IMG/VR virus record: IMGVR_UViG_2718218398_000011
Reading direction: 5' to 3' (one strand)
DNA length: 37,380 nt
Source: a virus
Lineage: Duplodnaviria > Heunggongvirae > Uroviricota > Caudoviricetes
Program-made: the position numbers and the translations under genes
The notes under the pieces: generated by a model
Databases searched by the model: none
Told to the model about the DNA's origin: nothing
Seen by the model: only the letters and a program-made list of their open reading frames with translations
Shown: positions 1 through 37,380 of the stretch, one piece after another
Layout: every line of letters begins with the position of its first letter
Position numbering within the stretch: position 1 is the first letter of the stretch

Positions 1-258
1 ATGCAAACCGTTATTTTTGGTCGTCCGGGTTGCCCTTACTGTGTGCGTGCAAAAGATCTGGCTGAGAAATTGAGCAATGAACGCGATGATTTCCAGTATC
101 AGTATGTAGATATTCGTGCGGAAGGGATCACTAAAGAAGATCTACAACAAAAGGCAGGTAAACCCGTAGAAACCGTGCCGCAGATTTTTGTCGATCAGCA
201 ACATATCGGCGGCTATACCGATTTTGCTGCATGGGTGAAAGAGAATCTGGACGCCTGA
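1..258 (+). CDS. grxA: glutaredoxin 1
   Basis: 85-aa translation has the CPYC active site and is near-identical to E. coli GrxA as I recall it. Confidence 0.95.
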   Translation: MQTVIFGRPGCPYCVRAKDLAEKLSNERDDFQYQYVDIRAEGITKEDLQQKAGKPVETVPQIFVDQQHIGGYTDFAAWVKENLDA

Positions 259-268
259 TCGTCTGACA

Positions 269-300
269 AGCCCTCGCATTGAGGGCTTTATTGATTTTTT
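269..300. terminator. hairpin plus T-run between convergent grxA and ybjM
   Basis: aagccctc-gcatt-gagggctt stem-loop followed by ttattgatttttt; sits at the ends of both genes. Confidence 0.5.
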
Positions 301-665
301 CTGTGCTGTGGTTTAAACAAACTACTGATAAATAAGAAACACAATGCCCCCAGCGCACACCAGAACACCGCACTTAATAACCATGCCAGCTCTTGCCAGA
401 ATGAGCGCGTCGGTGAAAAAAACAGCCGCATAATGAGCATCGAGCAGGGTGCCGCCAGCATTGCGCCAAACAGAGGTTTCAGGACTTCTCTACGATGTGA
501 AAAGAAGCTGGCAACTGCACCAGGAAGAATGAAAAATAGCAAACCGATTTCAGGATGCCCGGCAGCCCGAAAAGCGCCTTTCATGTGCGTCGCCAGAAAA
601 AGACACACCACAATGAAGAGGACAAAACAGCAGATTGCCCCCGCCCAACGTTGTTTATGTTTCAC
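288..665 (-). CDS. ybjM: inner membrane protein YbjM
   Basis: 125-aa hydrophobic ORF between grxA and ybjL, matching the K-12 gene order and length of YbjM; identity is from context and memory. Confidence 0.65.
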   Translation of the reverse strand: MKHKQRWAGAICCFVLFIVVCLFLATHMKGAFRAAGHPEIGLLFFILPGAVASFFSHRREVLKPLFGAMLAAPCSMLIMRLFFSPTRSFWQELAWLLSAVFWCALGALCFLFISSLFKPQHRKNQ

Positions 666-933
666 TCGTTCCTCCTGACACTGCGTCTATCGAACACATT
701 TTTCGCCAGTGTGGCGTTCAGTAAGATAAAGCCGCTTCGCATTCCATGCTAATATAGGCCAACGCAATTCATATAGCCGTTGATACCTAATGTGATTACA
801 CTAGTAAAATATATTGTTACTTTACTATCGTTTAGGTGCGCTGAATGAATCTGCGCCCTGAATTCTGGTAAAAACATTATCGTAAATTACCATTTCTTTC
901 AACAGCTTACTAGTAAACAAGAAGTTAGCCTCC

Positions 934-2619
934 GTGAATATAAACGTCGCCGAATTGTTAAATGGGAATTACATTCTGTTATTATTTGTGGTCCTCGCGC
1001 TTGGGCTATGTCTCGGGAAATTACGACTTGGTTCGATCCAACTGGGTAATTCCATTGGCGTTTTAGTCGTATCGCTGTTATTAGGCCAACAACATTTCAG
1101 CATTAACACCGACGCGCTTAATCTTGGCTTTATGCTGTTTATTTTCTGCGTCGGGGTCGAAGCCGGACCGAACTTTTTTTCCATTTTTTTTCGCGATGGG
1201 AAAAATTACCTAATGTTAGCACTGGTGATGGTTGGCAGTGCGCTGGTGATCGCCTTAGGGTTAGGTAAGCTGTTTGGCTGGGATATTGGCCTGACGGCCG
1301 GTATGTTAGCTGGCTCTATGACGTCGACACCGGTTCTGGTCGGTGCTGGCGATACACTGCGTCATTCCGGCATGGAAAGCAGGCAGCTCTCACTGGCACT
1401 GGATAATCTGAGCCTCGGGTATGCCTTAACCTATTTAATCGGTCTGGTGAGTTTGATTGTTGGTGCGCGTTACTTGCCGAAATTGCAGCATCAGGACTTA
1501 CAGACCAGCGCCCAGCAAATCGCCCGCGAACGTGGCCTGGACACTGATGCCAACCGTAAGGTTTATTTACCGGTGATCCGCGCCTACCGCGTCGGCCCGG
1601 AGCTGGTGGCCTGGACCGACGGCAAAAATCTGCGTGAACTGGGTATTTATCGACAAACTGGCTGCTACATTGAACGTATTCGACGTAACGGGATTCTGGC
1701 AAATCCAGACGGTGATGCGGTGCTACAAATGGGCGATGAAATAGCGTTGGTAGGCTATCCCGACGCCCACGCCCGACTCGATCCCAGCTTCCGTAACGGC
1801 AAAGAAGTTTTCGATCGTGACCTTCTCGACATGCGTATCGTCACTGAAGAAGTGGTCGTTAAAAACCATAACGCCGTTGGCAAACGTCTCGCACAACTGA
1901 AGTTGACCGATCACGGTTGCTTCCTTAACCGCGTCATTCGTAGCCAGATTGAGATGCCGATAGATGACAACGTCGTGCTTAACAAAGGTGACGTTTTACA
2001 AGTCAGCGGCGATGCCCGTCGCGTAAAAACCATCGCCGATCGCATCGGCTTTATCTCGATTCATAGCCAGGTCACTGACTTGCTGGCATTCTGCGCCTTC
2101 TTTGTTATTGGGCTGATGATCGGGATGATCACCTTCCAGTTCAGCACATTCAGTTTCGGCATGGGAAACGCTGCCGGGTTGTTATTCGCCGGAATTATGC
2201 TGGGATTTATGCGCGCTAACCACCCGACCTTCGGTTACATTCCGCAGGGTGCATTAAGCATGGTGAAAGAGTTCGGCTTAATGGTGTTTATGGCAGGCGT
2301 TGGTCTGAGCGCCGGTAGCGGTATTAATAACGGCCTGGGCGCGATTGGCGGTCAGATGTTGATTGCCGGATTGATTGTCAGTCTTGTGCCAGTGGTTATC
2401 TGTTTCTTGTTCGGTGCTTATGTATTGCGAATGAACCGCGCACTGTTGTTCGGCGCAATGATGGGCGCACGCACCTGCGCGCCGGCAATGGAGATCATCA
2501 GTGATACAGCTCGCAGTAACATCCCGGCGCTGGGCTATGCGGGCACCTATGCAATCGCCAACGTCCTGCTGACGCTGGCAGGGACAATCATCGTCATGGT
2601 ATGGCCAGGATTAGGATAA
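934..2619 (+). CDS. ybjL: putative transporter YbjL (AAE family, TrkA-C domains)
   Basis: 561-aa polytopic membrane protein with a central soluble region; length and context match E. coli YbjL. Confidence 0.9.
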
Positions 2620-2732
2620 AACTGAAGTTGCCCTGAAAATGAAATTTTTTTTGCACAACCGCAGAACTTTTCCGCAGGGCATCAGTCTTAATTAGTGCCA
2701 CTGCTTTTCTTTGATGTCCCCATTTTGTGGAG

Positions 2733-2775
2733 CCCATCAACCCCGCCATTTCGGTTCAAGGTTGATGGGTTTTTT
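2733..2775 (+). terminator. rho-independent terminator downstream of ybjL
   Basis: cccatcaacc ... ggttgatggg stem followed by tttttt. Confidence 0.5.
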
Positions 2776-2833
2776 GTTGCCTGAAATTTAAGCTGTTTAA
2801 AATCATGATGTTAGAAACACTGTTTTTTAACGA

Positions 2834-2855
2834 TGGCGACAAAATGGCGGCAGCG
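2834..2855 (+). repeat. candidate attL core
   Basis: tggcgacaaaatggcggcagcg, repeated with one mismatch at 37341..37362; immediately adjacent to the ogr stop. Confidence 0.5.
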
Positions 2856-3074
2856 TCAAAGAGAGAGCGCCACCTGTCCTGATTTCATTGGATGCGGCTG
2901 AACCGGATTTGACTCTTTTGGCGTTGCAATCGAACGAACAAAAGTTTCATGGGTAACAAAAGTATGGCTGCAGTTAATGTTCTGGCACTGGTTGTAACGC
3001 TCTTTGGTCAATGAAGATACCTGAAAACTGCTGCGAGTATGGGCGGCACTTCCACACAGTGGGCAAATCATCAT
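2856..3074 (-). CDS. ogr: Ogr/Delta zinc-finger late-gene activator
   Basis: CPLC...CQNINC C4 zinc finger; 72 aa from the ATG preceded by GGGAGA; resembles P2 Ogr. The track ORF starts further upstream at 3107. Confidence 0.85.
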   Translation of the reverse strand: MMICPLCGSAAHTRSSFQVSSLTKERYNQCQNINCSHTFVTHETFVRSIATPKESNPVQPHPMKSGQVALSL

Positions 3075-3164
3075 TTTTCGAGTTCTCCCCATTTTTGCTA
3101 AATTCACAATAATGATACCGCATTATTCCATTTTGAAAACTTAAAAGTTCTCCATTGCGAAGAA

Positions 3165-4265
3165 TCATTCCATTTCGAAATCATCAATCTTCACTTCAAG
3201 CTCCAAACTGGTCGTAAAACCGTTATTCGGGCTGACAGTATGCGTCAGAGTCGTAATGGTCCATTCCGCATCATCTATCGGCTGTTTAAAGCCACTGACT
3301 TTCACTGGCATTTCCGTGTAGAGATCTGCCCGACCTTCTGCCAGTTGTAGCGAGAATGACGCAACGCCGCGTTGCAGGCGTTCCCACTGCATTTTCGCCG
3401 CCCGTTCGGCGTTGCTCCGGTTGGCATAGGTGCGATTAAGTACCAGCACGTTTTCATCTGTACCCACCAGGTAATCGCCCTGCTTCGCTTCCGGCTCTTT
3501 CTTCTGCTTCTTAGTCCTGCGCTTACGCTTCACCGTGGTGCTTTCTTTCTTCGCGGGTTCGCGGGTATGCAACCAGCTGGCAATTACGCCCGTGTAGGCT
3601 CCGCGATCTGCCAGGGTAAAGCGGTGACTGTCGCCGTCCTTACGTGTGATTGAGATCACCGGCAGTGGTTTACCGCTGGCGCTTTTGCCCTGTCCCTGCC
3701 GGATGAATAACAGATTGCCATTTTTCACCGACGCGATGGCACCGTACTGGCGCGCCAGCCGCATCAGAAAACTGCCGTCACTCTCATTAGTCTGGTCTAT
3801 ATGCTCCACGGGCTTATCCGACAGGTCTTTACCCAGTGCCATCTTCAGCTTATGACGCGCGGCTATTTCCTTCACCACTTCCCCGACAGTGGTCTTGTGC
3901 CACGATTTTTCACGGCGGGTATTCAGCGTTTCCCTAAAATCAGCACTTCGCGCCCGGATAGTCAGGCGGTCCGGTGCGCCAGTGTGTTCAATCTCGTCCA
4001 CTGTGAATGCCCCTTTCGGGAAAAGCGGCTGCCCCTTCCAGCCCAGCGCCAGCGTAATAACCGCACCACGGCGCGGCAGCACGATTTTTCCGTCAGCGTC
4101 ATCCAGCTCCAGATCAAGCTGGTCCGCTTCAAAGCCCCGGTTATCCGTCAGCGTCAAACTCATCAGGCGGTTATCCAGCACAGTGGTGATATCCCTGCCC
4201 TCAATACTGATGCTGAATGCGGGAGTTTTGTTGCCTTTGTTAAGCAGTTCAGAGCTGAAATTCAC
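3165..4265 (-). CDS. D: tail protein D (late control gene D)
   Basis: 366-aa translation is P2 gpD-like; position after U and T. Confidence 0.9.
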   Translation of the reverse strand: MNFSSELLNKGNKTPAFSISIEGRDITTVLDNRLMSLTLTDNRGFEADQLDLELDDADGKIVLPRRGAVITLALGWKGQPLFPKGAFTVDEIEHTGAPDRLTIRARSADFRETLNTRREKSWHKTTVGEVVKEIAARHKLKMALGKDLSDKPVEHIDQTNESDGSFLMRLARQYGAIASVKNGNLLFIRQGQGKSASGKPLPVISITRKDGDSHRFTLADRGAYTGVIASWLHTREPAKKESTTVKRKRRTKKQKKEPEAKQGDYLVGTDENVLVLNRTYANRSNAERAAKMQWERLQRGVASFSLQLAEGRADLYTEMPVKVSGFKQPIDDAEWTITTLTHTVSPNNGFTTSLELEVKIDDFEME

Positions 4266-4747
4266 GACAGCAGCCCTCCCACCGTTTTACTGATATCGCT
4301 TAAGGCAGACGTTGCCGTGTCCTGCAGATTATTCAGTTGCGCACTGAGATCACCGAACATATCGGACAGGGATTCATCCACTCGTTTGAGCGACAGGGTG
4401 AACTCAATCCGGCGCGGCATACCGTCGCGGAAAAACTCCGTTTTAGTCTGATTCAGTCCCTCAATCACATACATGCCGTAAATCGTGCCGCTGCCTTCAA
4501 TCAGGGGCCATGCTTTCCCCTGTTCTGCCATCTGCTCCAGTGCCAGCAACGACAGCCTGCCGCCTGTTATTTCCGGCATAAGAACACCGGAAAGCGTCAG
4601 CATGTCGTTTTCCGGTCCCAGAAACTGCGTGGACGGACGTCGGTTTACCCGACTGTTTGCCGCATGTCGCCAGCTGCGTTGATACTGCAGTTCCTGATAC
4701 GGAACGGTGCGCAGCATAAACACGTACAATCCCAGCACCATCATCAT
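4262..4747 (-). CDS. U: tail protein U
   Basis: 161 aa, P2 gpU-like; start overlaps the T gene stop. Confidence 0.85.
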   Translation of the reverse strand: MMMVLGLYVFMLRTVPYQELQYQRSWRHAANSRVNRRPSTQFLGPENDMLTLSGVLMPEITGGRLSLLALEQMAEQGKAWPLIEGSGTIYGMYVIEGLNQTKTEFFRDGMPRRIEFTLSLKRVDESLSDMFGDLSAQLNNLQDTATSALSDISKTVGGLLS

Positions 4748-7700
4748 GCGTCGTATCCCCCCTGATCGCTGTAGTTACTCCTGGCTTTTGCCTTCAGCCT
4801 GCGTTCACGTTCATCAAGCTGGCGTGCCACCTCCCGCGCAATATCCTGCGCACTTTGTCCTGGCTGCGTCTGAATGATGATCTGCGTCGGTGCCTCAATC
4901 CGTTGAACGAGCGGCACAGTGGCTGCGCGACTCACAATTGCTTCTCCACCTTTCGCGGGAAGTGCCAAGGGGTGCAACGGTGGAAGCTCTGCTGGCGCGG
5001 CAGCAACGCCCATCATTCCGGCAACAACGGCAGCCAGTGCAGCTGTATTTCTCCGGCTGGTCACATTTGCCGGGCCGTTAACAATTTCCGGTCCGTTTTC
5101 ACCGACGATGCCAAACTGCCCGCGCGGGATATACCCGCCGCTGTCATACATCCCCGCAAAGCCATATCCCCATGATGGAAAACCACCCGATGGCATCATC
5201 ACTTTACCGTCTGCATTCACCGTCGCAGGTTGCTGACGCGTCACGCTTTCCGGCAGTTTTGCCTTTGCGGCCTCTTTACTGACAATGCCGAGCTTCTCCA
5301 GCAACCAGGAAACGCCGGATTTCAGGGAGTCCAGCGGATGCATGACCATATTCAGCCCTTCCGCCAGTGCCTCCCCGAATCGCCGCCCCATTGCCGCTGC
5401 GCTCTGCAGTTCGGCAGAGGTCGACTTAACGGGCGTCAGCAGATCAGTAAACCAGCCCCACAGCGCCTGCACTTTGTCGCCAATCCACTGGAACACGGGC
5501 TTAAGCGGTTCGAACGCTGCACTGATGGGACCTGCCGCCGCTTTGAATCCTTCCACCACGCCACCGAGAAATGCGGTGATGGGTTGCCAGTATTTCCAGA
5601 CAACCAGCGCCACGCCCGCCAGTGCAGTAACCACAAGACCTATCGGACTGAGCAGAGCACCTAACAGACCAGATATGGCATACAGGGCAACGCGCAGCAT
5701 CGCCAGTGGACCAGATGCCAGTACTCGCAGCACCGTGCCTGCGGCGGCCAGTCCACCGCGCAGTACCGCCAGAGGATTCATAAACATCACAGCAACAGCA
5801 CGTAAACCGGATAATCCAGACCGCAAAAGTGCAACTGGCGCACCTGCTACAGTTTTCAGGACATTTCCCGTCAGTGATGCCGTGCGGCGCAAAGACGACA
5901 ACGGCGCAGTAAGTAAACCTGCGGCGTTGCCCGATGAAGCAAGCCCGCGTCGCAGCAGTGCCAGTGGAGCGCCAGCCAACCAGGACAACGCGTTGCTGGT
6001 TCGAGTTACTGCTGCCATAACGGAAGGTAACGTTTTGATACCCAGCACAGAGAATCCCAGACGGATCACTGCCAGCGGCCCCAGCACTGCAGCCATCGCC
6101 ACCGCTAAGGTGCCTAGGCCGACGGTAACCGCAGCCACAACAGCCGATGCTTTCATCAGTGTGCCTGTCAGTTCCGGGTTAGCTTCCACCCAGCGACGCA
6201 ACGCCCCCGTGACGCTTTTCACCGTGTACAGAATATCCATCAGCGGCTGGCGCAGCGTTTCGCCCAGACTGCTGAAGGTGTTCTGCGCTCCGGTTTTGAC
6301 CAGCAACCACTGCGCAGAAAGTGAATCCTTGTTAATGTCGGATTCTTTCTGCATGGAGCCGAGCGCATCATTGCCCGCTGTCAGTTTTAACTGACGCTGC
6401 AGTTCCGGCAGGTTGTTTGCCAGTTTCGCCGCATCATCGCCAAACTCTTTACCAAACAACATAGTCATGGCAGACAGGCGCTTGTCCTGCGGCAGCGCGT
6501 TTACCTTCTCCAGCACGCGCTGGATGGTTCCCATCGCATCCTTCGTCATCTGCTTTTCAATCACTTCAGGATTGAGTTTCAGCAGATTCATCCCTTCAAA
6601 GAAACTCTTGCTTTGCATGGTGGCAATGGACAATTCACGCACCATCGCGTTTGCTGCACTGGCTGCAACCTCTGGCGCAGCGCCCAGTGTCAGGAAGGTG
6701 GAACCCAGCGCCGCCGCTTTACGATAATCCAGACGGTCAGCCACACCGCCCAGACGTTGCATCACATCAATGATGTCTGCCCCTTTCGACATGGCGTTAT
6801 CATCCAGATAGTTCAGCGCATCGCCGAGCTGTTCAATATTGCGGGTGGGGATTTTGTAGAGCTGGGCGATTTTCCCCAGACTTTCTGACAGTTCATCCGC
6901 TGGCAGCTCAAAGGCTGTTGCCGCCTTTGCTGCCGTACTGGCGAAGGCCAGCAGGTCACGTTTCTGATCTTCCCAACTGTCGTCAGGGTTTGCGACGTTC
7001 ATGCGCGCACCACCTTCAACCAGTGCAGCGAAATCCACCGCACCGTTTTCCATCGGCAACTGTTCGCTGGCAGCCTTGATGGCATCCTGCATTTCATAAA
7101 AACGTGCAGTGCGGTTGCCATTATCGTCACGCAGACCATTGACCTGCTTTGCCACACCTTTCATGGCATCTTCCATGCTGGTATAGCTTTTTACTGCCGC
7201 CATCACTGGTGCGCCCATTGCCAGCCCTGCAGCCGTGGTGGTGGCTCCGGCACCTGCAATACGATCACGCACCTCCAGCGAACGGGCATAACTGGCACGC
7301 GCTGCATTCATCCTGCGCTGAGCTTCCCCCAGTCGCTTCAGCCGCGCCTCCTGTTTCGAAAGTTCCTGGTTATAACGTGATGTTTCACGGGCTAAACGGG
7401 CAGTTGCTCCCGCATCGTCTTTCGCAGAAATTCCCGCCCGGTACAGTTCAGCACGCACAAGCGCCGTCTGCTGCTGCAGCTTTTTCTGGCGTTCTTCCAG
7501 GCGCTGAACAGCCAGCCGTTGACGGCCCAGAGCAACAACCTGACGTTGCGAAGGCGGCCCCATCGCTCCCAGTTCCTGACTGAGCAAATTTGCACGCTGG
7601 CGGGCATAGTTCAGCCTGTCGCCTAATTTCTGATTTTCTGCCTGCAGCTTTCGGAAGCTGTCCAGACTGCTCCCGGCCTGATCAAGCTGCTTTATTGCAT

Positions 7701-7821
7701 CGCGGGATTTTTTGACAGCAGCAGCCAGTTCTCTTGAACTGGCCTGCGCAGATCGAAATGGGCGGGTAAGCTTGTCAACCGCATTAAGAATGACCTGCAG
7801 ACGCAGGTTGTTATCACTCAT
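4744..7821 (-). CDS. T: tail tape measure protein
   Basis: 1025 aa, N-terminal coiled-coil and Ala/Gly/Leu-rich repeats typical of tape measure proteins; position after E/E'. Confidence 0.9.
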   Translation of the reverse strand: MSDNNLRLQVILNAVDKLTRPFRSAQASSRELAAAVKKSRDAIKQLDQAGSSLDSFRKLQAENQKLGDRLNYARQRANLLSQELGAMGPPSQRQVVALGRQRLAVQRLEERQKKLQQQTALVRAELYRAGISAKDDAGATARLARETSRYNQELSKQEARLKRLGEAQRRMNAARASYARSLEVRDRIAGAGATTTAAGLAMGAPVMAAVKSYTSMEDAMKGVAKQVNGLRDDNGNRTARFYEMQDAIKAASEQLPMENGAVDFAALVEGGARMNVANPDDSWEDQKRDLLAFASTAAKAATAFELPADELSESLGKIAQLYKIPTRNIEQLGDALNYLDDNAMSKGADIIDVMQRLGGVADRLDYRKAAALGSTFLTLGAAPEVAASAANAMVRELSIATMQSKSFFEGMNLLKLNPEVIEKQMTKDAMGTIQRVLEKVNALPQDKRLSAMTMLFGKEFGDDAAKLANNLPELQRQLKLTAGNDALGSMQKESDINKDSLSAQWLLVKTGAQNTFSSLGETLRQPLMDILYTVKSVTGALRRWVEANPELTGTLMKASAVVAAVTVGLGTLAVAMAAVLGPLAVIRLGFSVLGIKTLPSVMAAVTRTSNALSWLAGAPLALLRRGLASSGNAAGLLTAPLSSLRRTASLTGNVLKTVAGAPVALLRSGLSGLRAVAVMFMNPLAVLRGGLAAAGTVLRVLASGPLAMLRVALYAISGLLGALLSPIGLVVTALAGVALVVWKYWQPITAFLGGVVEGFKAAAGPISAAFEPLKPVFQWIGDKVQALWGWFTDLLTPVKSTSAELQSAAAMGRRFGEALAEGLNMVMHPLDSLKSGVSWLLEKLGIVSKEAAKAKLPESVTRQQPATVNADGKVMMPSGGFPSWGYGFAGMYDSGGYIPRGQFGIVGENGPEIVNGPANVTSRRNTAALAAVVAGMMGVAAAPAELPPLHPLALPAKGGEAIVSRAATVPLVQRIEAPTQIIIQTQPGQSAQDIAREVARQLDERERRLKAKARSNYSDQGGYDA

Positions 7822-8250
7822 CGTTGGCCCCGCTTCTCTGAATCGCTTTATACCGCCATTCCAGCACTTCGGTCAGCGGCATAACGTCAGTAACGGATGG
7901 CGGCCAGTGAAAAATGGTGGCGATATCTGCCACCAGATCGTCAACCGTCAGGCTGTCGGTAAACCGGCAAGCACCGACTTCTTCAACAAAAAAGTGACAA
8001 CCTCAACCGACATGGCAGTGAGATCTGCCGGGTCCATCTCTGCAATTTCCTGTGCAGTCAGTGCCGGACTGGAGATGCGGGGGATCACGGTCATCATCGC
8101 GTTTACATCCATATCCATAATGGCCTGCAGGCGTGTACCGCGCAGCGCACCGGACTGCGGTTTACGCAGCACAATTTCGGTGATTTCTGTTTTACCGCGC
8201 TTGATGGGGGTATCCAGTTGAATGGTCTTTTCAGTCTGCTTATCGCTCAT
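7814..8250 (-). CDS. tail assembly chaperone E+E' (programmed -1 frameshift product)
   Basis: Slippery heptamer T TTT TTG on the minus strand at about 7987..7993; the -1 frame stays open for about 58 codons to a TGA at 7814..7816, overlapping the T start. Confidence 0.55.
7948..8250 (-). CDS. E: tail assembly chaperone E
   Basis: 100-aa ORF ending VTFLLKKSVLAGLPTA; P2 gpE-like, between FII and T. Confidence 0.8.
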   Translation of the reverse strand: MSDKQTEKTIQLDTPIKRGKTEITEIVLRKPQSGALRGTRLQAIMDMDVNAMMTVIPRISSPALTAQEIAEMDPADLTAMSVEVVTFLLKKSVLAGLPTA

Positions 8251-8304
8251 TTTGCTGTCCTGTCAATTGGGTTCTGGCGCGGTATCCCGCGCCGTTCAGA
8301 TATA

Positions 8305-8820
8305 TCAGAGGCCGAGGGCGTTGCGGTGCGCTTCCATCAGGTCCACACCGTCCACAATTTCCACCATGTTGATAAGGTCCACTTCATAGAGCACCTCACC
8401 ATTGATGGTCAGCTTCGCGTAGCTGTTGGTACTGGTCACTTTGGTGGTGTTGCTTTCGCCCGTCTTCCACTCGCCGGAATCCACTTCTTTGTGACGTCCA
8501 CGCACGACAAGCTCCACGGCCTGCACTTCCCCGGTATCGTCACGCTGAATAGAGCCGGTAAAGCGCAGCTGGATGCCATCCACCGTGGCTTTACCCATCT
8601 GTTTAAACAGCAGCAATTCAGTACCACCAATGGAAAATTCTGTGTCCAGCGCACTGTCATCAAGCCCCAGATCCACATCCACCGCACCCGGCATTCCGCC
8701 GCCGCGATACTTCTCATATTTGCGGGTAAATTTCGGCAGCGTCAGCGACTCAACGATCCCCTGCCAGTTGTTCCCGTCGTTAAACAGGTTCAGGTGTTTT
8801 AATTTGCGTGGTAAAGCCAT
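8305..8820 (-). CDS. FII: tail tube protein FII
   Basis: 171 aa, P2 FII-like. Confidence 0.9.
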   Translation of the reverse strand: MALPRKLKHLNLFNDGNNWQGIVESLTLPKFTRKYEKYRGGGMPGAVDVDLGLDDSALDTEFSIGGTELLLFKQMGKATVDGIQLRFTGSIQRDDTGEVQAVELVVRGRHKEVDSGEWKTGESNTTKVTSTNSYAKLTINGEVLYEVDLINMVEIVDGVDLMEAHRNALGL

Positions 8821-8829
8821 GTTGTCCCC

Positions 8830-10002
8830 TTACGCGCTGACCTGGCTGGCGAAATTCACCAGGTACTGATCGGTGATGCGCTGACGCAGCATCAGGTTTT
8901 CAAGTGGCGGCACTGGCGTGTAGTCGTAGTCGATGGTGAGTTTTCCGGCTTTCAGCGTGTCTTTGTCGTTCACCGACTCATCCAGCCAGCAATCACCACC
9001 AATGAGATAGCCCTGACTGACCAGGCTGCGCATTTTGGCGCGGATACCTTCGATAATGTCGCGGGCCAGCGACGGGTTAAGCGGTTTATCCACCGCCCAC
9101 ATGTGTGCTTCTGCCATCGTGTCCATCAGCACCTGCGCCGTGCGGGTGTAGTTTTCGAAGGCAAAGAGCGGGTCATCACTCAGGCAGCGGGAACCCCAGA
9201 AGCGGAAACCGTCTTTACGCACAAGCGTGGTGACGTCGTTCTGGTTCAGCAGACCTGCATCGGTTGCCGGGTCCTGCAGATCCCAGAACACATCTGCAGA
9301 AATTCCGGTGACACCGTTCACGCCCACGTTGGACAGGCTTTTGTGCCATCCGGTCTGCTCGTCAATTTTGGCGCGCAGACCAAGCGCACGAGCGGTGGCA
9401 TATGCCGTTGCTTCGGCATTCAGCACCGTGTCCCAGCCAGTAAAGTCAGGCCAGATCAGCATCCCTTCGCGCTGGCTGAAGTTTTCGCGGTAAGTGATCG
9501 CCTCCTGCACTGTCTTGCAGCCATACGCTGACAGGTAAGCAAATCCACGCAGGCTTTGCGCCACGCTCAGCAACTCAGTAGCCACCGCCTTGGTGTCGTG
9601 GCCTGGCACGCCGAGAATGCGCGGTTTAACGCCGAGCTGTGACTGGGCAGATAACAGGGCTTTCATACCTGTTTTTTTACCTTCAGCAGTCACTGCGCCG
9701 ATGATATTGGTCGTGGTTTCGTCTTCCGTTTCACCCTGCGGCACACGCACAACAATGGTCACGGGTTTTGCCTGGTCAGCGATGGCATCCAGCGAACGGG
9801 CCAGAGTACCGGACTCACCCGCTTTACCGCTGGCAGTCAGCACATCAGTGATCAGCACGGGTTTATTAAGAGGAAACATTTTTGCATCGGCATCATCGCC
9901 CGTGCAGACCATACCCACGATGGCGGTGCTCACCGTGGTAATAGATCGGGTGCCTTCGTTGACTTCAACAACGCGCACCCCGTGGTGGTAATCCTGAGCC
10001 AT
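8830..10002 (-). CDS. FI: contractile tail sheath protein FI
   Basis: 390 aa, P2 FI-like. Confidence 0.9.
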
Positions 10003-10078
10003 AGTGGCGAACCTCCTGATTGGATTAGGCTTCGCCCTATGTTGAAGTGATTGTGCCTGACAAACAGCTAAACGCAGT

Positions 10079-10096
10079 TGTGTCGTTATTCACACA
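10079..10096. promoter_or_regulatory. candidate Ogr-dependent late promoter element (PF-like)
   Basis: TTGTGT-N8-ACACAA dyad (TGT-N12-ACA core), about 85 bp upstream of the FI start. Confidence 0.45.
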
Positions 10097-10144
10097 AAAT
10101 AACGGTATTTGTCTGCTTGCAGGGATAATCAACATAATGCTGAT

Positions 10145-10717
10145 TCAGGGGGATTCATTGATCTTATTTGCCGGAAATTTTCTATAAATGGTAGAAACGC
10201 CTACATCAAAAATCAGTGCAATACGCTGTCTTGATTCTCCGGCCTCGAGTAAACGCCCAATCTGTGCCCACTGTTCGGTGGTCAACTTAGGACGGCGTCC
10301 ACCTACTCTGCCTTTGGCACGAGCTGCAGCCAGCCCTGCCCTGGTACGTTCAACTATCAGTTCGCGTTCCATTTCAGCCAGGGCACCCATGACATGAAAA
10401 AAGAAACGGCCCATTGGGGTACTGGTATCAATACTGTCAGTCAGGCTTCTGAAATTCACACCACGCTGGCGCAACTCTTCTATCAGCGTAACAAGATGCC
10501 GCATACTGCGCCCCAACCTGTCCAGCTTCCAGACAACCAGCGTGTCTCCTGCCGATAGTGTCCTGAGTAGTTTTTTCAGCCCCGGTCTGTCGGACTTAGT
10601 GCCACTGATTTTGTCCTCAAAAATCCGCTCACATCCCGCGCAGTTCAGTGCATTACGTTGCAAATCGGTGTTCTGGTCATTTGTTGACACGCGTACATAG
10701 CCAATAAGCATGATCAT
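10145..10717 (-). CDS. serine DNA invertase (Hin/Gin/Pin/Cin family)
   Basis: N-terminal GYVRVSTNDQ serine-recombinase motif and C-terminal HTH; 190 aa; adjacent to an inverted-repeat crossover site. Confidence 0.9.
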   Translation of the reverse strand: MIMLIGYVRVSTNDQNTDLQRNALNCAGCERIFEDKISGTKSDRPGLKKLLRTLSAGDTLVVWKLDRLGRSMRHLVTLIEELRQRGVNFRSLTDSIDTSTPMGRFFFHVMGALAEMERELIVERTRAGLAAARAKGRVGGRRPKLTTEQWAQIGRLLEAGESRQRIALIFDVGVSTIYRKFPANKINESP

Positions 10718-10766
10718 CCCCCTGAATAAAAACCGGAGATGATGCCAGTTAGCTGTTACCTCTGCA

Positions 10767-10794
10767 TTTTCTTAAACGTTGGTTTGGGAGAAGC
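10767..10794. repeat. inversion site, left (gix/hix-like)
   Basis: TTCTTAAACG-TT-GGTTTGGGAGAA; the inner half and core are the exact inverse of the site at 12623..12650. Confidence 0.6.
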
Positions 10795-11113
10795 GGCAAA
10801 ACGGAATGTGGGAACAGGGGAAAATCAGATACCTGATATGTCAGCTTATTCATCAGGATCTGGCTGGCAAAAATTGCCTGATGGTTCAATTGAACAGTGG
10901 GGAAGAATTAATTTCCCGAATAACGCCGCGGCGGTATCTACAAATGTGACTTTCACCATTCCTTTTACGCAGGAGCCAGACGTAGTGATTGTATATGACG
11001 GCGGTTTTGGTGGTGGGAATATGTGGGGCGCAACTAACTGGACGAAAACAGGTTTCGTTGCTCATTGTAACTATGGCTTTGAAGGTGGAGCCTTCTACGC
11101 GAAAGGGCGTTAA
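10781..11113 (+). CDS. alternative tail-fibre C-terminal exon (silent in this orientation)
   Basis: Open frame runs through the left site with the same GGT TTG GGA GAA (GLGE) codons as gene H at the right site; no independent start expected. Confidence 0.55.
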   Translation, partial: GLGEAAKRNVGTGENQIPDMSAYSSGSGWQKLPDGSIEQWGRINFPNNAAAVSTNVTFTIPFTQEPDVVIVYDGGFGGGNMWGATNWTKTGFVAHCNYGFEGGAFYAKGR

Positions 11114-11115
11114 TT

Positions 11116-11556
11116 ATGAAATATTTGTATGTTGATAATCTGGCGTACCCTTATGCCCTCCAGTCTGTTTACGCTGCAAAAGGCCAATGGCCCGAAGGTA
11201 AAGGCGTGGATATAGACGAAGCTATTTTCAGGGAATATTTCCATGATACGCCGCCTGACGGTAAGTACAGAATTACCGGAGACGATGGAATGCCAGCATG
11301 GGCAGATGTTCCACCGCCAACACGTGAAGAACAAATTGCATCAGCCGAAACTAAAAAGCAGCAATTGATTAATCAGGCCAACGATTATATGAACAGTAGA
11401 CAATGGGCTGGTAAAGCGGCTATTGGTCGTCTGAAAGGTGAGGAACTGGCGCAATATAATTTGTGGCTGGATTATCTGGACGCACTGGAGCTGGTCGATA
11501 CTTCCAGTGCACCAGATATTGAATGGCCTACTCCTCCGGCAGTTCAGGCCAGATGA
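11116..11556 (+). CDS. tail fibre assembly protein (alternative)
   Basis: 146 aa; C-terminus (WLDYLDAL...APDIEWP) resembles the Tfa on the opposite strand. Confidence 0.7.
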   Translation: MKYLYVDNLAYPYALQSVYAAKGQWPEGKGVDIDEAIFREYFHDTPPDGKYRITGDDGMPAWADVPPPTREEQIASAETKKQQLINQANDYMNSRQWAGKAAIGRLKGEELAQYNLWLDYLDALELVDTSSAPDIEWPTPPAVQAR

Positions 11557-12130
11557 CATCCGGCGCGGTGCTGATATCTGTTGCCGTCACCGCGTCAATG
11601 TAATCCAGCACAGCGTTAAGCCGGGTTGTTTCTGCCTGCGTCAGTTTCCGCCCGGCCTGTAATTTCAGTTGAATCAGACTAATGGAAGCCATTGCAGTAT
11701 CAATCAGTGACTGACGCTGTGCTTCTGCCGCGTCTACTGCGGCGCGATGCTGTGCCTCAGTATCGGTCACCCATTTCTCACCATCCCATTTATCGTATGG
11801 CGTTAATGGGGCGATAGTGGTTGTATTTTCGGGGTAATCACCCGGAGTTGTGATTTCTTTGGTGTCTCCCGTTTCGGTGTTATAGACGATTTCACCGCGA
11901 TGGTCTGGCACATATTCCCATGAGTTTAAATCTGCCGAACGGCAGATTGCATAACCAGCCTTATGTATACCAGGTTCATCCAGACAGGAATATGCCGGGA
12001 TACCAACACCAACGGCAAGATATTCATTTGAAGTGGAAATATATTCCCGAGTTTCACCATCATAGCTATAGACGGTAATATTCCCCGCCTTCGTGGCAAT
12101 AAGCTCGCTATTTAATACAGCGTTATCCAT
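11528..12130 (-). CDS. tail fibre assembly protein
   Basis: 200 aa, directly downstream of H; conserved Tfa C-terminus (LDYIDAV...APDVIWP). Confidence 0.8.
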   Translation of the reverse strand: MDNAVLNSELIATKAGNITVYSYDGETREYISTSNEYLAVGVGIPAYSCLDEPGIHKAGYAICRSADLNSWEYVPDHRGEIVYNTETGDTKEITTPGDYPENTTTIAPLTPYDKWDGEKWVTDTEAQHRAAVDAAEAQRQSLIDTAMASISLIQLKLQAGRKLTQAETTRLNAVLDYIDAVTATDISTAPDVIWPELPEE

Positions 12131-13686
12131 TATGCAGCTCTCACAATATAATTAAATGACGTATTACGTGGTCGTACTGATATCCATGCACTATAAAAAC
12201 CGTCTTCTGCTGTTCTCTGCGTTCCCGTAATGGAGTTATCAGACGAAGCTGGAACATAGTTACTGCTGTCGCCAGCTTTAGAATTAGCAGGTATCCCGCT
12301 TGTTTGTACTTTATCGGCGGAAGCAAATGCTATCCCCACCTTGACAGAGGTTGTTGTATCAACCCCGTAATAATCCTGTAACGCTGTACGAATAAAAGTT
12401 GCATCCTGACCACTGAGTAGTGATCGTCCACTGTCTACACCGCGTCCATCATCCCAGCCACGAATAAACTCACCGCGTAAATCAGGCAATTTATTTGTCG
12501 GGTAAGCCTTTGCCAGTTCCGGGTATTCTTCAGCAGAAAAAGCTGCACCATTGCATTTCAACCAGCCTGTCGGTGGTGTAGCTGAAGGCCACGGAACAGG
12601 CACACCAACCGGTAATGCTGAACCTTCTCCCAAACCAAGGTATGCGAGAAGACCAGCAACATCCTTTCCACTCAAATTAGTCAGCGTATTGTCCAGCGGT
12701 TGTTTACCTGCCAGTGCATTAAGCATTGTCGTGGCAAAGTTCGGGTCATTCCCCAGCGCCGCCGCCAGTTCGTTCAGTGTATCCAGTGCCGCAGGTGCAG
12801 AACCCACCATTGCCGCAATCGCCGATTTCACAAATGCCGTGGTGGCAATCTGTGTATTGTTGACCGACTGTGCCGCAGTCGGTGCGGTTGGCGTTCCGGT
12901 GAGTGCCGGACTCGACAGCGGCGCTTTCAGTGCCAGCGCATTGTTAATGGTGGTACTGAATTTCGGATCATTGTTAATGGCTACGGCTATTTCTTTCAGC
13001 GTGTCCAGCGTGGCTGGCGCATCATTAATAAGAGCCGTCAGTGCCGCCTGAACAAATGCGGTGGTCGCAACCTGCGTGGTGTTATTCCCCGTCGCTGGCG
13101 TTGGCGCTTTGGGTGTCCCGGTAAACGTAGGACTTTCTTTGGCTGCATACTGTGAATGCGGGTCCGGTGCGGCAAGATGTTTTGCCATCTGATCATCCGC
13201 GTACACCTTCAGCTCCAGTGCCTTGTCATCCACATACTTGCGGGTTGCCAGCACTACAGCAGGGTCGATTTTCAGGGTGATATTGTCCGTGCTGCTGGTA
13301 ATCAGCACCATGCGCACGGTCTGGGTACGCCCGCTGCCTTCAGCCAGTTGCGGCTTATAGCTTTCCGGGCAGTTGCCCACGGCAATCAATGCCCCTGACT
13401 CATCAAACAGGCCCACTTCACGTATCCACCAACCGCCCTCGTTTTCAGGGATCACCTGTTCAGCAATAATCTGGCTGCTGTTCTGTGGGTCGATATAGAG
13501 CATATTCAGCGCAGCCCGACGTTTCTCATTTACCAGTGCACTCTGCTTTGCGTCCGGCGTCGGCAATGTTCCGCCACCATCGCCCACCGCCATATGGGTA
13601 ATTTTTAGCGGCACACCGAGCGCGGCGGCGCTGGCAAGTTTCGCCGCGCCAATATCCGTCAGCAGGGTATAAAATTTTGTGCTCAT
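12130..13686 (-). CDS. H: tail fibre protein H (constant N-terminus plus currently fused variable C-terminus)
   Basis: 518 aa, P2 gpH-like N-terminus with repeat-rich shaft; the inversion site lies inside the codons for LGLGEG. Confidence 0.9.
   Translation of the reverse strand: MSTKFYTLLTDIGAAKLASAAALGVPLKITHMAVGDGGGTLPTPDAKQSALVNEKRRAALNMLYIDPQNSSQIIAEQVIPENEGGWWIREVGLFDESGALIAVGNCPESYKPQLAEGSGRTQTVRMVLITSSTDNITLKIDPAVVLATRKYVDDKALELKVYADDQMAKHLAAPDPHSQYAAKESPTFTGTPKAPTPATGNNTTQVATTAFVQAALTALINDAPATLDTLKEIAVAINNDPKFSTTINNALALKAPLSSPALTGTPTAPTAAQSVNNTQIATTAFVKSAIAAMVGSAPAALDTLNELAAALGNDPNFATTMLNALAGKQPLDNTLTNLSGKDVAGLLAYLGLGEGSALPVGVPVPWPSATPPTGWLKCNGAAFSAEEYPELAKAYPTNKLPDLRGEFIRGWDDGRGVDSGRSLLSGQDATFIRTALQDYYGVDTTTSVKVGIAFASADKVQTSGIPANSKAGDSSNYVPASSDNSITGTQRTAEDGFYSAWISVRPRNTSFNYIVRAA
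12623..12650. repeat. inversion site, right (gix/hix-like), inside gene H
   Basis: TTCTCCCAAACC-AA-GGTATGCGAGAA; the inner half is the reverse complement of the left site's inner half. Confidence 0.6.
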
Positions 13687-14288
13687 GGATTCACTCTCAT
13701 TGTGTCAATAACATGGACCGCCCCGCCTTCATGCGCGGTGCCGCCAGAAATAATTGTTTCGTTGATATACGGATAGATCGTGATTTCTTCGCCAAGATAG
13801 CTGGCGGCTCCCACCCAATGCGGGCCGCTGGTCTGCAGATTGATGGACATGCCGATCATGTGGCGGCTACATGGTTTGGCATCGCTTATCAGTCGCTCAA
13901 GTTCCAGATAGGTATCTTCAGTGATGCCCTGGTCCTGCACGCCGATATCCAGGCGAAACGTGCCCGGAGCCTCTCCGGTCTGCCACCACTCAATAATGCG
14001 GATCAGGAATCCGAACGGTTCCACCACCCGCCGCACGGCACTGGTGGTTCCTTTATGCTGATGAATATAAAAAGCATCCTTCACTACCTGGCGTTTGACG
14101 CTTTCTGTCCAGCCCTCGTCCCAGCGATCCACAGAGAACGCCCAGGCGAGATAAGGCAGGAAGCTGACCGGACAGGTAGCCGGATTCCACAAGTCACGCA
14201 GCGGCACCTGCAGATCAGAAATCCCGCTACAGGTTTGCGCCAGTCGGCGCTCCAGTGAAGTTGAACCCGGTGGCAGCAGACTATTCAT
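13683..14288 (-). CDS. I: baseplate protein I
   Basis: 201 aa, P2 gpI-like (WNPATCP...LAWAFSVDRW). Confidence 0.85.
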   Translation of the reverse strand: MNSLLPPGSTSLERRLAQTCSGISDLQVPLRDLWNPATCPVSFLPYLAWAFSVDRWDEGWTESVKRQVVKDAFYIHQHKGTTSAVRRVVEPFGFLIRIIEWWQTGEAPGTFRLDIGVQDQGITEDTYLELERLISDAKPCSRHMIGMSINLQTSGPHWVGAASYLGEEITIYPYINETIISGGTAHEGGAVHVIDTMRVNP

Positions 14289-15189
14289 CCGTTCCTCCGT
14301 TGGTTACGCTCCACTGCGTACATGATGCCGCCTGTGTTTTGTTCAGGACCACATCCGCCAGAGGAGAAGCCAGCTCCACACGCTGCACACCCTCAACATG
14401 CAGGGCGGCAAAGATGGCGCTACGGCGAATATCCCGACCAAGACGCGTCTGACTGGCGATGTACTTCTGCAGGCTGGCTTTTGCCGCTGCCATTACCGGC
14501 TCTGCTTCCGGTCCCGGATAGAGAAAAATGGTGGCTTCCACGCGATACGGGATGATTTCTGCGCTGCGAACCGTCAGACGGTCAGCCACCGGGCGGACGT
14601 TCTCACTGTTCAGAGCTTTTTCCACCACGTCCAGCAGGTCTTTTTCTGCAGTTCCATCGCCTTCGCGGCTAAGGACAGTCAGCACCACCTCTGCAGGTGC
14701 CGGGCTGGTTGCACTGGCATCCGCCACCCTACCGTCGGCGCTTCGGGCATGAAATTCATAAGCTGCAGTTGGCCCCGCAACAGAAAGCCCTTCAAAGGCT
14801 GCAGGCACACGCAGGCGTAACGCTTCATCGCTTTCCATCACAGCTGCAACGGGCGGCACAGCATCATTATCAGCAGGCGTCACCGTCAGGCGTGTCACGT
14901 TGTAGTTGGCAGCGAGCTGGTCAAGATCGCCGCCCATCGCGTAAGCCACCATCACCGCCTGCGCGGCTTCGTTAATGCGCTGGCGCAGAAGCAACTCACG
15001 GTAAGCGTTCTCCTGCAACAATTTAGTGACGGGTTCAGATTCCAGTTCCAGCGTGCGGATCACGGCTTCCTGCTCATCTTTCGGATGAAGCGCCACAAAT
15101 TCTGCCTTGCGTTCGGCAAGCAGCGTCTCAAAGTCCGGCACATCCACAATCTGCGGTGCAGGCAACTGCGAAAGGTCAATCATTGCCAT
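14281..15189 (-). CDS. J: baseplate assembly protein J
   Basis: P2 gpJ-like; start placed at MAMIDLSQLP by comparison with the P2 J N-terminus. The track ORF starts at 15228. Confidence 0.85.
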   Translation of the reverse strand: MAMIDLSQLPAPQIVDVPDFETLLAERKAEFVALHPKDEQEAVIRTLELESEPVTKLLQENAYRELLLRQRINEAAQAVMVAYAMGGDLDQLAANYNVTRLTVTPADNDAVPPVAAVMESDEALRLRVPAAFEGLSVAGPTAAYEFHARSADGRVADASATSPAPAEVVLTVLSREGDGTAEKDLLDVVEKALNSENVRPVADRLTVRSAEIIPYRVEATIFLYPGPEAEPVMAAAKASLQKYIASQTRLGRDIRRSAIFAALHVEGVQRVELASPLADVVLNKTQAASCTQWSVTNGGTDE

Positions 15190-15535
15190 TCTCTGCTCCT
15201 GTTGATACGGAAAGGGACACAGGCACACCGTTATTCCGCCGCCCGGTCAGCTCCACCACCATAGAACCGTCAAAGTTGCTGTTGATGGTGATGGAATCCA
15301 GCGTCAGTCGTGGCTCCCAGCGACTCAGCGCCACATACACTGCCGACATGACCTGCAGGCGTAATGCCGGATTTTGTGGCTGGTCTATCAGTGCCGACAG
15401 CAGGGAACCATATTCCCGACGGGCAATGCGGCTACCCTGCGGCGTCAACAAAATGTCCCGCACCGACTGGCGCAGATGGTCAATATCAGTAATGGCTTTA
15501 CCGCTGGTATTGTTCATCCCGCTATAAAGCGTCAT
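15176..15535 (-). CDS. W: baseplate protein W (gp25/GPW family)
   Basis: 119 aa, P2 gpW-like. Confidence 0.85.
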   Translation of the reverse strand: MTLYSGMNNTSGKAITDIDHLRQSVRDILLTPQGSRIARREYGSLLSALIDQPQNPALRLQVMSAVYVALSRWEPRLTLDSITINSNFDGSMVVELTGRRNNGVPVSLSVSTGAENGND

Positions 15536-16110
15536 ACCGGGCCTCCGGTTGTGTCGCCGCCTTTCAGGACGCCAGTATGCTGATGTGCATCAACCACAAT
15601 CCCGTTAGAACTCATCACTCCGCCGCCCTGGGTAACGCCACCATTGATCACCACTTCGCTGTTAATGCGCGTGTGGTCAGCCTCCAGTACAAACTCACTG
15701 GTTTTCATGGTGATGTTGTCAGCGGCCTCAATGACCATTGATTTGATGCCCCTTACATACCAACGCCCGGTGGCAGGTTCGTATTCAAACCAGCCACCGT
15801 CAGGATGTTCTGTCACGCAGGCGTCTGCCGACGTCGACGGTGGCGCGAACTGATTCGAATAGATGGCGGGCAGCGCAAAGGCTGTTTCCAGATTGCCGCC
15901 CAGACTCAGTAGCACCACCTGCTCACCTTCCGATGGTCGCCACCATGTCCGGGCATTACCCGCGCGCAGCGTCAGCCAGTTAATCCAGTTGGTTTCAAGG
16001 TCGCCCGTTTTCACCCGGCAAAGCCAGTTTTCCCTGTCCACTTCGGTGACTACCCCTGTGCGGATCAGGTTGGTGATAAGGCGCATGATTTCGGTTAATT
16101 GTGCGTTCAT
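15532..16110 (-). CDS. V: baseplate spike/assembly protein V
   Basis: 192 aa, P2 gpV-like. Confidence 0.85.
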   Translation of the reverse strand: MNAQLTEIMRLITNLIRTGVVTEVDRENWLCRVKTGDLETNWINWLTLRAGNARTWWRPSEGEQVVLLSLGGNLETAFALPAIYSNQFAPPSTSADACVTEHPDGGWFEYEPATGRWYVRGIKSMVIEAADNITMKTSEFVLEADHTRINSEVVINGGVTQGGGVMSSNGIVVDAHQHTGVLKGGDTTGGPV

Positions 16111-16156
16111 AGGGAAAGGTTGCCATCAGGGGAAGAAAGGCGGCAGTGCTGCAACT

Positions 16157-16174
16157 TGTATCAGTGCTGATACA
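16157..16174. promoter_or_regulatory. candidate Ogr-dependent late promoter element (PV-like)
   Basis: Near-perfect dyad TTGTATCAG-TG-CTGATACAA (TGT-N12-ACA) between the S stop and the V start. Confidence 0.45.
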
Positions 16175-16178
16175 AAGA

Positions 16179-16625
16179 TCACCCCGCCAGCCATTGCAGA
16201 ATCATGTCGCGGGTCATTGCCTCAACATCATCATTTACACCCAGAAGGCGACGCTCTGCGTAACGAACCTCCGGTCCCTTACGACTGACGCGATCTCGCA
16301 GGCCGTAATGGTGAACGCGGGCAATGCGCTGCACCTTGCCTTCAAACTGCACGCTGGCAGAGTCGGTGCTGGCGGCAGTTTTCAGGTATTTTGTGGTGCG
16401 CAGCTTTGCAAACATCTGACGTTTGATACGGCCTTTTTTACTGCGTGCTGTTACCCGTCGCGGTTCATAGCCGCTGCCGTCAGGGTTGCGCTGCATCCTG
16501 ATATTCTGCTGCTGTGTCCGGCGAAGTTCCTGCGCCAGCTGGCGCATCATGCGGCTTCTCGAGGCTGGTTCCAGATTCGCCAGCAAGGCACTCAGCCAGT
16601 CGTCCACCTTCTGCAGTTCAGCCAC
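16179..16625 (-). CDS. S: tail completion protein S
   Basis: 148 aa, P2 gpS-like. Confidence 0.8.
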   Translation of the reverse strand: MAELQKVDDWLSALLANLEPASRSRMMRQLAQELRRTQQQNIRMQRNPDGSGYEPRRVTARSKKGRIKRQMFAKLRTTKYLKTAASTDSASVQFEGKVQRIARVHHYGLRDRVSRKGPEVRYAERRLLGVNDDVEAMTRDMILQWLAG

Positions 16626-17070
16626 GTTTCACCGTCCACATTTCTTCAGGTGCATCAGGTTCCGCTATAGCTTCAACGCTCGACACACTGCCGTCAGTGC
16701 TGACCAGCACACGTTCCGTCAGTTGCAGGTTCAGGCTGATATCACAGACATCGTTGCGCAGAATATCCACCTCAAAGGTGAATAGCTTTTCCCGTAACGC
16801 CGGGTTATTGATGGCATCGGGCTGGTTATCCCTCAGCCACAGCAAAACCGGGGCCATCAGCAGATTCTGGTCGCCGCTGAAATCCTCAATCACCGCGTTC
16901 AGTGTGTAACGGTACTCCCACGACATGGAGCTGGCCCCCGTGGCAACCAGCGAACCGTTATCCACAAACAGATGCAGTTTGTCCGGGTTATTGCGGACAT
17001 AAGGCACCGCTTTATTGAGGGCGTGGCGCAGGGATTGTGGTTTGTTCACTGTTTCGCTCCTGACACGCAA
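16618..17070 (-). CDS. R: tail completion protein R
   Basis: 150 aa, P2 gpR-like. Confidence 0.8.
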   Translation of the reverse strand: MRVRSETVNKPQSLRHALNKAVPYVRNNPDKLHLFVDNGSLVATGASSMSWEYRYTLNAVIEDFSGDQNLLMAPVLLWLRDNQPDAINNPALREKLFTFEVDILRNDVCDISLNLQLTERVLVSTDGSVSSVEAIAEPDAPEEMWTVKRG

Positions 17071-17302
17071 TAATCATGTCCACTTTGTCTGCACAGACCG
17101 CCCAGGCGGCCTCCGTTTCATCCAGCAACGCGTTCAGATCACCGTTAGTGCGCGGCGTTGCCTGATCCAGCCGACACGGCGTCACTCGCGGACAACCACT
17201 GACGGTAAGCCATACCTCCGGTGAGTGCCGGACGTTTCCGCAGCCGGATAATGTCAGCAGGCAAAGGAGTATCAGCCCAGCGGCGTAAATCCTCGTTCTC
17301 AC
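17012..17302 (-). CDS. lysC: o-spanin (LysC/Rz1-like outer-membrane lipoprotein)
   Basis: Signal peptide with lipobox LTLSGC; begins inside the lysB frame and extends beyond it (overlapped spanin architecture). Confidence 0.7.
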   Translation of the reverse strand: MRTRIYAAGLILLCLLTLSGCGNVRHSPEVWLTVSGCPRVTPCRLDQATPRTNGDLNALLDETEAAWAVCADKVDMIIACQERNSEQTTIPAPRPQ

Positions 17303-17573
17303 GTTTCAGTTCCTCGATCCGGTGTTGTCGTTGTCTCAGCAGCGTGCTGGTCTGTTCTGCTTCGGCATAGAGCCGCGCCTGCTCCCGGTTATTGGTTTCA
17401 GTCAGAATGGACAGGCTGATAAGCTGGCTATTGCTCTTTGCCAGTGCCTGGCTTTTGCTCTGCAGCTCGTCTGCCTGCGTGCTGATGGTCTGGCTGGCAT
17501 CAGCCAGCCGCCACGTCTGCCAGCCCAGCGCCGCCAGTAATAACGTCAGCACAACCAGCAGCAACCGGTTCAT
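17145..17573 (-). CDS. lysB: i-spanin (LysB/Rz-like)
   Basis: N-terminal transmembrane helix then coiled-coil; 142 aa; position as P2 lysB. Confidence 0.75.
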   Translation of the reverse strand: MNRLLLVVLTLLLAALGWQTWRLADASQTISTQADELQSKSQALAKSNSQLISLSILTETNNREQARLYAEAEQTSTLLRQRQHRIEELKRENEDLRRWADTPLPADIIRLRKRPALTGGMAYRQWLSASDAVSAGSGNAAH

Positions 17574-17947
17574 GCTGCTACCTGTTGCGCCATCTGATTA
17601 CGGGTGATCCAGAAGGCAATAACGGTCAGTAGATAAAAGACCAGGGTAATAGCCCACCCCGTCCAGGCGAGACTTACAACAATCAGCAATCGCATCACCC
17701 AACTGGTAAATACGTTTTCTTTTCGGGTAATTGTCTTCAGCAAAGATGCCCTTAACTCCTGCCAGAGCGGGCCATTCTTAATTAACGCAGCCAGTGCTAC
17801 CGGAATTACCGCCCATGTCAGCAAACAGGCTACCCAAACGCCGGACGCTGCCAGTACCGGAAAAATCCCCTGCGGATACACCATTGCTGCGATTAACAGC
17901 GCCATCCATAACATCAGAAACAGTCCGCTGATTAATTTCTTTTTCAT
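17570..17947 (-). CDS. lysA: LysA-like membrane protein (lysis timing)
   Basis: Multi-TM protein from MKKKLISG; position as P2 lysA. The track ORF extends to 18019, but the upstream part overlaps the endolysin. Confidence 0.55.
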   Translation of the reverse strand: MKKKLISGLFLMLWMALLIAAMVYPQGIFPVLAASGVWVACLLTWAVIPVALAALIKNGPLWQELRASLLKTITRKENVFTSWVMRLLIVVSLAWTGWAITLVFYLLTVIAFWITRNQMAQQVAA

Positions 17948-17948
17948 T

Positions 17949-18461
17949 TCAGTTTGCTCCCTGTAAACACCAGGCCATCTCCCGCGCACGGCGGTTATCC
18001 AGCCCCTGATTAAAAACACCTTTCACATAAACCCAGCGCGGCAACTGTCGGCATGCATCCGCCCAGCGCCGCTGATTGAGCAATTTCACCAGCGTGGAAC
18101 TACAGGCATTGCCCGTCCCCACGTTGAAGGCAAACGACACCGTAGCGTCATACACCTTCTGCGGCGGCTGTTGCTTCACACACCTTTCCATCGCCCGCTC
18201 CACTCGTAGCACGTTGGAGATCAGCCCTTCAGCTGCCTGTCGTTCCGTAATGGTTTTGCCGGGAATGACGCCTGACGTGTTACCAATGCCGTCGGTCCAG
18301 ACGCCCGCGCTGCACTGATACGGCTGCAGACGACAGCCTTCGTAATCTGCAATCAGTTTCAGCCCCTCCACGGAGGTGTGAAGCTGCTGAAAACCCGGCA
18401 GCGTGGCAGCAATAGCCAGCACGGCCCCGACAAGGCAGCGTTTAACGATTGATGGATTCAT
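17949..18461 (-). CDS. SAR endolysin (T4-lysozyme fold, P1 Lyz-like)
   Basis: N-terminal hydrophobic signal-anchor-release segment, then EG...D...T lysozyme motifs (LIADYEGCRLQPYQCSAGVWTDGIGNT), close to P1 Lyz. Confidence 0.85.
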   Translation of the reverse strand: MNPSIVKRCLVGAVLAIAATLPGFQQLHTSVEGLKLIADYEGCRLQPYQCSAGVWTDGIGNTSGVIPGKTITERQAAEGLISNVLRVERAMERCVKQQPPQKVYDATVSFAFNVGTGNACSSTLVKLLNQRRWADACRQLPRWVYVKGVFNQGLDNRRAREMAWCLQGAN

Positions 18462-18657
18462 AGTCCTCCCGCGAGATCTGCCCGTCGCGCAGAAGCTGGT
18501 AGGCTTTGTGTTTGTAGTACCAGTTGATAGCCAGCATCAGCACACCAATCATCAGGCCGCCCAGCGTTGAGGCATCCTTGATGGACAAATCGCCCAGCCA
18601 GGCCAGCACAACGGCGATGCAGTACGTGATAAAGGCGCTGATTCGCTCAAGCGTCAT
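18442..18657 (-). CDS. holin (small two-TM, probable pinholin)
   Basis: 71 aa, two hydrophobic helices and a charged C-terminus; directly upstream of, and overlapping, the endolysin. Confidence 0.7.
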   Translation of the reverse strand: MTLERISAFITYCIAVVLAWLGDLSIKDASTLGGLMIGVLMLAINWYYKHKAYQLLRDGQISREDYESINR

Positions 18658-18660
18658 AAT

Positions 18661-18864
18661 TCAGTCCCATAGCTGGACGGTCTGCACGGTGGTGGTGGTC
18701 GGAATGTCCGGCAGCTCCACCTGCAGCCCGTGAGGTAAAAAGGGGCCATATTCGGCAAGCCCCGGATTTGCCTTCAGTACCTGCTCCGTGACACCCTGCG
18801 TGCGCCCGTAATGACGCCAGCAAAGCGCGTCCACCGTGTCATACTGATGCGCACGCACTTTCAT
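18661..18864 (-). CDS. X: tail protein X
   Basis: 67 aa, P2 gpX-like. Confidence 0.8.
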   Translation of the reverse strand: MKVRAHQYDTVDALCWRHYGRTQGVTEQVLKANPGLAEYGPFLPHGLQVELPDIPTTTTVQTVQLWD

Positions 18865-19391
18865 CAGATAAGCTCCACTGTGCAGTGCGGCGCATCCTGC
18901 ACCCGGCTGATGGCCCAGCGGGCGTCACGCCACAAATCACCGCTGGATTCCGCCAGTTCCTCGCCTCGCTTCACACCGGATGCCGTGGCGTCATAGTCCT
19001 GGTATCGTTCGTTGAGCATGGCGCGTGCCCAGCAGTAAACCGCGTTGAAATAGTGCTGGATGCGCTCACTTTTGCCGTCCAGCTGTTCCGCCGGAACCTC
19101 AGCCAGCGACGCATACCCCAGCATCTGCTGACGTCTGCGAAACTCATACAGCTCTGCGTTGACCTCCGAAATTGCCGACAGCGCAACCTGCTTTAAACGC
19201 GGCTGCGTCACCGTGCCGTCAGTGCGCATGACACTGCGAAACTCCGACAGGTCCACATCAGGCCAGAACGGCGTATTCCTGATGATTTCCGCCTGTTCCG
19301 GTGCCTGTTCTGGCGCAACAAACTTCATGCTGCTTTCTCCTGAAATAGAGGGCGGTGGACGGGGTTTTGATGTGGCAGTGCCTTTCGCCAC
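18864..19391 (-). CDS. L: head completion/stabilisation protein L
   Basis: 175 aa, P2 gpL-like. Confidence 0.85.
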   Translation of the reverse strand: MAKGTATSKPRPPPSISGESSMKFVAPEQAPEQAEIIRNTPFWPDVDLSEFRSVMRTDGTVTQPRLKQVALSAISEVNAELYEFRRRQQMLGYASLAEVPAEQLDGKSERIQHYFNAVYCWARAMLNERYQDYDATASGVKRGEELAESSGDLWRDARWAISRVQDAPHCTVELI

Positions 19392-19423
19392 CCCGTGCCG
19401 CCCGTGCGCGGGGGCACGTTCTG

Positions 19424-20074
19424 TCAGCGGCTGTCATTGCGCAGTCTGCGCTCCAGCTGCTGTTTGTCTTTTTTCACGCCACAGCGGGGATCGAGCTGTA
19501 ACGCATGGTTGAGATGATTAAGGGCGGACGCCGGATTGTTTTCACTCAGGACAGCGCCAATCGCTTTATGCAGACGCGCCCGTGACTGGTCCGGCATATC
19601 CATACCGTCTGTCAGCTCCAGCGTCTGCAGCAACAGATCGGCATCAAAGCCGGTGGCGGCAAGCATTGCGCTCTGGGCTGCATCTGCCATTTCCTCTGCC
19701 AGCACGGTCTGCACGTTGCGGTTACCCAGCGGCATCACCCAGCCATGACGCAGGGCATGACGCCCGATCTCCAGCGCCCCGGCATAATCTCCGGCATCAA
19801 TGCGCCACAGCATCACGTACATCAGCACGTCATCCTGTTGAGCGCCTCCGGCAGCCAGGACACCCTCTGCCCAGGCGGCGTACTTCGGCAGCAGCTCCAC
19901 CTTGATTTCCGCTTTTTTGACCGTGGACTGAACGCCCTTGAGACGGCGGCGGTCTTCCGCCAGTTGCAGCAGCATCAGGTCATAGCCCGACGCGTGGCGA
20001 ACACTGCCGCCCTCGCGGGCGGCCTGTTCAGCCTGAACGCGCAGGCGATGCTGCCGTGCGGGACTCAGGCTCAT
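19424..20074 (-). CDS. M: terminase endonuclease (small) subunit M
   Basis: 216 aa, P2 gpM-like. Confidence 0.85.
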   Translation of the reverse strand: MSLSPARQHRLRVQAEQAAREGGSVRHASGYDLMLLQLAEDRRRLKGVQSTVKKAEIKVELLPKYAAWAEGVLAAGGAQQDDVLMYVMLWRIDAGDYAGALEIGRHALRHGWVMPLGNRNVQTVLAEEMADAAQSAMLAATGFDADLLLQTLELTDGMDMPDQSRARLHKAIGAVLSENNPASALNHLNHALQLDPRCGVKKDKQQLERRLRNDSR

Positions 20075-20077
20075 GGT

Positions 20078-21136
20078 TTATGCTCCGGCTTCTGCGGCGG
20101 CGGCGCTGAAGTCGCCAATCTGGATGTTTTCCACCAGTGCTGCGCAGCGGTAGTCCTCAACCACATAGGCTTCGTTAACGGATTCAAAGTTTTCAATCCG
20201 GTCACGTTTCGGGTTGTCGATAACCGAACGGCGGCGGGTGTCCTCCTGCCAGTAAATGGACAGGTTATCCAGACGGGTGATCAGCAGCGCATTCGGCGGG
20301 AAGAACGGCGCACGCACGGCCTGCAGGCCACCCATGCGTTTCTGACTGATGATCATATCGGCAGCCAGTTTTTCACTGTTTTCCTGCTCTTTGTTGACCA
20401 GCGGGAAATATTTGTCAGACAGCAGCTCACGACCGCAAATCACCACCAGATCGTCATCGTCCTGGTAGACCACGTCGATAAGCTCATTGACAGCATCCAT
20501 CACCACGGCGTCCAGGTTGGCATATTCTCCACCTTTGCCGACTTTCACCGCGCCCGGTGTGGTTTCACCACCCGTGGTGGTGCTGCCCATGACGTGATCC
20601 GGTGCATCCTCACGGATTTTCTGCAGCCAGCCTTTGTTCACATCCTGCAGCAGCGGGTTTTCACTACGGTTGGAGGTTTTCGCACGCTTCACGCCGTTAA
20701 AGCCGATCATGATGCGGTCCAGTGCCTGACGTTTCACGATGGCGTCACGGATACGCACCTGGAAATCCTGAAACTTCGCCCACAGGTCCAGCTTCGCGTA
20801 GGTCAGCACCGTGTCAAAGTTGGTCTGTTCACATTTGTATTCCACATCGACCATCAGCGTCGGATCGACAGGTTCACGCTCTTTCGCGGTGGTATCAGTG
20901 GTTCCGGCAATGGTGCTGCCAACACCCAGCCCCAGCAGCTGACCGGACTGCTCAGTCACTGGCGTGACGTTAATCAGCGTCAGGAAAGCGGCGGACTGCT
21001 GGATCTGGTCTTCCAGCGTCTGCTGCACAGACGGCTCCACAGTGAACTTGCTGGACAGTTCTTCAACTGCCACACCGTTCAGACGCGCCAGCTGCTGCAG
21101 GTAAGCGTTAAAAGCAAAACGGGTATTCTTCTTCAT
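20078..21136 (-). CDS. N: major capsid protein N
   Basis: 352 aa, P2 gpN-like. Confidence 0.9.
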   Translation of the reverse strand: MKKNTRFAFNAYLQQLARLNGVAVEELSSKFTVEPSVQQTLEDQIQQSAAFLTLINVTPVTEQSGQLLGLGVGSTIAGTTDTTAKEREPVDPTLMVDVEYKCEQTNFDTVLTYAKLDLWAKFQDFQVRIRDAIVKRQALDRIMIGFNGVKRAKTSNRSENPLLQDVNKGWLQKIREDAPDHVMGSTTTGGETTPGAVKVGKGGEYANLDAVVMDAVNELIDVVYQDDDDLVVICGRELLSDKYFPLVNKEQENSEKLAADMIISQKRMGGLQAVRAPFFPPNALLITRLDNLSIYWQEDTRRRSVIDNPKRDRIENFESVNEAYVVEDYRCAALVENIQIGDFSAAAAEAGA

Positions 21137-21152
21137 TGGGTTTTATGCTCCA

Positions 21153-21986
21153 TCAGCAATTGGTCAGAGTGTCAGCGGGGGCGTTGCCGCCTGTTGCACG
21201 CTGGCGGTAGTCCTGGCGGCTGTCTTCATGACTCAGCTTATCCACCAGTTCGTTAAAGGCGGTTTGCTGCTCCTGCAGGGAAGTCTCCAGCTCAGACAGG
21301 CGTTCTTCCTGTTCAGACAGGGATTTTTCGGTGCGCGCACTCAGGTTTTGCTGTTCAGTGGCGACCAGTTCCACGGCCTTATGCACATCAGAGAACCGGG
21401 CATCATCGGACTGCTCTTTTTTGGTAAACAGCGCCGTGACACGGGCAAACAGGGACGGTTTGTCGTCCTGGACTTCTTCCAGTTCGATCACCGTTTCCTC
21501 TGCAGCGGTAAAGAGATTGGCGGGGTTCTGCTTGCGGTTTGCCAGCGGGTTATGGGCTGCACTGGCGCTGAATGTCAGCATTTCAGTGCCCAGACTGGCA
21601 GGGTCATCAGTGGCAGCCAGGCCAACCAGGTAGGCTTTGCCCGTATCAGCGAACTTCGGGCTGACTTCCATAGAGGTGAATAATTTCTGGCCTTTTTTCA
21701 CCAGCTCCACCAGGGACTCCGTTGGCTCAACGTCGGCATACAGCGCCATCTTGCCTGCCAGTGGACCTTCCGTGATTTCTTCAGCAAACAGCGCCGTCAC
21801 CTTGCCGTAGCGGTTAAAGGTGCTGTCCGGCAGATAAGACTTGATGTGCTCAAGGTTAATCAGCGCGGTATACACCGCCGGGTTGTAGCTGGCTGCCATC
21901 TGTTCCAGCCATTCTCGCTGGATTTCGCGTCCATCGGTGGTGGCACCTTCCACCCCGATGCGAAAACGCTTTGCTTTCACTGTCAT
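21153..21986 (-). CDS. O: capsid scaffolding protein O
   Basis: 277 aa, P2 gpO-like. Confidence 0.9.
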   Translation of the reverse strand: MTVKAKRFRIGVEGATTDGREIQREWLEQMAASYNPAVYTALINLEHIKSYLPDSTFNRYGKVTALFAEEITEGPLAGKMALYADVEPTESLVELVKKGQKLFTSMEVSPKFADTGKAYLVGLAATDDPASLGTEMLTFSASAAHNPLANRKQNPANLFTAAEETVIELEEVQDDKPSLFARVTALFTKKEQSDDARFSDVHKAVELVATEQQNLSARTEKSLSEQEERLSELETSLQEQQTAFNELVDKLSHEDSRQDYRQRATGGNAPADTLTNC

Positions 21987-22062
21987 GAGCCGTGCTCCGT
22001 TAGAAAAAACTTACTGGAGCCTTATGGTTGCGGTGATGGGGGCAGTGAAACAATGCGCGGTA

Positions 22063-22084
22063 TTTGTACCGACAACCACACAAA
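22063..22084. promoter_or_regulatory. candidate Ogr site in the divergent O/P promoter region
   Basis: TTTGT-N12-ACAAA dyad in the 142-bp O/P intergenic region; a TGT-N12-ACA match alone is expected by chance about once in this length, so support is weak. Confidence 0.3.
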
Positions 22085-22128
22085 CCGCAGGCGGGGAAAG
22101 CCTTCATTCAAGGCTGTAGGTTTGTGCC

Positions 22129-23895
22129 ATGAACACCACACTGACACCCGCAGATCTCGATCCCCGTCGGCAGGCCATGCTGCTGTACTTTCAGGGATAC
22201 CGCGTCGCCCGCATTGCTGAAATGCTGGGCGAGAAAGTTGCAACCGTTCACAGCTGGAAAAAACGCGACAAGTGGGGTGACTATGGGCCGCTGGATCAGA
22301 TGCAGCTCACCACCGCCGCACGCTACTGCCAGCTCATTATGAAGGAGCACAAAGAAGGGAAAGATTTCAAAGAGATTGACCTGCTGGCGCGCCAGTCTGA
22401 GCGCCACGCGCGGATCGGCAAGTTTAACAATGGCGGCAACGAAGCTGACTTAAACCCTAACGTCGCCAACCGCAACAAAGGCCCGCGCCGTCAGCCGGAA
22501 AAGAATGTCTTCACCGATGAACAGATTGAGAAGCTGGAAGAAATCTTCCATTCCTCCATGTTCAACTACCAGCGCCACTGGTGGGAAGCCGGAAAAACCA
22601 ACCGCATCCGCAACCTGCTGAAGTCACGCCAGATCGGCGCGACCTTTTACTTTGCCCGTGAAGCCCTGATTGACGCCCTGCTTACCGGACGTAACCAGAT
22701 TTTCCTTTCCGCCAGTAAGGCACAGGCCCACGTCTTTAAGCAGTACATCATCGACTTCGCCAAAGAAGTGGATGTGGAACTGAAAGGCGATCCGATGGTG
22801 CTTCCTAACGGGGCCACGCTTTACTTCCTCGGCACCAATGCCCGCACGGCCCAGAGTTATCACGGCAACCTGTATCTGGATGAATATTTCTGGATACCGA
22901 AATTTCAGGAGCTACGCAAAGTGGCTTCCGGTATGGCTATTCACAAGAAATGGCGGCAGACCTATTTTTCCACACCATCCAGCCTGACCCACAGTGCTTA
23001 TCCGTTCTGGTCCGGTGCGCTGTTCAACCGTGGACGCAACAAAGCCGACAAGGTGGACATTGATCTGTCCCACAGCAATCTGGCCCCCGGCCTGCTGTGC
23101 GCTGACGGGCAATACCGCCAGATAGTCACCGTGGAAGATGCGGTGCGCGGTGGCTGTAACCTGTTCGACCTTGACCAGTTGCGCATGGAATACAGCCCGG
23201 ACGAATACCAGAACCTGCTGATGTGCGAGTTTGTGGACGATCTCGCGTCCGTGTTCCCGCTCAGCGAACTACAGGCGTGCATGGTGGACAGCTGGGAAGT
23301 CTGGACCGACTTTCATGCACTGGCGCTGCGCCCGTTTGGCTGGCGCGAAGTGTGGATCGGTTATGACCCGGCAAAAGGTACGCAGAACGGCGACAGCGCC
23401 GGATGCGTGGTGGTGGCACCGCCAGCCGTGCCGGGCGGTAAGTTCCGCATTCTTGAGCGTCACCAGTGGCGCGGGATGGACTTCCGCGCCCAGGCTGACG
23501 CCATCAAAAAACTGACTGAACAGTACAACGTGACATACATCGGTATCGACTCAACCGGCGTCGGTCACGGGGTTTACGAGAACGTGAAAGCGTTTTTTCC
23601 TGCCGTCCGGGAGTTTGTCTACAACCCCAACGTTAAAAATGCCCTGGTACTCAAGGCCTACGACATTATCAGTCACCGCCGTCTGGAGTTTGACGCCGGA
23701 CACACCGACATAGCGCAGTCATTTATGGCAATCCGTCGCGCCACCACCGCCAGCGGCAACCGCCCGACCTATGAAGCCAGCCGCAGCGAAGAAGCCAGCC
23801 ATGCCGATCTGGCGTGGGCAACAATGCACGCACTGTTTAACGAACCGCTGCAGGGCGAGTCCGCCAATACCAGCAATATTGTGGAGATTTTTTGA
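22129..23895 (+). CDS. P: terminase ATPase (large) subunit P
   Basis: 588 aa, P2 gpP-like. Confidence 0.9.
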   Translation: MNTTLTPADLDPRRQAMLLYFQGYRVARIAEMLGEKVATVHSWKKRDKWGDYGPLDQMQLTTAARYCQLIMKEHKEGKDFKEIDLLARQSERHARIGKFNNGGNEADLNPNVANRNKGPRRQPEKNVFTDEQIEKLEEIFHSSMFNYQRHWWEAGKTNRIRNLLKSRQIGATFYFAREALIDALLTGRNQIFLSASKAQAHVFKQYIIDFAKEVDVELKGDPMVLPNGATLYFLGTNARTAQSYHGNLYLDEYFWIPKFQELRKVASGMAIHKKWRQTYFSTPSSLTHSAYPFWSGALFNRGRNKADKVDIDLSHSNLAPGLLCADGQYRQIVTVEDAVRGGCNLFDLDQLRMEYSPDEYQNLLMCEFVDDLASVFPLSELQACMVDSWEVWTDFHALALRPFGWREVWIGYDPAKGTQNGDSAGCVVVAPPAVPGGKFRILERHQWRGMDFRAQADAIKKLTEQYNVTYIGIDSTGVGHGVYENVKAFFPAVREFVYNPNVKNALVLKAYDIISHRRLEFDAGHTDIAQSFMAIRRATTASGNRPTYEASRSEEASHADLAWATMHALFNEPLQGESANTSNIVEIF

Positions 23896-24923
23896 TGGGA
23901 AAGAGTAAGAAGAACCGCGCTGTGTCGACGAACCAGATTCAGCACAAAAGCCAGACTTCAGCCGAAGCATTCAGCTTTGGCGATCCCGTTCCTGTTCTGG
24001 ACCGCCGCGAACTGCTGGACTATGTAGAATGCGTACAGACAGATCGCTGGTATGAGCCGCCAGTGAGTTTTGACGGACTGGCGCGAACCTTCCGCGCTGC
24101 CGTGCATCACAGTTCACCAATTGCGGTGAAATGCAACATTCTGACCAGTACCTACATCCCTCACCCGCTTCTCAGCCAGCAGGCTTTTTCACGTTTTGTG
24201 CAGGACTATCTGGTATTTGGTAACGCTTACCTGGAGAAACGCACGAACCGGTTCGGTGAAGTTATCGCCCTTGAGCCTGCTCTGGCAAAATACACCCGAC
24301 GTGGGTTAGACCTGGATACCTACTGGTTTGTGCAATACGGTATGACAACCCAGCCGTATCAGTTCACGAAAGGCAGCATTTTTCATCTGATGGAGCCGGA
24401 CATCAACCAGGAGATCTACGGCCTGCCCGGCTATCTTTCTGCCATTCCATCCGCCCTGCTCAACGAGTCCGCCACGCTGTTCCGCCGTAAGTATTACATC
24501 AACGGCAGCCATGCAGGCTTCATCATGTACATGACCGACGCCGCGCAGAATCAGGAGGATGTGAACAACCTCCGCAACGCGATGAAAAGTGCCAAAGGTC
24601 CAGGCAACTTCCGCAACCTGTTTATGTACTCGCCTAACGGCAAAAAAGACGGGCTTCAGATCATCCCATTGTCAGAAGTCGCGGCGAAGGATGAATTTCT
24701 TAACATCAAGAACGTAAGTCGGGATGACATGATGGCGGCGCATCGTGTGCCGCCGCAGATGATGGGGATAATGCCAAACAATGTTGGGGGGTTTGGGGAT
24801 ATAGAAAAAGCCAGTTGCGTTTTTGTGCGAAATGAGTTAACTCCTTTACAAAAAAGACTTGTAGAAATTAATATTTGGCTAAAGAAAAAAATAATAGCCT
24901 TCAAAGATTATTCATTGAATTAG
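23892..24923 (+). CDS. Q: portal protein Q
   Basis: 343 aa, P2 gpQ-like; the last ~30 codons are AT-rich. Confidence 0.9.
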   Translation: MMGKSKKNRAVSTNQIQHKSQTSAEAFSFGDPVPVLDRRELLDYVECVQTDRWYEPPVSFDGLARTFRAAVHHSSPIAVKCNILTSTYIPHPLLSQQAFSRFVQDYLVFGNAYLEKRTNRFGEVIALEPALAKYTRRGLDLDTYWFVQYGMTTQPYQFTKGSIFHLMEPDINQEIYGLPGYLSAIPSALLNESATLFRRKYYINGSHAGFIMYMTDAAQNQEDVNNLRNAMKSAKGPGNFRNLFMYSPNGKKDGLQIIPLSEVAAKDEFLNIKNVSRDDMMAAHRVPPQMMGIMPNNVGGFGDIEKASCVFVRNELTPLQKRLVEINIWLKKKIIAFKDYSLN

Positions 24924-24934
24924 ATAAAATGTGT

Positions 24935-24952
24935 GGGGGATGAAAATCCCCC
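24935..24952. terminator. hairpin between convergent Q and the KAP NTPase gene
   Basis: gggggat-gaaa-atccccc, a 7-bp G/C stem with a GAAA loop in a 35-bp intergenic gap. Confidence 0.4.
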
Positions 24953-24957
24953 CCAAA

Positions 24958-26610
24958 TTACAAATACCGTCTAACACGTATTTTATTAATGCTCGACTCA
25001 TTTCCAATTCTTATCAAAGCATTTCTCGCTTTTTCTCCGATGCGTTTCATTCTTTCTGAACCATTGCTATACCCACCAAACTTAAGAGCAGTAGCTATTA
25101 TTGAATCACCACCATCAAGAATGACTTTTTTAAATAAATCATAGTAGTCATCCTCTGAGGCAGCATCCAATATTTCCTCGTGCCTATCAGACCAACCATT
25201 CTGACTTGATAATTTTATTAGAACATCCTTTATAGAACCATCCAGATTTAAAGTAGTAGAATAATCTTGGATTTTTGACTTTAACTCAGCATCTTTTATA
25301 GGATGAACATTCATGTAAATAGATTGAACATATTCCTTAAGAGCATCATTGCCGTAATTAATAAATTTACTTATTAATTCACTTGCTTTAATATTTTCAC
25401 CTAAATCTCTATACAGTCCGACAACACTATCCAAGTCACTTGGAGTTACATACTCTATCCCACCAACCACCGCTTGATATAGATTATCAATAACCTGATT
25501 TCGGTTATCTTCAAATGAATTATAGAAAAGCTTCCATGCTTCAAACAGTGAACCTCGCTTACTATCACGGATAAGTTCATCATTCCTTAGACTTACTTGC
25601 CTTTGGAAATTGTTCATATCAATATATCCATGCCTTACCATGTCTATAAGGACTTCATCAAGTTCGTTTGTTTTTTTATAATCATATATAAGCAAAGTAT
25701 TAAGCCATTTTTTTTCTTTTCCATCCTCTTTTTCATCACGCATATAGATATTTCTCATATTTCTAATATACTCCAATGATGGTACATCTCCATCTGGAGT
25801 AAATGCGTAATGACTCCAACAATACAAAGTTAAGGAGTGTGCGACTTCATTTGCAATTTTTTCAAAATTAACGTTAATGCCAGGTAACAAGGCTAGCAAA
25901 AACCGCTCTATTTTTTTCAGTATCCTAATATTCTTAATACCCAGGGAAATGGAGTATTTGCTTAATAATTTATGAACATCAGAATTATTTTTATATGCTA
26001 TAACTGCACATTCTTCTGGAGTAGGATTATAGGTAATCTCTCTATCAATAACCTTTTCTTTATAAGTGGAGTAGTCATCCATACCACTTGTCCCGTTATT
26101 AAGTAAAAGAACCACCTTACAATTTTTTTGTTCTTTCAATAAAGAAACCAACCCTAAGACATCTTTCACTTCTAAATTTTTACCACGTCTTTCTAAGTCA
26201 TCTATGACTACAATAACATTAGTAATTGACATAAATGACATTGACTCAAGTGTCGTAGTGAAATTTTTCAAAAAAGGTGTATCTTTTAACACACGAGCGG
26301 TCTTTCTAGTGCAGGATTCAAGAAGCCCCTTTGCATTTTGTGTTGCTGTTTTTAAATTAGGTTTGTTTCCAATGAAATCTTTCGTAATTGTATTTTCAAA
26401 GATGGAGTATTTTAATGCGTCCAATGAATTAACACCAAAAAGAGAGACGTAACTATATCTATTAAATGCAATCTTATTTTTATTTTCCTTTAAGAAAGCA
26501 TTCCAAGTATAGGTTTTCCCAATCCCCCACTCACCCTGAATAGCCATTACCTCAGGTTCTGCAGATGAAATAAAGTCTGACAACTGTTCTTTAATATAGT
26601 CTAATGACAT
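24958..26610 (-). CDS. KAP-family P-loop NTPase (cargo; candidate anti-phage protein)
   Basis: Walker A GEWGIGKT and Walker B VVIDDLERR in KAP-type arrangement; start placed at MSLDYIKEQL, which has GGAGA six nt upstream (track ORF starts at 26640); strongly AT-rich. Confidence 0.7.
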   Translation of the reverse strand: MSLDYIKEQLSDFISSAEPEVMAIQGEWGIGKTYTWNAFLKENKNKIAFNRYSYVSLFGVNSLDALKYSIFENTITKDFIGNKPNLKTATQNAKGLLESCTRKTARVLKDTPFLKNFTTTLESMSFMSITNVIVVIDDLERRGKNLEVKDVLGLVSLLKEQKNCKVVLLLNNGTSGMDDYSTYKEKVIDREITYNPTPEECAVIAYKNNSDVHKLLSKYSISLGIKNIRILKKIERFLLALLPGINVNFEKIANEVAHSLTLYCWSHYAFTPDGDVPSLEYIRNMRNIYMRDEKEDGKEKKWLNTLLIYDYKKTNELDEVLIDMVRHGYIDMNNFQRQVSLRNDELIRDSKRGSLFEAWKLFYNSFEDNRNQVIDNLYQAVVGGIEYVTPSDLDSVVGLYRDLGENIKASELISKFINYGNDALKEYVQSIYMNVHPIKDAELKSKIQDYSTTLNLDGSIKDVLIKLSSQNGWSDRHEEILDAASEDDYYDLFKKVILDGGDSIIATALKFGGYSNGSERMKRIGEKARNALIRIGNESSINKIRVRRYL

Positions 26611-26670
26611 GTACATTCTCCGAGATAGATAGTCATCCATATTATAACCCGAGTACTATCAAAGTAATAA

Positions 26671-26696
26671 GCGCGCGCTCGTATCCCCGCCACGCC
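26671..26696 (-). other. candidate cos site (cohesive-end region)
   Basis: Minus strand reads GGCGTGGCGGGGATACGAG CGCGCGC, resembling the P2/186 cohesive end as I remember it (GGCG[A/T]GGCGGGGAAAGCA.. followed by GCGCGC); a G-rich block in an AT-rich island at the expected map position. Confidence 0.4.
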
Positions 26697-27039
26697 TGCC
26701 CGCTTTATGTAGTGGTTTTCATGCACCTGCACGACATAAGCAAAAGCACGCCAGTTCTGGCTGGCCTCAGCAAAAACGATCCTCTAACGATCATGCGATC
26801 TCATGCGTCATAGTCATGCACAGCCAAGGGAAGCGTAAATCCGTATCTGAATGACCGCTGAAAAGCTAATCATACGGGTTTACAAAGATGAAAGTCCGCT
26901 GTGAGCGAAAAGCGGATATTCCCATTGTTTTATCTTGATCTAGTAAAAACAATACCCCCTTTACAAACAAAAATAATGAGTTACTATTTTCAGCTCCTTT
27001 TAACCCAAAGGTTTATAATTAAAAAGGAATGGCATACCG

Positions 27040-27693
27040 ATGAGTAAATACAAACTTTTCGCACAGCTATCAAGATATTCACTTGAAGCGCAGATTGATG
27101 ATTTCGAAAAATATATCCTAGGAGCAGGCGGCCAAAACAGAGTTGACTTAGCGGAATTAAAAAAAGCATATGAAGATGAAAAAAAGAATGCTCCTGACGA
27201 TTATATTAATTACTTAGAAGACTATTATTCAGAGCAATATGATTTCTTAGTTAACATACAACCAAATATTTTTAATAAATCTGCTTTGGTATCTTTATAC
27301 TCATGCTTAGAGCACAACCTAAACGACTATTGCAATATATGTCAAAGGATTGTAAACACCAATATATCAGTAACCGATTTTAATGGTGATGGCATCCACA
27401 AAGCAAAAAGATATTTAACAAAATTAATGGATATAAACTTTGGCCTGTCACAAGAGTGGCAATTCATGACAGAGTTTAACAAAGTAAGGAATTGCATAGT
27501 TCATGCTAATGGAGACATTAAAAAAATGAGCACAGCTGTAGCCTTAAAAAATATCATTGATAAAACACCTACTCTTTCATTAAACAATGAAAATAATATA
27601 ATAATCTCCTTAAATTATTTAAAAGATACTATCACAAAAATTAGAAAACTCTTTCAATGGTTATATACACATCTGGATCAATCATCGAAATGA
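27040..27693 (+). CDS. hypothetical protein with HEPN-like RNxxxH motif (cargo; candidate abortive-infection RNase)
   Basis: 217 aa; EFNKVRNCIVHANG at residues about 146-158 fits the Rx4-6H HEPN signature; AAGGAA ribosome-binding site; AT-rich. Confidence 0.5.
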   Translation: MSKYKLFAQLSRYSLEAQIDDFEKYILGAGGQNRVDLAELKKAYEDEKKNAPDDYINYLEDYYSEQYDFLVNIQPNIFNKSALVSLYSCLEHNLNDYCNICQRIVNTNISVTDFNGDGIHKAKRYLTKLMDINFGLSQEWQFMTEFNKVRNCIVHANGDIKKMSTAVALKNIIDKTPTLSLNNENNIIISLNYLKDTITKIRKLFQWLYTHLDQSSK

Positions 27694-27793
27694 ATACGAT
27701 AACATCTCAGTTTGTTATTGGTCTATTTTTGAAAACAGCTATCGATGATATTAGTCTGTTCTTCGTCAATTAATATGCAATCCATTCATGACA

Positions 27794-27815
27794 CAGGGCT
27801 GCTGTTACAGCCCTG
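27794..27815. terminator. hairpin between the convergent HEPN-like and Abi_C-like genes
   Basis: cagggctg-ctgtta-cagccctg, a perfect 8-bp stem. Confidence 0.35.
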
Positions 27816-27942
27816 ACAACCTTAGACTTCAATCGATTCAGAGATCTCTAACGCATCATCACCCGTTGAACTCACAGCGATAAGTAGACGCTGGCGGCAA
27901 CACAGAAGTGTAGCGGGAATTTGAACCACATAATTTGGTTTG

Positions 27943-28809
27943 TTAGATGGCTTTGCTTCGATATTCAATTTCTAAAATCGCCTTTGTCATTGCCGCAATA
28001 GTTATAGCTTCTACCATAGTCAATTCAGGCTTGTTCAAGCTTCCGTGTCCAGCAGTAGGTAATTTGTTGCGTAAATCATAAATATCTTTAACAGCATCAA
28101 TAAGATTCTTAGGTAATTTTGACATTTTTTCGAACTGTTTAAAAAAACCACCCAATGACTCATTTGCCACATTCGGGTTTTGAGTGATTTCCTTAGCCAT
28201 AGTTTCTAAAATATTAGAGGCTGCGTGCAGTGCACCTGCCGGATCATTATTATCCAAGCAATTATTCATTCTATCTATTTGCTGAACGATATTTGGGTGC
28301 AATCTTTTTAAGTAATCACTAGCCAATTCTTCATTAAAATTTTTGACACTTTCAAAAACATCGCAATCTAAATAAAATTTAGGATTGACTGACATCCATG
28401 TATATTTCCAATCATTTTCTAAATTATCTTTTTCCGCAATACGCCTGCCAGTGTCCTGATCTATCTCATCAACATATTTACACATATAATCGGCGTAGTA
28501 GTGTAAATATCTAAATGATATTTCTGGGCAAAAATTACTAACTGATGCAAGGCCGCCATATTCTTTTGTAGTAACTGTAGGGACTTCTTCATCACATAAA
28601 GATGAGAAAGTGGTTCTTTCCCAAAATTCGCCCAACTCTTTTTCTTTCCTAGTTGCCATACCAGCTATCACATTGATGCTTGAGAGCAAAACTACACTCT
28701 GATAGTATCGAGGACATCTGTATGAACTAGCATATGGGCATATTGATGATGCTTTACGATTAATACGCTCTTTTTCCCACCAATTTTTATCAGGAATAAT
28801 TCTTTGCAT
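27943..28809 (-). CDS. hypothetical protein with Abi_C-like C-terminal domain (cargo; candidate abortive-infection protein)
   Basis: 288 aa; the C-terminal ~100 aa (ALHAASNILETMAKEI ... DLRNKLPTAGHGS ... ITIAAMTKAILE) resemble the Abi_C/HEPN-type domain as I recall it; AT-rich. Confidence 0.45.
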   Translation of the reverse strand: MQRIIPDKNWWEKERINRKASSICPYASSYRCPRYYQSVVLLSSINVIAGMATRKEKELGEFWERTTFSSLCDEEVPTVTTKEYGGLASVSNFCPEISFRYLHYYADYMCKYVDEIDQDTGRRIAEKDNLENDWKYTWMSVNPKFYLDCDVFESVKNFNEELASDYLKRLHPNIVQQIDRMNNCLDNNDPAGALHAASNILETMAKEITQNPNVANESLGGFFKQFEKMSKLPKNLIDAVKDIYDLRNKLPTAGHGSLNKPELTMVEAITIAAMTKAILEIEYRSKAI

Positions 28810-29297
28810 AATTTAGCTACTATCTCACGAGTGAATGAATGTTTAGCCTTCTGCACAGTTTATCAGTTCCGGCATGCCTACTGCTACCCCACTGATTCAA
28901 CTTCAAGTTATGAGTTAAAGCGATTCGGTTTCGCTAGATGACACACTAGTGTTAATTTATGGATAAAAATTTATCACTTAAAATTAACTAATGCCTGTTG
29001 CGACCAAAAGTGTGCTGGAATATTATTTTCGTCTGACCTATTATCAAGCTAATTATCCAAATTAGAGTTACTCTCATTCATCAGCAACAAATAAATACAC
29101 CTGTTCACTTTCTCAAAGTGTTCCTGTTTTATTTTTAAAGCAAACAACGCCGCCTATTCGTCCGAATGTACAACAAACATCAGGTTCTGACACAAAGTGG
29201 ACGATCACTTATCAAAATGACCGCCCACCTTACACCTCATTTCACTCGTTGCCCAAACTCCCCCCAACAGGATAAATCCTCTTGGGGGCAACGTTTC

Positions 29298-29531
29298 TTA
29301 ATGCAGCCAGCTGTCGTCTTCCCACACCTTCTGCATAATTTTCATCACTTGTTTTCTTTCTTCATCCAGTTGCAGTCCGGTCAGTTCCACACCGTTAGAG
29401 CTACCTTTACGGATACGAATTACCGTTTTTGGATACAGGGGGCGCAGATTGCGGTAAAGCTCGGATTCAAGGGCGTCCAGGGTAGACTGGCTAATCTTCT
29501 GCTCTTTATCGATCATTATTTCAATGCGCAT
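29298..29531 (-). CDS. DinI-family protein (Tum C-terminal-like; SOS-induced)
   Basis: 77 aa from MRIEIMIDKEQ...; DinI-like throughout (RIEI..., ...VWEDDSWL). The track ORF starts at 29603 and overlaps the upstream gene. Confidence 0.8.
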   Translation of the reverse strand: MRIEIMIDKEQKISQSTLDALESELYRNLRPLYPKTVIRIRKGSSNGVELTGLQLDEERKQVMKIMQKVWEDDSWLH

Positions 29532-29541
29532 AAAAGTCACC

Positions 29542-29730
29542 TCAACTGATGACATCCATTGAGCGGTTGTATTCGTGGGTTCTGATCTTTGCCATGAGTT
29601 CATCAGTCAATTCAGAAACCCACTGCAGAGCCAGCCCCTTCTCTTCATCACTACACTCACTAGCCGCTACAAGCTTAAGAAAAAAATCAATGCGCTGGAG
29701 CTTCAAAGACTCCAAAAAATAGTCCTGCAT
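29542..29730 (-). CDS. small SOS-operon protein (possible Tum N-terminal-like antirepressor part)
   Basis: 62 aa from the ATG preceded by AGGAGG; first gene downstream of the LexA box. The track ORF starts at 29832, upstream of the box. Confidence 0.5.
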   Translation of the reverse strand: MQDYFLESLKLQRIDFFLKLVAASECSDEEKGLALQWVSELTDELMAKIRTHEYNRSMDVIS

Positions 29731-29773
29731 CTTTCCTCCTATGACACCACAAGCAATACTGTATGCATAACCA

Positions 29774-29789
29774 CTGTTTATATTTACAG
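29774..29789. promoter_or_regulatory. LexA (SOS) box
   Basis: CTGTTTATATTTACAG, a perfect CTGT-N8-ACAG with AT-rich spacer, overlapping a promoter-like region upstream of the small ORF and DinI-like gene. Confidence 0.75.
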
Positions 29790-29883
29790 TATATAATAAT
29801 CTTACTGATGTAAAACGTTTTTTTACGTTCATCAGCCTGATATGCCTGGTATTATTAAGAGCACGAATTGTTAATCCGCGTAA

Positions 29884-32298
29884 TTAATACAGGTTCCGCC
29901 ACTTATCATCTTCCCACAAACGCTGGTTCCGATAGAAGATACGCAAGCCTGCTCCTGACGGAATACTGCCGCCGCGAAGGAGTAAATCGACCTCTTTCTC
30001 GCTACCATCAAATCCTCTGGACTTCAGCTCATAGACGAGCTGCAGTCGCTGATGGTATGTAATTCGCTGTTTGTAGTCTTTACGCCGTTTCGGTTTAACC
30101 AGGCGTAACCTTGCTGCCAGGTCCCGGCGCTCTTTTTTGCTCATACTGTGCAGGTAATCGTGCAACTCCTTGTCATCCATGCGGGTAATGTCCGTTCTGG
30201 TATCCCCATCAGCTGATTTGTCTTTCCCTTGTTGGTACAAATTTTCAGCAAGGGGACAGTTATTGCCACGAGTCCAAGGGGCGCAAGCGCCCTGGTCGGC
30301 TGCCGCCTCCTGAACGTCAACGGCTTTACGGACCATTTTCCACTTCACTGCATGAGTGCAGATCTTGCCCTCTGCAATGGGTGACCAGATGCCATAAATA
30401 CGAATACCGTGATCGCCATAGGCGGTCGGCTCTTCGTTGATTTCATAAGCGGTTCTGATGAGGTGATATTTACGGGGAACCAGTACGCCGCCCTGCTTCA
30501 TGATGTAGGTGGCAAAGCAACCAGCATCAGCTGCAGCCAGAATGGCATCAAGGCGCGGGTTATCCAGTACCGGCGCACCTGCTTTTTTGTCACCCTGTTG
30601 CCTTGCCGCCTGACCAGCCAGCAATCGCAGTTCACGGTAAGCCTGACGCCCCGGAATGCCAAAGAAGCGGAATTGCTGAACACGATGCAGAGACGCCCAG
30701 GCATTAACGTATTCAGCGTTATCACGCAGAGATTTACCCGTTTCCTTGCTGATCTCGCCAGCCAGACCACGCCCGTCAATGTTCTTACTGATGTATTTCG
30801 CGATGTAGCTTGTTGGTGTACCTTTGCGCGGGTTTATCAGCTCAGACTTAAAGCGTGGTCCTGTGTTATTACCCAGCTCCTCGCGGTCTTCACGAATGGC
30901 AAACTTACGCAACAAAGCAGTAATGGCGCGGCGATCTTTTTTGCGCATAAAACACAACAGGTGCCAGTGAACTGTACCGTCATGATGCGGCTCAGCCACC
31001 CGCACGCCATACCAGCGCAATCCGGCTTTGTACATCGCCTTACGAAATGCAGCAAACATGCCGACCAGATAATCACTGCTTTGTCTTACCGTCGCATTTG
31101 TCCAGGTCGGGTTGGGCCTGCCGTTATTTAGCGTGGAATGGAAACGTGACGGACAGGTGATGGTGTAGAAAACGGCGCAGTCACCGCGCATTTCCGCGAT
31201 AAGCTCCAGACCTTTAACACATGCCATCATCTCATTGCGGCGATGCGCCGGGTTGCTACTACTGGCGTTTACCACGTCCTCCATATCCAGCGTGTCGCCG
31301 TCTTCGTTCACCAGTTCATGAGAACGGAAAAACTCCAGCGACTTACGGCGCTGCTCACGTTTATGCATCACGGCTTCATAGCTGACATAGGGAGATGCTT
31401 TTTTGCTGACCAGGCAAACAGCACGCAACTGCTCTTCCCGCCATTCGCAACGCATCTTCCATAATTTCCGATACCACCAGTCGGCGCACAACATACGCGC
31501 CAGCGAACCCGGAATGAGTTCATAGGGTACGGGTTTACGGCGGTTTCTTTTCCGGCGGAGTTGCTCAAACGCAGGAGGGATGACATCCAGACGCAGGGTT
31601 TCCGCCGCCACCCTTTCCCATGTCTTGCGGATTTCTTCTGGCTTAACGTCATCGGTGGCATACAAATCACCACAAGCTGCATCAAGGCACATGCTCATAT
31701 GTGCGGCAACAAGGGTAGACAGGCGCTTCACCTGATCCTGACTCATTTCAGGCAAGATCAGCAGGCCGTCCAGCCCTTCATGGCTTGCCATAAAACGAAA
31801 AGATGCAGATAGCTGGCTGTCGCGTACATGCTCTAGTCGTTCCAGACATGGTTTAATCGTCTCACGCAAATAGCGGGAATAAGCCTTTGGCCTGCCCAGG
31901 CTGCTGAAGTATTCAATACGTTGCATCAGCGGCTTGCTGATATGGGAAGGCTGGGCGTTAACGTCCGCCAGTATGACCATGTCCGGATTAAAACGCTGCT
32001 GCTCATGCACCAGCTTTGCCCGGCTAATGAGCTTATCCTGCTCCATTTCGCGCTGGACAGGATCACGGGATTCATTAAAGAAATAACGCTCCCAGACCTG
32101 ATCACTCAGTGCCTCGCGGCGCAGTTGTTCCTGCTTGTTATCGGCAGCGTACAGAGTGATCAGGTTTGAAAGCGCAGAAACCGGCGCAACTTCCGCCGGG
32201 TCCAGATAAGGGTTAATCGCCTTTTTCGGGCTGTTCCATGAGAATGCTGCGGCGGCCTCGTTAAAGCCGCTGCAGTTGTTCATATCAGCATGTCTCAT
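29884..32298 (-). CDS. A: replication initiation protein A (rolling-circle HUH endonuclease)
   Basis: 804 aa; HUH motif [11 protein letters not shown] and catalytic-Tyr motif [12 protein letters not shown], as in P2 gpA. Confidence 0.9.
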
Positions 32299-33152
32299 GC
32301 ACGTACTCCGTACACGGCAGAACTATCCACGCCACGCGAAGGATCAAATCCCACCCAGCAGCGCGCCCCAGAAACAGCGATGATTTCTGTTGCAGATTTA
32401 CTCTCACCAGCTGCTACGCCGATGCTGCGTTTTGCCTTGATGTAGTGGTGAGTAAAATTGCGATACAGCGAACGGATCAGGGATGTGTCACTGTTAGAAA
32501 CAATGACCGGATGTCCTTCTGATGACCGATGTTCAAGAACGGATGCCAGGTGATACTGGTCATCTTCAGTGAAACCATCAGTGTGATAGCTGGAAAACGT
32601 ACCGTCATACGGCGGATCGCAATACACCACATCCCCCGCCTTCAACATCGCCAGCGTTTCATCAAAGCTGGCGCAGATAAACGTTGCTCGTTGGGCTTTC
32701 TCTGCAAATGCGCAAATTTCTTTTTCAGGGAAATACGGATTTTTATAATTACCGTAGGGAATGTTGAAATGCCCGCTCTTGTTATAGCGACATAACCCAC
32801 GGTAACCGTGACGATTGAGATACAGGAAATATACCGCTTTCATGAAATCAGTAATTTCAGTTGAGTAATTAAACTCCTGCCTTATGTTGTAATAAGCCAC
32901 CTCCCTGTTTGCTTCCTTAAATAAAACTCTGGCGCGAGATATAAACGATTCACAATCAGCGGCAACCTTTTTATAGAGGTTGATTAAATCAGGATTAATA
33001 TCCGCAACCAGATAGCTGGGATAATCCGTCTCCATCATCACAGCACAGGAACCCGCGAAAGGTTCAACCAGTCGCGGGCCAGCTGGAAGATGTTTTTTCA
33101 GTTCTGACATTACGGCGGTTTTATTTCCCGCCCATTTCAGGATGGTGCTCAT
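32295..33152 (-). CDS. dam: DNA adenine methyltransferase (Dam-like, D12 class)
   Basis: PFAGSCAV (FxGxG-type) and DPPY motifs; start placed at [11 protein letters not shown], overlapping the upstream stop by ATGA (track ORF starts at 33212). Confidence 0.85.
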
Positions 33153-33376
33153 ACAGCACCTCCGTTGTAATGTTTGCCTTTCAGCTCTGCGATTTCCTGA
33201 CAGGTAATGCAAAGCTGCACACCTAGAATGGCGCGGCGGCGTGCTGGCGGAATTGGCGCTTCACACTCAATGCAAAGCACGCGGGACACGCCCGGCGTTT
33301 TGGCACGGGCAGCACGGATATGGCGCTGGCGTTCTTCTTCAACGCGCTGCTGTACGAGATCCATTGCATCAGCCAT
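33149..33376 (-). CDS. TraR/DksA-family C4 zinc-finger protein
   Basis: 75 aa; CIEC...CITC zinc finger; positional equivalent of P2 orf82. Confidence 0.8.
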   Translation of the reverse strand: MADAMDLVQQRVEEERQRHIRAARAKTPGVSRVLCIECEAPIPPARRRAILGVQLCITCQEIAELKGKHYNGGAV

Positions 33377-33615
33377 TAGTGGATCTCCTGCGCTTCGTTC
33401 TGGATTGCTTCAGCAGTTACACGCAGTAGTTCTGCTGCTTCGACGTGGTTTAGCTGGCGGGATGTGATATGACACGCCAGGCTATAAAGGCGAGCTGCCA
33501 TTGCTTCAGCCCTTGCCCGGCGTTCTTCCAGACGAGCCTCTGTCAGTAAAATATTAAGCCCTGCATCATCCGGTCCGGTTTTAGTCTTGAGGGTTTCAAT
33601 ATTACGCATAATCAA
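33376..33615 (-). CDS. hypothetical early-operon protein
   Basis: 79-aa ORF, translationally coupled within the early operon. Confidence 0.5.
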   Translation of the reverse strand: MIMRNIETLKTKTGPDDAGLNILLTEARLEERRARAEAMAARLYSLACHITSRQLNHVEAAELLRVTAEAIQNEAQEIH

Positions 33616-33676
33616 TTCTCCTGAATTTAGATAAAGGGATACCCGGCGGGTTTACGCCATTAATTTCATTAGTTGG

Positions 33677-34018
33677 TTAATTCGGCATGGTTAGCCGTCT
33701 GGGAAATAAGCTCACCACTGCACGAAAATGATTCATTGCTTTAATCAACTCCCGCTTTTCGTCAGTGGTCAGCTCATTAATGCTGATGCTATGACGTTCA
33801 GCTGGAATTTTTGCCATAAAGAATATGGCAGCCAGTGCTCGTTTATTCTGTTCGTTATTGATATCCCGTGGATCACGCATATCTTTAATAAACCGCTCAA
33901 GCTCTGACTCAATATTCAGGCCAAATACTTTCGCCCTTAACTCCGCAATGTGATTAAGTCCATTCAGGCGTTCACCGGGGCTTAATGGAACAGTTGCTGC
34001 AGCGCCATTAATTGCCAT
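33677..34018 (-). CDS. hypothetical early-operon protein
   Basis: 113-aa ORF in the same orientation as A. Confidence 0.5.
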   Translation of the reverse strand: MAINGAAATVPLSPGERLNGLNHIAELRAKVFGLNIESELERFIKDMRDPRDINNEQNKRALAAIFFMAKIPAERHSISINELTTDEKRELIKAMNHFRAVVSLFPRRLTMPN

Positions 34019-34040
34019 ACTTCATATCCCCCAAACGCAG

Positions 34041-34265
34041 CTATCGTTCTTTGTTCTTACGGTAACGCTCAAGAGGAGATACATTTTTTCGTATCGTCTC
34101 TTTAACCTGCTCTCCCCGTAAAAACGTCCCATCCTTTAACGCGAAAAAGTAACTGCCATCGCCCGACAATGACGGATAGCAACAGAGCAAATCATCTTCA
34201 GGTACTGAATAACTCTCCCCTCTGTAACGAAACTGATAAACCACTTCACTTTCTGCCGCATACAT
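34041..34265 (-). CDS. hypothetical small early protein (fil/dhr position)
   Basis: 74-aa ORF; overlaps a second ORF (34136..34432) in another frame, so the true gene is uncertain. Confidence 0.4.
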   Translation of the reverse strand: MYAAESEVVYQFRYRGESYSVPEDDLLCCYPSLSGDGSYFFALKDGTFLRGEQVKETIRKNVSPLERYRKNKER

Positions 34266-34439
34266 TTGGACTTTCTCCGTTTCCTCGTGGTCAATTCAGA
34301 CAGCAATTCATCTTGTGAATGACATGGATGCCAGCGTTTTCCATCCTCACCCGTGATCCAGCCGTGACCGTAGTGCATTGCCGGGCTTTGTTTTACCAGC
34401 AGCGATGCAAATGATGGTTCTTTCGTCAGCATAAGCACC

Positions 34440-34958
34440 TCACAGCAAACCGAATGAAGCACCGAGGCCAGTCACGGTATCAACTGCACTCGCCATCGCA
34501 GGGTTAGCCTGTAAACGGGCCTGCAATGAAACAGCAGCCAACGCCATCAGTCGTGTTACAGAGTTAATGCTGCTGATAGCATCACGACGACCTGCACTGG
34601 TTTTTACATCGCCAGATACCGCACCTGCAGCAACACGCCCGATCTCTGCGGTTGCACTCATGACGTAATGTGGCAGTTTCTCTTTTGCCACCTCATTAAT
34701 TGGTACGCATGGCAGGCAGTGAATCTGTGCCAGAAAACCATCTACCAACGTTGAATCTTCAGTCAGATCGGTAAGCAGCCAGATTTCTGGTGCGGTTAAT
34801 AAATGAGGTTGAGCTGGGTTCAGCTTGTTCCGCAGAATCTGCACATTCATGCCCGCACGTTCTGCCAGTTGCACCAGATTGTGGCGCAGTGCGAATGCAC
34901 GACAGGCTTCATCAAAATGTGGATGTTTGGAAACTTGGTAATCAAACATGGTTTTCAA
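34440..34958 (-). CDS. cII: CII-like transcriptional activator (phage 186 type); could instead be a P2 B-like protein
   Basis: 172 aa; N-terminus ([23 protein letters not shown]...) matches my recollection of 186 CII; sits directly after the apl/cox-like gene. Confidence 0.6.
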
Positions 34959-35013
34959 CTCCGAACTTATCGCAAAATCGAACTCAGCGTCTTATTGCGA
35001 AAATAGACGTCTA

Positions 35014-35217
35014 TTAAGCAGACAAAGCATCAACAGTCAGAGCAGCCAGGTTAATCATTACCTTTTCACGTTTTTTGTCTTTACGAAGACGATGACGAGG
35101 TAGTCGGCCATCAGCCAACATGTCGTTAATCGTATCAATAGAAAGGCCAGTCAGTTCGCTATAACGTTCGATTGTGACATGTGGTGTATTCAGAGTAATT
35201 GAAATGTTAGGTGTCAT
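35014..35217 (-). CDS. Apl/Cox-like small DNA-binding protein (excisionase/repressor of the lysogenic promoter)
   Basis: 67-aa basic protein, first gene of the leftward early operon, divergent from cI. Confidence 0.5.
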
Positions 35218-35362
35218 AAGGCAACATTCCTTCTAGATATGGCTTGTGGCGAGCCGTTGTTTGTCGTGATTAGTAGTGAAGGCTCCAAAAGAACACTTCT
35301 GGTTCAACTTTAAGATCGCTTTTGGAATCTGTCAACGAATTTTGGATTTCTTTGGAGGACTT
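35218..35362. promoter_or_regulatory. immunity switch region (early and lysogenic promoters and operators)
   Basis: 145-bp gap between the divergent apl/cox-like and cI genes; inferred from position only. Confidence 0.5.
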
Positions 35363-35932
35363 GTGGATTTCAATAGCGGCGGTAAGAAAGCCATAGAACG
35401 TTTAGTTGAAGCATATGGGTTCGGTACCCGTCAGGCTCTCTGTGATCATTTAGGTGTTTCTAAGAGCACCATGGCAACGCGCTATATGCGTGATATTTTT
35501 CCAGCAGATTGGGTAATCCAGTGCGCCCTTGAAACGGGCACCTCGCTTAATTGGCTAACAACAGGGCATGGTTCAAAGCAAGCATCAGCAAATACAAATA
35601 CTATAGAAGTAGAAAAATATTTATTGTCTGATGGAGCATTGCAGAAAGACGGTTTTTATATTTTTGATAAGGAATTTCTACCCTCTACGTTTAAAAAACC
35701 TTTTGTCATCACAGATAACAATTCTGAATTTATTTGTGATAAAGAATTTGATGATATACGTGATGGTAAATGGGTAATAAGTATTGATGGCGAAATAACG
35801 ATCCGTGACATTACTCGTTTACCCGGTGGAAGAATCTTCGTCGAGGGTGGAAACAGAGCCTTCGAATGCAAGATAGAAGACATTGAAATAATTGGTAAAA
35901 TTATAAGTTTAACAGTCAAGTATGTTAAATAG
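35363..35932 (+). CDS. cI: CI immunity repressor (phage 186 type)
   Basis: In-frame GTG at about 35363 preceded by GGAGG; LVEAYGFGTRQALCDHLGVS...CALETGTSLNWLTTGHG resembles the 186 CI N-terminal domain. The track ORF starts at 35276. Confidence 0.8.
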   Translation: MDFNSGGKKAIERLVEAYGFGTRQALCDHLGVSKSTMATRYMRDIFPADWVIQCALETGTSLNWLTTGHGSKQASANTNTIEVEKYLLSDGALQKDGFYIFDKEFLPSTFKKPFVITDNNSEFICDKEFDDIRDGKWVISIDGEITIRDITRLPGGRIFVEGGNRAFECKIEDIEIIGKIISLTVKYVK

Positions 35933-35947
35933 TACCGGGAGGAAACT

Positions 35948-36139
35948 ATGCTTGGTAAGGTATTTTTTGTGGTTTTGTCATGTTCTTTGTTATTAAACCC
36001 ACTAACTACCTATGCTAGAAATTATCCCTGCTCAGGGAAAAAGGGAGGTGTTTCTCACTGTACCTCAGATGGCAAATTCGTTTGCAATGATGGAACTATT
36101 AGTAAATCCAAAAAAATCTGTACTAAAAACTCACGATAA
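35948..36139 (+). CDS. small secreted Cys-rich peptide (moron between cI and int)
   Basis: 63 aa; signal peptide [23 protein letters not shown] followed by a ~40-aa mature region with four Cys; AT-rich. Confidence 0.5.
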
Positions 36140-36327
36140 CTTTTGCTTTTATATCTGCGTCTAAAATAAAAATGAGCCGCAGGTTAACCGCAAAAGTTAC
36201 ATGCTCACATAGCAAAAAGAATAGCCAACTTCATTATGGCTTCAGTGAGATGTATGGTCGTAGGATTTCATACATTGACACTGGTTATACATACAGTAAA
36301 AATGCTCTCTACTGGAGGGCATTTTTT

Positions 36328-37380
36328 ATGGCAGTACGAAAACTCACCACAGGGAAATGGCTTTGCGAATGTTACCCCGCCGGACGTAGTGGGCGTCGTG
36401 TGCGTAAACAATTCGCCACCAAAGGCGAAGCTCTGGCTTTTGAGCGCCACACGATGGAAGAAACCGAAGCAAAGCCCTGGCTGGGTGAATCAGTGGATCG
36501 TCGAACACTGAAAGACGTAGTTGAGCTATGGTTCAAACTACATGGTAAATCTCTAACCGCTGGGCAGCATGTCTATGACAAATTGCTGTTGATGGTTGAC
36601 GCTCTGGGCAATCCCCTTGCAACCGATCTCACATCTAAAATGTTTGCCCACTATCGAGATAAACGCCTGACGGGTGAGATCTACTTCAGCGAGAAATGGA
36701 AAAAAGGAGCAAGCCCAGTCACTATTAACCTGGAGCAAAGCTATCTTAGTAGTGTTTTTAGCGAACTATCCCGCCTGGGCGAATGGTCGTATCCGAACCC
36801 ACTGGAGAACATGCGAAAATTCACCATCGCAGAAAAAGAGATGGCATGGCTTACCCATGAGCAGATTGTTGAATTGCTGGCTGATTGTAAACGTCAGGAC
36901 CCAATTCTGGCACTGGTAGTTAAGATATGCTTAAGCACTGGCGCACGCTGGCGTGAAGCCGTAAATCTTACCCGCTCACAGGTGACCAAATACCGAATTA
37001 CCTTTGTAAGAACGAAGGGGAAGAAAAACAGAAGCATCCCTATCAGTAAAGAGCTTTACGAAGAGATCATGGCGCTTGATGGGTTCAATTTCTTCACAGA
37101 CTGTTATTTTCAATTTTTATCCGTGATGGAAAAAACGTCTATCGTGCTCCCTCGCGGTCAACTCACACACGTTCTGCGCCATACGTTTGCGGCGCACTTC
37201 ATGATGTCGGGTGGAAACATTCTGGCCTTACAAAAAATTCTCGGACACCACGATATAAAAATGACTATGCGTTACGCACATCTGGCACCGGATCATCTGG
37301 AAACGGCGCTTCGTTTCAATCCTCTGGCAACGCTGCCAAGTGGCGACAAAGTGGCGGCAGCGGTTGGCATTACCCCGTAA
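36328..37380 (+). CDS. int: tyrosine integrase (P2/186 family)
   Basis: Start at MAVRKLTTGKW with GGAGGG upstream (track ORF starts at 36172); TGARWREA box and HVLRHTFAAHF...MRYAHL catalytic region; the stop is the last codon of the window. Confidence 0.9.
   Translation: MAVRKLTTGKWLCECYPAGRSGRRVRKQFATKGEALAFERHTMEETEAKPWLGESVDRRTLKDVVELWFKLHGKSLTAGQHVYDKLLLMVDALGNPLATDLTSKMFAHYRDKRLTGEIYFSEKWKKGASPVTINLEQSYLSSVFSELSRLGEWSYPNPLENMRKFTIAEKEMAWLTHEQIVELLADCKRQDPILALVVKICLSTGARWREAVNLTRSQVTKYRITFVRTKGKKNRSIPISKELYEEIMALDGFNFFTDCYFQFLSVMEKTSIVLPRGQLTHVLRHTFAAHFMMSGGNILALQKILGHHDIKMTMRYAHLAPDHLETALRFNPLATLPSGDKVAAAVGITP
37341..37362 (+). repeat. candidate attR core, inside the int 3' end
   Basis: tggcgacaaagtggcggcagcg, matching 2834..2855 at 21 of 22 positions in direct orientation. 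Confidence 0.5.

What the first reader, a model, noticed from the sequence alone, without database searches (positions are those of the whole stretch)
7814..8250. Conserved programmed -1 frameshift producing E+E' tail chaperone
A T TTT TTG slippery heptamer lies near the end of gene E. I translated the -1 frame from it by hand and it stays open for about 58 codons, ending at a TGA that overlaps the tape-measure start, giving an E+E' product of about 145 aa as in P2.
Basis: partly seen in the sequence, partly recalled or inferred. Interest (0 to 1): 0.4.

Follow-up and report, generated by a model that had tools for sequence, protein, structure and literature searches.

The report
P2-type E/E+E' tail chaperone frameshift

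Summary
Gene E (8250..7948, 100 aa) contains an in-phase T TTT TTG heptamer (7993..7987). From it the -1 frame stays open for 57 sense codons, up to a TGA (7816..7814) that overlaps the tape-measure ATG (7821..7819). The predicted E+E' product is 145 aa.

The -1 extension is real coding sequence. It matches Pfam Phage_P2_GpE (E = 2.9e-18). The fusion aligns without gaps across the junction with P2 gpE+E' (49% identity, E = 4e-51). Variable sites among relatives fall on third positions of the -1 frame.

In 78 of 79 complete loci from different bacterial species, and in 10 diverse phage records, E' lies in the -1 frame with an in-phase X XXY YYZ heptamer in the short two-frame overlap. The heptamer is mostly T TTT TTG, but also G GGA AAG and C CCT TTC.

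The P2 record annotates this exact site as a -1 frameshift, and the Fels-2 record notes it. The DNA is 100% identical to prophages in several E. coli genomes. Verdict: already known, low interest.

The only mildly new points are side observations. One is a synonymously conserved Shine-Dalgarno-like GAGGTG 2-5 nt upstream of the heptamer, which is an atypical spacing. The other is that RefSeq annotates E' as a separate 39-aa gene.

The parts
7948..8250 (-). Gene E: zero-frame tail assembly chaperone, 100 aa
   Evidence: ORF. Pfam PF10109 Phage_TAC_7, E = 1e-18. RefSeq names it 'phage tail assembly protein' WP_001281009.1. Variable sites among 45 distinct close relatives by codon position are 8/4/42.
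7987..7993 (-). Slippery heptamer T TTT TTG (X XXY YYZ) in phase with E. tRNA-Phe sits on UUU in the P site and tRNA-Leu on UUG in the A site.
   Evidence: P2 has the same sequence in the same phase, and its record marks the frameshift there. The heptamer is conserved in 78 of 79 genome loci (74 TTTTTTG, 4 TTTTTTA). The codon before TTT ends in T in 82 of 82 distinct contexts, although its amino acid varies.
7814..7987 (-). E' reading frame (-1 relative to E): 57 sense codons plus TGA, read only as an extension of E. Together with 8250..7987 it gives the 145-aa E+E' product.
   Evidence: Translation. Pfam PF06528 Phage_P2_GpE on residues 107-143 of the fusion, E = 2.9e-18. Third-position bias in the -1 frame is 8/3/14 after the E stop and 1/1/5 in the overlap. 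BLASTP against P2 E+E' gives 49% identity, no gaps, E = 4e-51.
7948..8002 (-). The 55-nt stretch in which both frames are open, the only place where a -1 shift can join E to E'. The -1 frame is closed by a stop 9 nt upstream of the heptamer.
   Evidence: window row: -1 frame open from locus position 559, E stop at 611. The corresponding stretch in P2 is 37 nt.
7814..7933 (-). The part of E' that RefSeq/PGAP annotates as a free-standing 39-aa 'GpE family phage tail protein', starting at GTG 7933. This is most likely an annotation convention and not a real start.
   Evidence: Read directly from the sequence, there is no GGAG/GAGG/AGGA in the 20 nt upstream. In homologues the equivalent codon is Met, Val, Ile or Trp (alignment), so a start codon is not conserved there. 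The -1 frame is conserved at protein level upstream of it (VEEVGA.. against VAELGA..).
4744..7821 (-). Tape-measure gene T. Its ATG (7821..7819) overlaps the E' stop within ATGAGTGA.
   Evidence: Pfam PhageMin_Tail, E = 2e-18. P2 has the same overlap, AATGAGTAA.
8305..8820 (-). Tail tube gene FII, immediately upstream of E
   Evidence: Pfam Phage_tube, E = 8.8e-60.
7999..8003 (-). Weak Shine-Dalgarno-like GAGGT, 5 nt upstream of the heptamer. Most relatives have GAGGTG(GTC) here.
   Evidence: This is a side observation and its function is unknown.

Best explanation
This is the E / E+E' recoding site of a P2-family (Fels-2-like, Felsduovirus-type) prophage. The late tail operon mRNA (sheath, tube, E, T, U, D) is translated from the E start at 8250. 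Most ribosomes stop at TGA 7950..7948 and make the 100-aa gpE. A minority slip while tRNA-Phe and tRNA-Leu occupy UUU UUG of U UUU UUG. Both tRNAs slip back one base onto UUU UUU. The next codon read is then GUU at 7987, and translation continues for 57 more codons to TGA 7816..7814. This gives the 145-aa gpE+E', which shares its first 88 residues with gpE.

By analogy with lambda gpG/gpGT, the two proteins act as tail assembly chaperones. The shared E domain would coat the tape-measure protein encoded by the next gene. The E' domain would recruit tube subunits. The fixed low shift rate would set their ratio.

Shown here: the sequence anatomy, the homology of both parts, and the conservation of the frame relation and of the heptamer. 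Inferred from P2 experiments: that the shift occurs, at roughly 10% as I recall, and that both products are essential. Inferred by analogy with lambda: the chaperone mechanism.
For: Anatomy.

Domain matches on both sides of the shift: Phage_TAC_7 and Phage_P2_GpE, each about 1e-18.

Gene order sheath-tube-E-T-U-D-ogr as in P2.

Gapless alignment with P2 gpE+E' through the junction.

The P2 record annotates E+E' as a two-piece join, 'shares amino terminus with gpE; -1 frameshift; essential tail protein', with the shift placed at the homologous TTTTTTG. The Fels-2 and PSP3 records say the same. PMC3091744 states that in P2 the -1 shift occurs at TTTTTTG and gives products of 91 and 142 aa.

Conservation: tblastn of the fusion finds 425 phage records, 388 of them covering at least 80% of the query; the 56 such records among the 60 listed each match in two pieces. 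Ten diverse phage records all have E' in the -1 frame with an in-phase heptamer in the overlap. These include the non-homopolymeric G GGA AAG and C CCT TTC. 78 of 79 species genomes show the same arrangement. The wobble base of the preceding codon is T in 82 of 82 contexts.

Codon-position substitution patterns switch frame at the heptamer.

Lambda G/GT mechanism: PMC5009743.
Against: There is no direct evidence of shifting for this prophage. No conserved downstream RNA structure was found, and the local hairpin is only marginally better than shuffles (z = -2.1). The efficiency therefore cannot be predicted. The upstream Shine-Dalgarno-like element sits 2-5 nt from the heptamer, not the 9-14 nt reported as stimulatory for -1 shifts (PMC5009743). 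A GTG at 7933 could in principle start a separate 39-aa E', and this is how RefSeq annotates it. The chaperone mechanism has not been demonstrated for P2 gpE, as far as I could find in the held literature.
Confidence: 0.93

Rival explanations
1. The same E+E' protein is made, but by transcriptional slippage. RNA polymerase would add one extra U in the T6 run, and standard translation of the edited mRNA would then join E to E'. The junction would read ...TFFVEE... instead of ...TFLVEE....
For: The shift site is a homopolymer (T6). Some relatives carry T7 (CCTTTTTTTG; Zymomonas TTTTTTT). Slippage on long A/T runs is documented in bacteria (PMC5009743).
Against: The review describes efficient slippage on runs of about 9, and T6 is short. 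Homologues use G GGA AAG (Mannheimia) and C CCT TTC (Klebsiella ST16-OXA48phi5.4) at the same place. These are tandem-slippage heptamers and not homopolymers. The run is in the X XXY YYZ phase in all 82 contexts, and T TTT TTA is tolerated. Phase does not matter for polymerase slippage.
Confidence: 0.04
2. E' is an independent small gene: a 39-aa product started at GTG 7933, as annotated by PGAP and in phage RE-2010. No recoding would be involved.
For: RefSeq annotates WP_000763311.1 'GpE family phage tail protein' at 7933..7814. RE-2010 and several other records do likewise.
Against: There is no Shine-Dalgarno motif upstream of GTG 7933 (sequence). The equivalent codon is Ile in Mannheimia and Trp in Vibrio phage MAR, so a start there is not conserved. 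The -1 frame is open and conserved at protein level for 18 codons upstream of that GTG, back to the heptamer and no further. Substitutions in the dual-coding stretch spare the -1 frame. The P2 record marks the -1 frameshift site and calls E+E' an essential tail protein that shares its amino terminus with gpE.
Confidence: 0.02
3. The open -1 frame and the heptamer are coincidental, or a relic in a defective prophage, and no E+E' is made.
For: TTTTTTG is common in the window (21 copies). A 57-codon open frame arises in 7% of shuffles.
Against: There is a Pfam match of 65.5 bits in the -1 frame, family-wide conservation and purifying-selection patterns. The prophage carries an intact full set of P2-type genes. 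It is 99.8% identical in this region to the records named Escherichia phage 500465-1 and 99.7% to Klebsiella phage KP12.
Confidence: 0.01

Closest known systems
Bacteriophage P2 gpE / gpE+E' (genes E and E' of the FETUD tail operon; NC_001895 P2p26/P2p25; Christie et al. 2002, J Bacteriol 184:6522, cited in PMC3091744)
   Same: The heptamer T TTT TTG is the same and in the same phase. The position between FII and T is the same, and the E' stop likewise overlaps the T start. The fusion is collinear (49% identity over 139 aa, no gaps). The sizes are similar (145 against 142 aa).
   Different: The zero-frame tail after the shift site is longer (12 codons against 6), so E is 100 aa against 91. The E' stop is TGA, not TAA. 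The upstream Shine-Dalgarno-like element is weaker (GAGGTT against AAGGTGGT). The lineage is different: Felsduovirus-like, about 86% nucleotide identity to Fels-2, against Peduovirus for P2.
Fels-2 STM2699 / STM2697.1 (Salmonella; NC_010463), and near-identical E. coli prophages and phage 500465-1
   Same: Nucleotide identity is 86% to Fels-2, 99.8% to Escherichia phage 500465-1 and 100% to prophages of E. coli MS 115-1, ECONIH4 and others. The Fels-2 record already notes 'forms functional gpE+E' if translational slippage occurs'.
   Different: Nothing of substance differs at this locus. The cargo genes elsewhere in the prophage differ.
Phage lambda gpG / gpGT tail assembly chaperones (Levin et al. 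1993; Xu, Hendrix and Duda 2004, 2013, 2014, as summarised in PMC5009743)
   Same: The logic is the same: two proteins sharing an N-terminus, made by a low-frequency -1 shift near the end of the gene that lies between the major tail or tube gene and the tape-measure gene. The ratio of the two products matters for tail assembly.
   Different: I found no detectable sequence similarity. The Pfam families differ, and the P2 family matches Phage_TAC_7 and Phage_P2_GpE. The lambda heptamer is G GGA AAG. Lambda has a non-contractile tail, whereas this one is contractile.
E. coli dnaX -1 frameshift (A AAA AAG with 5' Shine-Dalgarno and 3' hairpin stimulators)
   Same: Both are tandem -1 slippage on an X XXY YYZ heptamer in the same host, with a Shine-Dalgarno-like sequence nearby on the 5' side.
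   Different: The dnaX Shine-Dalgarno sequence lies 10 nt upstream, and 9-14 nt is the reported stimulatory range. Here it lies 2-5 nt upstream. There is no conserved 3' hairpin. The expected efficiency is low rather than about 50%.

Membership tests
P2-family gpE / gpE+E' programmed -1 frameshift | The gene lies between the tail tube gene (FII) and the tape-measure gene (T) in the late tail operon | tested here: met
   Tube 8305..8820 (Phage_tube, 8.8e-60), E 7948..8250 and T 4744..7821 (PhageMin_Tail) are all on the minus strand.
P2-family gpE / gpE+E' programmed -1 frameshift | The zero-frame product is homologous to gpE (Phage_TAC_7) | tested here: met
   PF10109, E = 1e-18, 67.5 bits against a cut-off of 25.
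P2-family gpE / gpE+E' programmed -1 frameshift | The -1 frame extension is homologous to E' (Phage_P2_GpE) | tested here: met
   PF06528, E = 2.9e-18, 65.5 bits against a cut-off of 23, full profile 1-37. The alignment with P2 is collinear.
P2-family gpE / gpE+E' programmed -1 frameshift | An in-phase X XXY YYZ slippery heptamer lies inside the stretch where both frames are open | tested here: met
   T TTT TTG at 7993..7987, within a 55-nt overlap. P2 has the identical site.
P2-family gpE / gpE+E' programmed -1 frameshift | E' has no translation initiation site of its own | tested here: inconclusive
   There is no ATG in the -1 frame. The first canonical start is GTG 7933, which has no Shine-Dalgarno motif and is not conserved as a start in homologues. 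PGAP nevertheless calls a CDS there. Sequence alone cannot exclude weak initiation.
P2-family gpE / gpE+E' programmed -1 frameshift | The fusion protein is actually produced (about 10% in P2, from memory) and both products are essential | not testable with these tools
   This needs protein analysis or genetics. It is known for P2 only (record notes; PMC3091744).
Lambda G/GT-type tail assembly chaperone pair (Xu et al. 2004 class) | Two overlapping ORFs lie upstream of the tape-measure gene and are joined by a conserved -1 shift, giving a shared N-terminus | tested here: met
Lambda G/GT-type tail assembly chaperone pair (Xu et al. 2004 class) | The shared domain binds the tape-measure protein, the extension binds the tube protein, and neither product is in the virion | not testable with these tools
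   No structure prediction was possible.

The most novel reading that the evidence does not exclude
The frameshift itself is not new. The most novel reading left open is that the strongly anti-SD-complementary element, kept at synonymous sites (GAG GTG GTC / AAG GTG ATC) only 2-5 nt upstream of the heptamer in most enterobacterial P2-family phages, is a functional modulator of this -1 shift. It could act as an attenuator or a pause site at a spacing outside the 9-14 nt window known to stimulate -1 shifts. On this reading, the GAG GTT variant in the window would shift at a different rate.
Probability: 0.25. Interest if true: 0.35.

Novelty: already known. Interest (0 to 1): 0.08.

Why it matters
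It matters little for discovery. This is a textbook recoding event, already annotated in the P2, PSP3 and Fels-2 records, and it sits in a prophage found in about a fifth of complete E. coli genomes (998 of 5426). The practical value lies in annotation. RefSeq splits E' off as a separate 39-aa gene in these genomes, so the real 145-aa product is missing from the RefSeq and phage records examined here. The conserved Shine-Dalgarno-like element next to the heptamer could be a small addition to what is known about how frameshift efficiency is tuned in bacteria.

Tried and rejected
- **Downstream RNA stimulator.** Folding of the 87 nt 3' of the heptamer gives a hairpin starting 8 nt downstream, but only z = -2.1. 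The consensus fold over 7 diverse relatives is essentially empty at -1.16 kcal/mol. I rejected it as a family feature, in agreement with PMC3091744.
- **Heptamer rarity as evidence.** TTTTTTG alone is common in the window, so it was not used as evidence by itself.
- **L006 and L126.** The in-frame E-E' fusion in contig L006 (a T8 run) was considered as a natural 'no frameshift needed' variant. Eight other contigs with identical flanks have T7, so it is a singleton and probably a homopolymer error. L126 (Ca. Symbiopectobacterium) is fused by a deletion and looks like decay.
- **Structure.** A PDB sequence search found nothing. I ran no further search on a known feature.
- **Christie et al. 2002.** The paper (PMC135442) is not held. 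Statements about the 10% efficiency and about complementation are from memory, from the P2 record notes and from PMC3091744.
- **Invertible tail-fibre segment.** The repeat finder did not reveal its crossover sites.

Full report
**1. What is in the sequence**

The genes in this part of the window run on the minus strand.
- An ORF of 100 aa runs from ATG 8250 to TGA 7950..7948.
- The 1025-aa ORF downstream of it starts at ATG 7821.
- The two are separated by 126 nt that look non-coding in the zero frame.
- Reading the minus strand shows ...GTC ACT TTT TTG TTG AAG..., so the heptamer T TTT TTG (7993..7987) is in the X XXY YYZ phase of the upstream ORF, 12 codons before its stop.
- The -1 frame is closed by a stop 9 nt upstream of the heptamer. 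It is then open for 57 sense codons from G7987 to TGA 7816..7814. That stop sits inside ATGAGTGA and so overlaps the start of the downstream ORF.
- The predicted fusion is 88 + 57 = 145 aa.

The only omission is that the feature is on the minus strand.

**2. Is it more than chance?**

The heptamer by itself is not informative. TTTTTTG occurs 21 times in the window, against 11 expected. Two other statistics are more useful.
- In-phase X XXY YYZ heptamers occur at 0.002 per codon in 37 CDSs of the window. That gives 0.036 expected in the 18-codon stretch where both frames are open.
- A 57-codon frame of this composition stays open in 7% of shuffles.

The decisive evidence is homology.
- The zero-frame protein matches Pfam Phage_TAC_7 ('tail assembly chaperone proteins E, or 41 or 14'), E = 1e-18.
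- Residues 107-143 of the fusion, encoded only in the -1 frame, match the whole Phage_P2_GpE profile, E = 2.9e-18.
- The neighbours are a Phage_tube protein upstream and a PhageMin_Tail tape-measure protein downstream.

**3. Where the window comes from**

- The 621 nt around the site are 100% identical to prophages in six listed E. coli chromosomes, including MS 115-1 and ECONIH4. Matches occur in 998 of 5426 complete E. coli genomes.
- The same stretch is 99.8% identical to 'Escherichia phage 500465-1' and about 86% identical to Salmonella phage Fels-2 and to RE-2010, which its record places in the genus Felsduovirus.
- The annotation of the MS 115-1 copy shows a complete P2-type prophage next to ybjL. 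It carries ogr, D, U, T, E', E, tube, sheath, tail-fibre, baseplate, lysis, head, replication, repressor and integrase genes.
- The window is collinear with that copy except in the tail-fibre tip and in a cargo region at 24838..29541.

**4. Comparison with P2 and other relatives**

- The P2 reference record annotates E (19430..19705) and E+E' as a two-piece join. Its note reads 'shares amino terminus with gpE; -1 frameshift; essential tail protein', and it carries a feature 'site of -1 translational frameshift'.
- The P2 sequence there is GGT TTT TTG, the same heptamer in the same phase, and the E' stop again overlaps the T start (AATGAGTAA).
- The window fusion aligns with P2 gpE+E' at 49% identity over 139 residues, without a gap through the junction (VVTFLVEEVGA against VVGFLVAELGA), E = 4e-51.
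- The PSP3 and Fels-2 records describe the same frameshift.
- PMC3091744 states that in P2 the -1 shift occurs at TTTTTTG, giving products of 91 and 142 aa. It also states that Burkholderia P2-like phages conserve the site and that no downstream hairpin is found.

**5. Breadth of conservation**

- tblastn of the fusion finds 425 phage records. 388 of them cover at least 80% of the query, and the 56 such records among the 60 listed each match in two pieces.
- Ten diverse phage records were examined: P2, Fels-2, ENT90, PSP3, a Burkholderia phage, phiCTX, a Klebsiella Reipivirus, a Mannheimia phage, Vibrio phage MAR and a Zymomonas plasmid-prophage. In all ten, as in the window, E' is in the -1 frame and an in-phase heptamer lies in the two-frame overlap.
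- Counting the window with those ten, the heptamers are T TTT TTG (7), T TTT TTC, T TTT TTT, G GGA AAG and C CCT TTC.
- A scan of one genome per species gave 80 loci, mostly Enterobacterales. Of the 79 that were complete, 78 have E' in the -1 frame, with T TTT TTG (74) or T TTT TTA (4).
- The exception is a Candidatus Symbiopectobacterium locus, in which a deletion just 5' of the T run fuses the frames.
- Across 82 distinct contexts, the codon preceding TTT encodes N, T, G, S or Y but always ends in T. This is selection on the nucleotide that forms the first X of the heptamer.
- Among 45 distinct close relatives, the variable sites by codon position are as follows:

| Region | Frame counted | Positions 1/2/3 |
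|---|---|---|
| Upstream of the heptamer | zero | 8/4/42 |
| 36-nt dual-coding stretch | -1 | 1/1/5 |
| After the E stop | -1 | 8/3/14 |

The constrained frame therefore switches at the heptamer.

**6. Mechanism**

The best-supported reading is tandem -1 ribosomal slippage. tRNA-Phe on UUU (P site) and tRNA-Leu on UUG (A site) re-pair with UUU UUU. Translation resumes at GUU 7987 and gives ...VVTFL-VEEVGACRF....

The non-homopolymeric heptamers in homologues (G GGA AAG, C CCT TTC) and the strict phase argue for the ribosomal route over polymerase slippage. Slippage is described as efficient on runs of about 9. It cannot be excluded as a minor contributor on T6.

A separate start for E' at GTG 7933, as annotated by PGAP, is unlikely for four reasons.
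- There is no Shine-Dalgarno motif upstream.
- The codon is Ile or Trp in some homologues.
- The -1 frame is conserved as protein upstream of it, back to the heptamer.
- The P2 record marks the -1 frameshift site and calls E+E' an essential tail protein sharing its amino terminus with gpE. From memory of Christie et al. 2002, E' was shown there to be made as an extension of gpE.

Function as a pair of tail assembly chaperones rests on the Pfam family name and on analogy with lambda gpG/gpGT. In lambda, the shared domain binds the tape-measure protein, the extension binds the tube subunit, and the ratio of the two is critical (PMC5009743). That step is inference.

**7. Stimulatory elements**

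No conserved 3' structure exists. The window and Fels-2 share a local hairpin 8 nt downstream, but its z-score is only -2.1.

Upstream there is an unexpected signal. In about 60 of 71 distinct contexts, the 9-mers ending 0-6 nt before the heptamer pair with the 3' tail of 16S rRNA at mean energies of -9 to -11 kcal/mol. The background is -2.1.
- The usual sequence is GAG GTG GTC (E V V).
- Glu is GAG in 69 contexts against GAA in 2. The first Val is GTG in 63 of 72.
- A Val two codons further upstream uses all four codons freely.
- The window itself carries the rarer, weaker GAG GTT.
- The spacing of 2-5 nt is not the 9-14 nt reported to stimulate -1 shifts. It is nearer the 3 nt used for +1 shifts (PMC5009743).

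The role of this element, if any, is unclear. The sequences are related to one another, so the counts are not independent. I did not find this element discussed in the papers I could read.

**8. Verdict**

The feature is already known: a member of the P2 gpE/gpE+E' recoding family in a common E. coli prophage. Interest is low.

Noticed in passing
window 7814..7933 (-): RefSeq/PGAP annotates E' as a free-standing 39-aa 'GpE family phage tail protein' starting at GTG 7933 instead of a frameshifted join. The RE-2010 and Burkholderia phage records do the same. Only the P2 and PSP3 records carry the join. The true 145-aa product is therefore missing from the RefSeq and phage records examined here.
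   Followed up: partly
window 7994..8008 (-); relatives L095-L174, L003, L005, L086-L089: A Shine-Dalgarno-like element (GAG GTG GTC, AAG GTG ATC) lies 2-5 nt upstream of the heptamer. Its mean duplex energy with the 16S tail is -9 to -11 kcal/mol, against -2.1 background. GAG and GTG are kept at synonymous sites, whereas a nearby Val codon varies freely. The spacing does not fit the known -1 stimulatory range. The window has the weaker GAG GTT.
   Followed up: partly
L006 1720..1740 (same contig as L177, IMGVR_UViG_2734481921_000002): A run of 8 T (CCTTTTTTTTG) puts E and E' in one continuous frame, so no frameshift is needed and no short E is made. Eight other contigs with identical flanks have 7 T and the normal arrangement. 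This is probably a homopolymer sequencing error, and otherwise a private mutation.
   Followed up: yes
L126 around 838 (Candidatus Symbiopectobacterium, NZ_PEHF01000066.1): E and E' are fused in one frame by a short deletion just 5' of the T6 run. This is the only one of 79 species loci without the -1 arrangement. It looks like gene decay in a symbiont.
   Followed up: partly
window 7948..7986 (-): In the 36-nt stretch read in both frames, 5 of 7 variable sites among close relatives fall on third positions of the -1 frame, which are second positions of E. The last 12 residues of E therefore seem less constrained than the start of E'.
   Followed up: partly
window 7947..7978 (-): A local hairpin (GUCGGUGCUUGCCGGUUUACCGACAGCCUGAC) starts 8 nt 3' of the heptamer. 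Fels-2 shares it but more distant relatives do not. The z-score is only -2.1.
   Followed up: yes
window 24838..29541: This cargo region next to the portal gene differs from the otherwise collinear MS 115-1 prophage. It encodes a 560-aa KAP-family P-loop NTPase (24958..26640, minus strand) that matches the PADLOC candidate defence family PDC-S49 (E = 2e-25). It also holds a 217-aa ORF (27040..27693, plus strand) with a weak RTasHEPN hit, and two ORFs with no match. It may be an anti-phage hotspot cargo.
   Followed up: partly
window 10079..10096 (-): A TGT-N12-ACA dyad is centred about 85 nt upstream of the sheath ATG (10002). From my knowledge of P2, this is the spacing and sequence type of Ogr-activated late promoters. 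The P2 record marks an activator site at the equivalent place. It is likely the promoter of the operon containing E/E'.
   Followed up: no
window 10145..11556: A serine recombinase gene (10145..10717, minus strand) sits beside oppositely oriented tail-fibre tip and tail-fibre assembly ORFs (10739..11113 and 11116..11556, plus strand). These face the expressed fibre and assembly genes (11528..13686, minus strand). The arrangement resembles a Gin/Cin-type invertible host-range segment. I did not find the crossover repeats.
   Followed up: partly
window 1..2700 and 36328..37380: The window spans host genes grxA, ybjM and ybjL and then a whole P2-type prophage, from ogr (2856..3074) to the integrase gene, which ends at the window edge. 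The integrase coordinates come from mapping onto the MS 115-1 annotation.
   Followed up: partly

Follow-up and report, generated by a model that had tools for sequence, protein, structure and literature searches.

The 37,380-nucleotide stretch of DNA analyzed here (the window) carries what is very probably a working DNA-inversion switch with two states, of the Gin/Cin/Pin type, located in the tail-fibre operon of an Escherichia coli prophage of the P2 family resembling 186 and Fels-2. We put the probability of this reading at roughly 0.9. A first-pass annotation had proposed an invertible tail-fibre switch of the kind known from Mu, P1, and e14. Its structural claims all check out, with the Pin system of e14 as the closest counterpart. 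The segment holds two alternative C-terminal exons of the tail-fibre gene H and two convergent chaperone genes, and an invertase gene stands beside it (Table 1).

Table 1. Features of the inversion module, with positions in the window
Feature	Position	Strand	Basis
DNA invertase, 188 aa, MLIGYVRVS...	10145..10711	-	Pfam Resolvase 2e-53 and HTH_7 1.5e-15
Candidate recombinational enhancer in invertase 5' coding region, gene nt 22-85	10627..10690		Homology to annotated P1 enhancer
Conserved TGGCATCAT motif, extended -10-like, candidate invertase promoter	10739..10747	-	Conservation across upstream regions
Proximal site, pix-like, nearest the invertase gene	10767..10792	+	TTTTCTTAAACG TT GGTTTGGGAGAA; core dinucleotide 10779-10780
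Invertible segment, core to core dinucleotide, about 1.86 kb	10779..12638		Sites and exact NQ3/LS4 inversion
Hv', silent C-terminal exon of H, 107 aa after GLGE, Gp53-like_C domain	10781..11113	+	Pfam PF21882; PHROG tail-fibre families
tfa', 146 aa, chaperone gene cognate to the silent exon	11116..11556	+	Pfam Caudo_TAP 4e-32
tfa, 200 aa, chaperone gene cognate to the currently expressed exon	11528..12130	-	Pfam Caudo_TAP 5e-32
Hv, variable C-terminal exon of H expressed at present, collar-domain type, 165 aa past GLGE	12130..12636	-	Pfam Collar; PHROG tail collar fibre 2e-67
Distal site, within H	12625..12650	-	TTCTCGCATACC TT GGTTTGGGAGAA (minus strand); core 12637-12638
H constant N-terminal part, about 350 aa, outside the segment	12637..13686	-	Pfam Phage_tail_fib N-terminal domain 2e-64

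The open reading frame called by program at 10145-10717 on the minus strand matches the Resolvase and HTH_7 families, in agreement with the Hin/Gin-family invertase first read there. Its start was probably called two codons too early: the ATG at 10711 is preceded by a Shine-Dalgarno sequence (GGGGGA) at proper spacing and fits the start of Gin, Pin, and Cin. From this ATG the gene begins 56 nt from the proximal site, just outside the segment. The protein aligned over its full length with Gin crystal-structure sequences (PDB 3UJ3, E = 1e-92), and its residues 143-187 aligned with the Hin DNA-binding domain (1HCR). It is 86% identical to Fels-2 Fin, 85% to e14 PinE, 77% to Cin, and 73% to Gin, and the annotated invertase of Escherichia phage 500465-1 differs from it by only 0.5% (99.5% identity). 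In the protein alignment, R7, S9 (in YVRVSTNDQ), D64, R65, and R68 are all present, and we take their roles, with the serine as nucleophile, to be those established for serine recombinases. The wild-type residues H106 and M114, the positions of known Fis-independent Gin and Hin mutants, are also kept. Invertases have been distinguished from resolvases by Q151, R154, and L155 of Hin, which contact Fis, and by basic residues at Hin positions 47, 48, and 51, which contact the enhancer (PMC3798978). At the Fis-contact equivalents the window protein reads Q-I-G-R-L in an ungapped match to 1HCR. Its helix B reads L-K-K-L-L-R, basic at all three positions under the N-terminal numbering offset that we assume from the Hin sequence. 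A predicted resolvase-type catalytic domain, a C-terminal helix-turn-helix, and the invertase-specific residues are those of the Hin/Gin/Cin/Pin subclass, and the protein is a Hin/Gin-family invertase, most precisely one of the e14 Pin/Fels-2 Fin subgroup.

Two 26-bp quasi-palindromic sites in opposed orientation bound the segment, with 21 of 26 bases shared, 15 nt of them exactly. Such a pair of inverted imperfect palindromes with an identical central dinucleotide is also what the sequence of a Hin/Gin-type substrate would be expected to look like. We scanned the whole 37-kb window with a half-site consensus built from gix, cix, and pix at a threshold of at least 14 of 18 specified positions. 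Only the proximal and distal sites matched, each at 17 of 18, and no further site reached the threshold; 20 shuffles gave a single match. The exact 14-mer TTGGTTTGGGAGAA occurs twice in the 37 kb, once per strand, and the inverted repeat at 10767-10793 and 12624-12650 was the best scoring within 9900-13800. The pair had first been placed at 10767..10794 and 12623..12650. The inverted pairing and the common core dinucleotide (TT in each) stand, but these spans are 28 nt long, so each extends 2 nt past its 26-bp site. The proximal site matches the pinE-proximal site of e14 at 25 of 26 positions, and the distal site matches the e14 site in stfP at 23 of 26; comparison with known sites had been suggested at the outset. 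In its outer half the proximal site finishes with ...AAACG, where ...AAACC is the usual form; the e14 site shares this ending and e14 inverts nonetheless. In the H protein the distal site falls between ...LLAYLGLGE and GSALP, and the proximal site stands in frame ahead of the silent exon between ...VGLGE and AAKRN, which bears out the earlier placement of both sites at GLGE codons.

The position of the repeat at a conserved protein motif, together with longer repeats in some relatives (215 bp in another E2348/69 prophage, for example), might suggest that the repeat is a by-product of cassette homology at GLGE and that rearrangement is RecA-dependent and not site-specific. We regard this as extremely unlikely. 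The arms are identical over only 15 nt, a length at which RecA generally does not recombine efficiently. Each arm is instead a 12-2-12 quasi-palindrome with the Gin/Cin/Pin half-site consensus, including in the outer halves that the arms do not share, and the proximal outer half lies in non-coding DNA before the invertase gene at a fixed distance across species, with homologues of the site at position -80 relative to the start of the invertase gene in 11 further species-representative loci. The core dinucleotides also co-vary between partner sites: in 18 of 20 two-site loci of other species, whose segments are 1.3-2.1 kb long, they are complementary on one strand (TT/AA or TC/GA).

The constant part of H is identical in both orientations (loci L001 and L002). 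Each chaperone gene follows directly on its exon. The ATG of tfa overlaps the H stop codon (TAATG), and tfa' is joined to Hv' by TAAttATG. The two genes converge with 3' ends overlapping by 29 nt, and both match Caudo_TAP, as expected of the overlapping tail-fibre assembly genes first described there. When the segment was inverted in silico, the constant part of H was joined in frame to the silent exon, giving an uninterrupted 460-aa H' in place of the present 518-aa H. By the sequence, inversion exchanges the last 165 codons of H and their chaperone gene for the 107-codon exon with the chaperone gene that belongs to it, keeping both reading frame and operon order. The predicted H' was found verbatim in NCBI (WP_104021973.1/ANK07242.1), as was the exact H, and both forms from exactly these cassettes were deposited under the organism name E. 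coli O25b:H4. By its sequence layout the segment appears to belong to the type of Mu G, P1 C, and e14 P, with a constant N terminus outside and opposed in-frame exons inside; the tfa genes cognate to each exon and the immediately adjacent invertase gene are likewise those of the type. Since only two sites reach the scan threshold in the whole window, the arrangement is that of a simple two-state switch and not that of a multiple-inversion system such as a shufflon, p15B Min, or the three-repeat E2348/69 P2 prophage.

A candidate enhancer could be located in the 5' coding region of the invertase gene. G-N13-C 15-mers at gene nt 22-36 and 71-85 span 64 bp and are candidate Fis sites (GTGTCAACAAATGAC, 10676-10690, and GCGCGGGATGTGAGC, 10627-10641, both on the minus strand). 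The region is homologous in position to the enhancer annotated in the P1 record (cin nt 19-90), with identities of 56/72 to P1 and 63/72 to pinE. Among 76 invertase genes, synonymous codon identity was 0.59 over codons 7-30 with two peaks and 0.38 over codons 31-135, a comparison of phylogenetically non-independent sequence pairs in which 5'-end conservation could have other causes. The centre of the proximal 15-mer lies about 97 bp from the centre of the proximal site. For Hin, a 65-bp enhancer about 100 bp from hix has been described, so the span and distance fit the Hin geometry. At the level of sequence, the region has the layout of the cis-acting enhancers of this enzyme subclass, which measure about 65 bp, carry Fis sites at both ends, and natively lie some 100 bp from one recombination site. 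Upstream of the gene, TGGCATNAT or a near variant was found at the same distance from the start in 12 of 12 regions compared, including those of Mu gin and e14 pinE. The corresponding motif of the window may be the invertase promoter, and its matching -35 position would adjoin the outer end of the proximal site. A simple sigma-70 scan called no consensus promoter upstream of the invertase gene, the motif included.

The first-pass annotation had suggested looking for both orientations and had named a single orientation with a disrupted invertase gene as the finding that would speak against a switch. Both orientations are present in public E. coli genomes, and the invertase reading frame is intact. 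With colinearity over at least 80% of the query required, 111 records among the complete E. coli genomes were colinear with the window and 80 with its in-silico inverted form. E. coli NQ3 and LS4, whose chromosomes are nearly equal in length, are identical over 9,943 bp apart from an exact inversion, whose crossover fell at some point within the 15 nt common to these two sites. Furthermore, among 80 species-representative contigs, 20 break off 63-130 bp upstream of the start of the invertase gene, many of them inside the proximal site; we take these ends to be places where mixed orientations interrupted assembly. Sequencing, with read-pair data, showed inversion in e14 and in the E2348/69 P2 remnant, which has the same repeat, and PCR also showed it for e14 and the four-variant EPEC locus (Goldberg et al. 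2014). Fels-2 Fin inverts a 2.7-kb prophage segment. Both orientations are thus found in populations of relatives of the window element.

The copy in the window could still be a frozen relic that keeps its sites and gene but no longer inverts, through weak invertase expression or as a silent prophage, so that the cassettes record past switching. The strong one-sidedness of some relatives (the E2348/69 P2 remnant segment was 93% forward by whole-genome sequencing in Goldberg et al. 2014) and the lack of a called sigma-70 promoter would fit such a copy. We consider it improbable, however, as the invertase retains all catalytic and Fis-contact residues, both sites score near the maximum of the consensus, and the upstream motif is conserved. 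The exact invertase protein is also present on at least 1,000 contigs, and the two deposited H forms come from these very cassettes.

The host element of this switch is a P2-like (Peduoviridae) prophage. The P2 late-gene order (ogr-D-U-T-E-FII-FI ... H-I-J-W-V ... capsid genes, P, Q) and replication gene A are present, as judged from the open reading frame map, the RefSeq annotation of the colinear locus L001, and Pfam matches to GPA, CI, CII (CP76), Dam, and Int. The type of CI and CII points to the 186/Fels-2 branch, and ogr/D adjoin ybjL-rybB. Canonical P2 has fun(Z) and not an invertase gene between G and FI; fun(Z) stands where the invertase module sits, and P2 itself, as the first-pass annotation held, has no such segment.

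Among described systems, the e14 P segment of E. coli K-12 (stfP-tfaP/tfaE-stfE-pinE) is alike in its TT core, its convergent tfa pair with a 29-nt 3' overlap, and an invertase gene that reads outward from the segment and is preceded, at about 55-80 nt, by the proximal site. TfaE is 89% identical to the tfa product, and TfaP is 73% identical to the C-terminal half of that of tfa'. However, e14 is a defective lambdoid remnant, whereas the window has an apparently complete P2/186-like late operon, and the variable fibre exons are not the same: Hv shares 57% identity with StfE, and Hv' is of the Gp53-like_C type, unlike the StfP tip. Fels-2 of Salmonella LT2 belongs to the same phage group (P2/186-like, Felsduovirus) and has its invertase gene beside a gpH-like gene, but its segment is longer than the 1.86 kb found here. 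The P2-type remnant of E2348/69 at 2,977,580-2,979,467, described by Goldberg et al. (2014), shares the repeat of the window, given there as TTG(G)TTTGGGAGAAG, and has the same cassettes (a collar-type exon, a tfaE-like gene, tfa', and a gp53-like exon) with the invertase gene adjacent, parts of its segment being 90-93% identical to window DNA. It has lost the constant part of H, and an integrase fragment adjoins the segment. Its distal site, which scores 14/18, is degenerate, and at the DNA level its invertase gene shares only about 75% identity with that of the window. Mu G/Gin and P1 C/Cin follow the same plan: the constant fibre N terminus stays outside, the segment encloses two opposed variable exons paired with their own chaperone genes, the sites are 26 bp long, and the 5' part of the invertase coding sequence holds an enhancer. 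Mu gin, too, reads away from the segment. They differ in their more distant invertases, in phage backbone, and in their larger segments, of about 3 kb (Mu) and 4.2 kb (P1). In Mu the core is GA/TC instead of TT, and P1 cin, unlike the window gene, reads toward its segment, with cixL overlapping the 3' end of cin. Hin/hix of Salmonella flagellar phase variation is alike in enzyme subclass, Fis-contact residues, basic helix B, and a site-enhancer distance of about 100 bp, but Hin inverts a promoter from within its own segment, whereas the window exchanges coding exons with the invertase gene outside.

The invertase of the window might act mainly in trans, on e14 or on pix-type or pseudo-sites of other prophages, and drive chromosomal or prophage rearrangements instead of fibre switching. 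This would be compatible with a local switch, and Fin can indeed invert the Salmonella H segment in place of Hin, the window sites are nearly identical to those of e14, and in the E2348/69 prophage that occupies this chromosomal site, hybrid site-like 26-mers flank an inverted V-W-J-I-Hc block. As the main role it is nevertheless very unlikely: paired sites, in-frame exons, cognate chaperone genes, and an enhancer some 100 bp away from one site make up a complete cis set that is conserved among species, which argues that the local switch is the selected function. Somewhat along the same lines, the invertase might, while still inverting its own segment, occasionally recombine a true site with a pseudo-site or with the site of another prophage in the same cell (e14 or a P2-like sibling), producing larger inversions that break the late operon and so drive prophage decay or domestication. 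The inverted block of the rybB-adjacent E2348/69 prophage, whose flanking hybrid 26-mers have a TA core, would fit this, as would the deposition of both H forms under E. coli O25b:H4, but we consider it unlikely.

For the two-state switch itself, the Hin and Gin literature suggests how inversion would proceed. In this enzyme subclass the reaction depends on Fis, the enhancer, and negative supercoiling. Invertase dimers would bind both 26-bp sites, Fis would occupy the enhancer at the start of the invertase gene, and the bound proteins would assemble into an invertasome on supercoiled DNA. Ser9 would cut all four strands at the central TT/AA, one pair of subunits would rotate by 180 degrees, and the ends would be religated. 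Swapping of the cassettes would lead a lysogen population to release virions with two different receptor-binding tips, and by analogy with Mu G and P1 C we infer that this fibre swap may switch host range as a form of bet-hedging.

The switch is real but ordinary, since near-identical copies have already been annotated and seen to flip; earlier work describes this arrangement in P2-like prophages, and it is annotated as a matter of routine. The discovery value is small: the raw sequence was read correctly, and what it shows is a bet-hedging device that is classic among phages. It does bear on annotation, where the silent exon is commonly listed as an independent "gp53-like" open reading frame and H is reported in two lengths, and it explains short-read assembly breaks at the site. 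Induction of such a lysogen should be expected to yield phage of two receptor specificities side by side, a point relevant to host-range engineering or typing with P2-like prophages or their tail-fibre modules.

The top-ranking inverted repeat in the region (10767-10793/12624-12650) contains two recombination sites, a proximal one on the invertase side and a distal one inside the tail-fibre gene H. In their 26-bp register, they are identical at 21 of 26 positions, with 15 consecutive bases in common. The first-pass annotation had proposed inverted 26-bp sites sharing a half-site and the core dinucleotide. Both sites indeed have the GGTTTGGGAGAA half and a TT core, and the inverted pair is confirmed, with the trivial correction that the ranges given for it (10767..10794 and 12623..12650) span 28 nt each. 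An exact 14-mer occurs twice in the whole window, on opposite strands. A motif search allowing three mismatches gave 3 matches against 3.5 expected, which is no information beyond chance, and weight was therefore placed only on exact matches and on a scan with a half-site consensus from Mu, P1, and e14. The scan of the 37 kb found these two sites only, and 20 shuffles gave one hit. Since it detected no third site in the window, the system is not a shufflon.

Features of the invertible segment, its putative control region, and the possible prophage cargo (window coordinates unless stated otherwise)
Feature	Position	Strand	Remarks
Invertase ORF	10145-10717	-	190 aa; Pfam Resolvase and HTH_7
Silent-exon ORF	10739-11113	+	distal 111 aa match Gp53-like_C tail-fibre domain
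Tail-fibre assembly gene	11116-11556	+	Caudo_TAP
Tail-fibre assembly gene	11528-12130	-	Caudo_TAP; 3' ends overlap by 29 nt with the 11116-11556 gene
Gene H	12130-13686	-	518 aa; Phage_tail_fib N-terminal domain and Collar domain
Proximal site	10767-10792	+	TTTTCTTAAACG TT GGTTTGGGAGAA
Distal site	12625-12650	-	TTCTCGCATACC TT GGTTTGGGAGAA
TGGCATNAT motif	10739-10747	-	same position in Mu (L003), e14 (L004), L087, and 8 other loci
Candidate Fis 15-mer (G-N13-C)	10676-10690	-	gene nt 22-36
Candidate Fis 15-mer (G-N13-C)	10627-10641	-	gene nt 71-85
KAP-family P-loop NTPase	24958-26640	-	560 aa; Pfam PF07693; PADLOC candidate PDC-S49 2e-25; phrog_4740
Orphan ORF	27040-27693	+	217 aa; weak PADLOC RTasHEPN match 1e-5; no Pfam/PHROG match
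Orphan ORF	27943-28809	-	288 aa; no Pfam/PHROG match
Hybrid site-like 26-mers	2732-2757 and 7491-7516 (locus L086)		TTATGCTAAACG TA GGTATGTGAGAA and TTCCAAGTAACC TA CGTTTATGAAAA

The adjacent invertase gene and the convergent tail-fibre assembly (chaperone) genes with overlapping 3' ends were recovered as first described. When the segment was inverted in silico with strand exchange at the TT cores (10779-10780 and 12637-12638), H residues 1-353 (...LLAYLGLGE) were kept, the end GSALPVG... (165 aa) was replaced by AAKRNVG... (107 aa) with the frame preserved, and the other chaperone gene came to lie directly 3' of H. The alternative C-terminal exon is thus in frame at the left site, as claimed. 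Inversion in register 10767-10792 gave this in-frame fusion and inversion in register 10769-10794 a frameshifted H, so the in-frame result hangs on the exact crossover. Both products occur verbatim in NCBI, the 518-aa H as WP_104021959.1/ANK06250.1 and the 460-aa fusion H' as WP_104021973.1/ANK07242.1. The two ANK entries both name E. coli O25b:H4 as the organism and differ by about 1000 in accession number, and hence may represent one ST131-type genome with two sibling prophages carrying the same cassettes in opposite states. The silent-exon ORF, starting MMPVSCYLCIFLNVGLGE..., prolongs the exon upstream across the recombination site and the candidate promoter region of the invertase. In RefSeq, such ORFs (3840-4232 in L001, a colinear RefSeq locus; stfE in e14) are listed as proteins in their own right, named "gp53-like domain-containing protein" or "phage tail protein," which is most likely an artefact of annotating the silent cassette.

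Both orientations were found in E. coli genomes. A 3.9-kb query from the window aligned colinearly over at least 80% of its length in 111 records of E. coli complete genomes, and 80 records instead followed the order produced by inversion in silico. In RefSeq complete genomes, no full match to the 3.9-kb region exceeded 97.9%. The yak isolates NQ3 and LS4 (chromosomes of 5,196,957 and 5,196,956 bp) are identical across the fetched 9,943 bp but for an exact inversion, with the crossover inside the common 15-nt part of sites identical to those of the window. Homologous recombination at the GLGE motif was also considered as a route of rearrangement and was rejected. By sequencing clonal cultures, Goldberg et al. 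(2014) saw inversion in e14, confirmed by PCR (repeat AAACCTTGGTTTGGGAGAAGG, 51% forward), and also in a P2 prophage of E2348/69 at 2,977,580-2,979,467, for which the printed repeat is TTGTTTGGGAGAAG and the forward share 93%. The latter locus has the same cassette set as the window, and parts of its segment are 90 to 93% identical. A 2024 preprint reports that the tail-fibre hotspot of P2-like phages often has a DNA invertase and inversion of adjacent genes.

We further fetched 80 loci by an invertase search against one genome per species. In 20 of them (L006, L012, L013, L018, L026, L035, L039, and 13 more), the contig breaks off 63 to 130 bp 5' of the invertase start codon, and a good many of these ends fall inside the 26-bp proximal site, e.g., in contigs starting AAACCAACG... 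We read these assembly breaks as a sign that the sequenced culture contained both orientations. Two of the contigs, 715 and 716 bp long, contain little beyond the invertase gene. The proximal site is fixed at -80 from the invertase start, with its partner 1.3 to 2.1 kb upstream, in many Enterobacterales. In 18 of the 20 loci with two sites, one core is the complement of the other when both are read on one strand (TT/AA or TC/GA), a covariation expected if religation needs identical cores in inverted orientation. The two exceptions, Trabulsiella odontotermitis NZ_JNGH01000101.1 (L011/L022; AA/AA) and Enterobacter sp. ECC-219 (L051; TC/TC), carry the same core on the same strand and may be multi-site or tandem systems; the Trabulsiella contig has two invertase genes about 5 kb apart.

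Comparison with gix, cix, and pix, as the first-pass annotation suggested, placed the sites closest to those of e14: the pinE-proximal site is identical to the proximal site at 25 of 26 positions, and the site in stfP to that in H at 23 of 26. The TT core is shared with P1 cix, whereas Mu gix has a GA/TC core. Over its full length, the invertase aligns with the Gin sequences from crystal structures (E = 1e-92). Identity is 86% with the Fels-2 enzyme, 85% with e14 PinE, 77% with P1 Cin, and 73% with Mu Gin, and it reaches 99.5% with the invertases annotated in Escherichia phages 500465-1 and Cartapus. The start of the protein is most likely the ATG at 10711 (MLIGYVRVS), because a Shine-Dalgarno sequence, GGGGGA, is correctly spaced and Gin, PinE, and Cin begin there. 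According to McLean et al. (PMC3798978), Hin Q151/R154/L155 and basic residues 47/48/51 are conserved only in Fis-dependent invertases. In our alignment, the window invertase has the nucleophilic Ser9 and the Arg/Asp/Arg/Arg set, and it retains the Q151/R154/L155 equivalents and basic residues at the 47/48/51 equivalents. The latter were mapped with what we take to be the N-terminal numbering offset of Hin.

The Cin enhancer occupies cin nt 19-90 in the annotated P1 record, and the homologous stretch of the window is identical to P1 at 56 of 72 positions and to pinE at 63 of 72. Two candidate Fis 15-mers here span 64 bp, the proximal one about 97 bp from the site centre, which fits the published Hin enhancer, 65 bp long, carrying Fis sites at both ends and lying about 100 bp away from hix. 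Among 76 distinct invertase genes, same-amino-acid pairs used identical codons at a frequency of 0.59 in codons 7-30 versus 0.38 in codons 31-135, with a peak at each end of the element and a dip between. Homology, geometry, and synonymous conservation together support a conserved cis element, a candidate enhancer, within the invertase coding sequence.

About 30 nt 5' of the start codon, TGGCATNAT or a near variant was present in 12 of 12 upstream regions compared, which came from Mu, e14, and many enterobacterial prophages; a conserved CTTTT separates it from the Shine-Dalgarno sequence. Judged by this conservation, the motif is likely an extended -10-like element of a candidate invertase promoter, whose -35 position, abutting the proximal site, would permit autoregulation. 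A simple sigma-70 consensus scan did not call an invertase promoter, and the predicted fold of the leader was not significant (z = -0.64). The weak terminator-like hairpin called at 10731-10750 was rejected as a terminator because the conserved TGGCATCAT motif falls partly within it. A perfect 12-nt inverted repeat, ATTCAGGGGGAT/ATCCCCCTGAAT (10143-10154/10716-10727), flanks the invertase ORF, with one arm over its Shine-Dalgarno sequence and the other over its last codons and stop; as about 0.45 such repeats are expected by chance in 3.9 kb, it is probably meaningless.

The prophage combines the P2 late-gene order with a 186/Fels-2-type early region (CI, CII [CP76], Dam, gpA, and Int). Canonical P2 has the order H-G-terminator-fun(Z)-FI, but the window has silent cassettes and the invertase gene at the fun(Z) position, in keeping with the earlier remark that P2 has no such segment. 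On the left, the flank with ybjL and then RybB matches E. coli at 99.9% identity; some 200 nt separate the sRNA gene rybB (2700-2778, plus strand; 105 bits in Rfam) from the prophage end with its ogr/D genes (about 2900-3200). The window stops inside the integrase gene, with the other prophage end beyond it, and a search within the window revealed no att repeat. An AT-rich island (24958-29600), which holds the KAP-family NTPase and both orphan ORFs, separates portal gene Q from replication gene A at the position of the P2 old/tin hotspot and is possibly anti-phage defence cargo. P2-like prophages lie beside ybjL at the same place in several E. coli genomes, E2348/69 included. There (L086; NC_011601.1 871000-881500), the V-W-J-I-Hc block (equivalent to window 12632-16110) is inverted relative to its flanks and bounded by hybrid site-like 26-mers, gene S is truncated, and a 384-aa hypothetical gene replaces the normal invertible segment. 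The prophage seems to have been inactivated by an aberrant rearrangement through the invertase.

The first-pass annotation, a tail-fibre segment inverted by a Hin/Gin-family enzyme and proposed to switch host range, was correct in both observation and interpretation. The arrangement is already known: it has been described before, experiments have shown it in close relatives, and RefSeq and phage records carry it as an annotation. Of the named systems, e14 Pin and Fels-2 Fin come closest. A prophage segment of 2.7 kb is inverted by Fin, which can also stand in for Hin (Kutsukake et al. 2006, as cited in PMC3535392 and PMC4272514). Agreeing with the Gin/Cin/Pin/Hin class in every sequence-level feature compared, the element most probably works as these systems do, and we infer for it Fis dependence, an invertase promoter, and a host-range phenotype.

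Follow-up and report, generated by a model that had tools for sequence, protein, structure and literature searches.

The window, the whole stretch of viral DNA analysed here (IMGVR_UViG_2718218398_000011, 37,380 nt), contains a P2-like prophage of the 186 type, with CI, CII, Fil, DinI and Dam genes and inserted beside ybjL. The GC content, calculated by segment, is 0.504 for the whole window and 0.566 for the structural region, and drops to 0.351 at 24924-29297. In 500-bp windows between 25001 and 29000, GC is 0.32-0.37 compared with 0.52-0.62 in the structural genes, and the surroundings of the AT-rich stretch lie at about 0.50-0.57. The earlier note had described this sharp turn and located three genes in it, which it took for a KAP P-loop NTPase, an RNxxxH HEPN-like protein and an Abi_C-like protein; the composition and the gene positions stand, and the three assignments are supported. 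The features of the locus are as follows.

23892-24923: portal gene Q, with its stop at 24923; left flank of the hotspot
24928-24959: inverted repeat I4 (14-nt arms, 86% complementary), a hairpin between the Q stop at 24923 and the KAP stop codon at 24958-24960
24958-26640, minus strand: cassette 1, KAP P-loop NTPase, an ORF of 560 aa (550 aa from the probable start at 26610)
26670-26916: conserved cos block of the phage backbone, 247 bp
26678-26696: 19-nt cohesive-end core of cos, reverse complement GGCGTGGCGGGGATACGAG
27040-27693, plus strand: cassette 2, 217-aa solo HEPN-like protein, all-helical, with the motif R150-x4-H155
27710-29195, minus strand: cassette 3, with the 288-aa Abi_C-like gene at 27943-28809
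27794-27815: perfect 8-bp hairpin, CAGGGCTG-ctgtta-CAGCCCTG, between the convergent 217-aa and 288-aa genes
29261-29288: hairpin I5 (13-nt arms, 92% complementary), just downstream of the dinI-like gene and near the cargo end
29298-29531, minus strand: DinI-like gene (Pfam DinI, 1.3e-22), 77 aa as annotated in relatives
29884-32298: replication gene A, beyond the stretch on the replication side

The cos block has a normal composition (GC 0.514) and is the only place within the stretch where GC climbs to 0.51. In alignment it agrees with the cosR/cosL junction of P2 over 46 of 59 positions (E 9e-10), and P2-like phages of Klebsiella, Yersinia, Salmonella and E. coli share about 150 bp of it at 89-93%. 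It is also the only part common to both kinds of relative (L001 and L002). This block interrupts what the earlier note had regarded as a single island. Judged from the sequence, the stretch is not one island, and cos divides it into a portal-cos slot, holding the KAP gene, and a cos-dinI slot, holding the 217-aa and 288-aa genes. Since cos lies between the KAP gene and the two HEPN genes, these would be at opposite ends of the packaged linear genome.

The stretch lies between Q and A, adjoins cos, and carries cargo that differs among otherwise syntenic prophages. It shares this place, and the AT-rich and highly variable nature of its cargo, with the hotspot of P2-like prophages, whose diversity has been published (Rousset 2022, PMC9122126; Vassallo 2022, PMC9519451) and which corresponds to the P2 old/tin locus as the cos-proximal Q-A hotspot (Odegrip 2006; Rousset 2022; Vassallo 2022). 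The proposal of accessory cargo at this hotspot is upheld, and the comparison with the old/tin position holds for two of the three genes. P2 old and tin sit in the equivalent right-hand (cos-dinI) slot, and only the two HEPN genes occupy that position. The KAP gene is on the portal side of cos, in a slot without cargo in P2, which has no more than 186 bp and a terminator there. No model for Old (ABC ATPase plus TOPRIM) or Tin was among the PADLOC matches of the proteins of the stretch. While the descriptions cited here treat Q-A as one hotspot, cos splits it into two independently assorting slots here and in the relatives.

Comparison of the same locus in related P2-like prophages defines the variable cargo: identical Q and dinI flanks enclose at least seven left-slot and at least four right-slot contents. 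The DinI-like gene is the first conserved backbone gene on the replication side and not cargo, and its product (WP_001217575) adjoins every hotspot variant examined. Backbone homology to a KAP-carrying relative (L002) restarts at 29177, overlapping the end of cassette 3 at 29195. None of 5,426 complete E. coli genomes covers at least 80% of the stretch, and the matches break at about 26670-26916.

The three cassettes have separate, sharp homology boundaries and different partners. The pair of 217-aa and 288-aa genes is found with at least six other left-slot contents: Vpar_1526 plus 81 aa, HNH plus AAA, AAA_15/21 plus 287 aa, an OLD-like 671-aa protein, an RVT_1 585-aa protein or a 97-aa gene, and the right slot opposite KAP holds a 111-aa gene, a 141-aa gene or nothing. 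KAP occurs alone in a Salmonella P2-like prophage, where it adjoins the portal gene (44% identity), and in a Cronobacter lambdoid prophage, Shewanella, Burkholderia phages, and plasmids of ~110 kb in Klebsiella and E. coli. Homologues of the 217-aa gene with 63-66% identity lack the 288-aa gene as a neighbour: one stands by itself at the sheath/tail-fibre locus of a P2-like prophage in Morganella, another next to an S24 peptidase and DinI in a prophage of Salmonella diarizonae. Of 23 E. coli genomes with the 288-aa gene, 15 lack the 217-aa gene. The 288-aa gene also stands without it in a lambdoid prophage, in a P1-like plasmid, and in islands of Serratia, Vibrio, Pseudomonas and Shewanella. 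The other genes found next to the cassettes in these slots are of known defence types (OLD-like, RT, AAA_15/21, SIR2-STAND and GAPS4). These genome comparisons show three cassettes that recombine freely with other cargo and have separate evolutionary distributions. We give a probability of about 0.72 to the reading that the AT-rich stretch is the known variable accessory hotspot surrounding cos of P2/186-like prophages, organised as two adjacent slots and filled with three independently acquired single-gene cassettes, together with the defence roles proposed below.

The KAP cassette (24924-26669) has a GC content of 0.33. Its protein matches Pfam KAP_NTPase (PF07693; E 1.3e-8, 34.9 bits against a cutoff of 20) and contains both the Walker A (GEWGIGKT) and Walker B (IVVIDDLER) motifs of the family. 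The true start is probably at 26610, which would make the protein 550 aa long, like its RefSeq homologues. The N-terminal NTPase domain is followed by ~350 aa without an assigned domain. No transmembrane segment was predicted (maximum 19-residue Kyte-Doolittle mean of 1.28, below the cutoff of 1.6 used). Transmembrane helices, inserted in the NTPase domain or ahead of it, are common but not obligatory in the KAP family; the protein is predicted to be a soluble variant. It has more than 871 full-length homologues and matches phrog_4740 (7.7e-145) and the PADLOC candidate PDC-S49 (E 2.2e-25; residues 16-445 of 560 on positions 9-443 of 624 of the model, which has no curated cutoff). A literature search found no experimental validation of PDC-S49.

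Single-gene KAP prophage defences were validated in 2026 (PMC13552941, PMC13586616). EF_KAP and its relatives are KAP P-loop NTPase defences (PMC13552941), and Reve is a single-gene KAP defence from P4 satellites (PMC13586616). Like EF_KAP, Reve, PifA of F and PDC-S49, the protein encoded here combines a KAP domain and intact Walker A and B motifs with a large uncharacterised region, and it is likewise the product of a lone gene on a mobile element; for Reve and PifA, this likeness is one of description. EF_KAP differs in having two transmembrane helices, compared with zero here. Table S5A of Rousset contains 69 matches to the term 'KAP' (PMC9122126).

In the 217-aa protein, R150-NCIV-H155 does not vary across 13 sequences, one of them from a Bacillus relative with 24% identity. 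The structure model places R150-x4-H155 inside helix 138-156, in agreement with the Rx4-6H motif in the catalytic helix of HEPN proteins. A solo HEPN abortive-infection protein, HepS of the Salmonella prophage Gifsy-1, was validated in 2026 (PMC13043305; PDB 9oik). A search of PDB sequences with the 217-aa family profile gave nothing at all at E ≤ 10, HepS (STM14_3211, PDB 9oik) included. The traits of HepS, which is triggered by the siphovirus tail tip protein J, forms a tetramer and targets tRNA anticodons, are not assumable for the 217-aa protein.

The 288-aa protein consists of a conserved N-terminal Cys-bearing domain of ~155 aa and a C-terminal HEPN domain of the AbiJ/Abi_C type with R247-x7-H255-G256. 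It scores 18.8 bits against Pfam Abi_C (PF14355), under the gathering cutoff of 24, and a 97%-identical relative scores 20.7 bits; one member of the family scores 2e-14. Profile alignment with the C-terminus of an AbiJ_NTD4 protein gave a probability of 66% (hhalign, E 5.8e-5). A HEPN fold with conserved R...H catalytic residues is supported. The R-x7-H spacing is one residue beyond the canonical Rx4-6H, and confidence in the model is lowest in the histidine loop (pLDDT <50 at residues 254-258).

The architecture follows the logic of AbiJ, in which a variable N-terminal domain is joined to an effector/Abi_C HEPN domain (PMC3710099), and which is also found in Taranis of Vibrio integrons, of AbiJ-family architecture (bioRxiv 10.1101/2024.07.02.601686). 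Unlike AbiJ (Abi-859) of Lactococcus (PMC3710099), the 288-aa protein has an N-terminal domain outside the Pfam AbiJ_NTD models, and its motif spacing and its sub-threshold Abi_C score also set it apart from the AbiJ family. Assignment of this domain to AbiJ-NTD1-5 was rejected: residues 1-170, like the stand-alone N-domain proteins, gave no Pfam match at E ≤ 10, hhalign gave 1% to the AbiJ_NTD4 protein, and the AbiJ_NTD models matched 0 of 91 relatives at E ≤ 0.001. In relatives, the N-terminal domain is fused to TIR, SEFIR, REase (DpnII-MboI), PLD, kinase, Schlafen and HEPN effectors, and PADLOC matches in the sampled relatives fall in the C-terminal effector regions only.

The earlier note had assigned each gene its own hairpin-terminated transcription unit. 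Hairpins are present, but not one per gene. The hairpin at the Q/KAP junction is common to both genes; the scan for terminator-like structures found it at 24955-24934 on the minus strand, with a T-run. It probably terminates both convergent transcripts, as does tQ in P2, which has the same relative place. The hairpin at 27794-27815 has no T-tract and was not scored as an intrinsic terminator. Promoter-like sites numbered 20 compared with 19.4 in shuffled sequence, showing no excess. The only tandem repeats were five with two copies each (9-15 bp), of which the KAP gene contains four and the 288-aa gene the fifth, and there was no Rfam match in the stretch at E ≤ 1. Since neither a tandem repeat array nor an Rfam match was found, and the two HEPN genes are convergent, the genes seem to have no partner antitoxin. 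A type III toxin-antitoxin Abi system (AbiF/AbiV/ToxIN-like) was rejected for the lack of a repeat array and a known antitoxin RNA.

We infer from these analyses that the KAP, 217-aa and 288-aa proteins may serve in defence, and each cassette may be a self-contained lysogenic-conversion gene that shields the lysogen from other phages. Both HEPN proteins may rest in an auto-inhibited, oligomeric state until a component of an infecting phage binds the part outside the active site, which in the 217-aa protein would be the N-terminal half with its helices and in the 288-aa protein the Cys-bearing N-domain. The Rx(4-7)H sites would then cleave tRNA, rRNA or mRNA, whether of the host or of the phage, and so end the infection abortively. 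A mechanism of this kind has been shown for HepS of prophage Gifsy-1 (PMC13043305). In the KAP protein, ATP binding and hydrolysis may switch on the C-terminal region of ~350 aa; ATP-driven switching has been shown genetically for other KAP fusion defences. A literature search on four RefSeq accessions of these proteins found nothing.

It is unlikely, in our estimate, that the genes are not anti-phage but morons that are selfish or of some other use, acting as addiction or toxin modules stabilising the prophage or as factors against satellites such as P4, or that they are decaying passengers. About a quarter of P2-like hotspots have partition systems and some have virulence toxins, and only three of eight cloned P2 hotspot systems gave protection in Rousset's test (PMC9122126). 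Eight lambdoid prophages have the 288-aa gene in split form and one P2-like locus has it truncated, and AT-rich cargo may be silenced by H-NS. However, the ORFs are intact here, and catalytic and structural residues are retained between families that share 25-45% identity. Unrelated temperate phages have the same genes in their accessory slots, and defence islands contain them too, next to known defence genes. The domains joined to the 288-aa N-domain are effectors typical of immunity, and validated defence members exist in both the KAP and the solo-HEPN class (PMC13552941, PMC13043305).

The 217-aa and 288-aa genes could form one two-gene system, by mutual regulation or with one as antitoxin or sensor of the other, and with KAP separate. 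In E. coli P2-like prophages the 217-aa gene is always beside the 288-aa gene (8/8 complete genomes, 9/9 sampled places), and Table S5A of Rousset has two arrangements with the 217-aa protein WP_000049685, each time together with WP_024199287 and among components labelled 'hypothetical' (PMC9122126). However, the E. coli copies are at least 99% identical over 2.6 kb and count as one lineage, that is, one inherited arrangement and not repeated co-selection. The two genes are convergent with a hairpin between them, their families are unrelated by profile-profile comparison, and one of the nine sampled places (L049) keeps an intact 217-aa gene next to a truncated 288-aa gene. The stand-alone 217-aa homologues of Morganella and Salmonella speak against the pairing, as do the 288-aa genes that lack a 217-aa partner in most E. 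coli carriers and in every other genus examined. By itself, the 288-aa cassette has moved into a lambdoid prophage (95.6% nucleotide identity), with the boundary ~17 bp past the 217-aa stop codon. We consider a two-gene system improbable. In Vibrio, a 288-aa homologue belongs to a row of three genes that is conserved and includes a DUF2971 gene, so the 288-aa protein may not always act alone.

One undescribed three-component system, for which proximity in one AT-rich stretch is the only argument, hardly comes into question and is already contradicted by the comparative data, since cos separates KAP from the other two genes, the combination occurs in 0 of 5,426 complete E. coli genomes, and KAP and the pair are each found with many other partners.

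The earlier note's treatment of the genes as a set gives way to two independently assorting slots in which each gene is its own cassette. Its statement that the set matches no named system agrees with PADLOC 2.0.0, NCBIfam and Pfam profile searches, in which none of the three proteins matched a named, validated system. Its suggestion that they may be undescribed goes too far: the hotspot is published, WP_000049685 is in the Rousset table, KAP matches PDC-S49, and prophage defences made of one KAP gene or one HEPN gene now count as validated classes (PMC13552941, PMC13586616, PMC13043305). The newest element is the N-terminal Cys-bearing domain of ~155 aa in the 288-aa protein.

The window holds a prophage of the P2/186 type, integrated next to the host gene ybjL, an insertion context shared with the KAP-carrying relative L002. 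Its backbone includes a CI-type repressor, CII/CP76, an integrase, a Dam methylase, gpA, and a P2-type terminase and portal. GC content falls to 0.32-0.37 between the portal gene Q and the dinI-like gene, compared with 0.52-0.62 in the structural genes (by segment, 0.351 for the AT-rich stretch and 0.566 for the structural region). GC content and ORF calls thus bear out the AT-rich stretch with three long ORFs described in the earlier note, whose domain calls for a KAP P-loop NTPase (hereafter KAP), a 217-aa HEPN-like protein (217) and a 288-aa Abi_C/HEPN-like protein (288) were essentially right. The genes, and the segments delimited around them by pairwise blastn, are listed below.

Genes and blastn-delimited segments between the portal gene and the dinI-like gene
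23892-24923, plus strand: portal gene Q
24924-26669: KAP cassette
24958-26640, minus strand: KAP NTPase ORF (likely true start 26610, giving 550 aa, per annotation in relatives)
26670-26916: cos block
27016-27677: 217 cassette, the only span with homology to solo Morganella and Salmonella copies
27040-27693, plus strand: 217-aa ORF
27710-29195: 288 cassette, 95.6% identical to a lambdoid prophage segment
27943-28809, minus strand: 288-aa ORF
From 29177: backbone homology to L002
29298-29531, minus strand: dinI-like gene

By megablast, none of 5,426 complete E. coli genomes contained at least 80% of the stretch. The matches formed two classes, one running from Q through KAP up to ~26820-26916 and the other from ~26670 through both HEPN genes to dinI. 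The overlap of these classes, ~150-250 bp, is the sole piece kept in P2-like phages of Klebsiella, Yersinia, Salmonella and E. coli (89-93%), and it aligns with the joined P2 ends (E 9e-10), matching 46 of 59 positions. From this alignment to the end junction of P2, 26678-26696 was assigned as the 19-nt cohesive-end core (reverse complement, GGCGTGGCGGGGATACGAG); a search for the P2 cos 19-mer itself, exact or with 3 mismatches, gave no match. The cos block has a GC content of 0.514 against 0.30-0.37 on both sides.

In P2, 186 bp separate the Q stop codon from cosL and contain a terminator alone, and old and tin lie on the opposite side of cos, adjoining cosR. KAP therefore fills a slot without cargo in P2, and the old/tin position is taken by 217 and 288 alone. 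Once the genome is packaged in linear form, KAP and the two HEPN genes would be at opposite ends. Judged from these sequence comparisons, the P2/186 cos hotspot appears to behave as two independently assorting slots flanking the packaging site.

The cargo found in relatives follows the same division. Where 217 and 288 are present, the slot between Q and cos holds a Vpar_1526 family gene with an 81-aa gene, HNH and AAA ATPase genes, an AAA_15/21 gene (549 aa) with a 287-aa gene, an OLD-like 671-aa protein (AAA_15 and TOPRIM), a 585-aa RVT_1 protein (reverse transcriptase), or a 97-aa gene; KAP is their partner in the window only. Conversely, the opposite slot of KAP carriers contains a 111-aa gene, a 141-aa gene or none. 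The earlier note had proposed that the three genes might form one undescribed set. That reading is rejected, since cos splits the stretch and KAP assorts separately from 217 and 288; what stands of its interpretation is the placement of cargo at a known P2 hotspot. The OLD-like, RVT_1, AAA_15/21 plus 287-aa, and HNH plus AAA genes are of defence type (E. coli P2-like relatives L049-L057 and L031). Since such recognisable cargo fills the portal-cos slot of relatives, a slot empty in P2, this slot is a separate defence hotspot. The arrangement of two slots flanking cos is a new but incremental point, which helps to delimit 'systems' at such loci and avoids false multi-gene calls.

KAP belongs to a family with more than 871 full-length relatives. 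Solo copies occur in Salmonella (44% identity, same portal-side position), in a Cronobacter lambdoid prophage and in Shewanella, and other relatives reside on Klebsiella and E. coli plasmids of ~110 kb and in Burkholderia phages. The protein matches the Pfam KAP family above threshold and carries the Walker A motif GEWGIGKT and the Walker B motif IVVIDDLER. No TM segment was found in it, and its ~350 C-terminal residues received no domain assignment. It also matches the PADLOC candidate PDC-S49 (2.2e-25) and phrog_4740; the literature on PDC-S names yielded two incidental mentions alone.

The 217 family is small, with 32 clusters, all from Enterobacterales apart from one Bacillus relative. Solo homologues (63-66% identity) are found in a Salmonella diarizonae prophage, adjoining S24 peptidase and DinI genes, and in a Morganella P2-like prophage between the tail sheath and tail-fibre assembly genes, a position that is the other moron site known for P2. 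In E. coli P2-like prophages, 217 always adjoins 288; the two genes converge on an intervening hairpin. Because the copies are at least 99% identical, this constant adjacency represents one inherited arrangement.

The 288 family (63 clusters) extends well beyond this pairing. Among the 23 E. coli genomes that carry 288, 15 lack 217; these include a split 288 in a lambdoid prophage, between the replication and Q-antiterminator genes, and a 288 on a P1-like plasmid. Homologues without 217 are also present in a Pseudomonas defence island, a Shewanella island, and the Vibrio and Serratia contexts described next; the gene upstream of the Shewanella homologue, considered as a 217 relative, was ruled out as unrelated on comparison. 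In three Vibrio or metagenome contigs, a 286-aa homologue is the last gene of a conserved co-directional row after a ~300-aa gene and a DUF2971 gene, and it may work with these row partners in that lineage. The arrangements that Rousset tabulates for the P2 hotspot include DUF2971 as well (PMC9122126). In Serratia plymuthica (L010-L012), a degraded P2-like element retains a truncated terminase, the portal gene and part of gpA; a 291-aa homologue of 288 directly follows the portal gene, and beyond it lies either a GAPS4-type PDDEXK cluster or a SIR2-STAND gene. Cargo is still being swapped in this defective prophage.

In eight E. coli genomes (~97% nucleotide identity), 288 is annotated as two CDSs and hence disrupted. 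At the one such locus examined (EC261), the split gene lies in a lambdoid prophage adjoining zeta-toxin-family and hokD genes. In addition, the P2-like locus L049 has an intact 217 next to a 288 cut to 150 aa. The eight split copies and this truncated one point to recurrent decay of the cassette. A 48-aa TTG-start ORF (27822-27968, minus strand) overlaps the 3' end of 288 by 26 nt, in a locally GC-richer patch of the 288 cassette; the cassette (27710-29195) is kept in the lambdoid copy. This ORF is probably spurious.

The N-terminal ~155 residues of 288 (hereafter N-domain) are joined to a C-terminal AbiJ/Abi_C-type HEPN domain. An exhaustive HMMER search with the 288 family profile recovered 653 cluster representatives (552 at E<1e-10) of 154-819 aa, nearly all of which match profile positions 1 to ~155 only. 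Three cysteines (C24, C32, C94) do not vary among 91 divergent members, in which H145 and C149 reach at least 90% conservation; this pattern suggests that the Cys/His residues may form a metal site. The Pfam domains of the 91 members all lie outside the N-domain: TIR_2 in 19, TIR in 11, CAP12-PCTIR_TIR in 5, DpnII-MboI in 3, PLDc_2 in 2, and protein kinase, GGDEF, Schlafen AlbA_2, SEFIR and Abi_C in 1 each. At least eight effector types are joined to the N-domain, namely TIR, SEFIR, AbiJ-type HEPN, DpnII/MboI nuclease, PLD, protein kinase, GGDEF and Schlafen. Among 149 representatives, 51 have a long soluble C-terminal region, 19 a long C-terminal region with a TM segment, 13 a short tail with a TM segment and 33 a short tail without one, while 24 consist of the N-domain only and 9 carry an N-terminal extension. 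Members also occur beyond Gammaproteobacteria, in Desulfobacterota-type lineages, Nitrosomonas and Verrucomicrobia (14 loci in a narrower family alignment).

PADLOC matches among members include PDC-S66, bSEFIR, ThsB-like and others; with PADLOC 2.0.0, one of ten sampled relatives matched, in the C-terminal effector region only. The N-domain alone had no match to Pfam-A (2025) at E<=10 and gave no alignment with an AbiJ_NTD4 protein. Taranis (Vibrio integron, Abi_C with AbiJ_NTD5) was set aside as the family of 288, which has no AbiJ_NTD5 signal. The family follows the 'variable sensor domain plus swappable toxin' logic described for AbiJ-NTD1-5 (Anantharaman et al., PMC3710099); the N-domain is one without a name in the 2025 copy of Pfam-A. 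We tentatively propose, with a probability of roughly 0.35, that the N-domain acts in bacterial immunity as a sensor or regulatory module that is widespread and as yet undescribed. Should it respond to a specific phage cue, identifying this cue would account for an entire family of single-protein defences. Common to hundreds of TIR, HEPN and nuclease fusions, the N-domain offers a tractable entry to phage sensing by single-protein abortive-infection systems, and this unannotated family is likewise a new, incremental point.

HepS, a solo prophage HEPN protein, is an inactive tetramer that is activated by a siphovirus tail-tip protein and cuts tRNA anticodon loops (PMC13043305). By analogy, 217 and 288 may each be an auto-inhibited oligomer at rest; a phage component would engage the non-catalytic part of the HEPN protein, leading to RNA cleavage and aborted infection. 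The AbiJ NTD model (PMC3710099) points the same way. No repeat arrays or Rfam RNAs hinting at a type III RNA antitoxin were found. EF_KAP needs its Walker B motif and a C-terminal unknown region, and its mode is not abortive infection (PMC13552941); on this model, KAP might gate its C-terminal region through nucleotide hydrolysis.

For the three cargo proteins, NCBIfam gave no match and PHROGs gave 'unknown function' families only; both HEPN family profiles found nothing meaningful among PDB sequences. Literature searches for WP_000049685, WP_032317446, WP_024199287 and WP_338387170 found no paper, and the domain-centric discovery paper PMC13069673 does not mention the domains discussed here. 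The P2 Q-A hotspot is itself established (Rousset 2022, PMC9122126; Vassallo 2022, PMC9519451), and Rousset's arrangement table contains 217 (WP_000049685), in arrangements with the remaining components labelled 'hypothetical', as well as many KAP_NTPase entries (PMC9122126). 'Reve', a KAP single-gene system from P4 satellites, was validated in 2026 in a study that also reports many unannotated P2 and P4 hotspot genes as predicted defences (PMC13586616). Because the hotspot, the listed proteins and the KAP class are already published, we regard KAP, 217 and 288 as new candidate members of classes already known, at a locus already described. The value of the finding is refinement, not discovery: the window gives three compact candidates for the recently validated classes of solo KAP NTPases and solo HEPN prophage proteins, each easily cloned (0.65-1.7 kb) and with obvious catalytic mutants.

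Two further features of the prophage were observed outside the cos region. A Dam-like D12-class N6-adenine DNA methyltransferase gene (32295-33212, minus strand; 305-aa ORF) lies immediately upstream of gpA and is present in all E. coli relatives examined. On the tail-fibre side, a 190-aa serine invertase gene (Resolvase and HTH_7; 10145-10717, minus strand) adjoins an oppositely oriented tail-fibre C-terminal fragment (Gp53-like_C, 10739-11113), followed by a second tail-fibre assembly gene (11116-11556); these stand opposite the main genes for fibre and assembly (11528-13686). From its layout, 10145-11556 (with 11528-13686) resembles an invertible segment for host range, of the Mu G or P1 C type. 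This putative segment lies at the sheath/tail-fibre position, which Vassallo 2022 (PMC9519451) reports as the second P2 locus enriched in defences, the one with fun.

Follow-up and report, generated by a model that had tools for sequence, protein, structure and literature searches.

A stand-alone KAP-family P-loop NTPase gene in the cos-Q slot of a P2/186-type prophage, predicted to be a single-protein anti-phage cassette

What does an AT-rich gene for a KAP-family P-loop NTPase do between the portal gene Q and the cos site of a P2-like prophage, at a place where P2 itself carries no gene? The window, i.e. the whole stretch of 37,380 nucleotides that was analysed (IMG/VR record IMGVR_UViG_2718218398_000011), begins with chromosomal DNA of the E. 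coli type, where the ORF map places homologues of ybjM and ybjL. These are followed by a complete P2/186-type prophage, recognized from the ORF map and from Pfam matches to integrase, CI, GPA, Dam and portal. The ybjL-ogr junction of the window recurs in E. coli genomes. The genes around the packaging site stand in the order P, Q, KAP, cos, two AT-rich cargo genes, a DinI-like gene and A (Table 1). The G+C content drops from about 0.55 to 0.32-0.37 between positions 25000 and 29000. It is 0.327 in the KAP gene versus 0.50 in Q, 0.56 in P and 0.53 in A, in agreement with the AT-rich character given to the gene in the initial annotation. An NCBIfam search returned no match for the KAP protein or for its two neighbours.

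Table 1. Coordinates of the KAP cassette and of its surroundings in the window
Feature	Position	Strand	Basis or remark
ybjM and ybjL homologues	288-2619		ORF map
Terminase gene P	22129-23895	+	ORF map
Portal gene Q	23892-24923	+	Pfam Phage_portal; left-hand boundary of the slot, convergent with the KAP gene
Hairpin terminator	24934-24955	-	Terminator scan; 7-bp stem with 5 GC pairs, T-rich tail
KAP-family P-loop NTPase gene	24958-26610	-	ORF; 550 aa plus stop codon
C-terminal all-alpha domain, aa 246-550	24961-25875	-	Probable sensor or interaction module
NTPase core and helical lid, aa 1-245	25876-26610	-	AF2 model, structure matches
Walker B VVIDDLERR, aa 133-141	26188-26214	-	Translation
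Walker A GEWGIGKT, aa 26-33	26512-26535	-	Translation
Candidate -10 box, perfect TATAAT	26641-26646	-	Read by eye, between cos and the ATG
Conserved cos core	26670-26820		Five-locus alignment; right-hand boundary of the slot
cos cohesive end GGCGTGGCGGGGATACGAG, 19 nt	26678-26696	-	First 13 nt identical to the annotated cos of phage 186
First AT-rich gene on the far side of cos	27040-27693	+	
Second AT-rich gene on the far side of cos	27943-28809	-	
Replication gene A	29884-32298	-	

On the minus strand the reading frame of the KAP gene is open over 24958-26640. An alternative ATG at 26640, which would give a protein of 560 aa, was rejected, since the homologues all start with MSL... at 26610. 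The ATG at 26610 is also the RefSeq start of the identical gene (WP_001726290, 100% identity) and has a GGAG 7 nt upstream. The stop codons of Q (end 24923) and of the KAP gene (start 24958) are separated by 34 nt that contain the terminator; this measured gap bears out the tight junction with Q that had been annotated. A consensus scan upstream of the KAP gene found no sigma-70 promoter with full -35 and -10 elements. The perfect -10 box is kept in two other KAP-bearing loci and is missing in a locus with a different cargo. The promoter of the cassette is putative, since it consists of just this -10 box, found by eye. The KAP gene is a self-contained cassette (putative promoter, coding sequence and terminator) in the cos-Q slot of a P2/186-type prophage.

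The gene is under purifying selection. Compared with alleles of 77% and 74% identity, dN/dS was 0.13 and 0.17 at a dS of about 0.9, and the values are alike in the N- and C-terminal halves of the protein. These data bear on the question of whether the ORF is real. Its low G+C content, together with the label 'hypothetical' that is all that relatives carry in several databases, could suggest a decaying or spurious reading frame in AT-rich junk DNA. That reading, given a negligible probability, is ruled out already by the data on selection and conservation: besides the dN/dS values, at least 1,046 cluster representatives match at E≤1e-30, nearly all of them at full length, and a confident AF2 model goes together with invariant catalytic residues.

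The exact P2 cos 19-mer has no match in the window at up to three mismatches. The site is instead a 186-type variant, located by reading and aligning the sequence, and the gene lies on its Q side, as the initial annotation had placed it relative to a putative cos. The core around it, of about 150 nt, is common to 80 P2-like phage records. In the P2 and 186 records the distance from cos to the portal stop is just 167-176 nt and contains the terminator tQ/tW; with about 170 nt and a terminator in this place, P2 has no gene between cos and Q, which confirms the earlier statement. In the window the cos-portal distance is 1,754 nt and is filled by the KAP gene.

For the boundaries of the slot, five loci were aligned: the window, a locus with the 100% allele, one with the 80% (nucleotide) allele, a Salmonella prophage with an allele of 44%, and an E. 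coli prophage whose unrelated cargo is an LPO_1073/Vpar_1526-family gene. Across these five loci and their three cargoes there is near-identity from AGCGCGCGC (26670) through cos and for about 150 nt further, and total divergence on the Q-ward side. The break falls at 26669/26670, 8 nt from the end of cos. On the other side, homology breaks inside the 3' end of Q, where the final codons differ by cargo type. Since homology breaks at both places, the slot is bounded by cos and the 3' end of Q, and the description of the gene as an insertion is correct. No transposon-like or terminal repeats flank the cassette, which argues for exchange by recombination in the flanks.

Other prophages carry unrelated genes in place of KAP. 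On the far side of cos, the two genes of the window occur without KAP in at least 8 E. coli genomes, and KAP occurs with at least 5 other sets of neighbours. The three-gene combination of the window was found in none of the complete E. coli genomes, and in full in one IMG/VR contig (L123). The cargo beyond cos swaps independently of KAP, and the hotspot is two-sided. On the P2 map, old and tin are located at the right end, across cos from Q. KAP is usually found on the cos-Q side, a side empty in P2 and 186. The cos-Q slot is thus distinct from the tin/old side, and surveys that pool the region from gpA to gpQ merge two independently swapping slots.

How constant this placement is was read from 52 IMG/VR viral contigs with a KAP relative. 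The end of a P2-type portal gene lies 32-61 nt past the KAP stop in 37 of the 52, and the cos core lies 58-139 nt before the KAP start in 37 of the 52. The complete cos-KAP-portal arrangement is present in 34 contigs, with the cos core at 58-93 nt and the portal stop at 32-61 nt. It spans alleles of 100, 97, 77, 52, 44, 41 and 36% identity, with adjacent portals that are 64-100% identical. Because the alleles diverge while the portals stay alike, the alleles of the slot form one deep series within a single family. Two contigs show the P2-like empty gap between cos and Q, with KAP on the other side of cos, and two have an additional 1-2 kb between cos and KAP. A total of 127 among 5,426 complete genomes of E. 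coli carry the gene, always on the chromosome and in a single copy; 12 of these copies have at least 95% and 112 about 80% nucleotide identity. This rate of carriage is relevant to predicting phage susceptibility. In several carriers the prophage is a remnant, with three different late-gene deletions among them, and the KAP gene is intact; this persistence may be due just to its linkage with the early region that was retained.

The protein carries the KAP signature named in the initial annotation. A Pfam search matched it to PF07693 (KAP_NTPase) with 34.9 bits (E=1.3e-8), above the curated cut-off of 20; the match spans aa 18-210 and profile positions 6-231 of 293, and its score is weak next to the 148.5 bits of PifA. 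The patterns GxxxxGK[ST] and hhhhDDL[DE]R are both present, and the Walker motifs are invariant in 52 diverse members of the family. Downstream of Walker B follow a sensor-like N171 and a NIR motif (N227, R229). The AF2 model (pLDDT 83.8) shows a Rossmann-like P-loop core and a helical lid to about aa 245, and thereafter helices only; its low-confidence part is the spacer from Walker A to Walker B (aa 94-119). The structure prediction suggested for the C-terminal region thus yields an all-alpha domain. The initial annotation had about 400 aa of unassigned sequence following the NTPase. Such a region exists; its length is nearer 300 aa, the core and lid reaching to about aa 245. These approximately 300 C-terminal residues are predicted to form a generic alpha-solenoid, in line with the C-terminal alpha-helical extension of the KAP family.

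Residues invariant in the 52 members are G26, W28, G29, G31, K32, T33, Y52, Y54, S56, F58, G59, D137, D138, R141, G153, K186, D189, N227 and R229, and G328 is the sole invariant residue outside the NTPase. The C-terminal half evolves faster than the N-terminal half. It conserves mostly aromatic core residues, plus D318, N542 and R545, the latter two within a conserved tail motif ES..N..R (E538, S539, N542, R545). No transmembrane helix was detected; the top Kyte-Doolittle mean over 19 residues is 1.28, and no window exceeds 1.6. No recognisable effector domain (nuclease, pore, NADase or protease) was found in the protein. The best structural matches are the DNA-loading AAA+ ATPases ORC, Cdc6, TnsC and MuB. 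These matches, like the likeness to Apaf-1 and CED-4, are restricted to the generic NTPase core. A profile search of PDB sequences gave nothing meaningful. Since the invariant residues lie nearly all in the NTPase and the C-terminal half is helical, the modelled architecture points to an NTPase switch with a helical sensor or scaffold and no recognisable catalytic effector.

The family is large. Of 1.84 billion cluster representatives searched, 3,846 proved to be relatives at E≤0.001; nearly all of the matches listed at E≤1e-30 have 545-600 aa and align end to end. The protein matches PHROG 4740 with E=7.2e-145 over aa 1-550 and profile positions 1-624 of 627; by this profile match the family can be equated with PHROG 4740, a group without function annotation. 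With one genome per species, the best 80 of 223 confirmed relatives come from Gamma-, Alpha-, Beta- and Deltaproteobacteria, Cyanobacteria, Bacteroidota, Leptospira, Myxococcota and several lineages of the candidate-phyla-radiation, at 30-44% identity. Genes that move horizontally typically show such a patchy spread across phyla. Of the best 80 loci, only 3 are in P2 context. Copies in lambdoid prophages adjoin a pentapeptide-repeat gene and a gene with a weak match to the AbiJ N-terminal domain, and some members of the family are located in integrase islands. Full-length relatives of 28% identity occur on non-mobilizable plasmids of about 110 kb in Klebsiella and E. coli, and further plasmid copies occur in Legionella, Rhizobium and Nostoc. 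Among phages, relatives of 26-27% identity were found in a 109-kb Escherichia phage record and in Burkholderia phages.

No conserved neighbour or partner gene was found in the best 80 loci, the biggest cluster comprising 6 of 80 at mixed positions. Pfam and PADLOC scans of 139 nearest neighbours gave no recurrent family. The neighbours comprise housekeeping genes, four integrases and scattered defence-type matches (mad3, SngC, AriA, HEC-01A, PsyrT, Dsr1, DpdF and several PDC candidates). In the genomes outside the P2 context only some of the immediate neighbours are of defence type, and many are housekeeping genes. The stand-alone nature of the gene holds across these species-level loci. A housekeeping NTPase, named at the outset as an outcome that would count against the annotation, does not fit a protein without NCBIfam match that is patchy across phyla and located on prophages, plasmids and islands.

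KAP NTPases are an established, mechanistically opaque class of phage-defence proteins. The only PADLOC models matching the protein are PDC-S49 and PDC-S20. The match to PDC-S49, a defence candidate, covers only profile positions 9-443 of 624 (E=2.2e-25, 87 bits), i.e. the NTPase and part of the helical region. All 52 diverse members match PDC-S49, with a best E value of 1.9e-30. Because the alignment is partial and the score is 87 bits, the family is regarded as a sister of PDC-S49 and not as a member. A literature search found no paper on the KAP family of this protein, and the term 'PDC-S49' returned none.

The closest experimental parallels are other single KAP proteins of mobile elements. 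Phage protection was found for four of four KAP NTPases that carry an unknown C-terminal region as a fusion, namely EF_KAP and three metagenomic proteins (2026, PMC13552941). EF_KAP, the sole one that was dissected, acts in a non-abortive manner and depends on Walker B as well as on the C-terminal region (PMC13552941). As in that group, the protein described here combines a KAP P-loop domain with a C-terminal region in a single mobile-element-carried protein. It differs in coming from a P2/186-type prophage, the EF_KAP group being from Firmicutes or metagenomes, and in having no transmembrane helix, whereas EF_KAP has several, one of them inside the NTPase domain. 'Reve', a protective single-gene KAP system of the P4 hotspot (2026, PMC13586616), resembles it by description, as a single-gene KAP P-loop protein on a mobile element (P4 satellites).

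PifA of the F plasmid, the founding KAP member responsible for T7 exclusion, likewise passes the KAP_NTPase profile, is soluble and is carried on a mobile element. Neither protein has a hydrophobic window of 19 residues, which indicates that inserted transmembrane helices are not universal in the KAP family. PifA shares the DDL[DE]R Walker B (VVMDDLDRL) and the downstream motif Y..K[IV]I...P.PE, an alignment that adds to the KAP assignment. However, PifA is longer (741 versus 550 aa) and scores higher on the KAP profile (148 versus 34.9 bits), and it follows a repressor gene, pifC, whereas the KAP gene has no accompanying regulator. The profile comparison aligns 68 columns with a probability of 32%, and the C-terminal regions are unrelated. 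A close relationship to PifA was rejected, because the alignment is confined to the Walker B region.

Roles in phage defence have been demonstrated for two further KAP-class NTPases, Tmn and QatA (of QatABCD). The P-loop domain of Tmn contains two inserted transmembrane helices, and QatA acts with QatBCD; the protein described here has no such helices, and its gene has no conserved partner. Membership in either system was rejected for lack of a PADLOC model match, a partner and a transmembrane segment. Membership among the STAND NTPases (NACHT/NB-ARC, Avs, bNACHT) was also rejected: NB-ARC scores 14.9 bits, below the cut-off of 23.5, and the KAP profile fits better. As Walker A starts at residue 26, there is no room for an N-terminal effector, unlike in STAND proteins.

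The region from gpA to gpQ in P2-like phages is a published hotspot; its 18,150 loci show 1,650 gene arrangements, and experiments have validated several of its cargo systems, old/tin among them, against phage (PMC9122126). Table S5 of the same study lists both the identical protein, WP_001726290, and the 80% allele, WP_023147874, as 'KAP_NTPase'. KAP is absent from the table of tested systems (Rousset et al. 2022, PMC9122126). Situated between Q and A, beside cos, and variable among similar prophages, the KAP gene is a cargo gene of this hotspot. Old and tin of P2 follow the logic also proposed for KAP, that of accessory genes near cos in this hotspot which are expressed from the prophage; the proteins are unrelated. 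The novelty of the present locus is lower, because the hotspot is published and its catalogue already includes the protein. The initial annotation is confirmed in its observation and supported in its interpretation; the hotspot and the catalogue entry had been missed.

On this basis the KAP gene is considered, with moderate confidence, to be an accessory cassette that probably encodes a prophage-expressed single-protein defence against phages or other mobile elements, working as a sensor with an NTP switch. Several lines of evidence lead to this prediction. The gene is located in a hotspot that harbours validated anti-phage systems, and its family is linked to PDC-S49 and has parallels in the EF_KAP group and Reve. 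It behaves as cargo, with low G+C content, opposite transcription, its own terminator, sharp homology breaks and swapping. The distribution over prophages, islands and plasmids is patchy. Purifying selection and the intact gene in three independently deleted remnants point in the same direction. Expression in lysogens would be expected from the orientation opposite to the late operon, the terminator and the conserved -10 box. Against the prediction stand the lack of an effector domain or partner to account for a killing or blocking step, the partial nature of the PDC-S49 match and the many housekeeping neighbours outside the P2 context; the tight association with cos and portal could also point to a packaging-related role.

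In the proposed working, the C-terminal alpha-solenoid would bind a component of an invading phage. Binding would switch the KAP NTPase (Walker A K32, Walker B D137/D138, R229) to an NTP-bound or hydrolysing state, probably oligomeric, that blocks infection. With neither an effector domain nor a partner gene, the protein probably acts through the NTPase-driven binding or remodelling as such, or by recruiting a host factor.

The main rival to a defence function is a phage-autonomous role at the packaging site, in which an ATPase similar to ORC, Cdc6 or TnsC would act on cos DNA, terminase or portal, for example in tuning the phage's own packaging or in denying the helper cos and terminase to P4-type satellites. 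The position next to cos and portal in 34 of 52 IMG/VR loci, with alleles of 36-100%, speaks for such a role, as do the top structural matches to DNA-loading ATPases and the fact that the P2 cos is common to P4 (PMC9122126). However, the slot is empty in P2, 186 and most P2-like phages, and the gene must therefore be dispensable for packaging. Among 50,697 phage records no close relative was found, although 80 of them carry the cos core. Moreover, 77 of the 80 species-level loci are outside the P2 context, two viral loci have the gene on the other side of cos, the fold matches are limited to the generic NTPase core, and the gene is AT-rich cargo oriented opposite to the late genes. A role in packaging is rated as quite improbable. 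A related and speculative idea keeps the defence function and ties it to the same site: the KAP protein might act, without killing, by NTP-driven binding or remodelling of the replication or packaging machinery of competitors, possibly P4-type satellites or P2-like phages sharing the cos. This appears unlikely; if true, immunity would here be provided by an ATPase alone and be linked to the site of packaging.

The gene could also provide an accessory benefit other than defence, either the stabilisation of prophages or plasmids by an addiction-like NTPase or an altered host physiology. About a quarter of the P2 hotspots bear partition systems instead of defence (PMC9122126), full-length relatives of 28% identity are found on plasmids of Klebsiella, E. 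coli, Legionella and Rhizobium, and the gene persists in defective prophages. Yet no ParB-like, centromere or antitoxin partner was found in any context, and the Walker motifs are of the KAP type and not of the ParA type. In addition, the KAP proteins with a phenotype that the literature search returned (PifA, Tmn, EF_KAP and Reve) are all anti-phage. Such a benefit is regarded as an unlikely explanation, and defence remains the preferred reading.

Whatever its function, the family is large, occurs in many phyla including the candidate-phyla-radiation, and resides on prophages, plasmids and islands. If it is defensive, the protein would be a compact KAP immune ATPase without transmembrane helices, partner gene or recognisable effector domain, and would offer a clean system for the question of how KAP NTPases stop phages. 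Being compact, soluble, partner-less and very widespread, it is a reasonable target for experiments.

The space between cos and the 3' end of portal gene Q, which holds the KAP NTPase gene in the window, contains an LPO_1073/Vpar_1526-family gene and a small hypothetical gene, without KAP, in a prophage of E. coli PEC422 (L002:3828-4940). With the LPO_1073/Vpar_1526-family gene replacing KAP, this locus shows that the slot accepts unrelated cargo. Two viral contigs from IMG/VR (L129 and L141) resemble P2 in having no gene between cos and the portal gene; their KAP, a 45% allele (named, like the others, by its identity to the KAP of the window), is located across cos from the usual slot, with its 3' end facing cos. 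The KAP family can therefore sit on either side of cos. A second, distinct KAP_NTPase gene (443 aa) immediately adjoins the CI repressor gene in a prophage of E. coli GCA_019754995.1 (L003:1-171). This prophage also carries the 100% KAP allele, and thus has two KAP-family genes.

Two further AT-rich cargo genes lie across cos from KAP in the window (see table). The 217-aa protein contains an Rx4H motif (RNCIVH) and matches the PADLOC model 'RTasHEPN' (E=1e-5). For the 288-aa protein, a match to Abi_C (E=1.7e-3) falls below threshold. Among the matches listed, the two genes co-occur without KAP in eight E. coli genomes. Because the pair is found together without KAP, the genes look like independent HEPN/Abi-type defence candidates.

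Window features outside the cos-Q slot
Feature	Position	Strand	Remark
Resolvase/invertase-family gene	10145-10717	-	Adjoins the 1.8-kb segment bounded by inverted repeats
27-nt inverted repeat	10767-10793		End of the 1.8-kb segment
27-nt inverted repeat	12624-12650		End of the 1.8-kb segment
Cargo gene, 217-aa protein	27040-27693	+	AT-rich; opposite side of cos from KAP
Cargo gene, 288-aa protein	27943-28809	-	AT-rich; opposite side of cos from KAP

In the annotation of the 80% KAP allele, WP_023147874 (614 aa; L013:4499-6343 and L157:4999-6843, E. coli prophage loci), the N-terminus is extended by 64 aa. Since these 64 codons reach back across promoter region and cos core, the annotated start codon is probably wrong; KAP homologues begin at MSLEF. 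Three different internal deletions, each removing most late genes of a P2-like prophage, were observed in E. coli chromosomes (L001, L013/L157 and L156), and the retained stretch runs from a residual portal gene through KAP to a replication gene. The 80% allele is present in 112 E. coli genomes, most of which may have one such remnant beside ybjL.

Tail-fibre C-terminal and tail-fibre-assembly ORFs are found on both strands of the 1.8-kb segment between the inverted repeats. Together with the resolvase/invertase-family gene, this segment has the appearance of an invertible switch of host range, of the Mu G / P1 C type, within a P2-like prophage.

Follow-up and report, generated by a model that had tools for sequence, protein, structure and literature searches.

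Phage P2 packages its DNA from monomeric circles, as the classical literature describes. The cos site of phage lambda consists of a nicking site that yields 5' cohesive ends, with a flanking repeat array on one side. Among the P2-type phages, the cohesive end of P2 (cosL) is annotated in GenBank as GGCGAGGCGGGGAAAGCAC followed by TGCGCGC, and the cos site of 186 is annotated as GGCGTGGCGGGGAAAGCAT followed by TGCGCGC. A 55-bp cos core of the P2 family was defined by Ziermann & Calendar 1990, as cited in the cos passages of PMC5694545 and PMC3931495. The region between the replication gene and the portal gene is presented by Rousset et al. 2022 (PMC9122126), in the part of that paper concerned with it, as a cos-adjacent anti-phage hotspot, the gpA-gpQ region, with 1,650 arrangements in E. 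coli; the corresponding part of a 2026 NAR paper (PMC13586616) confirms the gpA-gpQ hotspot at a larger scale. The slot between cosL and gpQ is also described as an insertion hotspot of P2-like phages in a passage of PMC5694545 that cites Dodd & Egan 1996 and Nakayama 1999.

In this study, a candidate cos site was investigated in a 37,380-nt stretch of DNA from IMG/VR virus record IMGVR_UViG_2718218398_000011, hereafter the window. The 26-mer at 26671-26696 reads gcgcgcgctcgtatccccgccacgcc on the plus strand, and the minus strand gives GGCGTGGCGGGGATACGAG and then CGCGCGC. This agrees letter for letter with the original prediction, which had proposed it as a cos site lying in the middle of an island of cargo genes. 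The block at 26671-26696 is very probably the cos site of an intact P2/186/Fels-2-type (Peduoviridae) E. coli prophage. The data show sequence identity and homology, sharply bounded conservation, packaging genes of the matching type, a prophage that seems intact, and cargo that assorts independently in two slots. The elements of the site itself are as follows.

26678-26696, minus strand: 19-nt cohesive-end sequence GGCGTGGCGGGGATACGAG, the equivalent of cosN, matched to P2, 186, Fels-2, SopEPhi, MLG42 and SEN8
26671-26677, minus strand: CGCGCGC flank, the final conserved bases on the portal side, where homology with every relative ends
26671-26725, minus strand: 55-bp P2-family cos core (TGCATGAAAACC...GGCG...GCGCGC, from TGCAT to GCGCGC), found by ungapped alignment

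The 19-mer of the window is identical to the P2 and P4 sequences at 14/19 positions each and to that of 186 at 15/19, with an identical GCGCGC flank; P4 starts with GGCGAGGCGGGGAAAGCAC followed by CGCGCGC. Cohesive ends of the family have the form GGCG(A/T)GGCGGGGA plus 6 nt, and their invariant left part, GGCG(A/T)GGCGGGGA, is matched at 13 of 13 positions when the known A/T position is allowed. Over the 55-bp core, ungapped identity is 44/55 with 186, 42/55 with P2 and 43/55 with P4 (76-80%), and the core boundaries coincide. The P2/186 sequences from which the original prediction had drawn its comparison were nearly correct, and an alignment to P2 and 186 cos, which it had named as a check, succeeds and extends over the 55-bp core and a longer block of 150 bp. 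Besides the GGCG(A/T)GGCGGGGA part and the GCGCGC flank, the window shares with P2, 186 and P4 an upstream core of the form TGCAT...AAAACC...AAGCGGGC and upstream GCAT repeats; with P2 and 186, it also shares the position of cos beside portal gene Q and orthologous terminase genes gpM and gpP. It differs in the end of the overhang, which is ATACGAG in the window but AAAGCAC or AAAGCAT in P2, 186 and P4. A second difference lies in the layout: in P2 and 186, cos and Q are separated by only about 170 bp with a terminator, and the cargo lies wholly on the gpA side, whereas 1.75 kb of cargo lies between cos and Q in the window.

The closest relatives are the Fels-2-like phages (Felsduovirus: Fels-2, SopEPhi, SEN8 and RE2010) together with related P2-like phages of Klebsiella, Yersinia and E. 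coli, which have the same 19-mer and CGCGCGC flank, a 150-bp block 85-93% identical to that of the window, and cargo in both flanking intervals (Q to cos, and cos to dinI/A); they differ from the window in cargo alone. The 19-mer is matched at 19/19 positions in Fels-2, SopEPhi and Yersinia phage MLG42. In Salmonella phage SEN8, whose genome is virion-derived, bases 1-19 are this same 19-mer and bear the annotation 'putative cos site'; the SEN8 genome announcement also quotes the sequence as cos (PMC5427200). The cos of Stenotrophomonas phage Smp131 is an 18/19 variant of the window 19-mer (PMC3931495). No experimentally mapped ends for the ATACGAG variant were found in the literature, and the cos sites of SEN8 and Smp131 were assigned by analogy. 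The exact 26-mer is present in 38 species-representative genomes, mostly of Enterobacterales whose 8-kb locus contains P2-like Q or A genes, and is identical in about 70 close relatives.

A G+C-rich string arising by chance in an A+T-rich island was also considered. The 26-mer has 81% G+C, the maximum among the 26-nt stretches of the island, whose mean is 35%, and it overlaps the most G-rich minus-strand 26-nt stretch of the island (26678-26703); the claim that it was the only G-rich block there was therefore essentially right. A second locally G+C-rich element of the island, a hairpin at 26746-26771, is part of the same conserved cos block. Some support for a chance origin comes from the 13-nt left half alone, which gave 5 matches with 2 mismatches against 1.7 expected. 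In contrast, the family-consensus pattern GGCGWGGCGGGGANANNNNNGCGCGC, searched with up to 2 mismatches, has one match in the window, at 26671-26696, and none in 100 dinucleotide-preserving shuffles of the window. Chance is excluded because of these shuffles, the 150-bp flanking homology to 89 phage records, and the column conservation described below. The sole match in the window lies between portal gene Q (end at 24923) and replication gene A (end at 29884), with cos at 26678-26696, the location known from P2, 186, Fels-2 and SEN8.

The window is a segment of an E. coli chromosome. Positions 1 to about 2780 are host flank (grxA, ybjM, ybjL and the sRNA RybB), and the rest is a P2/186-type prophage. 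The rybB gene lies in 2700-2778 on the plus strand (Rfam RF00110, 105 bits), and the prophage starts just past it with ogr (2856-3074, minus strand); because the prophage begins directly after rybB, its attachment site is probably at or beside the 3' end of that gene. Related prophages occupy the same rybB site in other E. coli. The genes required for use of a cos site are listed here with the markers that bound its surroundings.

19424-20074, minus strand: gpM, terminase small/endonuclease subunit (phrog_74, E=1.4e-88; 49% identical to P2 gpM)
22129-23895, plus strand: gpP, terminase large (ATPase) subunit (Pfam Terminase_6N, Terminase_6C and Terminase_5; 64% identity to P2 gpP)
23892-24923, plus strand: gpQ, portal protein (Pfam Phage_portal; 62% identity to P2 gpQ)
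29298-29531, minus strand: DinI-like gene, the conserved backbone boundary of the gpA-side slot (100% identical to Fels-2 DinI; annotated in relatives)
29884-32298, minus strand: gpA replication endonuclease, the outer marker of the gpA-gpQ hotspot (Pfam Phage_GPA, E=3.6e-127)

A gene of 62 aa lies between the DinI-like gene (29298-29531) and gpA. The element also has CI and CII and is of the 186/Fels-2 kind. With gpM, gpP, gpQ, gpA and DinI present, the element has the full set needed to use cos. Completeness was assessed with 44 reference genes from a prophage that occupies the same site in strain Ecol_542 and is annotated by PGAP. For 39 genes, the alignment in the window covers essentially the whole length, with 84-100% identity and P2 gene order, and no frameshift was seen in the int to ogr backbone. 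The remaining genes are of two kinds: the alternative tail-fibre segments H (a partial match) and G2 and H2 (weak), and cargo specific to the reference and absent from the window (DUF262, a HEPN-like nuclease and one hypothetical gene). In the Ecol_542 sister prophage, the DUF262 gene and the HEPN-like nuclease gene, a GmrSD-like pair, occupy the portal-side slot (L213, 11424-13684). The sister prophage also has an additional gene between S and V that is missing in the window, which illustrates cargo turnover at several slots. At 10148-12639, the window carries a site-specific invertase (10148-10711, minus strand) that is 99% identical to an annotated 'recombinase family protein', and beside it alternative tail-fibre and tail-fibre-assembly ORFs on opposite strands, 42-84% identical to those of the relative; this looks like an invertible host-range segment.

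These data bear on whether the site is in use. It might be a genuine cos by descent that has become a silent relic, never cut in a prophage that is defective or non-inducible. Degraded relatives are indeed frequent in E. coli, such as PEC422, whose portal gene has an internal stop, and the remnant in PSJ-29, and the hairpin of the cos block in the window has two mismatches relative to most relatives. The int-ogr backbone, however, is essentially full length at the identities given above and without a visible frameshift, the 55-bp core is intact, and the 26-mer is the one shared with the close relatives. A silent relic is therefore regarded as improbable, and the reading of the block as the cos site of an intact prophage, which is predicted to be inducible, is preferred.

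The extent of the site was delimited with 80 IMG/VR loci, selected for a portal protein with at least 93% identity to that of the window. The loci were anchored on the 19-mer, and column conservation was scored without gaps across the 66 distinct sequences. Counted from the first G of the cohesive end, conservation is almost complete between -124 and +26 and falls to background within a few bases at both edges. These abrupt edges indicate that the unit kept by selection is 26671-26820. It contains the elements listed below.

26671-26820, minus strand: complete 150-bp conserved cos block as defined by column conservation, spanning -124 to +26 in the numbering above
26791-26819, minus strand: three direct GCATGA repeats (26814-26819, 26801-26806 and 26791-26796), candidate gpM recognition repeats
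26750-26765, minus strand: hairpin followed by a T-run, terminator-like, assessed by comparison of fold energies

From the 19-mer, the block extends for 124 bp towards gpA but for only 7 bp towards the portal gene, and its G+C content is 55% against 35% for the island. Its portal-side edge is also the start coordinate, 26671, of the original prediction. When the surrounding 700 bp were compared with phage genomes by BLAST, matches were confined to window positions 26668-26821; they came from 80 P2-like phages of Klebsiella, Yersinia, Escherichia and Salmonella, with 80-95% identity (88-93% among the matches listed). A BLAST search with the block alone found 89 phage records, most of them 85-93% identical.

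A fourth GCATGA is located at 26719-26724, and the four repeats start at -123, -110, -100 and -28. Four copies of GCATG within 150 nt were found in none of 20000 shuffles, and this is the sole such cluster in the window. The GCAT units align among the window, P2, 186 and P4. The GCATGA repeats are therefore candidate recognition repeats for the terminase subunit gpM. TGCAT was also tried as the repeat unit and rejected: it occurs only twice on the strand and comparable windows are common elsewhere, so that GCATG(A) is the significant repeat. By analogy, the arrangement resembles lambda cos (cosQ-cosN-cosB), in which a nicking site gives 5' cohesive ends; the asymmetric, one-sided repeats could bind the small terminase. 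The two sites, however, have no sequence relationship, and the overhang is 12 nt in lambda against 19 nt in the window.

The hairpin is a perfect stem of 9-11 bp with about -20 kcal/mol in most of 232 related copies. In the window and five others, it contains two mismatches, and the window sequence folds with -10.2 kcal/mol. P4 and 186 have a G+C-rich inverted repeat of different bases at the same position, and P2 has none. The hairpin may act as a terminator of transcription from the gpA side; if so, part of the block need not be conserved for packaging. This raises the question of whether the block could be mainly transcriptional, as a terminator of the dinI/cargo operon or as promoters of the cargo, with the resemblance to cos incidental to its present role. 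Both the terminator-like hairpin with its T-run, strong in most relatives, and the transcription of both cargo cassettes away from the block fit such a role. The hairpin, however, comprises fewer than 30 of the 150 conserved bases, so that transcription would explain the hairpin at most, and a promoter scan around cos found no more sites than shuffles give. Moreover, invariance is highest in the 19-mer and its flanks, which are also shared by P4, a satellite that has no other region in common with P2 as described in the relevant passage of PMC9122126. A mainly transcriptional block is thus very unlikely, and the block is taken as a packaging site. A scan of the window against Rfam detected no RNA family in the cos block, the sole match being RybB in the host flank. 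A plausible promoter lies at 26960-26987, upstream of a 217-aa gene. A 69-aa ORF across cos (26604-26813, plus strand) has no family match and was taken as spurious, probably an annotation artefact; its equivalents appear as 'hypothetical protein' or pseudogene in some records (MLG42 and Ecol_542).

Three genes make up the cargo around cos in the window.

24958-26610, minus strand: portal-side cargo, a KAP-type P-loop NTPase (Pfam KAP_NTPase, 34.9 bits with a cut-off of 20)
27040-27693, plus strand: gpA-side cargo gene 1, 217 aa (weak RTasHEPN match, E=1.1e-5 over 43 residues)
27943-28809, minus strand: gpA-side cargo gene 2, 288 aa (Abi_C, 18.8 bits, below the cut-off of 24)

The KAP NTPase also matches the PADLOC candidate system PDC-S49 (E=2.2e-25) and phrog_4740 (E=7.7e-145, aligned from residue 11). 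Its longest ORF starts at 26640, and a GGAGA motif precedes an ATG at 26610; the latter is probably the start, because the PGAP homologue has 550 aa. No Pfam or NCBIfam family was found for the 217-aa gene, and no NCBIfam or PHROG family for the 288-aa gene. For the labels 'HEPN-like' and 'Abi_C-like' of the original prediction, the matches are weak and sub-threshold. The 217-aa and 288-aa genes occur together in every E. coli genome among the matches listed (at least 8, at 99-99.9% identity; 27040-28809 in the window; L215, 3871-5640), where both are annotated by PGAP as 'hypothetical', and may form an uncharacterised two-gene cassette. Since transcription of both the KAP gene and the 217-aa gene leads away from cos, a cut at cos interrupts no gene. 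Among 81 sequences (the window and 80 close relatives), the KAP gene is present in 5, and the pair is present only in the window and a near-identical IMG/VR copy.

The two sides of cos were surveyed in 74 cos-containing sequences, namely the window and close relatives, with the gpA-side figures taken from 72. The gap from Q to cos varies from 174 to 3515 bp and is under 250 bp, too short for cargo, in one sequence, so that the portal-side slot is filled in 73/74 loci. The gap from cos to dinI varies from 78 to 4382 bp, and cargo is absent in 20/72. Taken together, the filled portal-side slots and the frequently empty gpA-side slots mean that natural variation maps the minimal cos as -124 to +26. 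The 72 loci, all with portals of at least 93% identity, contain 46 cargo types on the portal side and 24 on the gpA side, in 62 combinations. Gene content between gpA and gpQ therefore varies among near-identical phages, which is the mark of the gpA-gpQ hotspot. Fels-2, SopEPhi, SEN8 and phage 500465-1 also have genes on both sides of cos. Judging from the sequences compared, it is normal in the Fels-2-like lineage for cos to lie amid the cargo genes.

The complete island was found in none of 5426 complete E. coli genomes. At least 8 E. coli genomes share window positions 26670-29350 at 99-99.9% identity, including the cos block, both gpA-side genes and dinI, and have different portal-side cargo; their alignments start at 26670 or 26672. 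In the one such genome inspected, PEC422, the portal-side slot contains an LPO_1073/Vpar_1526 family protein and a small hypothetical gene. Other E. coli genomes have the KAP gene, cos and dinI in common with the window and lack the 217-aa/288-aa pair; PSJ-29, the one inspected, has a different gpA-side gene. The breakpoint of exchange in E. coli, at 26670/26672, is exactly the portal-side edge of the block. Independent assortment and a breakpoint at this edge indicate that the cos block is a fixed point between two independently exchanging slots.

As far as the published gpA-gpQ and cosL-gpQ hotspots are described in the parts of those papers that treat them, the window resembles them in having hypervariable, A+T-rich cargo of a putative defence type beside cos, bounded by gpA and gpQ. 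Those parts present gpA-gpQ as a single hotspot, whereas in the lineage of the window cos splits it into two slots that assort independently. The lineage also differs from P2 and 186 in that its portal-side slot is nearly always filled, while theirs is empty.

A packaging pathway can be proposed for the prophage. After induction and gpA-driven replication, terminase (gpM and gpP) would recognise 26671-26820 on replicated circular DNA and would nick 19 nt apart on either side of GGCGTGGCGGGGATACGAG. Because P2 and 186 have a different sequence in the final six bases of the overhang, the exact cut positions are assumed; the predicted nicks lie between 26697 and 26696 on the minus strand and between 26677 and 26678 on the plus strand. 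The DNA would then be threaded through the gpQ portal, and a genome of about 34.7 kb would be packaged as a virion chromosome with 5'-protruding cohesive ends of 19 nt, the 5' polarity being predicted by analogy. The left end would run from 26696 into the KAP gene, whose start is 86 nt from the left terminus, and then into Q and P. The right end would carry the 288-aa and 217-aa genes, followed by the 124-bp arm of cos. The placement of the KAP gene at one physical end of the virion DNA and of the other two genes at the opposite end, as originally predicted, would thus follow from the cos assignment. After injection, the ends would anneal and restore the intergenic region between two divergent cargo cassettes. 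Because only the cos block is constrained, the DNA on both sides is free to vary, and such variation would give rise to the two independently exchanging slots, from Q to cos and from cos to dinI.

The distribution of the exact 26-mer was also examined with regard to satellites. None of 120 IMG/VR loci with the 26-mer had P4 genes, and 114/120 were P2-like. The possibility that the window itself carries the cos of a P4-like satellite (with psu/delta/sid and alpha and without structural genes) was ruled out by its full P2-type set of head, tail and lysis genes. Among the species-representative genomes, one possible satellite case was found, in the betaproteobacterial genus Chitinimonas, where Chitinimonas sp. 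BJB300 has 5-6 copies of the exact 26-mer and C. taiwanensis has 3. At one of these loci (L249), a DUF4062 protein and an OLD-like AAA_21/AAA_15 ATPase are encoded on one side of the 26-mer, and a Sid/Psu-like ORF (phrog_6165) and a P4-type integrase on the other. The Chitinimonas loci may represent a P4-like satellite family that uses the same cos variant far outside Enterobacterales. A 4.5-kb contig, JAEYLX010000057.1, from a MAG named 'Bacillota bacterium', contains the exact cos with a portal 94.6% identical and a DinI 100% identical to those of the window; it is almost certainly a mis-binned enterobacterial prophage fragment.

In sum, the cos site, its family and its cargo-rich surroundings are already published, and the window contains a known kind of element in its usual place; the island corresponds to the hotspot beside cos that is well known from P2-like phages, and the current understanding of P2-family packaging is unchanged. 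The additions are modest: base-precise limits of the block (-124 to +26), a portal-side slot that is nearly always occupied in Fels-2-like phages, and direct evidence for independent assortment, with one breakpoint exactly at the portal-side edge of the block. The sharp conservation boundaries serve as a natural deletion map of the minimal cos for the Fels-2-like lineage. The location of cos fixes the virion map of the prophage and divides its cargo into two cassettes acquired separately, one with the KAP gene and one with the 217-aa/288-aa pair, which matters for judging which cargo genes might work together. It is suggested, tentatively, that the cos block also serves as a constant stretch of homology, an anchor dividing the defence hotspot into two slots that recombine independently, and that the terminal position of the cassettes might favour their exchange via recombinogenic ends or cos-sharing satellites. 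If this is true, every virion would carry defence cassettes at both physical termini of its DNA.

Follow-up and report, generated by a model that had tools for sequence, protein, structure and literature searches.

The locus and its source

The DNA analysed here, which we call the window, is a single stretch of 37,380 nucleotides from a tailed-phage record (IMGVR_UViG_2718218398_000011), and the gene under study lies on its plus strand at 27040-27693. That this 217-amino-acid open reading frame is a real gene, as an earlier note made from the sequence alone had taken it to be, is borne out by an identical NCBI annotation (WP_000049685.1, ‘hypothetical protein’), by the aligned N-termini of its homologues, which support the start codon, and by clear purifying selection (dN/dS of 0.07-0.23 over ten pairwise comparisons involving four diverged homologues). 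A literature search found no paper that mentions WP_000049685.1; current defence finders call no defence system for the gene, and PADLOC (2023) would call none here.

The 5 kb around the gene match, at 100% identity, a P2-like prophage on the chromosome of an E. coli O25b:H4 strain (NZ_CP015085.1); a further match is to a circular record of this phage, 29.5 kb long, that comes from the same strain. The NCBI gene order runs from terminase and portal through a ‘P-loop NTPase fold protein’, three hypotheticals, a DinI-like protein and a small hypothetical to the replication endonuclease. It is notable in its own right that one assembly contains this P2-like phage twice, once integrated and once as a circular record of its own. 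In the circular record (NZ_CP015088.1; ~6230-6235 of our locus L021), expansion of a T5 run to T6, the counterpart of 27269-27273 in the window, shifts the reading frame of the gene at codon 78; either the homopolymer was misassembled, or the change is real and might be inactivating or phase-variable. A 19-nt sequence taken for P2 cos (GGCGAGGCGGGGAAAGCAC) is not found anywhere in the window when up to three mismatches are allowed, such that either the cos of this phage differs or the query sequence is imperfect.

The gene sits between portal gene Q (23892-24923) and replication gene A (29884-32298), that is, within the gpQ-gpA locus defined as an anti-phage hotspot of P2 and occupied in P2 itself by old and tin (Rousset et al. 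2022). WP_000049685 is present in Table S5A of that study, within hotspot arrangements and as ‘hypothetical’ only, and the P2 systems tested there did not include it. Around a quarter of P2 hotspot cargo is non-defence, for example partition systems and toxins; a 2026 follow-up on P2/P4 hotspots predicted 15-32% of the unknown P2 hotspot proteins to be antiviral. Towards gpA, the hotspot has a constant right border, made up of a DinI-like gene (Pfam 1.3e-22) and a small conserved ORF (29301-29832, minus strand), and a DNA adenine methylase gene follows gpA (32295-33212, minus strand).

Three independent modules

Comparison of hotspot variants resolves the cargo into three independent modules, which carry a KAP NTPase, the 217-aa protein and a 288-aa protein, respectively. 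The first extends to ~26916, where homology to another hotspot variant (L003) ends, and its KAP-family P-loop NTPase gene (24958-26640, minus strand; GC 0.33) matches Pfam KAP_NTPase at 1.3e-8 and PADLOC PDC-S49 at 2.2e-25. The second, at 26894-27773 on the plus strand, has a GC content of 0.31 and is 83% identical to its counterpart in an Enterobacter prophage, where its neighbours are different; of its 880 bp, 146 nt precede the coding region and include the upstream signals, and 80 nt follow it as a short 3' flank. The third (27710-29195; GC 0.37) begins at 27710, as judged by 95.5% identity to phages of another type, which do not carry the 217-aa gene, and encodes a convergent AbiJ-like protein (27943-28809, minus strand) with a Cys-rich N-domain and a C-terminal Abi_C/HEPN domain containing R247...H255. 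At 30-31%, the GC content of the 217-aa gene and its module stands well apart from the ~50% of the phage backbone.

The KAP module occurs in other strains with neither of the two HEPN genes, and PDC-S49 is itself a PADLOC candidate single-gene system; a single-gene KAP system, ‘Reve’, has recently been validated in P4 satellites (PMC13586616). In one hotspot variant (L002, 2828-3940) the KAP module is replaced by an LPO_1073/Vpar_1526-family protein plus a small ORF, and in another (L003, 4179-4514) a 111-aa hypothetical protein with no Pfam match (WP_001059831.1) takes the place of both HEPN genes; these variants show how modules are shuffled at two sub-sites within one hotspot.

The border between the KAP and 217-aa modules is marked by a hairpin, TCCGCT-N10-AGCGGA (26895-26916; core ~26892-26918), whose consensus, (A)AGG-TCYGCT-RTGAGCGARMA-RCGGA-C, sits exactly on the junction. 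The same element is found in the Enterobacter prophage (L008, 5864-5882), in a viral contig carrying a homologue (L020, 4879-4897) and at L038 (5053-5071), as well as in 67 viral contigs (L039-L105) with unrelated flanks on both sides, and it recurs at many phage cassette borders. It is intergenic in 41 of 49 instances, with lower GC downstream in 24 cases against 7, and in a subset another copy of AGCGGAC, located ~20 nt upstream, could allow alternative pairing. The ORFs that begin at the RTG of the element are short and stop at scattered positions, so that it does not serve as a translation start. Neither an Rfam search nor a literature search for the sequence gave anything relevant. The element may mark cassette boundaries, serve in recombination or act as an insulator hairpin.

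Expression signals

The ribosome-binding site proposed in the earlier note holds up well: a Shine-Dalgarno-like AAGGA (27024-27028, plus strand) lies 11 nt before the ATG, and is kept as AAAAAGGAAT in the Enterobacter and Morganella copies. The -10 element, also proposed there, needs to be moved. A perfect TATAAT does exist at 27014-27019, but homologues do not share it, and transcription from it would begin within the Shine-Dalgarno sequence; the -10-like hexamer that is conserved, across five unrelated insertion contexts, is TACTAT (26982-26987). Together with TTTACA (26960-26965), 16 nt further upstream, it makes up a putative promoter-like site (26960-26987, plus strand), identified by a consensus scan and alignment. 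Such sites are not commoner in the region than expected by chance (13 found against 10.7).

With respect to the 3' end, the same note had the gene terminated by a perfect 8-bp hairpin shared with the convergent gene. The GC-rich hairpin is real (27794-27815; CAGGGCTG, a 6-nt loop and CAGCCCTG) and modestly non-random, being seen in 2.6% of shuffles, but it has no T-tract on either strand, was not flagged by a terminator scan, and belongs to the 288-aa module (27710-29195). Because the DNA that moves with the 217-aa gene (26894-27773) ends short of the hairpin, the latter is not demonstrably that gene's terminator. A weak AT-rich hairpin followed by T5, immediately past the stop codon (27697-27732), was considered as the gene's own terminator, and rejected as neither significant (z = -0.85) nor conserved.

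The predicted active site and its conservation

As the earlier note had pointed out, the protein contains an RNxxxH motif, EFNKVRNCIVHANG (residues 145-158; 27472-27513, plus strand), in which RNCIVH corresponds to residues 150-155; the numbering of R150 (codon 27487-27489) and H155 (codon 27502-27504) is correct, and this is the sole Rx4-6H in the protein. Its occurrence as such is not beyond chance: in shuffles of the protein some Rx4-6H appears in 27.7% of cases, and RNxxxH in 1.1%. The motif is meaningful because it is conserved, not because of its mere occurrence. R150, N151 and H155 are invariant in an alignment of 13 homologues, and in a wider alignment of 91 distant relatives (20-35% identical to the query) R150 and H155 are the only invariant columns, with N151 at 99% and a glutamate, E91 (codon 27310-27312, plus strand), at 98%. 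Conservation in homologues was the check that the note itself had named, and both residues come through it in close and distant relatives alike. Conservation is concentrated in residues ~75-160, with variable regions on either side, namely the first ~70 residues and the C-terminal third.

The HEPN active site, as described by Anantharaman 2013, consists of an Rx4-6H motif with a polar residue (N, D or H) directly after the arginine, and a conserved acidic residue near the motif, in helix 2. All three elements are found here, as the conserved R150-H155 pair, the polar N151 and the acidic E91, the last of which lies in a long helix (53-105) equivalent to helix 2 and is predicted to complete the active site. 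The protein lacks the fuller Ex3[KR] form (E91-x3-N95).

A large family at the edge of HEPN_RiboL-PSP

A word-indexed homology search returned 32 relatives, nearly all from Enterobacterales, plus a Bacillus protein at 24% identity, and all of them keep R150, N151 and H155; a search of the same kind with a family profile added few more. An exhaustive profile search returned 3,996 representative clusters at E <= 0.001, with 1,724 of them at E <= 1e-10. Most relatives are 200-235 aa long and match end-to-end, and the family spans Proteobacteria, Firmicutes, Cyanobacteria, Planctomycetes and other groups.

The window protein has no meaningful match in Pfam or NCBIfam, and none to Pfam HEPN_RiboL-PSP (PF18735) at E <= 1, although the UniRef label for the exact sequence is ‘RiboL-PSP-HEPN domain-containing’. 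The same Pfam model does match 14 of the 91 relatives (E <= 0.01; best 3e-7), and the consensus of the family core scores 28.8 bits (E = 1.4e-6) against a gathering threshold of 28.4 bits, which the window protein itself does not reach. From these sequence comparisons we conclude that the protein belongs to a divergent peripheral or sister clade at the edge of PF18735, and is not a scoring member. A further profile, PADLOC RTasHEPN (PDLC03820), aligns to residues 122-164 at E = 1.1e-5, a stretch of ~43 residues that includes the motif, and matches 70 of the 91 relatives (best 1e-10).

An AlphaFold2 model of the protein (pLDDT 88.3, pTM 0.81) is helical except for a small beta-hairpin. Canonical HEPN domains (Anantharaman 2013) are built on a four-helix up-down core, in which helix 2 bears an acidic residue, an insert separates helix 2 from helix 3, and helix 3 ends in the motif. 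The predicted model has this topology: helix 53-105 carries E91, residues 119-130 form a helical insert, and helix 138-156 ends in R150-H155. A Foldseek search of the model against the PDB returned nothing significant, nor did sequence searches of the PDB with two profiles give a significant match to any solved structure, and we regard the fold evidence, which comes from a predicted structure, as moderate. A generic helical bundle with a chance Rx4H motif would account for the protein without any HEPN relationship, but this we consider very improbable. The combined evidence for HEPN membership is strong, and the protein very probably belongs to the superfamily.

Solo gene or partner of the 288-aa gene

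The convergent 288-aa gene raises the question of whether the two proteins form one system, in which, for example, either protein senses for or regulates the other, or the two make up a hetero-oligomeric HEPN nuclease. Both proteins carry HEPN-like domains. The 217-aa gene is rare in complete E. coli genomes (9 of 5,426), and in all ten records from these nine genomes the 288-aa gene adjoins it, with the pair moving as a unit beside different neighbours. Saying this, the E. coli copies are at least 99% identical at the DNA level, and the pairing therefore counts as one evolutionary event. Moreover, the two genes are convergent rather than arranged as an operon, and lie in modules with separate borders.

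Homologues of 63-81% identity occur without any 288-aa relative within 6 kb at four different loci: in a Morganella P2-like prophage between the sheath and tail-fibre-assembly genes, in a viral contig (L020) between gpV and gpS, in a Pantoea ICE (conjugative element), and in an Enterobacter prophage. Three different P2-like moron sites are thus occupied, as would be expected of a self-sufficient single-gene cassette. The converse is also seen, with the 288-aa gene intact in the NCTC9064 defence island in the absence of the 217-aa gene, and interrupted in other phages. Obligate pairing can hence be rejected for the wider family.

Amongst distant relatives, which lie in defence islands and on plasmids, the neighbours include Gabija, HNH, GmrSD and DUF1016 nuclease genes, a RES toxin pair on a small plasmid, and an SMC/Schlafen/methylase island, with no neighbour in common; across ~16 sampled family contexts we found no conserved partner gene. 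Some neighbours recur without being universal, namely Abi_C genes in 3 of the ~16 lineages and HNH/ParB-like nucleases in 4. In the B. cereus group a family member lies 44 bp from a true Abi_C gene in the same direction, and in Priestia an Abi_C protein is encoded two genes away, both of which speak for a partnership with AbiJ-type proteins. However, the Bacillus neighbour resembles the 288-aa protein in the Abi_C region only, the N-domains being unrelated (hhalign probability 18%), and Abi_C genes are common residents of defence islands. Taking these points together, we think a two-gene system at this locus unlikely. Slimmer still is the prospect of a recurrent two-HEPN partnership between this family and AbiJ-type (Abi_C) proteins, spanning E. 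coli P2, B. cereus-group islands and Priestia; were it true, one HEPN might sense for or license the other, or the two might form hetero-oligomeric nucleases, an architecture so far undescribed among defence systems, of which the solo copies would represent degenerate or self-sufficient variants.

The interrupted form of the 288-aa gene merits a separate comment. In non-P2 phage loci (L025, L026 and L029; 6001-6867), a version 96.5% identical carries an in-frame stop that splits it into ORFs of 114 and 150 aa, and in eight complete E. coli genomes (H51-H58) two hypothetical proteins are annotated under a match of ~97% DNA identity. This looks like a pseudogenised copy that has spread, beside a P-loop (zeta-toxin-like) gene.

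A model for the solo gene, and its alternatives

Synthesising these findings, the best explanation for the 217-aa protein is a free-standing member of the HEPN superfamily, from a divergent family at the fringe of HEPN_RiboL-PSP that is related to the PADLOC RT-associated HEPNs. Its gene is best explained as a self-contained, horizontally acquired moron, consisting of promoter-like site, Shine-Dalgarno sequence and coding region, in the gpQ-gpA hotspot of a P2-like E. coli prophage. The earlier note had gone further, in proposing a candidate abortive-infection RNase, and motif conservation, profile matches and hotspot context all lend support to this idea; from them we infer, rather than observe, RNase activity, oligomerisation, trigger, target and anti-phage phenotype.

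We propose a speculative model by analogy, not homology, with HepS, the solo HEPN protein discussed below. In the lysogen, the protein would be expressed constitutively in an autoinhibited form, until a phage-derived cue lifts the autoinhibition; the poorly conserved N-terminal ~70 residues and C-terminal third are candidate sensor or regulatory surfaces. Two HEPN domains would then pair, such that R150, N151 and H155, along with E91, of each protomer create a composite endoribonuclease site that works without metal. By cutting RNA of the host, the phage or both, be it in tRNA anticodon loops, mRNA or rRNA, the protein would stop translation and abort the infection. On balance we lean towards this full model of a solo, autoinhibited HEPN abortive-infection RNase, and give it a slightly better than even chance of being right as a whole.

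One alternative keeps the HEPN fold and gives up the RNase effector: the protein might be an inactive dimerisation or ligand-binding module, or a counter-defence or regulatory factor that benefits the phage. There are precedents, as the HEPN domain of AbiA is enzymatically inactive and mediates dimerisation, and many HEPN domains are substrate-binding modules (Anantharaman 2013); the sizeable non-defence share of P2 hotspot cargo also leaves room for such a role. But inactive HEPN domains typically lose the arginine or the histidine, whereas here R, N, H and the helix-2 glutamate hardly vary over thousands of relatives, a pattern that points to a catalytic site being maintained, and the family's contexts are overwhelmingly defence islands. 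To this reading we accord little credence.

Alternatively, the protein could be the toxin of a toxin-antitoxin (addiction) pair, with an unrecognised small-protein or RNA antitoxin and a role in stabilising the prophage or mobile element rather than in defence. The contexts sampled offer no candidate, since neither an MNT gene nor any other conserved neighbour appears in the ~16 of them, and the module leaves just its 146 nt upstream and 80 nt downstream in which an antitoxin could be encoded. No tandem repeats were detected by TRF between 26600 and 27950, no meaningful direct repeats upstream of the gene in four lineages, and no Rfam match between 24900 and 29900 at E <= 1. We judge an addiction role to be improbable. 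Two specific versions were considered and rejected: a 47-codon upstream ORF, running from the junction element to over the ATG, as a hidden antitoxin, the frame of which is not conserved in Enterobacter; and a type III (AbiF/ToxIN-like) system, for which upstream tandem direct repeats were looked for and none found.

Comparison with known systems

The precedent for the preferred model of a solo RNase is HepS (‘HEPN Solo’; PDB 9oik), a single-HEPN abortive-infection protein of ~218 aa encoded, without a partner, by the Gifsy-1 prophage of Salmonella. At rest HepS is an inactive tetramer; a tail-tip protein of the phage switches it on, and it then cleaves tRNAs in the anticodon loop. Its gene can be cloned and expressed without toxicity in the absence of flanking DNA (PMC13043305). 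The two proteins share no detectable sequence relationship: 9oik is absent from our PDB profile searches even at E <= 10, and no homology to the HepS family (STM14_3211 / 9oik) was detected. They also differ in the position of the motif (R100-H105 in HepS, R150-H155 here) and in the type of phage that carries them, a lambdoid siphovirus for HepS and a P2-like myovirus for the 217-aa gene.

Solo prophage HEPN systems, in which one small protein both senses and kills, have been demonstrated only recently (HepS, Nature 2026; PMC13043305). The 217-aa gene would represent a second family with this solo layout, unrelated to HepS in sequence and much larger (~4,000 representative clusters), and it occupies the P2-phage defence hotspot that has been studied most. 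It is of a kind already known, HEPN abortive-infection effectors and now solo prophage HEPNs, and as such is not a surprise, nor would it alter the field's view of HEPN effectors. Should it prove active, the defence catalogue would gain a widespread single-gene system, and the field a compact model for how a HEPN RNase is silenced and then triggered. A small 880-bp module with defined borders makes an easy and inexpensive experimental target.

The MNT-HEPN toxins of types II/VII (SO_3166, PDB 5yep; 8xdj; 7ae2) are ~130 aa long and are encoded adjacent to an AMPylating MNT antitoxin. The 217-aa protein differs in its size, its long N- and C-terminal extensions and its lack of sequence similarity to them, and no nucleotidyltransferase gene accompanies it in any context; its neighbours in the window are the KAP NTPase and the AbiJ-like protein.

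RTasHEPN is the best match for the protein in defence databases, and that match includes the motif region. The model stands for HEPN proteins that accompany defence reverse transcriptases, and we tentatively equate it with the HEPN partner in the UG22-associated cluster (PMC9226505). Unlike in RTasHEPN systems, however, there is no reverse transcriptase in the hotspot or in any of the ~16 sampled contexts, and hence no UG/Abi reverse transcriptase beside the HEPN gene as in DRT-type systems.

AbiJ/Abi_C proteins (PF14355) resemble the neighbouring 288-aa protein, which likewise combines a variable N-domain with a C-terminal AbiJ-type HEPN, and whose gene is, like the 217-aa gene, a single-gene Abi-type candidate. 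The 217-aa protein itself has no Abi_C signal, and its motif is Rx4H, as opposed to the R-x7-H of the 288-aa protein.

PF18735 remains the closest curated family, with a conserved Rx4H in common. The 217-aa protein is not fused to an L-PSP endoribonuclease domain and has no ParB neighbour. An ‘operon with ParB’ has been noted for Ribo L-PSP-HEPN proteins (Anantharaman et al. 2013), which is echoed by one relative of the 217-aa protein that adjoins a ParB-like GmrSD_N/HNH gene. Our literature search found no experimentally characterised member of PF18735, and ‘RiboL-PSP’ combined with phage gave nothing relevant. In a Planctomycetes MAG (L012, 3269-4069), a family member lies next to a GmrSD_N+HNH gene, and the longest ORF that contains it extends ~57 residues upstream, with CxxC...CxxC motifs; if translated, this N-terminal extension is possibly a zinc ribbon.

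Follow-up and report, generated by a model that had tools for sequence, protein, structure and literature searches.

One gene in the accessory island of a P2-like prophage probably encodes a self-contained, single-protein abortive-infection or defense toxin of the AbiJ type, carried as cargo of the P2 hotspot, in which an N-terminal head domain would sense infection and a predicted C-terminal HEPN RNase would cut RNA. The 288-amino acid (aa) product has AbiJ-type architecture: one polypeptide joins an N-terminal domain to a C-terminal AbiJ-HEPN domain, and no partner is obligatory. This assignment follows from the two-domain structure model, from the finding that no neighbor is conserved across 17 loci and from a relative that forms a single-ORF integron cassette.

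The window, that is, the whole stretch of 37,380 nucleotides that was analyzed, is an E. coli-type P2-like prophage. Its accessory island has a GC content of 32–40% compared with 50% across the window (composition), and that of the 288-aa gene is 35%. Three cargo genes are followed by a DinI-like gene (Table 1). The 288-aa gene lies between gene A and portal gene Q in a variable slot: the gpA–gpQ slot next to cos is a defense hotspot of P2-like phages (Rousset et al. 2022, PMC9122126). Other E. coli prophages with the same flanking genes carry different cargo in this slot, and the island is the defense hotspot of the prophage, adjoining a likely cos site. There is a mosaic breakpoint at ~26670, where the block of the 217- and 288-aa genes parts from the KAP gene in other genomes; given this separation, we rejected the KAP NTPase as part of the 217/288 module. 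We placed cos near 26,675–26,700 on two grounds only, the breakpoint and a G-rich string at these positions that resembles what we take to be P2 cos; the cos sequence that we assumed as a query had no match in the window at up to three mismatches. A scan for promoter-like sites gave 13 against 11.2 expected, which is not above chance, and terminator-like sites numbered 5 against 1.7 expected, none of them within the convergent spacer between the 217- and 288-aa genes.

Table 1 Features of the locus and of the 288-aa protein, in positions of the window; head-domain conservation is counted among 150 representatives at ≤50% identity.
Feature	Position	Strand	Details
Portal gene Q	23892-24923		Ends at 24923; ORF list
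Low-GC (about 32-40%) accessory island	24958..29297	.	From portal gene Q to the DinI-like/gpA genes; composition
560-aa KAP-type P-loop NTPase	24958-26640	minus	Island cargo gene
217-aa HEPN-like gene	27040..27693	plus	RNCIVH at residues 150-155; island cargo gene
288-aa gene	27943..28809	minus	Stop codon 27943-27945; four-cysteine head and C-terminal HEPN; island cargo gene
C-terminal HEPN (AbiJ/Abi_C-like) domain, residues 172-288	27946..28296	minus	
R247-N248-x6-H255 HEPN motif	28045..28071	minus	Translation; position fits HEPN motif description (PMC3710099)
E202-T-M-A-K206, Ex3K, HEPN helix 2	28192..28206	minus	Translation; kept as NILETMAKD in the family
N-terminal domain, residues 1-165	28315..28809	minus	Alpha+beta, 4 short strands and about 7 helices
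LDC, residues 147-149, fourth conserved cysteine C149	28363..28371	minus	C149 148/150
DEID, residues 114-117, conserved acidic motif	28459..28470	minus	D114 135/150, D117 147/150
NFCPE, residues 92-96, invariant C94 and E96	28522..28536	minus	C94 150/150, E96 148/150
CPYASSYRCPRYY, residues 24-36, near-invariant C24, C32, R34	28702..28740	minus	C24 149/150, C32 149/150
Replication gene A (gpA)	29884-32298	minus	ORF list

The 288-aa ORF starts with ATG on the minus strand (ORF list), and this start codon is right because the homologs align from residue 1. All 63 database homologs are full length or nearly so, and every database name is 'hypothetical protein'. The ORF is intact, and 60–88% identity is kept across Enterobacterales, Vibrio and Shewanella. 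Relatives in Salmonella and Serratia are 87–88% identical to the 288-aa protein; in Vibrio vulnificus, a chromosomal integron with 13 attC-like repeats holds a relative of 65% identity as the single ORF between two of them; relatives of 61% identity reside on P1-like IncY plasmids; and in a Serratia P2-like prophage, one of 44% identity comes after the portal gene. The neighbors of relatives with 42–45% identity include PADLOC matches to Old/GajA (2.4e-82), SIR2, TIR, PDC-S15, DarT and PbeA. The gene occurs in 17 of 5,426 complete E. coli genomes. In strain NCTC9064, it is flanked by an ATP-dependent nuclease–helicase pair and a DUF4297–AAA ATPase pair, a defense-island setting, while the lambdoid-prophage allele found in eight genomes has a stop at codon 115, within the DEID motif. 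The fixation of this nonsense allele in those eight genomes shows that the gene is dispensable. No tblastn match to the 288-aa protein was found in 50,697 phage records, and PDB sequence searches with the family profile and with the 217-aa protein gave no match. No known defense model matches the protein significantly: the best in PADLOC is PDC-S32, with an E value of 0.0099 and 13.6 bits over residues 201–268 only, which does not make the protein a member.

A first-pass annotation had assigned the ORF an Abi_C-like C terminus. The ORF, with its ATG start, and the quoted motif, DLRNKLPTAGHGS at residues 245–257, are real, and the C terminus is a HEPN domain of the AbiJ/Abi_C kind, but formal Pfam membership is not reached. 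In the Pfam search that the annotation had proposed, Abi_C (PF14355) is the best match of the protein and is matched once; the match spans residues 227–279 against profile positions 26–78 of 83, with E = 0.0017 and 18.8 bits, below the gathering score of 24. For 14 of 39 family members, too, Pfam ranks a sub-threshold match to Abi_C first, and no member reaches 24 bits (P0001 scores 20.7). Other weak Pfam matches are to DUF4145 and HEPN_Cthe2314, which are further HEPN families. We conclude that the C-terminal domain belongs to a divergent subfamily, missed by current models or scored below their thresholds.

Three features have been described for HEPN domains (Anantharaman et al., PMC3710099): helix 2 carries an Ex3[KR] motif, helices 2 and 3 are separated by an insert, and an R-(polar)-x-H motif closes helix 3 and extends into the loop. 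The C-terminal domain fits all three, as seen from the translation and the full-length AlphaFold model (pLDDT 84.3), in which residues 172–288 are all-helical. The E202-TMA-K206 motif lies inside helix 190–209, the short helix 219–229 forms the insert, R247-N248 closes helix 234–249 and H255 is found in the loop that follows; R247-N248-x6-H255 and E202-x3-K206 are thereby at the positions described for the superfamily. In the alignment of the 288-aa family, R247 and H255 are at least 90% conserved and G256 is invariant. Structure matches of the domain include HEPN toxins, LsoA, Csm6, AbiV and HepS, each aligned over ~105–118 residues. The Rx7H spacing is one residue beyond the classical Rx4-6H (PMC3710099) and corresponds to X = 6, at the edge of the range of 2–6 for Abi_C proteins (PMC13590631). 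The H255 loop is the least confident part of the model, with pLDDT below 50 for residues 253–256, and the model leaves it uncertain how the two domains are oriented to each other (pTM 0.57). Catalytic activity is lacking in some HEPN families (PMC3710099).

Two comparisons with a more distant protein may tie the C-terminal domain to Abi_C. P0188 (517 aa) has the same head domain followed by an Abi_C domain that scores 53.8 bits (E 2e-14) and carries the motif ELRNVHGTGHG; it is 31% identical to the 288-aa protein over residues 8–254 (BLASTP). When the profile of the C-terminal domain was aligned with the Abi_C part of P0188 using hhalign, helices 1–2 aligned at 63% probability, and the R-N...G-H-G motifs of the two proteins (LRN..GHG) fell in register at low probability. 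Another protein, encoded on a Rhodococcus plasmid, has 278 aa and the motif RNTEPTAGHGG and is 39% identical over residues 171–282 (E 1e-23). It shares only the C-terminal domain, its N terminus being unrelated, and it has no Pfam Abi_C match.

Residues 1 to about 170, which the annotation had left unassigned, have no match in Pfam, NCBIfam, PADLOC or PHROGs; they form a separate module, which could be a sensor as the annotation had suggested. The annotation had missed that this N-terminal domain is the more unusual part of the protein. Modeled alone from 61 sequences, the head domain gives a very confident alpha+beta structure (pLDDT 95.3, pTM 0.87), for which no match was found in BFVD at E ≤ 0.001 and no fold similarity to any solved hydrolase in a structure search. 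Besides the residues listed in Table 1, W63 (149 of 150), E74 (146) and H145 (148) are conserved; the NFCPE motif also served as the pattern for retrieving loci that encode relatives. Near-universal as His145 is, the 288-aa protein has a phenylalanine there, the sole such row among the 150 representatives, and its enterobacterial and Vibrio clade has lost the histidine, with Phe or Tyr throughout. The family consensus has a proline directly after each of the four cysteines, whereas in the 288-aa protein C149 is followed by an aspartate (LDCDV). The four conserved cysteines probably hold a metal or Fe–S site. With polar residues so strictly conserved, the domain would be expected to recognize a defined ligand, metal or nucleic-acid feature and not a variable phage protein.

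The head domain is widespread. A profile search of 1.84 billion representative proteins gave 654 matches, 550 of them at E ≤ 1e-10; about five are full length, and the rest, in proteins of 154–819 aa, cover profile positions 1 to about 160 only. A second search gave 1,171 clusters at E ≤ 1e-5, the best-scoring of which are 'hypothetical proteins' of about 200 aa with no Pfam domain, from Desulfobacterota, Acidobacteria, Bacteroidota, Betaproteobacteria and others. Overall, the domain is present in more than 1,100 protein clusters (90% identity) of Proteobacteria, Desulfobacterota, Acidobacteria, Bacteroidota, Verrucomicrobia and others, and it begins at about residue 1 in 122 of 140 representatives. 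What follows it varies. Among the 150 representatives, it is fused at its C terminus to TIR_2 (19), TIR (11), CAP12/Pycsar TIR (5), DpnII–MboI endonuclease (3), PLD (2) and Abi_C (1) domains and, in single members, to SEFIR, Schlafen AlbA_2, protein kinase and GGDEF domains; fusions to HNH are confirmed. Predicted transmembrane segments come after the head domain in 36 of 140 proteins, a short tail of 30–99 residues in 55, and almost nothing (<30 residues, no effector) in 12. In a Pseudomonas clade (P0057–P0061), the head domain is kept and the C terminus is different. Together with the Rhodococcus protein, in which the C-terminal domain has a different partner, these fusions show that both domains are mobile modules, shuffled independently. 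The PADLOC matches in head-domain proteins (PDC-S66, PDC-S35, ThsB-like and bSEFIR) concern the effector part only; PDC-S66 and PDC-S35 were rejected as models of the head domain because their matches lie on the TIR parts only.

In the mechanism that we propose, residues 172–288 would act as a metal-independent HEPN RNase with R247, N248 and H255 as its predicted active site, aided by E202, and residues 1–165 as a four-cysteine sensing and gating module, probably built around a metal center. In the uninfected cell, the head domain would keep the HEPN domain inactive. HEPN RNases normally act as dimers, and infection by another phage may provide a signal upon which the HEPN active site is released or assembled: a conserved ligand, a nucleic acid and a phage protein are candidates. 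Cleavage of RNA would then stop translation and growth, and the infecting phage would fail. The AbiJ model proposed in 2013 has an N-terminal domain that both binds a viral component and keeps the HEPN toxin in check (PMC3710099). We favor a single-protein abortive-infection switch because the architecture matches this AbiJ logic and because SadR, discussed below, is a defense RNase that needs the equivalent R, N and H.

The annotation had correctly described the 288-aa gene as convergent with a 217-aa HEPN-like gene (the spacer is 249 bp) and had considered that the two might be partners. The 217-aa protein matches RTasHEPN in PADLOC (1.1e-5), and its UniRef name is 'RiboL-PSP-HEPN domain-containing'. 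Checking co-occurrence, as the annotation had advised, showed that the two genes are together in eight complete E. coli genomes and that the 288-aa gene is without the 217-aa gene in nine of its 17, namely eight with the lambdoid prophage and one with the NCTC9064 defense neighborhood. The partner option is not supported: by tblastn, the 217-aa protein is encoded at none of the 17 genome loci for relatives of the 288-aa protein or its head domain. Its own relatives (63–66% identity) are found by themselves, both in a lambdoid prophage of Salmonella, at its end, and in a P2-like prophage of Morganella, where the gene lies between the tail-fiber assembly and sheath genes, a slot that is presumably the Z/fun locus of the P2 map. 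As each gene occurs alone elsewhere, we rejected the 217-aa gene as an obligate partner and judge it an independent cargo gene. Across the 17 loci, no neighbor family recurs. The Salmonella and Serratia relatives with 87–88% identity do have a co-directional gene about 120 bp upstream, which encodes a 232-aa Zn-ribbon–DUF4145 protein unrelated to the 217-aa protein, and the pairing is seen in two distinct genomic settings. As DUF4145 is likewise a HEPN family, the 288-aa gene is beside a second HEPN gene in two independent arrangements, which could reflect chance clustering of defense genes.

Such neighbors raise the question of a two-gene system, for instance a heterodimer with the 217-aa protein here and with the 232-aa protein in Salmonella and Serratia. 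HEPN RNases are dimeric; in E. coli the 217- and 288-aa genes travel as one block at about 99% identity, and all eight of the 5,426 complete genomes with the 217-aa gene are among the 17 with the 288-aa gene; and the DUF4145 pairing recurs as described. Against this, the two candidate partners are unrelated to each other, the 217-aa gene is missing from the relatives' loci and from nine of the 17 E. coli carriers, its relatives occupy other prophage slots on their own, the Vibrio relative is a lone cassette, and the genes here are convergent and therefore not one operon. Each pair is moreover a near-identical block that hitch-hiking could explain, and we consider a two-gene system highly unlikely. 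The same lack of a fixed neighbor bears on an unlikely alternative in which the 288-aa protein is a cis-regulated toxin that serves mainly to addict cells to, or stabilize, its mobile element, in the manner of toxin–antitoxin systems, and not to defend. HEPN proteins are common toxins of such systems, the gene is always on mobile elements (P2-like, lambdoid and P1-like prophages, an integron and genomic islands), and the nonsense allele would fit a disarmed toxic gene. Yet the 17 loci hold no conserved adjacent antitoxin partner, no tandem repeat, Rfam RNA or notable repeat fit for a type III RNA antitoxin was found, and the P2 hotspot and neighboring genes are of the defense type; the two roles can coexist.

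An opposite division of labor would give the activity to the N-terminal domain, as an enzyme or effector such as a metal-dependent hydrolase that works through E74, E96, D114, D117 and H145, with the C-terminal modules being accessory, targeting or regulatory. E74, E96, D117, H145 and the four cysteines are each present in 146–150 of 150 representatives, a strictness unusual for a domain that senses variable phage proteins; 12 of 140 proteins have fewer than 30 residues after the domain and 55 only a 30–99-residue tail; and, as noted, some HEPN families lack catalysis. We nevertheless find this improbable, given that the C-terminal partners are themselves classical toxic effectors (TIR, HNH, REase, PLD and HEPN, the last with its R/H motif intact, as well as transmembrane segments), that the 288-aa protein has Phe in place of His145 although its clade is well conserved, and that the fold resembles no solved hydrolase. 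It is least credible, and in our estimate extremely unlikely, that the gene has no part in conflict and encodes a prophage accessory protein for regulation or RNA processing in the phage life cycle, or is a decaying remnant. The absence of a significant defense model (PDC-S32 being the best, at E 0.0099), the uniform 'hypothetical protein' names and a promoter scan not above chance would fit such a role, but an intact ORF that keeps 60–88% identity across Enterobacterales, Vibrio and Shewanella would not, nor would its presence in unrelated mobile elements and in non-phage defense islands, or in a variable slot that is not needed for P2 core functions.

A number of observations count against an AbiJ-type toxin. 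Abi_C is sub-threshold in every member, the spacing is Rx7H and the H255 loop has low pLDDT. The domain orientation is uncertain, His145 is lost in the clade and a nonsense allele is present in eight E. coli genomes. Twelve of 140 head-domain representatives have no effector, and the near-invariant acidic, His and Arg residues suit an enzyme or a small-ligand pocket better than recognition of a variable phage protein.

A broader interpretation is possible, although we lean against it: the head domain would be an undescribed sensor with its own fold, spread over many phyla, in which a four-cysteine metal or Fe–S center and an acidic/His pocket perceive one conserved infection signal and switch on whichever effector is fused. 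A small molecule, a feature of nucleic acid or a change in redox state could then serve as this signal; the effectors switched would be HEPN, TIR, HNH, REase, PLD or a membrane segment; and the 288-aa gene would represent, in enterobacterial prophages, a new modular family of immune systems that consist of one protein.

If the AbiJ-type reading holds, the 288-aa gene adds an as yet unannotated single-gene defense candidate to the P2 hotspot, one that PADLOC 2.0 misses and Pfam scores below threshold. The AbiJ-like kind of system is already known, and the head domain is absent from every library searched. The larger point is this domain, which is fused to almost every classical defense effector and has neither a family model nor a structural relative in the libraries searched; knowing its ligand would explain the activation of many effector types together. 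The 288-aa system is small and testable, with one gene, clear point-mutant controls and a natural nonsense allele in eight E. coli genomes.

Among known systems, SadR of Staphylococcus aureus is an Abi_C defense RNase in which R, N and H of RNEYGDAH are needed for RNase activity and for defense against phage and plasmids (PMC13590631). Like the 288-aa protein it has a C-terminal Abi_C/HEPN domain, and it is a single-gene system; the relation between the two is known here through the shared Pfam family only. Its N-terminal part differs, and the classes in its paper (none, AbiJ-NTD3, NTD4, NTD5 and Sdh5) exclude the four-cysteine domain (PMC13590631). Anti-phage activity has also been shown for Taranis (Abi_C) and Esos (HEPN-like), encoded in Vibrio cholerae integron cassettes (bioRxiv 10.1101/2024.07.02.601686). 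These are single-cassette HEPN or Abi_C proteins, and the 65%-identical relative of the 288-aa protein is likewise a Vibrio integron cassette; an AbiJ_NTD5-like N terminus is reported for Taranis, whereas the 288-aa protein has no NTD5 match, in a comparison with Taranis and Esos made by description only. HEPN–MNT, RnlA/LsoA, AbiV and HepS (Gifsy-1) are HEPN toxins that rely on a separate antitoxin, either protein or RNA, or that themselves recognize a phage tail protein. In contrast, the 288-aa protein has no conserved partner gene or RNA, and its regulatory part is fused in cis. CARF–HEPN and SAVED–effector fusions likewise combine one conserved N-terminal domain with interchangeable effectors (HEPN, TIR, nucleases and transmembrane segments), and the conserved polar residues of the head domain suggest a defined ligand pocket, as in CARF and SAVED. 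An analogy between AbiJ N-terminal domains and CARF has been drawn before (PMC3710099).

The closest parallels are with the AbiJ family. AbiJ (Abi-859) of Lactococcus lactis and the 288-aa protein each consist of one polypeptide, about 280 aa long, in which a variable N-terminal domain precedes an AbiJ/Abi_C-type HEPN domain; the family and the 288-aa protein share an R-polar-x(n)-H motif and a location on mobile elements; and AbiJ-family N-terminal domains are, as is the head domain, also fused to REase, HKD/PLD, TIR and kinase domains (PMC3710099). Differences from the family are that the C-terminal domain of the 288-aa protein is sub-threshold for Pfam Abi_C, that its R-to-H distance is one residue longer than Rx4-6H and that the Pfam models AbiJ_NTD3, NTD4 and NTD5 match neither this protein nor its 150 relatives. 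NTD1 is fused to HKD, kinase, REase and deoxyribosyltransferase-like domains (PMC3710099), a list that overlaps the head-domain fusions; NTD1 and NTD2 are outside Pfam, and NTD1 was compared by description only. The head domain may be AbiJ-NTD1, which was described only in the 2013 supplement and has overlapping fusion partners, and because of this potential identity we rate the system as an AbiJ-like variant and not as a new kind.

The closest relatives of the 288-aa protein, in Salmonella and Serratia marcescens (87–88% identity), are encoded ~120 bp downstream of a gene for a 232-aa protein whose DUF4145 (HEPN) domain is accompanied by CxxC...CxxC motifs. The 232-aa copies of the two hosts are 96.5% identical, and their flanking contexts are unlike: in Salmonella, the gene pair lies within a tailed prophage, and in S. 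marcescens its neighbours encode an OLD-TOPRIM ATPase and a UvrD-like helicase. In lambdoid prophages of E. coli, a copy of the 288-aa gene (locus L020) adjoins a zeta-toxin gene and contains a premature stop at codon 115, within the conserved D-E-I-D motif; it is annotated as two ORFs in that record. On the Vibrio vulnificus contig, 13 attC-like repeats of ~125 bp, spaced 470–1013 bp apart, make up the cassette array of a chromosomal integron, and a 286-aa relative is the sole occupant of one cassette. A 278-aa protein of Rhodococcus qingshengii resembles the 288-aa protein in the C-terminal HEPN domain only (39% identity, with the motif RNTEPTAGHGG). The two proteins are unrelated in their N-terminal halves, and the Rhodococcus protein has no match in Pfam.

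Within the head domain, alignments A1 and A2 place a histidine at position 145 in 148 of 150 representatives at ≤50% identity. The window protein has a phenylalanine there (window 28363–28377), and this position is Phe or Tyr throughout the enterobacterial/Vibrio clade to which it belongs. Despite this change, all four cysteines are retained in the clade, as are the acidic residues. Members of the head-domain family most often take the form seen at loci L011, L012 and L014 and in the best profile-search matches: a protein of ~200 aa in which the head domain is followed by a conserved tail of ~45 residues, for example EIKPGLAGISLNLKVLLTRLAKWWLSK, with the look of an amphipathic helix. In others (L016, L018, L019 and protein P0063), the C-terminus is clearly a hydrophobic transmembrane helix.

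Coordinates of the features discussed; L-numbers are genome loci used for comparison
Feature	Location	Strand	Sequence	Context
KAP-family P-loop NTPase gene, 560 aa	window 24958-26640	-		directly after portal gene
G-rich string	window ~26670-26700	reverse complement	GGCGTGGCGGGGATACGAG	at mosaic breakpoint
217-aa HEPN-like gene	window 27040-27693	+		convergent with 288-aa gene
Perfect 8-bp inverted repeat, 6-nt loop	window 27790-27815		CAGGGCTG ... CAGCCCTG	spacer between convergent genes
288-aa gene copy, 97% identical	L020 5001-5867			lambdoid prophage in E. coli EC261 plus 7 further genomes
232-aa protein gene	L030 4181-4879; L033 4176-4874	same as 288-aa relative		~120 bp upstream of relative
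278-aa protein gene	L028 3524-4360			R. qingshengii plasmid pCP3, adjoins ArdC-like gene
Integron cassette array	L037 1-7873			V. vulnificus
Cassette of 286-aa relative	L037 4188-5048			V. vulnificus

The convergent 217-aa HEPN-like protein contains a canonical RNxxxH motif at residues 150–155. With loci L025/L026 used for comparison, a 63%-identical relative in a Morganella P2-like prophage stands by itself between the genes for tail-fibre assembly and sheath, a site that corresponds on the P2 map to the Z/fun slot. Members of one cargo family thus occupy two different variable slots in P2-like prophages. The inverted repeat in the spacer between the 217-aa and 288-aa genes might act as a two-way terminator; no T-run follows it.

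Comparison with 5,426 E. coli genomes showed that the KAP and 217/288 modules are separated by a mosaic breakpoint at window ~26670–26700, and the exact combination of KAP, 217-aa and 288-aa genes occurs in none of the complete genomes compared. The G-rich string at the breakpoint resembles the presumed P2 cos sequence; a search for the latter itself, with up to 3 mismatches allowed, gave no match.

The 560-aa protein matches Pfam KAP_NTPase (1.3e-8), the PADLOC candidate PDC-S49 (2e-25) and phrog_4740 (8e-145). Because the neighbours of its gene differ in other E. coli prophages, we conclude that the KAP NTPase is a cargo module separate from the 217/288 module. A single-gene KAP P-loop defence system of P4 satellites, ‘Reve’, has recently been reported (PMC13586616).

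Follow-up and report, generated by a model that had tools for sequence, protein, structure and literature searches.

The window analyzed here, a 37,380-nt stretch of phage DNA, carries an SOS module on its minus strand (29814-29298). The module lies directly downstream of the replication gene A, which is encoded on the same strand. Read along the minus strand, it consists of a TTTACA hexamer, a 17-nt spacer, a TACTGT hexamer embedded in a LexA box, an AGGAGG Shine-Dalgarno sequence, a 62-residue ORF and a 77-residue ORF, which are referred to below as tumA and tumB, respectively (Table 1). A preliminary description of this DNA had listed the LexA box, the strong AGGAGG site, the 62-residue ORF and a gene of the DinI family, and each of these elements is found at the coordinates given there, on the minus strand. 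The AGGAGG motif precedes the ATG codon of tumA by 4 nt. The two ORFs are separated by a gap of 10 nt, and a second Shine-Dalgarno sequence, GAGGTG, overlaps the tumA stop codon. A 96-residue version of the small ORF that starts at an upstream ATG (29832) was rejected; it crosses both the promoter and the LexA box, and relatives do not conserve the extension. The same gene order, in which gene A is followed by the module, is observed in phages 186, PSP3 and Fels-2 and in DuoHS, the prophage of Escherichia coli HS. The window segment is 97.5% identical in DNA to Fels-2.

Table 1. Features of the SOS module, its flanking gene and the presumed target repressor in the window
Feature	Position	Strand	Basis
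Replication gene A, P2/186 gpA-type endonuclease	29884..32298	-	ORF list; "replication endonuclease" in all matching records
Putative -35 hexamer TTTACA of p95-like SOS promoter	29809..29814	-	Read from sequence
Putative -10 hexamer TACTGT, left arm of LexA box	29786..29791	-	Same as annotated 186 p95 -10
LexA (SOS) box TACTGTAAATATAAACAGTG (minus strand)	29772..29791	.	Consensus match and conservation
Shine-Dalgarno AGGAGG of tumA	29735..29740	-	Read from sequence, AGGAGGAAAG ATG
tumA, 62-aa putative antirepressor, homologue of 186 Tum N-terminal half	29542..29730	-	Profile comparison
Hairpin at tumA/tumB junction	29536..29553	-	Terminator-like match and RNA fold
tumB, 77-aa DinI-family protein, equivalent of 186 Tum C-terminal half	29298..29531	-	Pfam DinI
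G+C-rich hairpin just past tumB, possible partial terminator	29261..29288	-	RNA fold
186-type CI immunity repressor, presumed TumA target	35363..35932	+	Pfam and identity to 186 CI

TumB is a DinI-family protein. It matches the Pfam DinI profile (PF06183) over all of its positions (1-63/63) with an E value of 6.6e-23 and a score of 81.3 bits against a cutoff of 24.2, and it falls into PHROG 189. Residues 1-75 of its 77 residues align with E. coli DinI (PDB 1GHH; E 2.7e-6), so that the alignment spans almost the whole length and takes in the acidic C-terminal WE(D/S)..W region. TumB differs from E. coli DinI in that it is phage-encoded and co-transcribed with an antirepressor gene. Moreover, TumB is 41% identical to residues 71-145 of the 186 Tum protein (E 3e-24), which bears out the earlier view of the downstream ORF as both DinI-like and Tum-like. 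Residue 71 of Tum coincides with an internal GTG start codon that the 186 record annotates for a "truncated Tum", a product that "modulates SOS induction". Given this internal start, 186 also makes a free DinI-like product.

The relationship of TumA to Tum is much more distant. The N-terminal parts of TumA and 186 Tum are only ~19% identical, and BLASTP aligned the 62-residue protein neither with full-length 186 Tum nor with PSP3 TumA. The protein has no family in Pfam or PADLOC, a profile search of the PDB returned no solved relative, and its PHROG (698) is labeled "unknown function". However, when hhalign was used to compare the profile built for the window group with a profile of the 186 Tum N-terminal half and its relatives (EtG, ENT90, YenM and PSP3 TumA), residues 2-42 of TumA aligned with residues 2-42 of Tum at a probability of 96.3% and an E value of 1.8e-9. 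The two profiles are small, containing 5 and 6 sequences, and the homology also leans on intermediates. In a translated search of the phage collection, TumA matched ESSI2-type and Cronobacter phages (E 4e-9 to 8e-8) and, weakly, Yersinia enterocolitica phages, and the N-terminal 70 residues of 186 Tum matched the same Yersinia loci (E 3e-6 to 7e-3). The Yersinia phage proteins, which are reached from both queries, bridge the window and 186 Tum groups, and an all-versus-all comparison reveals a continuous chain between them. Thus, on profile evidence, the small ORF and the N-terminal antirepressor half of Tum are homologous, a kinship that is visible at the profile level only. Given that TumA aligns with Tum residues 2-42 and TumB with residues 71-145, the two ORFs read as a colinear Tum that is split by a stop codon, as the preliminary description had suggested. 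TumA is an acidic protein.

The split arrangement has been described before. In the PSP3 record, tumA carries the annotation "similar to 5' end 186 tum; UV induction of prophage" and tumB the annotation "similar to dinI and 3' end of 186 tum". Furthermore, tum has been reported to be split by a stop codon in both Fels-2 and PSP3, with the upstream gene acting as the antirepressor (Lemire 2011, PMC3121763), and a split module has been studied experimentally in DuoHS. Fels-2 (STM2728 and STM2726.1) resembles the window in its 98% identical TumA and in the split form located downstream of gene A behind a LexA box, and differs from it in the gene that follows tumB. In PSP3, too, gene A is followed by a LexA box, a small antirepressor gene and a DinI-like gene, whereas the PSP3 TumA is very divergent and the tumA-tumB gap measures 3 nt. 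In 186, the module also follows gene A, a LexA box covers a TACTGT -10 hexamer, an antirepressor part is joined to a DinI-like part, a DinI-only product starts from the internal GTG, at the first Tum residue aligned with TumB, and the repressor is of the same CI type. Unlike the window, 186 encodes both parts in a single polypeptide of 146 residues and has orf97 as a third gene. A further parallel is provided by the dinI-gfoA/gftA operons of the Salmonella prophages Gifsy-1/-2/-3, which are LexA-repressed and combine a DinI homologue with a small antirepressor (PMC3121763). The Gifsy operons differ from the window module in their inverted gene order, with dinI leading, and belong to lambdoid phages with a repressor of another family (PMC3121763); their small antirepressors inactivate a noncleavable repressor (Lemire 2011, PMC3121763).

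The LexA box was evaluated by its match to the consensus and by its conservation. The sequence CTGTTTATATTTACAG at 29774-29789 is the sole occurrence of CTGT-N8-ACAG in the window. This loose pattern is weak on its own, given that 0.44 occurrences are expected by chance and at least one was found in 37 of 100 shuffles. However, the surrounding 20-mer, CACTGTTTATATTTACAGTA, departs from the consensus TACTGTATATATATACAGTA at only 3 positions; it is the only site in the window within three mismatches of the 20-bp LexA consensus, and none of the 100 shuffles yielded a match as good. A LexA box with 1-4 mismatches is also located 17-48 nt upstream of the tumA or tum start codon in all 13 phages compared (the window prophage, Fels-2, SopEphi, two Klebsiella/E. 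coli relatives, ESSI2_ev015, Cronobacter ESSI-2, two Yersinia phages, ENT90, 186, EtG and PSP3), in which the flanking sequences diverge widely. A second LexA site just downstream of the box (..GTTATGCATACAGTA) is not claimed, as its left half lacks CTG.

The promoter is assigned by analogy, because a generic sigma-70 scan is silent at this position while the annotated p95 promoter of 186 has the same design. In p95, a -35 hexamer TTCACA is followed after 18 nt by a -10 hexamer TACTGT that lies inside the LexA site. The generic scan called no promoter for the module, where TACTGT fits TATAAT at 3 of 6 positions, and its minus-strand matches were restricted to the AT-rich spacer downstream of tumB. 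Upstream of tumA, Fels-2 and DuoHS have nearly the same sequence as the window, with the LexA box and both hexamers included. We infer that a p95-like promoter drives the module. The overlap of the LexA box with a promoter-like region, as first described, is retained in that TACTGT, the left arm of the box, is the annotated -10 hexamer of 186 p95, with the promoter itself resting on the analogy.

The closest system on which experiments have been performed is DuoHS. DuoHS carries a TumA (ECHS_RS04495) that is identical to that of the window at 61 of 62 residues and a TumB (ECHS_RS04500) that is identical at 77 of 77. The LexA box and the -10 and -35 hexamers are the same, and the leader shows two substitutions elsewhere. 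Both prophages occupy the ybjL-rcdA chromosomal site and are colinear throughout, and they differ in the tail-fibre region, in the cargo between tumB and the portal gene Q and in CI at 13% of residues. ECHS_RS04495 is a 189-bp gene annotated as a "hypothetical protein" and is followed by the DinI-like ECHS_RS04500. In the Phollow study, this gene was deleted as "tum" by fusing its start and stop codons, and a lexA(Ind-) strain was also constructed (PMC12055606). Both the delta-tum and the lexA(Ind-) lysogens showed neither lysis nor virion foci after mitomycin C treatment (PMC12055606). SOS-inducible prophage induction by the window module is supported by this experiment on a near-identical module. 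Published work on such near-identical or homologous modules has established that induction depends on LexA and requires the small gene, and by analogy both would apply to the window prophage. In Salmonella LT2, Fels-2 was lost in all survivors of lexA loss, according to the summary given in PMC12626290 of Bunny 2002.

What is the repressor that TumA would neutralize? The window encodes a CI repressor in an ORF at 35276-35932, whose start codon is probably the GTG at 35363, as judged from the DuoHS annotation. The protein is 33% identical to 186 CI (E 2e-38) and matches the Pfam families Phage_CI_repr (E 2.5e-31) and Phage_CI_C (E 2.8e-29), which identifies it as a 186-type repressor and not as a P2 C protein. 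A match to Peptidase_S24 remained below threshold (16.6 bits versus a cutoff of 23.3) and was not taken as evidence of RecA-mediated cleavage. The preliminary description had placed the module beside a 186-type cI and had read SOS-inducible prophage induction from this neighborhood. The repressor type is correct, whereas the adjacency is not, since cI lies 5.6 kb away across the early operon. This distance is the normal 186 layout, and the conclusion drawn from the type of cI still holds. Some phages whose CI shares only 41-57% identity with the window CI nevertheless carry a TumA that is 100% identical.

The locus very probably serves as the SOS induction module for a prophage of the P2/186 family (Peduoviridae) that is a close relative of DuoHS and Salmonella Fels-2 and resides between ybjL and rcdA. 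Based on the related systems, we propose the following mechanism. In the lysogen, host LexA would occupy the box that overlaps the -10 hexamer and the start site of the p95-like promoter and thereby keep the bicistronic tumA-tumB transcript off. Upon DNA damage, activated RecA would trigger the self-cleavage of LexA, allowing tumA-tumB to be transcribed. TumA would then bind the 186-type CI stoichiometrically and block its binding to the operators. A direct contact between TumA and CI in the window prophage is predicted from 186, where Tum sequesters CI by reversible stoichiometric inhibition and LexA represses p95 (PMC7708051), and where Tum has been shown to bind CI and keep it off its operators (Shearwin 1998, cited in PMC3121763 and PMC7708051). 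Once CI is blocked, the early lytic promoter would fire, and the prophage would be induced to express its lytic genes. TumB would most likely bind RecA filaments and tune how strong or how long-lasting the SOS signal is, and not act on CI, as its family membership suggests. This role is uncertain; in the Gifsy prophages, nonpolar dinI deletions had no significant effect on induction (Lemire 2011, PMC3121763).

How far would the SOS transcript extend? Within the module, a hairpin spans the tumA/tumB junction. Its loop contains the tumA stop codon, its 3' arm contains the tumB Shine-Dalgarno sequence (GAGGTG), and TTTTATG comes next. The Klebsiella phage ST437-OXA245phi4.1 has a hairpin of different sequence at the equivalent junction. 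The junction hairpin may mediate translational coupling or attenuation between the two genes. The cargo region starts right behind the tumB stop codon, and a second, G+C-rich hairpin is located within its first bases. This hairpin has a predicted folding energy of -27.9 kcal/mol (z -2.0) and lacks a proper U tract, and the terminator scan did not report it. Beyond it, an AT-rich spacer of 490 nt separates tumB from an ORF of 288 residues (28809-27943) on the same strand.

The operon may accordingly be longer than two genes, with SOS transcripts reading past the weak hairpin into the cargo from the 288-residue ORF onward and placing part of the defence-hotspot cargo under SOS regulation. A precedent is found in the 186 annotation, where transcripts from p95 run past t95a, a partial terminator, and reach orf97, a gene that blocks 186 infection when expressed. 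The missing U tract, the silence of the terminator scan and the shared strand of the next ORF are consistent with such read-through. However, the 490-nt AT-rich gap has promoter-like matches of its own on the minus strand (29047-29020), and the cargo is unrelated to orf97 and is swapped among relatives exactly at the tumB stop codon, the point at which homology to Fels-2 and DuoHS stops. The window has no orf97 homologue that would form a third gene of the operon, and Fels-2 STM2726, which was considered as an orf97 homologue, was rejected as such. On balance, we regard read-through into the cargo as unlikely, albeit the most probable of the alternatives considered.

A further alternative accepts the bicistronic module as intact but assumes that TumA is not matched to the CI variant of its own prophage. 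The module would then act in trans on other prophages or do no more than modulate the SOS response in the manner of DinI. No phage in the collection has a CI close to that of the window (best 57%), and the window CI differs from DuoHS CI at 13% of positions, most frequently in the N-terminal domain and the linker. Nevertheless, the window CI comes much closer (87% identity) to DuoHS CI, in a prophage where tum is required for induction, and all parts of the module are intact. TumA also seems to tolerate variation in its presumed target. When CI was divided into the N-terminal helix-turn-helix domain and the remainder, the six carriers of an identical TumA core displayed CI N-terminal domains that are 66-84% identical to one another, versus 30-46% for the C-terminal domains, save one identical pair. 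A TumA that fails to act on its own CI is therefore quite improbable.

The same comparison bears on how TumA would recognize CI. TumA identity tracks the identity of the CI N-terminal domain (Mantel rho 0.80) much more closely than that of the C-terminal domain (rho 0.46), although the 14 phages form a small and nonindependent sample, so that the correlation is a lead and not a result. As a lead, it fits a TumA that contacts the DNA-binding domain of CI, and it leaves room for cross-induction of prophages with divergent CI. A bolder reading, which we hold tentatively and consider somewhat unlikely, is that TumA is a broad-specificity antirepressor that sees a conserved surface of the CI N-terminal domain; alongside it stands the second possibility that SOS read-through past tumB brings part of the cargo in the gpA-gpQ defence hotspot under LexA control. 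If TumA were of broad specificity, one SOS-induced TumA could cross-induce P2-like prophages with divergent CI in one cell. A single E. coli genome can hold as many as 3 copies of the module.

Which of the two proteins would be the induction effector? TumB is the only part of the module that belongs to a recognized family, and the small ORF could in principle be a leader or coupling ORF, with the DinI-like protein responsible for induction. The junction hairpin is compatible with this arrangement, in that it suggests a dependence of tumB translation on tumA translation, such that a tumA deletion could in principle affect tumB. However, the small gene of DuoHS was deleted by joining its start codon to its stop codon, which kept the downstream signals, yet induction was abolished. 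Moreover, antirepressor activity in PSP3 resides in the upstream gene (Lemire 2011, PMC3121763), and it is TumA whose identity follows that of the CI N-terminal domain. ENT90, YenM_06.16-2 and ESSI2_ev015 have a tumA-like gene behind a LexA box but lack the DinI part, which indicates that the antirepressor function is separable. An effector role of TumB in place of TumA is thus very improbable, and TumA is retained as the presumptive antirepressor.

A fortuitous LexA-box match upstream of a promoter that LexA does not regulate, which the chance expectation of 0.44 for the loose pattern might suggest, is extremely improbable in view of the 20-mer that no shuffle equaled, the box kept at the equivalent place in 13 phages despite divergent upstream sequences and the block of DuoHS induction, behind an identical box, by lexA(Ind-).

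The window prophage would consequently belong to the SOS-inducible 186/Fels-2/DuoHS kind of P2-like phage and not to the noninducible P2 kind. As a member of the SOS-inducible kind, it should respond to DNA-damaging antibiotics by entering the lytic cycle and transferring its cargo. The only gap concerns annotation, and no new biology is implied: the 62-residue gene, which is labeled a "hypothetical protein" in RefSeq and of "unknown function" in PHROGs and appears at times as a 96-residue ORF or a "levan regulatory domain protein", could be named tumA. The module is found in 1124 of 5426 complete E. coli genomes, or about a fifth.

The repressor CI, the presumed target of the antirepressor TumA, appears to covary with TumA primarily through one of its two domains. 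We compared the window CI (35363-35932) with the CI genes of 13 other phages, a small and non-independent sample in which the identity of the N-terminal helix-turn-helix domain of CI follows TumA identity with a Mantel rho of 0.80, and that of the C-terminal domain tracks it far more poorly (rho 0.46). Among carriers of identical TumA, the N-terminal domains of CI are 66-84% identical and the C-terminal domains 30-46% identical. The CI ORFs of Klebsiella phage 4LV2017 and PSP3, which span 318 and 296 codons between stops, respectively (the annotated length of PSP3 CI is 286 aa), carry the N-terminal helix-turn-helix domain motif twice, in tandem, whereas the window CI and 186 CI have it only once.

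What regulates tumB, the DinI-family gene that directly follows tumA? At the junction of the two genes is a hairpin whose loop contains the stop codon of tumA and whose 3' arm contains the Shine-Dalgarno sequence of tumB; UUUUAUG comes next. In Klebsiella phage ST437-OXA245phi4.1 the equivalent position has a hairpin that differs in sequence, and SopEphi has a weaker one. This position over the tumA stop codon and the tumB Shine-Dalgarno sequence, together with its recurrence in relatives, suggests that tumB is subject to translational coupling or attenuation. In the leader of tumA, a second TACAGTA half-site is found 12 nt past the LexA box as part of a ACAGTGGTTAT-N3-TACAGTA motif, which is retained in the more divergent leaders of SopEphi and Klebsiella phi4.1. 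The motif was considered as a second LexA site and rejected because its left half lacks CTG.

Public records that match window 29542-29832 disagree on tumA. The product is a 'hypothetical protein' in RefSeq E. coli entries, and MK416009 and MK422454 name it 'levan regulatory domain protein'; MK416011 and NC_049342 extend the gene to ORFs of 96-97 aa that cross the LexA box, and it is not called in the 4LV2017 and ESSI-2 records.

Features of the window, with coordinates and supporting matches
Feature	Position	Strand	Match or remark
Region missing in DuoHS	10129-13222		
Resolvase-type serine invertase	10145-10717	minus	Pfam Resolvase, E 2e-53
Inverted repeats, 27 nt	10767-10793 and 12624-12650		
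Low-GC cargo block	24882-29299		between portal gene Q and tumB
KAP-family P-loop NTPase, 560 aa	24958-26640	minus	PADLOC PDC-S49, E 2e-25; PHROG 4740
217-aa ORF	27040-27693	plus	RTasHEPN-like, weak
288-aa ORF	27943-28809	minus	Abi_C, weak
tumA/tumB junction hairpin	29536-29553	minus	
ACAGTGGTTAT-N3-TACAGTA	29745-29771	minus	just downstream of LexA box
D12-class N6-adenine DNA methyltransferase	32295-33212	minus	Pfam, E 1e-75

In P2-like phages the gpA-gpQ interval is a defence hotspot (Rousset 2022, PMC9122126), and the cargo block lies within it. The block contains three ORFs, and its GC content is 0.29-0.40 over most of its length, with a short stretch of 0.45 near 26.5-26.9 kb. The cargo of the related prophages DuoHS and Fels-2 is unrelated to that of the window, and none of the complete E. 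coli genomes of the collection carries at least 80% of this 4.4-kb arrangement. Several ETEC and pig strains share the 2.6 kb proximal to tumB, with 99-99.9% identity.

The methyltransferase gene lies immediately upstream of the replication gene A and overlaps it, an arrangement shared with Fels-2 and DuoHS. Finally, the region missing in DuoHS looks like an invertible tail-fibre segment that would govern host range; besides the invertase gene, it holds two tail-fibre assembly genes in opposite orientations and an alternative fibre C-terminus.
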